NCBI GenBank assembly: GCA_050251055.1
Contig: JBFWNL010000016.1
Location: forward strand, 1 to 16,753
Origin: Bacteriovoracia bacterium
GTDB taxonomy: Bacteria; Bdellovibrionota; UBA1018; JBFWNL01
Length of the DNA stretch: 16,753 bases
Reading direction: 5' to 3'
The position numbers and the translations under genes were made by a program. The notes below the pieces were generated by a model. The model saw only the letters and a list, made by a program, of their open reading frames with translations. It did no database searches and was not told the DNA's origin. Positions 1 to 16,753 of the stretch are shown here, piece by piece (the stretch's first letter is position 1; each line of letters opens with the position of its first letter).

Positions 1-539
1 GCCACCACGGGAATGATCGGACACTGGGCATCGATCGCCAAATAAAACGCCCCTTTTTTGAAAGGCAGGAAACCTTCGAGCGACTTGTTGCGGGTGCCTT
101 CCGGAAAAATGCAGATGCTATGCCCCTTGCGCTTGATGCGGTCGACGGCTTCCGCCAGGCTCCCCACGGCGCTCCGGCGGTTTCCGCGATTGATCATGAC
201 GTTGCCGCCGCCGACGAAGAACCAGCCTAGGATCGGCACGTAAACAAGCTCGCGTTTCCCCACCATCACTCCGAGCTTTGGGAAAACGGTTCCGTAAACC
301 GCCATATCCAGCCCGCTCTGGTGATTCGCGACGTACACGCAAGGTCCGACGCTATCGCTGCGGTGTTTGTCGATGGGATGGATTCGCACGCCGCCGATGT
401 AGCGCGCGCCGAATCCGAAGGCGTTCAGCACGAAACGGTTCCAAATCGGGTTCTTCCAACGGGTCAAACTCAGCAGAAAACCAAAGAGGAAACAGAGCAA
501 GAGCCAAAGCGTGAGCAGAAGCGCCCGCAGCTGCGGCAT
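1..539 (-). CDS. plsC: 1-acyl-sn-glycerol-3-phosphate acyltransferase (3' end runs off the window)
   Basis: Not in the ORF track; translated by hand from ATG 539, directly after the lyase stop: MPQLRALLLTLW...CVYVANHQSGLD...GKREL...NVMINR...CIFPEGTR...LPFKKGAFYLAIDAQCPIIPVV. Contains the HxxxxD and FPEGTR acyltransferase motifs. Confidence 0.93.
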   Translation of the reverse strand, partial: MPQLRALLLTLWLLLCFLFGFLLSLTRWKNPIWNRFVLNAFGFGARYIGGVRIHPIDKHRSDSVGPCVYVANHQSGLDMAVYGTVFPKLGVMVGKRELVYVPILGWFFVGGGNVMINRGNRRSAVGSLAEAVDRIKRKGHSICIFPEGTRNKSLEGFLPFKKGAFYLAIDAQCPIIPVV

Positions 540-1484
540 CTACATCACTCCCCGAACTTCGGAAAGATTCACGCCCACGGACGAGGCGCGGGCCTGGAGG
601 TAGCGGCTCGAAAGCGGCCGGCCCATTTTCTGGGCAAGATTGAGGCTCACCTGCGCGAGCTTCTCAAGCTGAATTCCCGTATCCATACCCATGTCTTCGA
701 GCATGAACACCAGGTCCTCGGTCGCGAGGTTGCCCGACGCGCCGGGGGCGAACGGGCAGCCTCCCAAGCCACCGGCCGAACTGTCGACCGTGCGCACGCC
801 GATATCGAGTGAGCGCAGCGTGTTGGCCAGCGCGGTGCCGCGCGTGTCGTGAAAATGCACGGCGGTTTTTTTCACGCCCAAAAGCCTGAAGGTGGGTTTC
901 ACGACCTCCGTCACGCCCCGCGGGGAGGCCACGCCGATGGTGTCGCCAAGCGAGATCTGGGACACGCCCATCTTTGCAAGCGCCTGCACTACTTTCAAAA
1001 CTTTCTTGGGGGCGATCTTGCCCTCGAACGGGCAACCGAAGGCCGTTGAGATGTATCCCCGTACCGTCATGCCCGCCTTGCGCGCGTCCTTTACCAACGG
1101 CGCGAACTCGTCCAGCGACTCTTGAATGCTCATGCGGATGTTTTTCTTCACGAACGTTTCGCTGGCGGCCGTGAACACGGCGATGTGCTTGGCACCGGCG
1201 GCGATCGCCCGCTCCAAGCCCTTCCGGTTAGGAACCAGGCTCCAAGCCCGCGTGGACTTCAGATTCAGGCGTTTCTCCCGAATCGCCTGGAAGATCGCGT
1301 CGGTGTCGCTCATCTGGGGCACCCGGTCGGGGCGGACAAAGGCGCCCAACTCCAGGTCCCTGATACCGGCGGCGACTAGGCCTTCGATGAAGCCAATCTT
1401 CGTCCCCAGTGAGACGAAACGGGATTCGTTCTGGAATCCATCACGGGGTCCAACTTCGAAAACGTTCACGGTTTTCCCGGCCAT
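540..1484 (-). CDS. liuE: Hydroxymethylglutaryl-CoA lyase
   Basis: Motifs EVGPRDGFQNE, HFHDTRGTALAN and GGLGGCPFAPGASGNLATEDL; liu context. Confidence 0.96.
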   Translation of the reverse strand: MAGKTVNVFEVGPRDGFQNESRFVSLGTKIGFIEGLVAAGIRDLELGAFVRPDRVPQMSDTDAIFQAIREKRLNLKSTRAWSLVPNRKGLERAIAAGAKHIAVFTAASETFVKKNIRMSIQESLDEFAPLVKDARKAGMTVRGYISTAFGCPFEGKIAPKKVLKVVQALAKMGVSQISLGDTIGVASPRGVTEVVKPTFRLLGVKKTAVHFHDTRGTALANTLRSLDIGVRTVDSSAGGLGGCPFAPGASGNLATEDLVFMLEDMGMDTGIQLEKLAQVSLNLAQKMGRPLSSRYLQARASSVGVNLSEVRGVM

Positions 1485-1951
1485 TACTGGATCTCCAAAA
1501 ACCGGTCCCCCGGTGAAAGCTGTTGTCCTTCCGCCACCAAAACTTTCGTGACCTTGCCCGCACTGGGTGCCTTAATGGCAAACTCCATCTTCATCGCTTC
1601 CACGAGCAAAAGCGGCGTACCCTTCTCGACCGCGTCCCCCGCCTTCACTAAAAGCTTGCGCACCTTGCCTGGGAACTGCGCGACTAGGTCGGCATCACTA
1701 CCACCCGCATCCCGCCCCCCCGCGCTCGCCTCGACGATCTCGCCGGCGTGGGCCACTCCCCCCACCTGCGCCCAAAACTTCCCATTCACTTCGGTGGCGA
1801 GCAGACGTACGCGCACCACTGCGCCCCCCACGCCCGTGCGCGTGGCGATGATCCAAGGACCGGGACGCCGCTCGAACTTCCACGCGCCTTCGGACGCACC
1901 CGCCGAATTTAGAGCTTCCTTATTGGCCGAGGTTTTGAAGAAGCGACTCAT
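1484..1951 (-). CDS. Biotin carboxyl carrier protein (C-terminal part of split methylcrotonyl-CoA carboxylase alpha subunit)
   Basis: EAMKME biotinylation motif in a C-terminal biotinyl domain; ATGA overlap with the upstream gene and a GGAGG RBS. Confidence 0.92.
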   Translation of the reverse strand: MSRFFKTSANKEALNSAGASEGAWKFERRPGPWIIATRTGVGGAVVRVRLLATEVNGKFWAQVGGVAHAGEIVEASAGGRDAGGSDADLVAQFPGKVRKLLVKAGDAVEKGTPLLLVEAMKMEFAIKAPSAGKVTKVLVAEGQQLSPGDRFLEIQ

Positions 1952-3459
1952 GCGCCGCCTCCCCCAAGCACGCGATCACTCAACCTCATCGTTCGCCAAG
2001 GCGACTCGATGGCTGGGCGATCACCGCCACCCGCGCCCATGCCGGATGAACTTACCAGGCCCGTGTCCTTCAAAGCCGCGATCAGCGCCAATTCCTCCGG
2101 TTTCGGGAACGGCGCGTAGTCCGCGAAGTCCCGATCCAAAAAGCCCGTATCGACCTTGCCCGCCACGACCGCCGGATGCTCGGCGATGGCCTGCAGAAAA
2201 TTCAGGTTGGTCCCGATCCCGTGCACGACGGTTTCGGCGAGCGCGAACCGCATACGCGCGAGCGCCTGGGCCCGCGACGGCGCGGAAACAATGATCTTAG
2301 CGAGCATGGAATCAAACTGGGTGCCGACCGCTTGGCCTTCTTCGATGCCGCTGTCCACGCGAATACCGGGACCGGTGGGCCAGCGCACCCGCTTTGCCTG
2401 CCCTGGCGTCGGAATGTATCCTTGCGCCGGGTCTTCCGCGTAGAGGCGCACCTCGATCGCGGCCCCGCGGGAAAACGGCGACGCGGCAAGTACGGCGCGG
2501 TCGGGATCTATTGCCTGCTCGAGCTGGCAATGCACGAGATCAAGTCCCGTCACGAGCTCGGTCACCGGATGCTCCACCTGCAGGCGCGTGTTCATCTCCA
2601 AGAAATAGAAGCCGCCCTGGGCGTCCACTAAGAACTCGCAGGTGCCGGCGTTGCGGTACTTCGTGGCCTTCACGATCTTAAGGGCGGCCTCGAACAACCC
2701 TTGCCGTGTAGCCTCGGGCAGATTAGGGGCCGGGGATTCTTCCCAGATTTTCTGGTGCCGGCGTTGAATCGAGCACTCGCGTTCGTGCAGGTGCACCCCG
2801 CCGCCCTGGCCGTCGCCGAAAACCTGAACTTCAATGTGGCGCGGGTTTACCGCGAGCTTTTCCAAAAAAAGCGCGCTCTGACCAAACGCCGAAAGCGCTT
2901 CCGCCGCCGCGCTCTCCGCGGCCGCTTCCACGTCTTCCAATTTATCCACCCGGCGCATGCCCTTGCCGCCACCGCCCGACGACGCTTTTAGCAACAGGGG
3001 AAAGCCGACTTTCTGAGCCGCCGTGCGCAGCGCCGTGACTCCCCCACCCGCGTCGACGAGCGCCCACGGCAAGGTGGGTACGCCATTTTTGTCGGCGAGC
3101 TGCTTCGCCTGGATCTTGCTGCCCATGAGCGCGATTGTCTCCGCACGCGGCCCGACAAAACTCAGCCCCGCCTGCTCGACCGCTTCCACAAAATGCGCGC
3201 GTTCCGAAAGAAAACCGTAGCCCGGATGCACGAGGGTCGCCCCCGTCGACTTTGCCGCGGCCATTACGGATTCAACGTCTAGATATCCCTTCACCGGTAC
3301 CACTTCATCGGCGTAGGTCACATGACGGGCTTGCTCGTCGCCGGGAGCGAAAATCCCCACCGTGCTGATGCCCATTTCGCGGCACGCTTGAAAAATCCGG
3401 CAGGCGATCTCGGAGCGGTTGGCGACCAAAAGCTTTTGCTTTCCGCGGGCCATGGTCAT
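1948..3459 (-). CDS. liuD: Biotin carboxylase (N-terminal part of methylcrotonyl-CoA carboxylase alpha subunit)
   Basis: Motifs LVANRSEIACR, HPGYGFLSE, GGGGKGMR, ERECSIQRRHQK, FLEMNTRLQVEHPVTE and RLYAEDP; no biotinyl domain in this ORF. Confidence 0.93.
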   Translation of the reverse strand: MTMARGKQKLLVANRSEIACRIFQACREMGISTVGIFAPGDEQARHVTYADEVVPVKGYLDVESVMAAAKSTGATLVHPGYGFLSERAHFVEAVEQAGLSFVGPRAETIALMGSKIQAKQLADKNGVPTLPWALVDAGGGVTALRTAAQKVGFPLLLKASSGGGGKGMRRVDKLEDVEAAAESAAAEALSAFGQSALFLEKLAVNPRHIEVQVFGDGQGGGVHLHERECSIQRRHQKIWEESPAPNLPEATRQGLFEAALKIVKATKYRNAGTCEFLVDAQGGFYFLEMNTRLQVEHPVTELVTGLDLVHCQLEQAIDPDRAVLAASPFSRGAAIEVRLYAEDPAQGYIPTPGQAKRVRWPTGPGIRVDSGIEEGQAVGTQFDSMLAKIIVSAPSRAQALARMRFALAETVVHGIGTNLNFLQAIAEHPAVVAGKVDTGFLDRDFADYAPFPKPEELALIAALKDTGLVSSSGMGAGGGDRPAIESPWRTMRLSDRVLGGGGA

Positions 3460-4256
3460 TTACTCAGCCAGTTCGGTTTGCGTTTTTCCAAAAAAGCGCG
3501 CACGCCCTCCTGCCCCTCGGGGGAGATGCGAAGGTCGGCTAGGACCTTGGCGACGTATTCCAAAGGATCTTTCTTGCGGGCGCGGTACTCAGGCCACGTG
3601 AGATTGAGCACGAGCTTTTTCGCGGCGGCCATGGCTTCGGGGCCGCATTGCAGGATATTGCCGATCACCCGCTCGACGGCAGAGTCGAGTTCGCTGGCCG
3701 CGACCACGTCATGCACCAGGCCCACTTCACGAGCGCGCGCGGCAGAAAAACGCTCGGCACTCACGAAAAGCGCGCGGGCATGGGAAGCCCCGATCTTAGC
3801 AACCACAAACGGACCGATGCACGCGGGGATAATGCCCAAGCGGACTTCGCTCAAACTAAAAACCGCATCCGTCGCCGCGATCGCGATATCGCAAATGCTC
3901 ACTAGGCCCACGCCGCCGCCAATCGCCGCCCCTTGAACGACTCCAATCACCGGCTTGGGAAATTCGTTGAGCTGCGCGAACATCTGCGCGAGCGTGCGGG
4001 TGTCTTGGAGGTTTTCTTCGAAGGTGAAGTTTACGGAGTCCTGCATCCAGTTGAGGTCGCCCCCCGCGCAGAACACCGGCCCGTTGCCACGCAGAACTAC
4101 CGCGCGGACCCGGTCGTCCAGGCCTTCCTTTTCAAAGACGCGTGAAAGCTCTTTAATGACGACGGCGTTGAAAGCGTTGCGCACATCCGGACGATTCAAG
4201 GAAACCGTCAGCACGCCGCGCACATCGATGGTGGCTTGCAGGGTTTGGTAGGCCAT
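3456..4256 (-). CDS. liuC: Methylglutaconyl-CoA hydratase (crotonase family)
   Basis: Motifs [48 protein letters not shown] and [17 protein letters not shown]; liu context. Confidence 0.92.
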
Positions 4257-4292
4257 TTCCCTACTGGTTACCCCATTCGCCGGGAAAACAAA

Positions 4293-4315
4293 AGGTGCTT
4301 GAATTTCAAGTGCCT
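4293..4315. promoter_or_regulatory. Palindromic candidate operator in the divergent liuC/liuB intergenic region
   Basis: AGGTG-CTTGAA-T-TTCAAG-TGCCT with a perfect core at 4298-4310; overlaps a TTGAAT(4299)-N17-TACCAC promoter-like element for liuB. Confidence 0.5.
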
Positions 4316-4333
4316 GCCCGGTACCACAGGGTT

Positions 4334-5950
4334 ATGTCCGTACTCACTACCCAAGCCCAGCCACAAGGCGCCGAGTTCAAAGCGAACGCGAAGCATCATC
4401 AGAAGCTCGCCGCCGAGCTGGATGAGCGCTTGGGCCAGGTGCGCGGGGGCGGAGGCAAGGAAGCGCGCGATAAGCACGAGTCTCGCGGTAAGCTCTTTGT
4501 TCGCGATCGGATTCAGAAGCTGGTCGATCCGGGCACGGCCTTTCTGGAGCTGTCACCGCTCGCGGCCTGGAACATGTATAATGATGAAGCCCCGTCCGCT
4601 GGGGTCATTACCGGCATCGGCGTCGTCCACGGCCGCGAAGTCGTCATCGTGGCCAACGACGCGACCACGAAGGGGGGCACCTACTTCCCCCTCACCGTGA
4701 AGAAGCATGTTCGGGCCCAGGAAGTGGCGATGGAGAATCACCTCCCCTGCATTTACCTCGTGGATTCCGGCGGCGCCTACCTGCCCATGCAGGCGGATGT
4801 ATTCCCCGACCGCGACCATTTCGGGCGCATTTTCTATAATCAGGCCACCATGTCCGCGCGCGGGATCCCGCAGATCGCGGTTGTCATGGGTTCCTGCACG
4901 GCGGGCGGCGCCTACGTCCCCGCCATGTCCGACGAAACGATCATCGTACGCAAGCAGGGCACCATCTTCCTAGGCGGGCCTCCGTTGGTAAAAGCGGCCA
5001 CCGGTGAAGTCGTGACCGCCGAGGAACTAGGTGGCGGGGATGTGCACTGCCGCACTTCGGGCGTGACCGATCACTTGGCCGAGAACGACGAACACGCGCT
5101 GGAGATCGCGCGCGACATCGTCGCCAACCTCAATCGCGCGCGTCCCGCCGGCGAAACCGGCATGGACCGCCGCGTCCCCGAAGAACCCTTATTTGATGCC
5201 AGCGAACTCGCCGGCGTCGTCCCCGCCGATCTGCGCAAGCCGTTCGACATCCGCGAAGTCATCGCCCGGACCGTGGACGGCTCGCGCTTTCACGAGTTCA
5301 AGGCGCTCTACGGCACGACCCTCGTGTGCGGCTTCGCCCACATCTACGGCTATCCCGTGGGCATTATCGGCAATAACGGCATTCTTTTCAGTGAAAGTGC
5401 CCTGAAAGGTGCGCATTTCATCGAACTCTGCTGCCAGCGCAAGATCCCGCTCGTATTTCTGCAAAACATCACCGGCTTCATGGTCGGCAAGAAGTATGAA
5501 TCGGGGGGCATCGCCCGGGACGGGGCCAAGCTCGTGACCGCCGTCTCCAACGCCCAGGTCCCCAAGTTCACCGTCATCGTGGGCGGCAGCTACGGAGCGG
5601 GGAACTACGGCATGTGCGGACGTGCTTTCGGCCCGCGCTTCGTGTGGATGTGGCCCAACGCCCGTATCTCCGTCATGGGTGGCGAGCAAGCCGGCAGCGT
5701 GCTCGCGCAGGTGAAGGTCGAGCAGCTGGAGAAAAAGGGCCAAAAACTCAGCGAGGCCGACATCGCCAAGATTCGCGAGCCGATCATCGCCGAGTACGAA
5801 CGCGATGGAAATCCTTATAGCAGCACGGCGAGGCTCTGGGACGACGGCATCATTGCCCCCTGGAAAACACGCGAAACGCTCGCACTCGCGATCGCGGCGT
5901 CGCTCAATGCGCCCATCCCGGACACCCAGTTCGGCGTTTTCCGGATGTAG
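4334..5950 (+). CDS. liuB: Methylcrotonyl-CoA carboxylase beta (carboxyltransferase) subunit
   Basis: Motifs [53 protein letters not shown] and C-terminal FGVFRM. ATG 4334 (MSVLTT) preferred over GTG 4295. Confidence 0.96.
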
Positions 5951-6077
5951 GCGCTTCGGATTCGCTTCGCCGCGCTGAATTACTCGCGCATTTTTCATCT
6001 AAATTTGAGGCACGGATGGAGGGGAACGCCCTCGCGAAGGGAAAGAAAATGAAATGGGGGAGGTAAGCTACGAATGA

Positions 6078-6097
6078 CGCCGGCGAGGTCGCCGGCG
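6078..6097. other. GC-rich hairpin between convergent genes (possible terminator or stabiliser)
   Basis: CGCCGGCGA-GG-TCGCCGGCG perfect inverted repeat just after the stop of 6105..6683; no clear U-tract. Confidence 0.4.
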
Positions 6098-6104
6098 CGG
6101 CCGA

Positions 6105-6683
6105 CTACGAACGATCTATGTAGTTCAGGGAAAGCGAAGTTTTCGTGGCCTGCAGCCGCACATCCGTCACGCAATCGGTGCGCTGGTCGCCCGGCTTCCG
6201 CCGCGCCAGGCATACCGCCACGCCGCCCGGCTTAGCGAGTCCCTTGTTCTTCTTTTGTAGAAGCGCGGCGCTGATCAGCTCCTTCATACGATCAAAGTGC
6301 AGGAAAAAACCCGTGTGATTGAACTTCAGTTGCTTCAGCCGATCGGTCGCGCACTTGACCACGTCCGTGCAGGTCGGAGGCACGCCAACGTAAATCGTGC
6401 CGACGCGGTCGCCGCAGGCGTATTGCTCCAAGCGAATCGCCGTCCGGTCGGGTTGCGTAAGAGTTTCCACCACCTTTCGCGCCCGCCCGGAAGTTTGATT
6501 CAGCTTATAGGCGCCAGCACCATAGGCTTTGGCATCCAGCACCGGAGACGCTTCCGGATGAGCGCAGGGGCCCTTACCCAGCGGTCGCGGCCCCGCCTGT
6601 TTGGCCAGCACATCGGCCGCCTCCGACGTTCCCCGAGGGATAAACAACGCTAAACAAAGCAGGCTGCCGACAATTACTCGCAT
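6105..6683 (-). CDS. Hypothetical secreted protein, six Cys in the mature part
   Basis: Signal-peptide-like N-terminus (MRVIVGSLLCLALF...SEA); no family recognised. Confidence 0.75.
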   Translation of the reverse strand: MRVIVGSLLCLALFIPRGTSEAADVLAKQAGPRPLGKGPCAHPEASPVLDAKAYGAGAYKLNQTSGRARKVVETLTQPDRTAIRLEQYACGDRVGTIYVGVPPTCTDVVKCATDRLKQLKFNHTGFFLHFDRMKELISAALLQKKNKGLAKPGGVAVCLARRKPGDQRTDCVTDVRLQATKTSLSLNYIDRS

Positions 6684-6743
6684 GCCTCCATCATCAAAGC
6701 TCGCGCCGGGTGCGTCAATATCGTTTTTGAATAAAGTAAGAGA

Positions 6744-6968
6744 TCAGTTCAGGCTGACATCGAACGAGTTGAAGCTACCATCCGCTTTCACACCCCACTG
6801 CCAGCGAACGATCTGCCGACCATCCTGCAGGTCTTCGGGGCTAACGATCGTCCCCCATACCACTAGCAACACGCCTAAGAGGACCAGAAGGGGAAACGCC
6901 GTGGCGCGAAACCCCGCTTGGCTCCGACTCGAGACACGTCTGAACTTGGATTCGATTGAAGACTTCAT
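6744..6968 (-). CDS. Small single-pass membrane protein (about 74 aa) with prepilin-like N-terminus
   Basis: 3' part of ORF 6744..7109. The sigma54 motif at 7023-7038 argues for a start at ATG 6968 (or 6998). Basic leader, QAG|F, then hydrophobic FPLLVLLGVLLVVWG. Confidence 0.6.
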   Translation of the reverse strand: MKSSIESKFRRVSSRSQAGFRATAFPLLVLLGVLLVVWGTIVSPEDLQDGRQIVRWQWGVKADGSFNSFDVSLN

Positions 6969-7022
6969 CTGCTCACCCGCCCTCGCGTCGCCCTTCATTG
7001 GACAACGCACCCCACTCAGTGA

Positions 7023-7038
7023 AGCAACGGACGTGCCA
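7023..7038 (-). promoter_or_regulatory. sigma54 (-24/-12) promoter
   Basis: Minus strand reads TGGCACGTCCGTTGCT, a perfect TGGCAC-N5-TTGC match. Confidence 0.7.
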
Positions 7039-7078
7039 GGCGGAAATGCTTCCGTTGGCCCCAGGCGGCGGAGGAAGC

Positions 7079-7558
7079 TTAGCTCGGGGACGATTTTGTC
7101 CCCGACCATCGGCCACGCTTGACCAAGGCCCGCGCCAGAATTTCGAGCGCCATGCGATTACTTTCAAACTTCAGGCGGCTTTGGGCGACTTCGACCGTGA
7201 CCCATTCACAGTCAGTGTGCTCTCGTGGGTCCAGTCGGATCGGCGTGGACTCGCCCACTCCCGCGAGCGCAATTTCAAAGCACGTTTCTTCGGCCATTCC
7301 CGTGCGGCCGCCCCGCTCGGTACGAAACTGAAACTGAAACCCCAAAGCCCGAGGGGGCGGGAGCCCGATGACTCCAGTTTCCTCGGCGGCTTCGCGGGCG
7401 GCGGCCACTTCCAGGGTTTCACCCGACTCCACGCTACCGGTGACCGGCTGCCAAAATGCCCCACGCACCGGGTTCGTTTTCAAGAGTAAGACCTTGCCCG
7501 AACTATCGTGCACCCACACTTGGACTTTCTGTAAAAATGGCTTTTTTACATCGTTCAT
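7079..7558 (-). CDS. NUDIX hydrolase, NudB (dihydroneopterin triphosphate pyrophosphatase)-like
   Basis: FWQPVTGSVESGETLEVAAAREAAEETGV contains the Nudix box; the WQxVTG and EHxxxxW elements are typical of the NudB subfamily. Substrate not certain. Confidence 0.88.
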   Translation of the reverse strand: MNDVKKPFLQKVQVWVHDSSGKVLLLKTNPVRGAFWQPVTGSVESGETLEVAAAREAAEETGVIGLPPPRALGFQFQFRTERGGRTGMAEETCFEIALAGVGESTPIRLDPREHTDCEWVTVEVAQSRLKFESNRMALEILARALVKRGRWSGTKSSPS

Positions 7559-7631
7559 TTAATCCATTTATGATTTTTTATTAATAATTTCAATTGATTA
7601 AAAATCTGAGTATATTAGTTTTTCGAAAAAC

Positions 7632-7660
7632 TTGTGCGATCGAGGGGCGGGGTGTATACG
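7632..7660 (+). promoter_or_regulatory. Possible sigma70-type promoter downstream of an AT-rich tract
   Basis: TTGTGC-N17-TATACG preceded by the very AT-rich 7559-7631. Confidence 0.3.
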
Positions 7661-7715
7661 CATTGAGTCATTACTATCAAATGACCTGAATACTCTCGGG
7701 GCAAGGAGATTCACC

Positions 7716-8816
7716 ATGAAAGCAACGGCGATTTGCAGCGCGAGTCTGTTCGTTTTAGCGGTAGGGACCTCTTCCGCGCGAGCCTATGAGACCGATCAGT
7801 TTACCTTACCTAAGAAGCCGCTTCAGGACATCGGCTCCGACATCAGCGCCTATGTCTATGAGAGCCTCGAAGCCACGGTAAATGCCACCAACGATAAGAT
7901 CGATAAACTCAAAACACGCCTCGTCGAATTTGAAGCAAAGCACGTGGACCCAGCCATCATGGCGGACGTCCAAAAGCAAATCGAAGAGCTACGCTCGAAC
8001 CACCGGCTCGCCAACGAAGTCTATTCCGGAATCGACGGCGGCGTACTCCTTACTAACCGGGTGGAGGGTTGGGTAGGCGCCTTTGGCAAATTAGGAAAAA
8101 AGTACGGAAAAGATGCGACCCTGAAGTTTCGTCCGGGCATCTTTAATAACGTTTACGCCTGGGCCACCCACATTCGGGGGCCCATGTACGCTATCTTCTC
8201 ATCGACCATCAATCTTTACGGCGTCGAACTTGGCACCGACAAGCTTGGGCACTTCTTCAAGCAAGGCATCCAATATTACCGGCGCTTTACCCGCCAAGTT
8301 GAGAACGAGGTCGATCCAGCCGACGCTGAAAAAGGTTCGGTCGGCGGCGTGGGCAAGATTGCCGAAGGCTCTTACTTTGGCATGGGGCTCACCGGCGTAT
8401 ACTCCAACGCCGATCTGGCCACCAACCTCGCTGGCTTGAAGTTTTACCAAAACATCTTGGCTCCCCTCACGATTGGCGAGACCGCCTATCCGTCCATGCT
8501 TCGTGTGCGCGACGACGGTAAACTCGAAATCAATCCCGCCCCCGAAAACGCTAAAGAAACGGTGTATCGTCGCTTCGTTAGCGAGCACATGAATGAAGCC
8601 ATGAACCCCTCGTGGATCGAAGCGGGCCTCATGCGCTCGGGCGTGCGCAAGAACGTGAAGAAAAGATGTAAGGCTTGGAAAGCTAGATATCCGGAATTGA
8701 CCAAACAGATGGACGATGAACGGGTACGTCGGCTTTCGACCTGGTACGGGCAAGATTACGGGCACAAGGGTGAATTCGACAAACTCGTCAGCATTGGCAA
8801 CGTTTGCTTCGAATAA
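7716..8816 (+). CDS. Secreted hypothetical protein with DKxGH...E...DLxxNxxG motif (possible metal-dependent hydrolase)
   Basis: AAGGAG RBS at 7703-7708 before ATG 7716; signal peptide ending ARA|YETDQF; motifs GTDKLGHFF and TGVYSNADLATNLAG. Confidence 0.85.
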   Translation: MKATAICSASLFVLAVGTSSARAYETDQFTLPKKPLQDIGSDISAYVYESLEATVNATNDKIDKLKTRLVEFEAKHVDPAIMADVQKQIEELRSNHRLANEVYSGIDGGVLLTNRVEGWVGAFGKLGKKYGKDATLKFRPGIFNNVYAWATHIRGPMYAIFSSTINLYGVELGTDKLGHFFKQGIQYYRRFTRQVENEVDPADAEKGSVGGVGKIAEGSYFGMGLTGVYSNADLATNLAGLKFYQNILAPLTIGETAYPSMLRVRDDGKLEINPAPENAKETVYRRFVSEHMNEAMNPSWIEAGLMRSGVRKNVKKRCKAWKARYPELTKQMDDERVRRLSTWYGQDYGHKGEFDKLVSIGNVCFE

Positions 8817-8845
8817 CCTTTAGTTAATGACAGGAAGGGCTGCGA

Positions 8846-10798
8846 TTGTTCAGGTCCACCTCGATACTAGCGAAATTCGCTACGTCGGTTCATTTATACG
8901 TTAGCGCAAGCGTCCTCGGACTGCTTTTCGCCGCGTCCGCGCAGGCTGGCGGCGGGGCGCGGATCAAGGAGGCGACGCTTACCTTTCAAGTGAAAGACCG
9001 CGCGTTCGCGAGCTATACGAATTTCTACGACGAGGACATCACGACGCTCGAGTTTCTATTGGAGTACCGCTATCGCTCCATCTTCAACGGCCAAGCGTTG
9101 CCTTTCGATTCGACGCCGATCTCCAGCAAACACAAGCTCCCGTACTTCAAGACCGACCCGAAGGCCGACGACAGCTACGTGCTGGACGCCGTGCGCATCC
9201 TCGTACCGGCGCAGCCATTCTTAAACCCCACGCGCGAAGCTAAAGTTTATGAACTTTCACCCGACGATTTCTTGCAGCTCACGCGTAGCGTGCGCGTCGG
9301 CGCGGAAGACAAGCTCATCCTGGCCTTGACCCGCCTAGGTGACGAGCGCCGCCCCATGGCCTACTTCCAGGCGAAACAGGGCAAGCAGCGTTTCTTTGCC
9401 CAGGAGTCGGACGTCGTGGCGGAGGCGCCGTTCCACGTGACCTCCAATGAGCCGCACCAGATCCAGATCCTTGAGCACAGCGCCCACGCGCTAGCGGCCC
9501 GCCTGCGCCTACTGGAGTCCGCCGAGCAGAGTATCGAGCTGGAGACCTACATCATGGACCGCTCGCGTTCTGCGCGGCTGATTTACCAAATTCTCGCTCG
9601 CAAGGCGCGTGCTGGGGTAAAGGTCCGGCTGCTGCAAGATCGCGGCCCTCACAACTCCGATTACATCGATTCCTATCTCAGTTTGGCGCTCCAAGAAGCC
9701 GGCGTTGAATTCAAGGTTTACAACCCGTTTGCCGGCATGGACCCCCACCAAATCCGCAATCACCGCAAGTTGATCGCGGTTGATGGCCGCCGCGCCATCA
9801 TCGGGGGGCGAAATGTCGAGGACCGCTACTATTACGCAGGCGCGGATTTTAACTTCGCCGATCGGGATATCTGGATCGAGGGCCCCATCGTGGCCGGGAT
9901 GGTGGAAAGCTTCGATCGCTTCTGGCGTGATGAAGCCTCCCGTACGTGGGACGTAGCCCGGGAGCCGAGCCGGTGGGACTACGAAAACGGCGGTTACCAC
10001 GCCGACCTCAAGCAGTTCATGCGCCGACGCGAAGAGGCGCGCCAGCTCCTCACTGAAGACACCTTCGACTTCATGAAGCGCATGAGCCTGGGGTCGGTCG
10101 CGCCAAAGCAGGACGAAGAAGCCCCCCTCTTCACCGTGAATAAGCTAACTTTCGTCAGCGACCGCCCCGGAAATCGCTACCGCGGCCGCGTGGTCAGCCA
10201 TTACATGTTCGCTCGCATGCAGGCCGCGCAACGGGAAATCCTCGTGGAAAACCCTTATTTCATCCCGATGGACGACGCTCGCACGCTCTATAAAGAAATC
10301 CTGGCCAAACGCCCCGCCTTGAATTTCGTGGTCCTCACCAACAGCCGATATTCCGCCTCGCGAGGTCAGCTATTGGTCGCCAAGATCATGGAAGACGAGT
10401 CCGCCGGACTCGTTAAAAAAGGGTTGAAGATGTTCGGTTATGCCGGCCACCTAAACGAGCCCAACACCTGGGGAGGCGGCGTCGCGGAGCAGAAGCGGGC
10501 CGAGCTGCACGGCAAATCCATGGTTATCGACGGTCGGGATGTCATGATTGGCTCGGTCAACCTGGATCCCCGCTCGCTGAATTACAACTCCGAGCTAGCG
10601 CTATTCGTTGACGACGCACCCGAGTTTGCCGCCGAGGTCAAACGCTTGACCGAGCAACGAATCGCGGAGAGCTACGAAATCATGCCCAACGGGATGCCAA
10701 AAGTGGAAGGCATTGAGCCGCTCGATCACTCCGGCGGTGCGCACTTCGGCTCGAATTTAGGCTTCTTCTTCACGCTGCTGCTCCACGAACTCTTTTAA
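8846..10798 (+). CDS. Secreted phospholipase D / cardiolipin synthase (ClsC-like) family protein
   Basis: Two HKD motifs (HRKLIAVD...GGRN and HGKSMVID...GSVNLDPRS); signal peptide ending AQA; about 170 aa of extra N-terminal sequence. Confidence 0.9.
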   Translation: MFRSTSILAKFATSVHLYVSASVLGLLFAASAQAGGGARIKEATLTFQVKDRAFASYTNFYDEDITTLEFLLEYRYRSIFNGQALPFDSTPISSKHKLPYFKTDPKADDSYVLDAVRILVPAQPFLNPTREAKVYELSPDDFLQLTRSVRVGAEDKLILALTRLGDERRPMAYFQAKQGKQRFFAQESDVVAEAPFHVTSNEPHQIQILEHSAHALAARLRLLESAEQSIELETYIMDRSRSARLIYQILARKARAGVKVRLLQDRGPHNSDYIDSYLSLALQEAGVEFKVYNPFAGMDPHQIRNHRKLIAVDGRRAIIGGRNVEDRYYYAGADFNFADRDIWIEGPIVAGMVESFDRFWRDEASRTWDVAREPSRWDYENGGYHADLKQFMRRREEARQLLTEDTFDFMKRMSLGSVAPKQDEEAPLFTVNKLTFVSDRPGNRYRGRVVSHYMFARMQAAQREILVENPYFIPMDDARTLYKEILAKRPALNFVVLTNSRYSASRGQLLVAKIMEDESAGLVKKGLKMFGYAGHLNEPNTWGGGVAEQKRAELHGKSMVIDGRDVMIGSVNLDPRSLNYNSELALFVDDAPEFAAEVKRLTEQRIAESYEIMPNGMPKVEGIEPLDHSGGAHFGSNLGFFFTLLLHELF

Positions 10799-10812
10799 GG
10801 CCCGCGCCGCCG

Positions 10813-10828
10813 TGGCATTGAACTTGTA
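10813..10828 (+). promoter_or_regulatory. sigma54-like promoter upstream of the hpf-like gene
   Basis: TGGCATTGAACTTGTA (GG-N10-GT, one mismatch at -12). Confidence 0.45.
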
Positions 10829-10877
10829 GGCAATGACATTGGCACCGATTTCAAATGGATTTCGAATGGAGGCCCCC

Positions 10878-11207
10878 ATGTCTGATCGAATCAATTGCGA
10901 ACATTTCTCCCTGACCCCTTCTATTCGCGAGCACGTTTCAAAGCACATCGAGGATATCAAGGCCGTGCTGCCGGCGCACGCGGAGGTGGTGTCCTTCCTT
11001 TGCGAGAGCAACCCGCGCGTCTTTTCGGTGCTCTTTCGAGCCCACGTTTGGGGAAAGGACATTGTAGTAAAGAGCACCGGCGACGACCTCTATGCCGAGA
11101 TTACCCGGGCCAAACGCATTTTCGTGCAGCGCGCGCACGAGCTCAAAGAACAGCGCAAGCGACACCGGGAAAGCCGGCTCGCCTCGGGCCTGCGGCCACG
11201 CGCCTAG
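10878..11207 (+). CDS. hpf: HPF/RaiA family ribosome hibernation (sigma54 modulation / S30AE) protein
   Basis: GGAGG RBS at 10868-10872. INCEHFSLTPSIREHVSKHI...DIVVKSTGDDLYAEITRAKRIFVQR matches the HPF pattern (LTxxIRxxV, DLYxxI, basic last helix). Confidence 0.8.
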   Translation: MSDRINCEHFSLTPSIREHVSKHIEDIKAVLPAHAEVVSFLCESNPRVFSVLFRAHVWGKDIVVKSTGDDLYAEITRAKRIFVQRAHELKEQRKRHRESRLASGLRPRA

Positions 11208-11252
11208 AAAAAACGGGAGCCTAGCCAACGAACCGCTCGGCTAGACTCCCGT
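11208..11252 (-). terminator. Intrinsic terminator for the activator-Hpt operon (possibly bidirectional)
   Basis: Hairpin ACGGGAG-C-CTAGCC-N12-GGCTAG-A-CTCCCGT with A6 at 11208-11213 (U-tract on the minus strand), between convergent genes. Confidence 0.7.
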
Positions 11253-11287
11253 CTACGTTTATGGACTAGGTGGAGTTGGGGTATTAA

Positions 11288-11581
11288 CTACGGAAAATTC
11301 TTCTTCACGTAAGCCAGCATCTCGTCGAACTTGGCGTGGATGCCGCGAAGGCTCGATACTTTCACCTGCATGCGCAGCTCTTGGGCTAGCTGCCCGAGTT
11401 CCGCGTGACCAAACAGGCCGGCGTTACCGCTGATCTTGTGCCCAATGGTCTCCACGGCGTCGAAGTTCAAACCACGCACGGCCTCCTCAAGGTGGTGCAT
11501 GTAATCCATCAAGAGGGCGCGGTACTTCGCCTGCGTCTGCGGACTTGGCTGGTAATGAACCGTGCCCCCCCCTTGGACCAT
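11288..11581 (-). CDS. Stand-alone histidine phosphotransfer (Hpt) domain protein
   Basis: Predicted helical; VETIGHKISGNAGLFGHAELGQLAQELR fits the Hpt H-x-x-x-G-x-A-G motif; starts 3 nt after the activator stop. Confidence 0.82.
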   Translation of the reverse strand: MVQGGGTVHYQPSPQTQAKYRALLMDYMHHLEEAVRGLNFDAVETIGHKISGNAGLFGHAELGQLAQELRMQVKVSSLRGIHAKFDEMLAYVKKNFP

Positions 11582-11584
11582 GAC

Positions 11585-13159
11585 TTAGGCGTTGCCTCCC
11601 CCGCCGGCATCCTTCCCTTGCCCCATTTCAATGAGCCGGCGGTAAAGCGTGCGTCGGCTTAATCCCAACACCTTCGCCACGACCTCCTTGCGTCCCTTGT
11701 ATCGATCCAGCACGGAAGTGATGTAACGGCTTTCCACTTCCCGCAGCGACGGGAAGTCATAGGTCAGCTCGTCCATCATATCGTCCTGCGACTTATCGGT
11801 GGTGACCGGGATATCATACTCGTCGATGTACTCGCCCTGCGAGAGCACGACGCTACGCTCGACCACGTTCTGCAGCTCGCGAACGTTACCCTTGAACTGC
11901 ATGTGGATGAGTTTATTGAGCGCGGACAATCGGAAGCCCTTGAACTCCTTCCGGCAACTCAGCGAAAACTTGTCGAGGAAGTATTTCGCCAAGATCGGAA
12001 TGTCCTCGCGCCGCTGGCGAAGCGGCGGAATGTGAATCGGAATCACGTTCAAGCGGTAGTACAAGTCCTCGCGGAAATTTTGCTGCTTTATTTCGTTCAC
12101 TAGGTTCCGATGCGTGGCGCTGATAATGCGTACGTCGATCTGGCGGTACTTGTTATCGCCGACCGCGCGGATCTTGCGCTCTTGTACCGCACGCAGGATT
12201 TTCGCCTGCAGCGAGGTGTCCAAATCGCCGATCTCATCCAGAAAGAGCGTGCCGCCATTAGCCTCCTCAAAGAGACCCCGGCGCTCCTGCGTCGCCCCCG
12301 TGAAGGATCCCTTGGTGTGGCCGAAAAGTTCGCTTTCCAGGAGGGACTCCGGGATGGCCGAGCAGTTCACGCTCACGAACGGCTTATTCTCTCGACGGCT
12401 GTTGTCGTGGATAGCCCGAGCGACCACTTCCTTACCGACCCCGCTTTCGCCCGTGATGAGGACGCTCGAGTCCGTCGGCGCCACGCGCAAGAGCAGATCA
12501 TAGATCGCCTTCATAGCCGGGCTTTCGCAGAGCACGCCCTGCACCTTGAGCTTGCCCATGCCCTCTCCGCGAATGCTGCGATTCTCCTGCTGCAACCGTT
12601 TCAACCAAAGGGCGTTTCGGATGATCGAGTCGATGCGATCCAGCGTGAAGGGCTTTTCCACGTAGTCATAGGCGCCCTCTTTCATGCCCGCTACCGCATC
12701 CTGGACGTCGGAGTAAGCGGTCATGAGGACCACCGGGACGTCGGGGTAAAGCAAGTGAATGCGGCTGATCAGCTGCAAGCCGTCCACCTTAGGCATCTTC
12801 ACGTCGGAAAACACGAGGTCGTAGGGGAACGGGTTGGTAAGATGCGCCGCGGGCGCGTCCGGATGGGCGTTCGATACCTTACCCAAGAAAGCTTCCGAAT
12901 CCGCAAAGGTCTCGACGTCGTAGCCCTTTTGGGCGAAGAAGTCCGCCAGATAGATCAGCGTCGCCTCGTCGTCATCGACCACGGCGATTGAAATGTGCTC
13001 ATCGCTGTTCAAGCTGACCACCTTTAAATTGGGTTTCTGAAGCTTCTTGTCTTCTTCCGCGTCTTCCGAATTTGACGCATTTCGTTTAACTAATTCTTTG
13101 GAAGCCCCAGATGGAGGTAGCATTCCCTTTTTTTCCTTGTCAAACATTAGTTGTGCCAT
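11585..13159 (-). CDS. NtrC/AtoC-family sigma54-dependent response regulator (REC-AAA+-Fis HTH)
   Basis: REC (VVDDD, SDVKMP, KPF), Walker A GESGVGKE, ESELFGHTKGSFTGA, LFLDEIG, FREDLYYRLNV, GNVRELQN and HTH LGLSRRTLYRRL. Start uncertain because of a ~55 aa N-terminal extension. Confidence 0.96.
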   Translation of the reverse strand: MAQLMFDKEKKGMLPPSGASKELVKRNASNSEDAEEDKKLQKPNLKVVSLNSDEHISIAVVDDDEATLIYLADFFAQKGYDVETFADSEAFLGKVSNAHPDAPAAHLTNPFPYDLVFSDVKMPKVDGLQLISRIHLLYPDVPVVLMTAYSDVQDAVAGMKEGAYDYVEKPFTLDRIDSIIRNALWLKRLQQENRSIRGEGMGKLKVQGVLCESPAMKAIYDLLLRVAPTDSSVLITGESGVGKEVVARAIHDNSRRENKPFVSVNCSAIPESLLESELFGHTKGSFTGATQERRGLFEEANGGTLFLDEIGDLDTSLQAKILRAVQERKIRAVGDNKYRQIDVRIISATHRNLVNEIKQQNFREDLYYRLNVIPIHIPPLRQRREDIPILAKYFLDKFSLSCRKEFKGFRLSALNKLIHMQFKGNVRELQNVVERSVVLSQGEYIDEYDIPVTTDKSQDDMMDELTYDFPSLREVESRYITSVLDRYKGRKEVVAKVLGLSRRTLYRRLIEMGQGKDAGGGGNA

Positions 13160-13176
13160 AGTGTGTCTAACACTTA

Positions 13177-13192
13177 AGCAACATGCGTGCCC
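13177..13192 (-). promoter_or_regulatory. sigma54 promoter of the activator-Hpt operon
   Basis: Minus strand reads GGGCACGCATGTTGCT (GG-N10-GC). Confidence 0.65.
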
Positions 13193-13278
13193 TTATCTCA
13201 TTTTCTGCTGTCATGGCTAACTTTGGGGCGAGGCCTCTTTTGCTGCAGGGAGTTGAGTGCATTATACAACTATGAAAA

Positions 13279-13295
13279 TGTGCCAAATTGGCACA
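13279..13295. promoter_or_regulatory. Palindromic enhancer (UAS) candidate between divergent sigma54 promoters
   Basis: Perfect TGTGCCAA-A-TTGGCACA; weaker copy GCCGAATTGGC at 13328-13338. Confidence 0.7.
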
Positions 13296-13363
13296 CTAAT
13301 GGGCGCTTTTTGTATAAGAGACCGTCCGCCGAATTGGCGCGCTCATTTTAACTCAAAACCACA

Positions 13364-13379
13364 CGGCACTTGAATTGCA
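13364..13379 (+). promoter_or_regulatory. sigma54 promoter of the receiver gene
   Basis: CGGCACTTGAATTGCA (GG-N10-GC). Confidence 0.65.
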
Positions 13380-13490
13380 AATATTGGACTCACGTGGGGC
13401 GCGACGACTCAAGGAATCTTGAAAGTCGACGCGAGTCATTCTATTGAAGCTTCTCCACGGAAATCGTGACTGGATAGGAAGGCTCTTGAT

Positions 13491-13913
13491 TTGAAAACGC
13501 AATCCACAAATGCATCGGTCGCCGCAACGGCCACCGCCAACAAGCGCATCCTCCTCGTCGAAGATGACGAGGCCATCCAAATGTCCCTTCGCGAGTTCTT
13601 CGAGCAGGAACAGTATGACGTTCATTGCGAATCCAACGGTCAAGCCGCTTTAAATTATCTACGCAGCCTCGGCGCCGAAAACTATCCCGATCTAGTGTTA
13701 CTCGATCTCTTCATGCCGGTAATGGACGGAGCCGAGTTTTTCTCGGAATTCAAAAAAAATTCCCAATGGCTCCATAACATCCCGGTCGTTGTCATGTCCG
13801 CGGCGGACGAAGTGACGATGAAAGGCATCCGAAATCGCATGCAGGCGCTCTCCGGCATCATTAAGAAGCCATTCGACTTCGAACAACTGATGAGCATCGT
13901 CAACGGATACTAA
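13491..13913 (+). CDS. Single-domain response regulator (CheY-like receiver)
   Basis: RILLVEDD, DLVLLDLFMPVMDG, VVVMSA and KKPF; TTG start after AGGAAGG. Confidence 0.93.
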   Translation: MKTQSTNASVAATATANKRILLVEDDEAIQMSLREFFEQEQYDVHCESNGQAALNYLRSLGAENYPDLVLLDLFMPVMDGAEFFSEFKKNSQWLHNIPVVVMSAADEVTMKGIRNRMQALSGIIKKPFDFEQLMSIVNGY

Positions 13914-13987
13914 GCCACCGCTGGCACGACCGGCGACCGTTTTGTCCCAGCGACTGCCTCATCCTTCACTTTATCCCGTCGCTCCGC

Positions 13988-14003
13988 TGGAACACCCCTT
14001 GCT
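13988..14003 (+). promoter_or_regulatory. sigma54 promoter of the three-gene small-protein operon
   Basis: TGGAACACCCCTTGCT (GG-N10-GC). Confidence 0.62.
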
Positions 14004-14053
14004 ACTTGATATTATTTACCACTGGTTAACCCATCTCTAGGAGGAGGTTGGAT

Positions 14054-14260
14054 ATGCAGATGATAAACGCCAAGGCAGGCGGGGTAGACGAAACGGAAAA
14101 ATCCCGTCCCCCACGTGTAAGGAAATGCAATATTTGCGAGCAGAATTTCCACCCCCGCAGTCGGTTCGAGTGTTTTTGCCAAGACTGCCGCGAGAATAGC
14201 GAACTGCTCAGATTCGCGGACTGGCTACCCGAAGCCGACGACCTGCCAAAAGCCGCTTAG
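14054..14260 (+). CDS. Small putative Zn-finger protein (CxxC...CxxC)
   Basis: AGGAGGAGG RBS at 14039-14047 before ATG 14054; RKCNICEQNFHPRSRFECFCQDCR. Confidence 0.78.
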   Translation: MQMINAKAGGVDETEKSRPPRVRKCNICEQNFHPRSRFECFCQDCRENSELLRFADWLPEADDLPKAA

Positions 14261-14291
14261 GCCATCTTCTAAATTAAAACAAAGGAATCCA

Positions 14292-14720
14292 ATGGGAGCG
14301 ATGATGATGAAGATCCTTAACTTGTTTCAACCTTTAGTGTCGCGAAGAAAAGGAAGTCCTCGTTTCACGGGTAAAATTCACGTGGAAACCGTGGAAATCT
14401 CCGATTACTCCGGATTCAAGCGCGTGATCAAAAATTTCGCCGAAGAACTGTGGCGTGCCAGGACGCTTGCCGAAACCACGACCCGACTCACCTACGAATT
14501 GACTTTCGCCAAGCACCCGATCATCGACGATTGCGTTCAGTGCGATATCCGAATGCAAACCGACGGCGGCCACGCGCTTTGGGTCGCGCGCGCGTTGGGC
14601 AAGGACGCGGAGATGGCGTTCCTGCGCGGACTCACCTCCCTGCGCCAAAACCTGCTGATGTTCGCCCAAGGAAAAAACACTAGTCAGGAGGCCGACTATG
14701 GGTTTGCCCAAGCCGCTTGA
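14292..14720 (+). CDS. Hypothetical protein, possibly divergent HPF-like fold
   Basis: AAGGA RBS; beta-alpha-beta-beta-beta-alpha pattern by eye, ending VARALGKDAEMAFLRGLTSLRQNL. Confidence 0.75.
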   Translation: MGAMMMKILNLFQPLVSRRKGSPRFTGKIHVETVEISDYSGFKRVIKNFAEELWRARTLAETTTRLTYELTFAKHPIIDDCVQCDIRMQTDGGHALWVARALGKDAEMAFLRGLTSLRQNLLMFAQGKNTSQEADYGFAQAA

Positions 14721-14994
14721 GCCAAATCTCGAGCAAGTGCCCGATCCGGTCGACGACGTACTGGAGAACATGACCGACTGGATCAAATTCAAGCGAGACG
14801 TGCTCTTTTTACCGAGCCATCACGATTTTTCGGCCGAGGTAACTTACGACGAAGCTACGAAGCGTTACTATAGCCGGGTCATCGTCGCGATCGGCGACGG
14901 GCACGTTTGGCGCGGTCACGGTGAAGGTGCCACCGAGGCCCAGGCCACACAGGAAGCGCTTTTTTCCGCCCGCTGCATCTATCGCAACAGCTGA
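14698..14994 (+). CDS. Hypothetical protein, possibly dsRBD/HPF-like fold
   Basis: AGGAGG RBS at 14686-14691; 23-nt overlap with the previous gene; RYYSRVIVAIGDGHVWRGHGEGATEAQATQEAL resembles the dsRBD GxG-helix region. Confidence 0.72.
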   Translation: MGLPKPLEPNLEQVPDPVDDVLENMTDWIKFKRDVLFLPSHHDFSAEVTYDEATKRYYSRVIVAIGDGHVWRGHGEGATEAQATQEALFSARCIYRNS

Positions 14995-15180
14995 AGGCCC
15001 GACGACCGATTGTTAAAGAAGCTTGAATTGACAATCGCGAACGCTTCACCGAGAAAGTCCGCGTTCTTAATTAATCTCCTGGCCCAGCGATTGCCCGCCA
15101 CCCGCGTTTACCAGGAAAAAAATGGACAGCTATGCAAAACCCGAGAACGCTCGGCCGCTCGCAAAAAACCGCAGGCAGGT

Positions 15181-15239
15181 TGTGCCAAATTTTCCAACCC
15201 TTGAGCCAAACTGGCACAAACATCCGGCAAATGTGGACG
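15181..15239. promoter_or_regulatory. Phased copies of the UAS motif upstream of the kinase promoter
   Basis: TGTGCCAAATTTTCCAA (15181, 13/17), TGAGCCAAACTGGCACA (15202, 15/17) and weak TCCGGCAAATGTGGACG (15223, 10/17), scored against the 13279 palindrome; 21-bp spacing. Confidence 0.6.
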
Positions 15240-15275
15240 AGGATAAACCTGATCGTTCCCCTGAAGCATTTTTTT

Positions 15276-15291
15276 TGGCGCGATAGTTGCT
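15276..15291 (+). promoter_or_regulatory. sigma54 promoter of the poly-HAMP kinase gene
   Basis: TGGCGCGATAGTTGCT (GG-N10-GC). Confidence 0.68.
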
Positions 15292-15375
15292 TGGGCGACA
15301 CCTATACAAAAAAAATTTGCTCACCCAGCTTGAACTTCTTGGACCGAAGATCTGCATTTTAAAGAAGGAACCCAC

Positions 15376-16753
15376 GTGAAAGCATCCACCCCGTCTCGCG
15401 CAAGCAAAAAAAATCCGCCGCGTCCTGCTCCGCCCGAGCTTTCACCCACTGCCCCCAGCCTCAAGACGCCAGCCACTTCGGCCACCGCGAAGGACCGCGT
15501 CATTGGCGGGCTCGTCGCTCCATTGAACTCTAATGTAACCCCGACCGAGCAACTCCGAATGCTGCTCAAGGTCGTAAAGGGCGTACGGGATGGGAATTTC
15601 ACCGTGCGCATGCAGGTGGCCAGTGAAGGGATTATCAGCGAAATCGGCGAGGTGATGAACGATATCATCGAGCTAAATGAAAATATGGCGAACGAGTTCA
15701 TCCGCGTTCGCAAGACCATTGGCCAGGAAGGCCGAATGAATGAACGTCTCACCATGGGCTTCATCAAGGGCTCCTGGGCGACGAGCGTGAATTCCGTCAA
15801 CGCCCTCATCGGCGACCTGGTGCAACCCACCACCGAAGCCGCGCGCGTGATTACGGCGGTAGCCAAGGGCGATCTTTCGCAGCAGATGGTCATGGAGATC
15901 GACGGCCGTCCCCTGATGGGTGAGTTCGCGCGCATCGGCAAAACAGTGAACTCCATGGTGGACCAGCTCAACTCGTTCGCCGCCGAAGTGACCCGCGTCG
16001 CCAAGGAAGTCGGCACCGAGGGAAAATTGGGCGGGCAAGCGAACGTGAAGGGCGTGTCGGGGATTTGGAAAGACCTCACCGACAACGTGAACGGCCTGGC
16101 GGCTAACTTGACGGATCAGGTGCGAAACATCGCGAAGGTCACCACCGCTGTGGCGAAGGGCGACTTATCCCAAAAAATTACCGTGGATGCCAAGGGCGAG
16201 ATTTACGAACTGAAGACCACCATCAACGTCATGGTGGATCAGCTCAACTCGTTCGCCGCCGAAGTGACCCGCGTCGCCAAAGAAGTCGGTACCGAAGGAA
16301 AGCTGGGCGGTCAAGCCGACGTGAAGGGCGTCAGCGGTACTTGGAAAGACCTCACCGATAACGTGAACGGCCTGGCGGGTAACCTCACCGCCCAGGTGCG
16401 AAACATCGCTAAAGTCACCACCGCCGTCGCCAACGGCGACCTCTCCCAAAAAATCACCGTCGACGCCAAGGGCGAAATCTACGAGCTCAAGAACACGATT
16501 AACGTCATGGTGGATCAGCTACGCTCCTTCGCCTCCGAAGTGACCCGCGTCGCCAAGGAAGTCGGCACCGAAGGAAAGCTGGGCGGACAAGCCGACGTGA
16601 AGGGCGTCAGCGGTACTTGGAAAGACCTCACCGATAACGTGAACGGCCTGGCGGGTAACCTCACCGCCCAGGTGCGAAACATCGCAAAAGTGACGACCGC
16701 CGTCGCCAACGGCGACCTCTCCCAAAAAATCACCGTCGACGCCAAGGGTGAAA
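15376..16753 (+). CDS. Poly-HAMP domain protein, probable cytoplasmic hybrid histidine kinase (NIK1/Os-1/OsaA-like), truncated by window end
   Basis: Not in the ORF track; GTG 15376 after AAGGA, open to the end. Pro-rich N-terminus, then 92-aa repeats [82 protein letters not shown]. Kinase domains are not visible. Confidence 0.9.
15955..16753 (+). repeat. 276-bp intragenic tandem repeat (about 3 copies visible)
   Basis: ATGGTGGA(C/T)CAGCT recurs at 15955, 16231 and 16507. Confidence 0.95.

Follow-up and report, generated by a model that had tools for sequence, protein, structure and literature searches.

The window analysed here is the whole of contig JBFWNL010000016.1 (C16; 16,753 nt) of the Bacteriovoracia bacterium assembly GCA_050251055.1, and its right-hand part is best read as an autoregulated relay of the LuxQ/LuxU/LuxO style that would drive lineage-specific proteins of the HPF fold. 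On balance, the region is regarded as a sigma-54-dependent phosphorelay island built of two modules, the relay driving the HPF-fold outputs. If true, this would represent a signal-controlled translation brake in a bacterium of a predatory lineage. What an initial annotation had observed in this DNA was confirmed, and its interpretation was partly supported.

The Hpt, the lone receiver and the intact sigma-54 activator that it named are all present by Pfam. The NtrC-type activator (11585..13159, reverse strand, 524 aa) contains REC, Sigma54_activat (243.7 bits), AAA_lid and HTH_8 domains, with a Walker A sequence (GESGVGKE) and a GSFTGA loop visible in its translation. The activators of the clusters in the related genomes G003, G004, G005, G035 and G109 share 53-59% identity with it, against 49% for the closest paralogue within the genome, which also carries rpoN. 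Two-component genes are plentiful in this genome, with about 10 NtrC-like paralogues. The stand-alone Hpt phosphotransfer protein (11288..11581, reverse strand, 97 aa; PF01627, 27.1 bits against a cut-off of 24.6) carries the motif H-K-x-x-G-x-x-G, has no other match in its own genome, and is encoded by a gene starting 3 bases past the activator stop codon. The single-domain response regulator (13491..13913, forward strand, 140 aa) matches PF00072 at 79 bits. The non-signalling genes of the cluster are a small zinc protein gene and genes for HPF-shaped proteins only. The convergent HPF and Hpt genes are separated by an inverted repeat (11213..11252; 14-nt arms, 93% complementary, 12-nt loop) that is probably a two-way terminator.

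Sites of the -24/-12 type were scored with a home-made weight scheme (maximum 15). The genome (3.77 Mb) holds 95 sites scoring at least 13.5, and four of them, each aimed at the next gene, fall in the intergenic sequence of 13160-15375 (852 bases in total), where 0.021 are expected (Poisson p ~9e-9). They precede the activator-Hpt operon (GGGCACGCATGTTGCT, 13177..13192, reverse strand, score 14.0), the lone receiver gene (CGGCACTTGAATTGCA, 13364..13379, forward strand, 13.5), the operon of the zinc-finger gene and the small genes A and B (TGGAACACCCCTTGCT, 13988..14003, forward strand, 13.5) and the poly-HAMP kinase gene (TGGCGCGATAGTTGCT, 15276..15291, forward strand, 14.0). For sigma-70-like sites, 2 were seen against 2.2 expected, that is, none above chance. 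The motif had been reported ahead of five transcription units, and four of these are strong; the fifth, before the HPF gene (TGGCAT-N5-TTGTA, 10813..10828, forward strand), scores 11.5, with TTGT replacing TTGC and GT at the conserved -12 GC. Sites as good as this occur about once per 750 bases, and taken by itself it lacks support.

Three of the four strong promoters have a palindrome with the consensus TGCCAAAyTGGCA 67-96 bases upstream. The copy TGCCAAATTGGCA (13281..13293), between the divergent activator and receiver promoters, is a candidate binding site for the activator common to both; its centre lies 78 bases from the -24 element of the receiver promoter, the 13.5 site at 13364 that it also faces, and 96 bases from that of the activator promoter. 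A weaker second copy, CGCCGAATTGGCG (13327..13339), has 2 mismatches with the half-site spacing unchanged, and is 79% identical over the 19-nt unit of repeat family D1, which also holds the copies at 13282 and 15205. Before the kinase gene, a half-site TGCCAAA (15184) and the palindrome AGCCAAACTGGCA (15204) together span 15184..15216 with centres 20 bases apart, and the palindrome centre lies 67 bases upstream of the -24 element. The TGCCAAATTGGCA 13-mer is the sole exact copy in the genome, and the TGCCAAAnTGGCA pattern has one other site with no mismatch, on contig C13, with no promoter nearby. Genome-wide, 201 palindrome sites have at most two mismatches and 9 have at most one; among the copies with 0-1 mismatch, only those in the window sit 30-250 bases upstream of a 14.0 site, and one further 2-mismatch copy precedes a 13.5 site on contig C3. 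The palindrome had been described as shared by the region, which holds for these three strong promoters but not for the HPF gene or the output operon. Before the latter only a GCCA-N4-TGGC variant with one extra spacer base was found (13914..13935, forward strand), overlapping a terminator-like hairpin with a T-rich tail after the receiver gene. In the promoter regions of relatives that were inspected there was no clear equivalent of the palindrome. Sigma-54 sites together with the palindrome precede the kinase gene as well as the gene of the activator itself, an arrangement that fits positive feedback, as in the self-amplifying switch initially proposed.

The context of A- or B-like genes was read in ten genomes (G000, G003-G006, G034, G035, G085, G109 and G422), which cover five families of the class and, with G422, another family of the phylum. 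An NtrC-type activator lies within 5 kb of the small genes in 8 of the 10, an Hpt gene is directly downstream of it in 7 of those 8, and the zinc-finger gene occurs in 8 of the 10 clusters. Gene order is kept across the five class families, and small-gene clusters are also found in G422. The synteny put forward initially thus applies to the activator, Hpt, receiver and small genes in other Bdellovibrionota families, but the poly-HAMP kinase is linked to the cluster in just 2 of the 10 genomes. The orthologous activator gene is preceded by sites of 13.5-14.0 in G003, G004, G005 and G006, and the zinc-finger gene by equivalent sites in G005 (14.0), G003 (14.0), G035 (13.0) and G422 (15.0). In 8/10 genomes a site of at least 13 precedes either the operon of the small genes or an activator operon running into it, and in G034 and G085 there is none; this recurrence is in line with the proposed sigma-54 control of the small genes.

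The output set had been described as an HPF protein, two HPF/dsRBD-like proteins and a zinc-finger protein. The HPF/RaiA-family protein D (10878..11207, forward strand, 109 aa, pI 9.8) exceeds the PF02482 cut-off (27.5 against 23.7 bits). It also matches the last gene of the small-gene operon of relatives (blastp E 5e-8), and its family profile matches H. influenzae HI0257 (1IMU) over its full length (E 0.0016). D is the sole PF02482 match in its genome, in which no hpf follows rpoN; a second hpf could be unassembled, because the genome is 93.5% complete. The small Cys-rich protein (14054..14260, forward strand, 68 aa) has no Pfam, NCBIfam or Atlas family, and is zinc-ribbon-like, with the pattern C-x2-C ... 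C-x-C-x2-C and a conserved tail S-x-L-x-RF-x-W-L/I-P; the Cys and tail residues are invariant (alignment A4).

Proteins A (14292..14720, forward strand, 142 aa, or 112 aa with the start placed by the gene caller) and B (14698..14994, forward strand, 98 aa) have no Pfam or NCBIfam match, and their genes overlap by 23 bases and are translationally coupled. None of the 59 homologues of A carries a Pfam domain, and one JGI record names a homologue RaiA; the protein of the window is the most divergent member of the family (21-31% identity). Its AF2 model (pLDDT 78.6) has the order beta-alpha-beta-beta-beta-alpha, and Foldseek ranks 1-36 contain nothing but HPF/YfiA/pY/RafH (E 6e-5 to 4e-3, probability 1.00), so that A is modelled as an HPF/YfiA fold in a new sequence family. 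B has 74 homologues, also without a Pfam domain. Its model (pLDDT 82.5, alpha-beta-beta-beta-alpha) has tied best matches to HPF/RafH/pY, dsRBDs and uS5, with Z up to 7.3, a range where merely a common arrangement may be shared, and B is accordingly described as of a predicted dsRBD/HPF-like fold. The B of the window is short (98 aa versus 111-159 aa in near-full-length homologues) and acidic (pI 5.0 versus 9.6-10.1 in relatives). The folds described initially were therefore recovered but not a sequence relation to HPF: similarity of A, B and C to PF02482 is undetectable by sequence, no PF02482 match was found among the short remote homologues of A and B that were scanned, and hhalign probabilities among A, B and HPF were 1.2% and 0.7%.

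A and B are predicted to pair as a heterodimer. The complex reached an ipSAE of 0.73 (best of 3 controls, 0.00), a mark attained by 116 of 157 solved complexes and 2 of 215 mismatched pairs and only a rough guide with own alignments; at least 63% of contacts agree between runs, partner pLDDT is at least 59, and the interface involves the invariant W97-x-A-R-A strand of A. Such a heterodimer need not bind at the site of HPF, because it is about twice its size.

These data also bear on a reading in which the relay is real and the small proteins are not hibernation factors, being instead dsRBD-like RNA-binding regulators, or proteins that modulate sigma-54, the activator or the relay itself and have no more than a common alpha/beta fold in common with HPF. 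This is a plausible alternative, to which less than even weight is given. It draws on the missing sequence relation of A and B to PF02482, on the equally good matches of B to dsRBDs, uS5 and HPF, and on the predicted pairing through the most conserved strand of A; we know of no heterodimer of this kind among classical short HPF/YfiA proteins. G003-G006 also keep a canonical hpf next to rpoN besides the cluster, which makes it too simple to equate the cluster proteins with the housekeeping factor. Against it, the 36 top structural matches of A are all ribosome-bound HPF-type factors, D is above the PF02482 cut-off and the only such gene of its genome, A, D and the B proteins of relatives are basic (pI 8.1-10.6), and in G003 an additional PF02482 gene (41 bits) directly adjoins the cluster. 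That HPF-fold outputs and a zinc protein are the sole non-signalling products suggests a possible signal-controlled brake on protein synthesis, in which the HPF-fold outputs would silence ribosomes; the role in translational shutdown or dormancy initially proposed is one that we purely infer.

The poly-HAMP hybrid histidine kinase begins in the window (15376..16753, forward strand, N-terminal 459 aa) and is 3'-open at the contig end. C16 ends with the 127 bases with which contig C11 begins, an exact overlap that keeps the frame, and the contig end matched no other contig of the genome. On C11 the reading frame extends for 1241 codons (C11:1-3726) and encodes 7 further HAMP stretches followed by GAF, HisKA, HATPase_c and REC, which provides the HisKA, HATPase and REC domains that the initial annotation had predicted. 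The part on C16 contains 4 HAMP and 4 HAMP_2 stretches (Pfam) and no hydrophobic segment (top Kyte-Doolittle 19-mer mean, 0.82), in agreement with the soluble poly-HAMP sensor claimed. The whole kinase is no shorter than 1658 aa and comprises 9 or more di-HAMP units of 92 aa, each marked by WKDLT, the repeat number being a minimum because the contig break falls within near-identical repeats. A REC-PAS-HisKA-HATPase kinase, AskC-like, is encoded directly downstream.

Kinase and cluster are not always found together. The kinase is present in 24 of 127 class genomes, namely in 6 of 8 cluster-bearing genomes versus 18 of 119 others, a comparison in which kin are not independent, G004 and G109 are only 75-76% complete and none of the 119 was examined for the small-gene cluster. 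In G003, G005, G006 and G034 no linkage exists between the activator module and the kinase pair, the pair lying on a different contig or at a distance in the first three, and neither activator, Hpt nor small gene was found near the pair in G082, G077, G124 and G097. Linked to the cluster in 2/10 genomes only, yet also present in 18/119 other class genomes, the poly-HAMP kinase is a separable module. As the pair is often unlinked or stands alone, the Hpt could receive phosphate from a different kinase.

The two modules might consequently be independent neighbours, an AskB/AskC-like pair signalling elsewhere and an Hpt-activator unit fed by another hybrid kinase, which is possible but rather unlikely in our judgement. 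Candidate donors would be the CHASE3 hybrid kinase at C11:12776-15820 or kinases like the HisKA-HATPase-REC-Hpt protein of G034, whose cluster has this hybrid kinase of its own with a C-terminal Hpt domain. The pair is self-contained, usually occurs away from activator, Hpt and small genes, and is highly conserved, the C-terminal 1241 aa of the kinase being 77-84% identical to near-full-length orthologues (>800 aligned residues) from other class families. Independence is opposed by the rare palindrome common to the kinase, activator and receiver promoters, by the presence of kinase and REC-PAS partner within the cluster of G035, from a different family, and by the excess of the kinase in cluster-bearing genomes.

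It is very improbable that contact with prey triggers synthesis of the HPF-fold proteins as weapons that enter prey cells and silence the ribosomes there. The labels of relatives mark the lineage as predatory, and the families are confined to Bdellovibrionota in the searches run; but no signal peptide or secretion gene was seen in the cluster when translations and gene neighbourhoods were read, and what the genes encode is small, translationally coupled and cytoplasmic-looking. That unrelated two-component genes and small ORFs came together by chance, with meaningless promoter-like strings, is hardly credible: two-component genes are abundant here and the promoter scoring is home-made, but the gene order kept in relatives contradicts it, the enrichment of four sigma-54 sites speaks against it, and the homologues of A and B retain open frames and invariant residues.

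In the favoured autoregulated relay, the first module would be the kinase pair (poly-HAMP-GAF-HisKA-HATPase-REC, then REC-PAS-HisKA-HATPase), and the second the activator with its downstream Hpt, the lone receiver and the output set (zinc-ribbon-like protein, A, B and D). A cytoplasmic cue would be received by the HAMP rod or the GAF domain, and the kinase would phosphorylate its own His and then its own Asp, from which phosphate would pass to the His of the Hpt and the Asp of the activator. The activator would bind TGCCAAAyTGGCA sites and open four sigma-54 promoters, those of the kinase and zinc-finger/A/B operons, of the lone receiver gene and of the operon that encodes the activator itself, and the circuit would thereby reinforce itself. 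The lone receiver and second kinase may serve as a sink or second input. The outputs would act on ribosomes or RNA, A and B jointly in a heterodimer and D in the manner of an HPF-type factor, and would be expected to slow translation while the cell is in a non-growing stage of a predatory life cycle.

Among known systems, the HPF/YfiA (RaiA)/pY hibernation factors (PF02482) are typically encoded beside rpoN. D belongs with them by its PF02482 score and A shares their beta-alpha-beta-beta-beta-alpha fold, and the link to sigma-54 takes another form, the cluster genes standing behind sigma-54 promoters and not behind rpoN. A, B and C differ from these factors in sequence and by the predicted A-B pairing, and the cluster operon has several paralogous families and a zinc-ribbon-like protein. 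Hpt signalling by a soluble kinase with repeated HAMP domains is familiar from the fungal group III hybrid kinases with Ypd1. These kinases (NIK1/Os-1/Hik1) resemble that of the window in their solubility, repeated HAMPs and Hpt signalling through Ypd1, but the bacterial arrays are longer and have a GAF domain (PMC7643160, PMC13446029). The downstream partner in the window is a sigma-54 activator and not a MAP-kinase cascade, and the NIK1/Os-1 comparison made initially gives way to closer bacterial analogues, AskA/AskB/AskC of Myxococcus and LuxU/LuxO of Vibrio.

The closer counterparts of the kinase pair are AskA (MXAN_0712), AskB (MXAN_6735) and AskC (MXAN_6734) of Myxococcus xanthus, along with the 'kinase poly-HAMP' family. 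AskA is included in the poly-HAMP/GAF/kinase/REC family (PMC13446029), askC is immediately 3' of askB, and the Ask kinases control a developmental, sporulation switch (PMC7643160). The kinase of the window likewise shows partial SpoIIID and HTH_6 Pfam echoes over its HAMPs and is immediately followed by a second hybrid-type kinase (compare PMC7643160), and the arrangement of the pair matches AskB/AskC, the likeness being drawn from domains and gene order and not from Ask sequences. It differs in that MrpC and FruA are the reported targets or partners of the Ask kinases, and the word Hpt is absent from that paper (PMC7643160). The kinase of the window has one REC and the Ask proteins several, and nothing in the Ask system corresponds to the HPF-fold outputs, to control by sigma-54 or to the link between Hpt and activator.

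In luxO-luxU of Vibrio the Hpt gene directly follows the activator gene. The LuxN/LuxQ/CqsS-LuxU-LuxO relay, in which hybrid kinases signal to LuxU, a stand-alone Hpt, and from it to LuxO, an NtrC-type activator acting with sigma-54 (PMC5394107), has the same order of components as that proposed here. The activator of the window falls short of a LuxO equivalog, scoring 357.8 bits on NF041946 (cut-off, 800). The Vibrio kinases are membrane autoinducer receptors, whereas a soluble kinase with poly-HAMP/GAF input takes their place here; no RNA of the Qrr type or of any other Rfam family was found, the visible outputs being protein genes, and the relay genes themselves bear sigma-54 sites.

All genes of the window past 10800 were found, by translation and Pfam searches, to encode either signalling proteins or one of four small proteins, which bears out the initial annotation in its statement that the only non-signalling genes there are those of an HPF protein, two HPF/dsRBD-like proteins and a Zn-finger protein. 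On the forward strand, the HPF-family protein D (10878-11207) matched model positions 3-86 of 88 of PF02482 at 27.5 bits, narrowly above the cut-off (23.7). The reverse strand carries an Hpt gene (11288-11581; PF01627, 27.1 bits against 24.6) and the gene of an NtrC-type activator with REC, sigma-54 AAA+ and HTH_8 domains (11585-13159). They are followed, again on the forward strand, by a lone REC identified with Pfam (13491-13913), a Cys-rich protein of 68 amino acids termed here the zinc-finger protein (14054-14260), proteins A (142 amino acids, 14292-14720) and B (98 amino acids, 14698-14994), and a frame with Pfam HAMP stretches that starts at 15376 and is open at the contig end. The B gene overlaps the A gene by 23 bases and is preceded by AGGAGG. 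No protein of this island scored above the cut-off of any NCBIfam model, and an Rfam scan of 10700-15450 (E up to 1) yielded no RNA family.

The window is one whole contig (C16) of a host genome of 3.77 Mb in 21 contigs, 93.5% complete, and its first part (1-10798) contains ordinary genes, including a leucine-catabolism set, a NUDIX protein, ORFs of no known family and a PLD-like protein. The leucine-catabolism set (3-5950) comprises an HMG-CoA lyase-like protein, biotin carrier, biotin carboxylase, enoyl-CoA hydratase and carboxyltransferase, with an adjoining acyltransferase. A dip in G+C content at 7500-8800 (0.50-0.54, about 0.60 elsewhere) spans a 394-amino acid ORF without family match and is directly followed by the PLD-family protein (8846-10798, 650 amino acids), which has a hydrophobic N-terminus.

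The domain composition of the activator (PF00072, 90.3 bits; PF00158, 243.7; PF25601, 77.5; PF02954, 42.8) combines REC, sigma-54 AAA+ and Fis-type HTH domains in a single protein. Its translation carries GSFTGA, the GAFTGA-type loop that contacts sigma-54, as well as GESGVGKE and LFLDEIG, the Walker A and Walker B motifs. A sigma-54 gene is present in the host genome (PF04552, 219.5 bits, contig C10:43613-44092). Judged by its domains, its motifs and the presence of rpoN, the protein is assigned to the NtrC class of bacterial enhancer-binding proteins. A LuxO equivalog identity was rejected, with 357.8 bits for NF041946 against a curated cut-off of 800; the AtoC, NtrC and ZraR models of NCBIfam outscored the LuxO model, each still below its own cut-off. 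The Hpt translation contains GHKISGNAG, the H-K-x-x-G context of a phospho-accepting histidine, and the equivalent stretch of its relatives is CHRV-GSA.

Sigma-54 sites were scored against the consensus TGGCACG-N4-TTGCW, with simple weights of our own (maximum 15), and promoters were called where GG and GC stood 10 bases apart in a TGGCAC/TTGCW context with a same-strand gene downstream. The host genome contains 95 sites scoring at least 13.5, and four of them lie within the 852 intergenic bases of 13160-15375, each facing the next gene: 13177-13192 (minus strand, 14.0) before the activator-Hpt operon, 13364-13379 (plus, 13.5) before the lone receiver, 13988-14003 (plus, 13.5) before the zinc-finger/A/B operon and 15276-15291 (plus, 14.0) before the kinase gene. 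Only 0.021 sites were expected in that length (Poisson p about 9e-9). The initial annotation had placed a -24/-12 motif ahead of all five transcription units. These four were retained (13.5-14.0), but the site before the HPF gene (10813-10828) scored 11.5, with GT in place of the GC at -12, and was discounted because equally good sites occur about once per 750 bases. Sigma-70-like and intrinsic-terminator-like sites were found at chance level only.

Two further sigma-54-like sites of the window were recorded. The one at 15080-15095 (plus, 13.0) precedes the kinase promoter by 190 bases and also stands ahead of the palindromes described below; it has no ORF behind it and no Rfam match, and could be due to chance or belong to a short transcript. 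The other, TGGCACGTCCGTTGCT at 7023-7038 (minus), scored 15 and is one of only three perfect-consensus sites in the genome. It precedes an ORF of about 75 amino acids with one hydrophobic segment (6744-6968, minus) and an ORF of 192 amino acids (6105-6683, minus), neither of which matched Pfam or NCBIfam.

The palindrome said to be shared between promoters is real, with copies at 13281 (TGCCAAATTGGCA) and 15204 (AGCCAAACTGGCA); position 13327 holds a weaker copy, and a half-site occurs at 15184. The copy at 13281 is the sole exact occurrence of that 13-mer genome-wide. Palindrome-like sites with up to two mismatches number 201 in the genome; among copies with zero or one mismatch, only those of the window have a strong -24/-12 site 30-250 bases downstream, and a two-mismatch copy precedes a 13.5 site on contig C3. 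Both palindromes of the window face sites scoring 14.0, and the copy at 13281 also faces one of 13.5. A spacing of 67-96 bases separates their centres from the -24 elements, as is usual for activator sites. Before the zinc-finger/A/B operon the palindrome occurs only as a variant (13914-13926) whose spacer is one base longer and which overlaps a terminator-like hairpin. Inspection by eye of the promoter regions of relatives revealed nothing closer than loosely similar TGCC/GGCA repeats. Positive autoregulation is pointed to because palindrome-bearing sigma-54 sites precede the activator-Hpt, receiver and kinase units.

Homologues of the small proteins were found in metagenome-assembled genomes labelled Bacteriovoracia or Bdellovibrionota. 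Protein A was detected with single proteins or profiles in 4 of the 127 genomes of the class and, at E up to 0.01, in 9 of the 401 sampled genomes of the phylum (4 of them strongly), and protein B in 7 of these 401; the counts apply to the genomes searched, and gene context was read in 10 genomes. A locus search with the A alignment confirmed one genome locus and two metagenome loci; since this confirmation leaned on the divergent A protein of the window, synteny was based on the loci from the genome searches.

In the four genomes of family f13 (G003-G006) a single strand carries REC, activator, Hpt, zinc finger, A, B, a further small-protein family (C) and a D-like gene, except that G004 lacks the zinc-finger gene and that nothing D-like was matched in the locus read from G003, where a PF02482 gene precedes the REC. 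Family f5 (G035) has a REC on the opposite strand, followed by activator, Hpt, two RECs, zinc finger and B, and then by a REC-PAS kinase and a poly-HAMP kinase of 1855 amino acids. In family f4 (G034) the activator is divergent from the REC and is accompanied by an A-like gene, an unknown gene and a HisKA-HATPase-REC-Hpt kinase. Family f10 is represented by G109 (REC on the opposite strand; activator, Hpt-REC fusion, REC, zinc finger, B and a C-like gene) and by G085 (zinc finger, A-like and B genes, with no activator on a 13.8-kb contig). In G422, a more remote genome from a different family of the phylum (f22), a zinc-finger gene and three small proteins without Pfam match adjoin two CheB-CheR-PAS kinases; one of the three was weakly matched by the A profile (E 4.9e-4) and the other two are A-like by eye. 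At this locus (contig C49, 3788-12214) the small genes stand behind sigma-54 sites scoring perfect and 14.0, and the CheB-CheR-PAS-kinase fusions take the place of the NtrC/Hpt pair. Family C was not found in the host genome by tblastn.

Across the 10 genomes, an activator occurs within 5 kb in eight, with Hpt directly after it in seven of those eight, and the zinc-finger gene is present in eight. A sigma-54 site of at least 13, placed either before the small-gene operon or before an activator operon running into it, was also observed in 8/10; the sites of G422 and G109 are perfect (15.0), and G034 and G085 have none. Of the cluster proposed by the initial annotation, the activator, Hpt, receiver and small genes are syntenic in other families of Bdellovibrionota, and the poly-HAMP kinase is linked to them only in the host and in G035. 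Cluster activators of five genomes are 53-59% identical to that of the window, whose best paralogue in its own genome reaches 49%; those of G006 (38%) and G034 (43%) are less similar than this paralogue. The zinc-finger/A/B genes are regarded as the output because a sigma-54 site, kept in four other genomes, stands before them, and the small genes probably depend on both sigma-54 and the activator.

None of the 59 homologues of protein A contains a Pfam domain, although JGI labels one of them RaiA. The AF2 model of the protein (pLDDT 78.6, pTM 0.71) shows a beta-alpha-beta-beta-beta-alpha order, and Foldseek against the PDB returned HPF, YfiA, pY or RafH structures at all of ranks 1-36 (E 6e-5 to 4e-3, target-normalised TM up to 0.71), so that A is predicted to adopt the HPF/YfiA fold. 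Membership of PF02482 at the sequence level was rejected. The A protein of the window had no Pfam match at E up to 0.01, those of three relatives did not match PF02482 at E up to 1, nor did any of eight short remote homologues scanned; comparisons with the D family (hhalign probability 1.2%) and with the B profile were not significant, and the A profile retrieved nothing useful from the PDB sequences. A whole-library search with this profile gave 47 matches at E up to 0.001, ten of which (93-169 amino acids) were judged real. Long matches were dropped, as one 30-residue stretch was matched repeatedly, and two that were scanned proved to be TPR and beta-propeller repeat proteins.

For protein B, with 74 homologues, the model (pLDDT 82.5) has an alpha-beta-beta-beta-alpha order, and HPF/RafH/pY, dsRBD and uS5 N-domain structures tied as its best matches (Z 5.5-7.3; best Foldseek E 4.4e-3), a pattern that would fit a fold class binding RNA or ribosomes. 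The A and B genes are always adjacent and overlapping in the loci read where both occur. Complex prediction gave an ipSAE of 0.73 for the A-B pair against 0.00 for the best control; the ipSAE mark, which applies roughly here, is reached by 116 of the 157 solved complexes and by 2 of the 215 mismatched pairs. The runs agreed in at least 63% of contacts, with a partner pLDDT of at least 59, and the invariant W-x-A-R-A strand of A is predicted to pair with the first strand of B. The modelling supports a putative binding of A and B to each other. Five cysteines and an S-x-L-x-RF-x-W-L/I-P tail are kept in the Cys-rich protein, for which no family was found in Pfam or NCBIfam and only unnamed clusters in the Atlas.

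Protein D, without NCBIfam match, is the only PF02482 match in the host genome (93.5% complete) and most closely resembles the final gene in the small-gene operon of relatives (E 5e-8). An hpf gene of 98-118 amino acids directly follows rpoN in G003-G006, and in the host the gene next to rpoN (497 amino acids; C10:42113-45592) lies on the other strand with no hpf behind; the rpoN-linked hpf has been lost there. The G003 cluster shows a PF02482 protein of 142 amino acids (41 bits; contig C3, 11221-11649, minus) directly upstream of its lone-receiver gene. In addition to the canonical hpf beside rpoN, G003 thus possesses another PF02482 gene and HPF-fold genes at its cluster.

The last 127 bases of the window (16627-16753) are identical to the first 127 of contig C11 (C11:1-127), the frame is kept and remains open for 1241 more codons, and no further contig of the host genome matches this end. 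Across the overlap, seven more HAMP stretches were identified with Pfam on C11, followed by GAF, HisKA, HATPase_c and REC, so the HAMP protein is a kinase, as had been anticipated. HAMP/HAMP_2 stretches number 4+4 in the window part and 7+5 in the C11 part. The protein has at least 1658 amino acids and at least nine di-HAMP units (nine WKDLT markers, 92-amino acid period), both values being minima because the assembly broke inside near-identical HAMP repeats of 276 bases. No hydrophobic segment was detected in its N-terminal part (highest hydropathy 0.82). A REC-PAS-HisKA-HATPase kinase gene (C11:3710-5359) overlaps its stop codon. The G035 orthologue is one uninterrupted frame with 12+12 HAMP stretches and identical domain order, and shows 80% identity to the window kinase over the C-terminal 1235 residues.

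Near-full-length orthologues across families (G005, G034, G035, G082 and G124) share 77-84% identity with the C-terminal 1241 amino acids (C11:1-3726), whereas identity for the syntenic activators is only 38-59%. This comparison points to unusually strong conservation of the kinase or to its recent exchange. The poly-HAMP kinase was found in 24 of the 127 genomes of the class, nearly always with the REC-PAS kinase adjoining. In six loci read it stands apart from any activator, Hpt or small genes, and among the 10 contexts the kinase lies inside the cluster only in the host and G035. It is a module separate from the activator cluster. Anywhere in the genome, it occurs in 6 of the 8 cluster-bearing genomes of the class against 18 of the 119 others, with kin that are not independent; the two cluster-bearing genomes without it are 75-76% complete.

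The domains of these parts follow the logic of a four-step relay, in which phosphate would pass from the kinase histidine to the kinase aspartate, then to the Hpt histidine and the activator aspartate; we infer these steps, and the activator is the candidate for the palindrome-binding protein. That the window kinase feeds the activator through Hpt in the host organism is favoured only slightly over the contrary. The function of the outputs is more conjectural, and silencing of ribosomes by them is a tentative proposal that we consider rather unlikely. Still more doubtful is a wider scheme for some Bdellovibrionota, a dedicated, signal-gated translation brake in which a sigma-54 phosphorelay would drive the zinc-ribbon protein and HPF-fold paralogues, its input in some lineages being a poly-HAMP kinase pair similar to AskB/AskC of Myxococcus xanthus. 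The A-B heterodimer would bind ribosomes unlike known hibernation factors, the rpoN-linked hpf would have been replaced here, and the system would mark the growing/non-growing switch of the predatory life cycle.

The usual picture of a ribosome hibernation factor is that of a single protein induced by stress. In the present cluster, several HPF-fold paralogues share a small operon with a zinc-ribbon partner, and this operon is placed under an Hpt relay with a dedicated sigma-54 activator. Should the proteins act on ribosomes, translation capacity would, as in few other cases, be set by a specific sensory pathway, and the cluster would offer a way to study how ribosomes of obligate predators are idled between prey. 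Literature searches on Bdellovibrio hibernation gave nothing relevant by title or abstract, those on Bdellovibrio sigma-54 and attack phase no description of such a cluster, and those joining hibernation promoting factor with sigma-54 enhancer-binding proteins a general sigma-54 survey only. No prior description was found of a conserved coupling between an activator-Hpt pair and an operon that joins a zinc-ribbon-like protein with several Pfam-less HPF-fold families, of the predicted A-B heterodimer, or of the loss of the rpoN-linked hpf in the host. Pfam-less families are also defined for naming and study (A, B and the zinc-finger protein here, C in relatives), and candidate partners are gained for AskA/B-type poly-HAMP kinases, whose downstream wiring in Myxococcus remains unclear.

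The window kinase has the architecture of the 'kinase poly-HAMP' family, with a long tight di-HAMP array, no transmembrane segment and the GAF-DHp(HisKA)-catalytic-REC order after the array; this Ask-type assignment is based on domain architecture as set out in PMC13446029 and PMC7643160. AskA fragments of this family have been crystallised (PMC13446029). As described in PMC7643160, AskA, AskB and AskC govern development and chemically induced sporulation in Myxococcus xanthus, and the gene of the hybrid kinase AskC directly follows askB; the REC-PAS kinase right after the poly-HAMP kinase is the AskC-like partner here. Partial SpoIIID and HTH_6 Pfam echoes over the HAMPs are common to the window kinase and, according to the same paper, the Ask kinases. 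The textbook route from hybrid kinase through Hpt to sigma-54 activator is Vibrio LuxQ/LuxU/LuxO (PMC5394107). The signalling parts are of known kinds, namely an NtrC-class activator, an Hpt protein and an AskA/B-type kinase with an AskC-like partner; their logic holds no surprise, and a real, conserved system is solidly supported.
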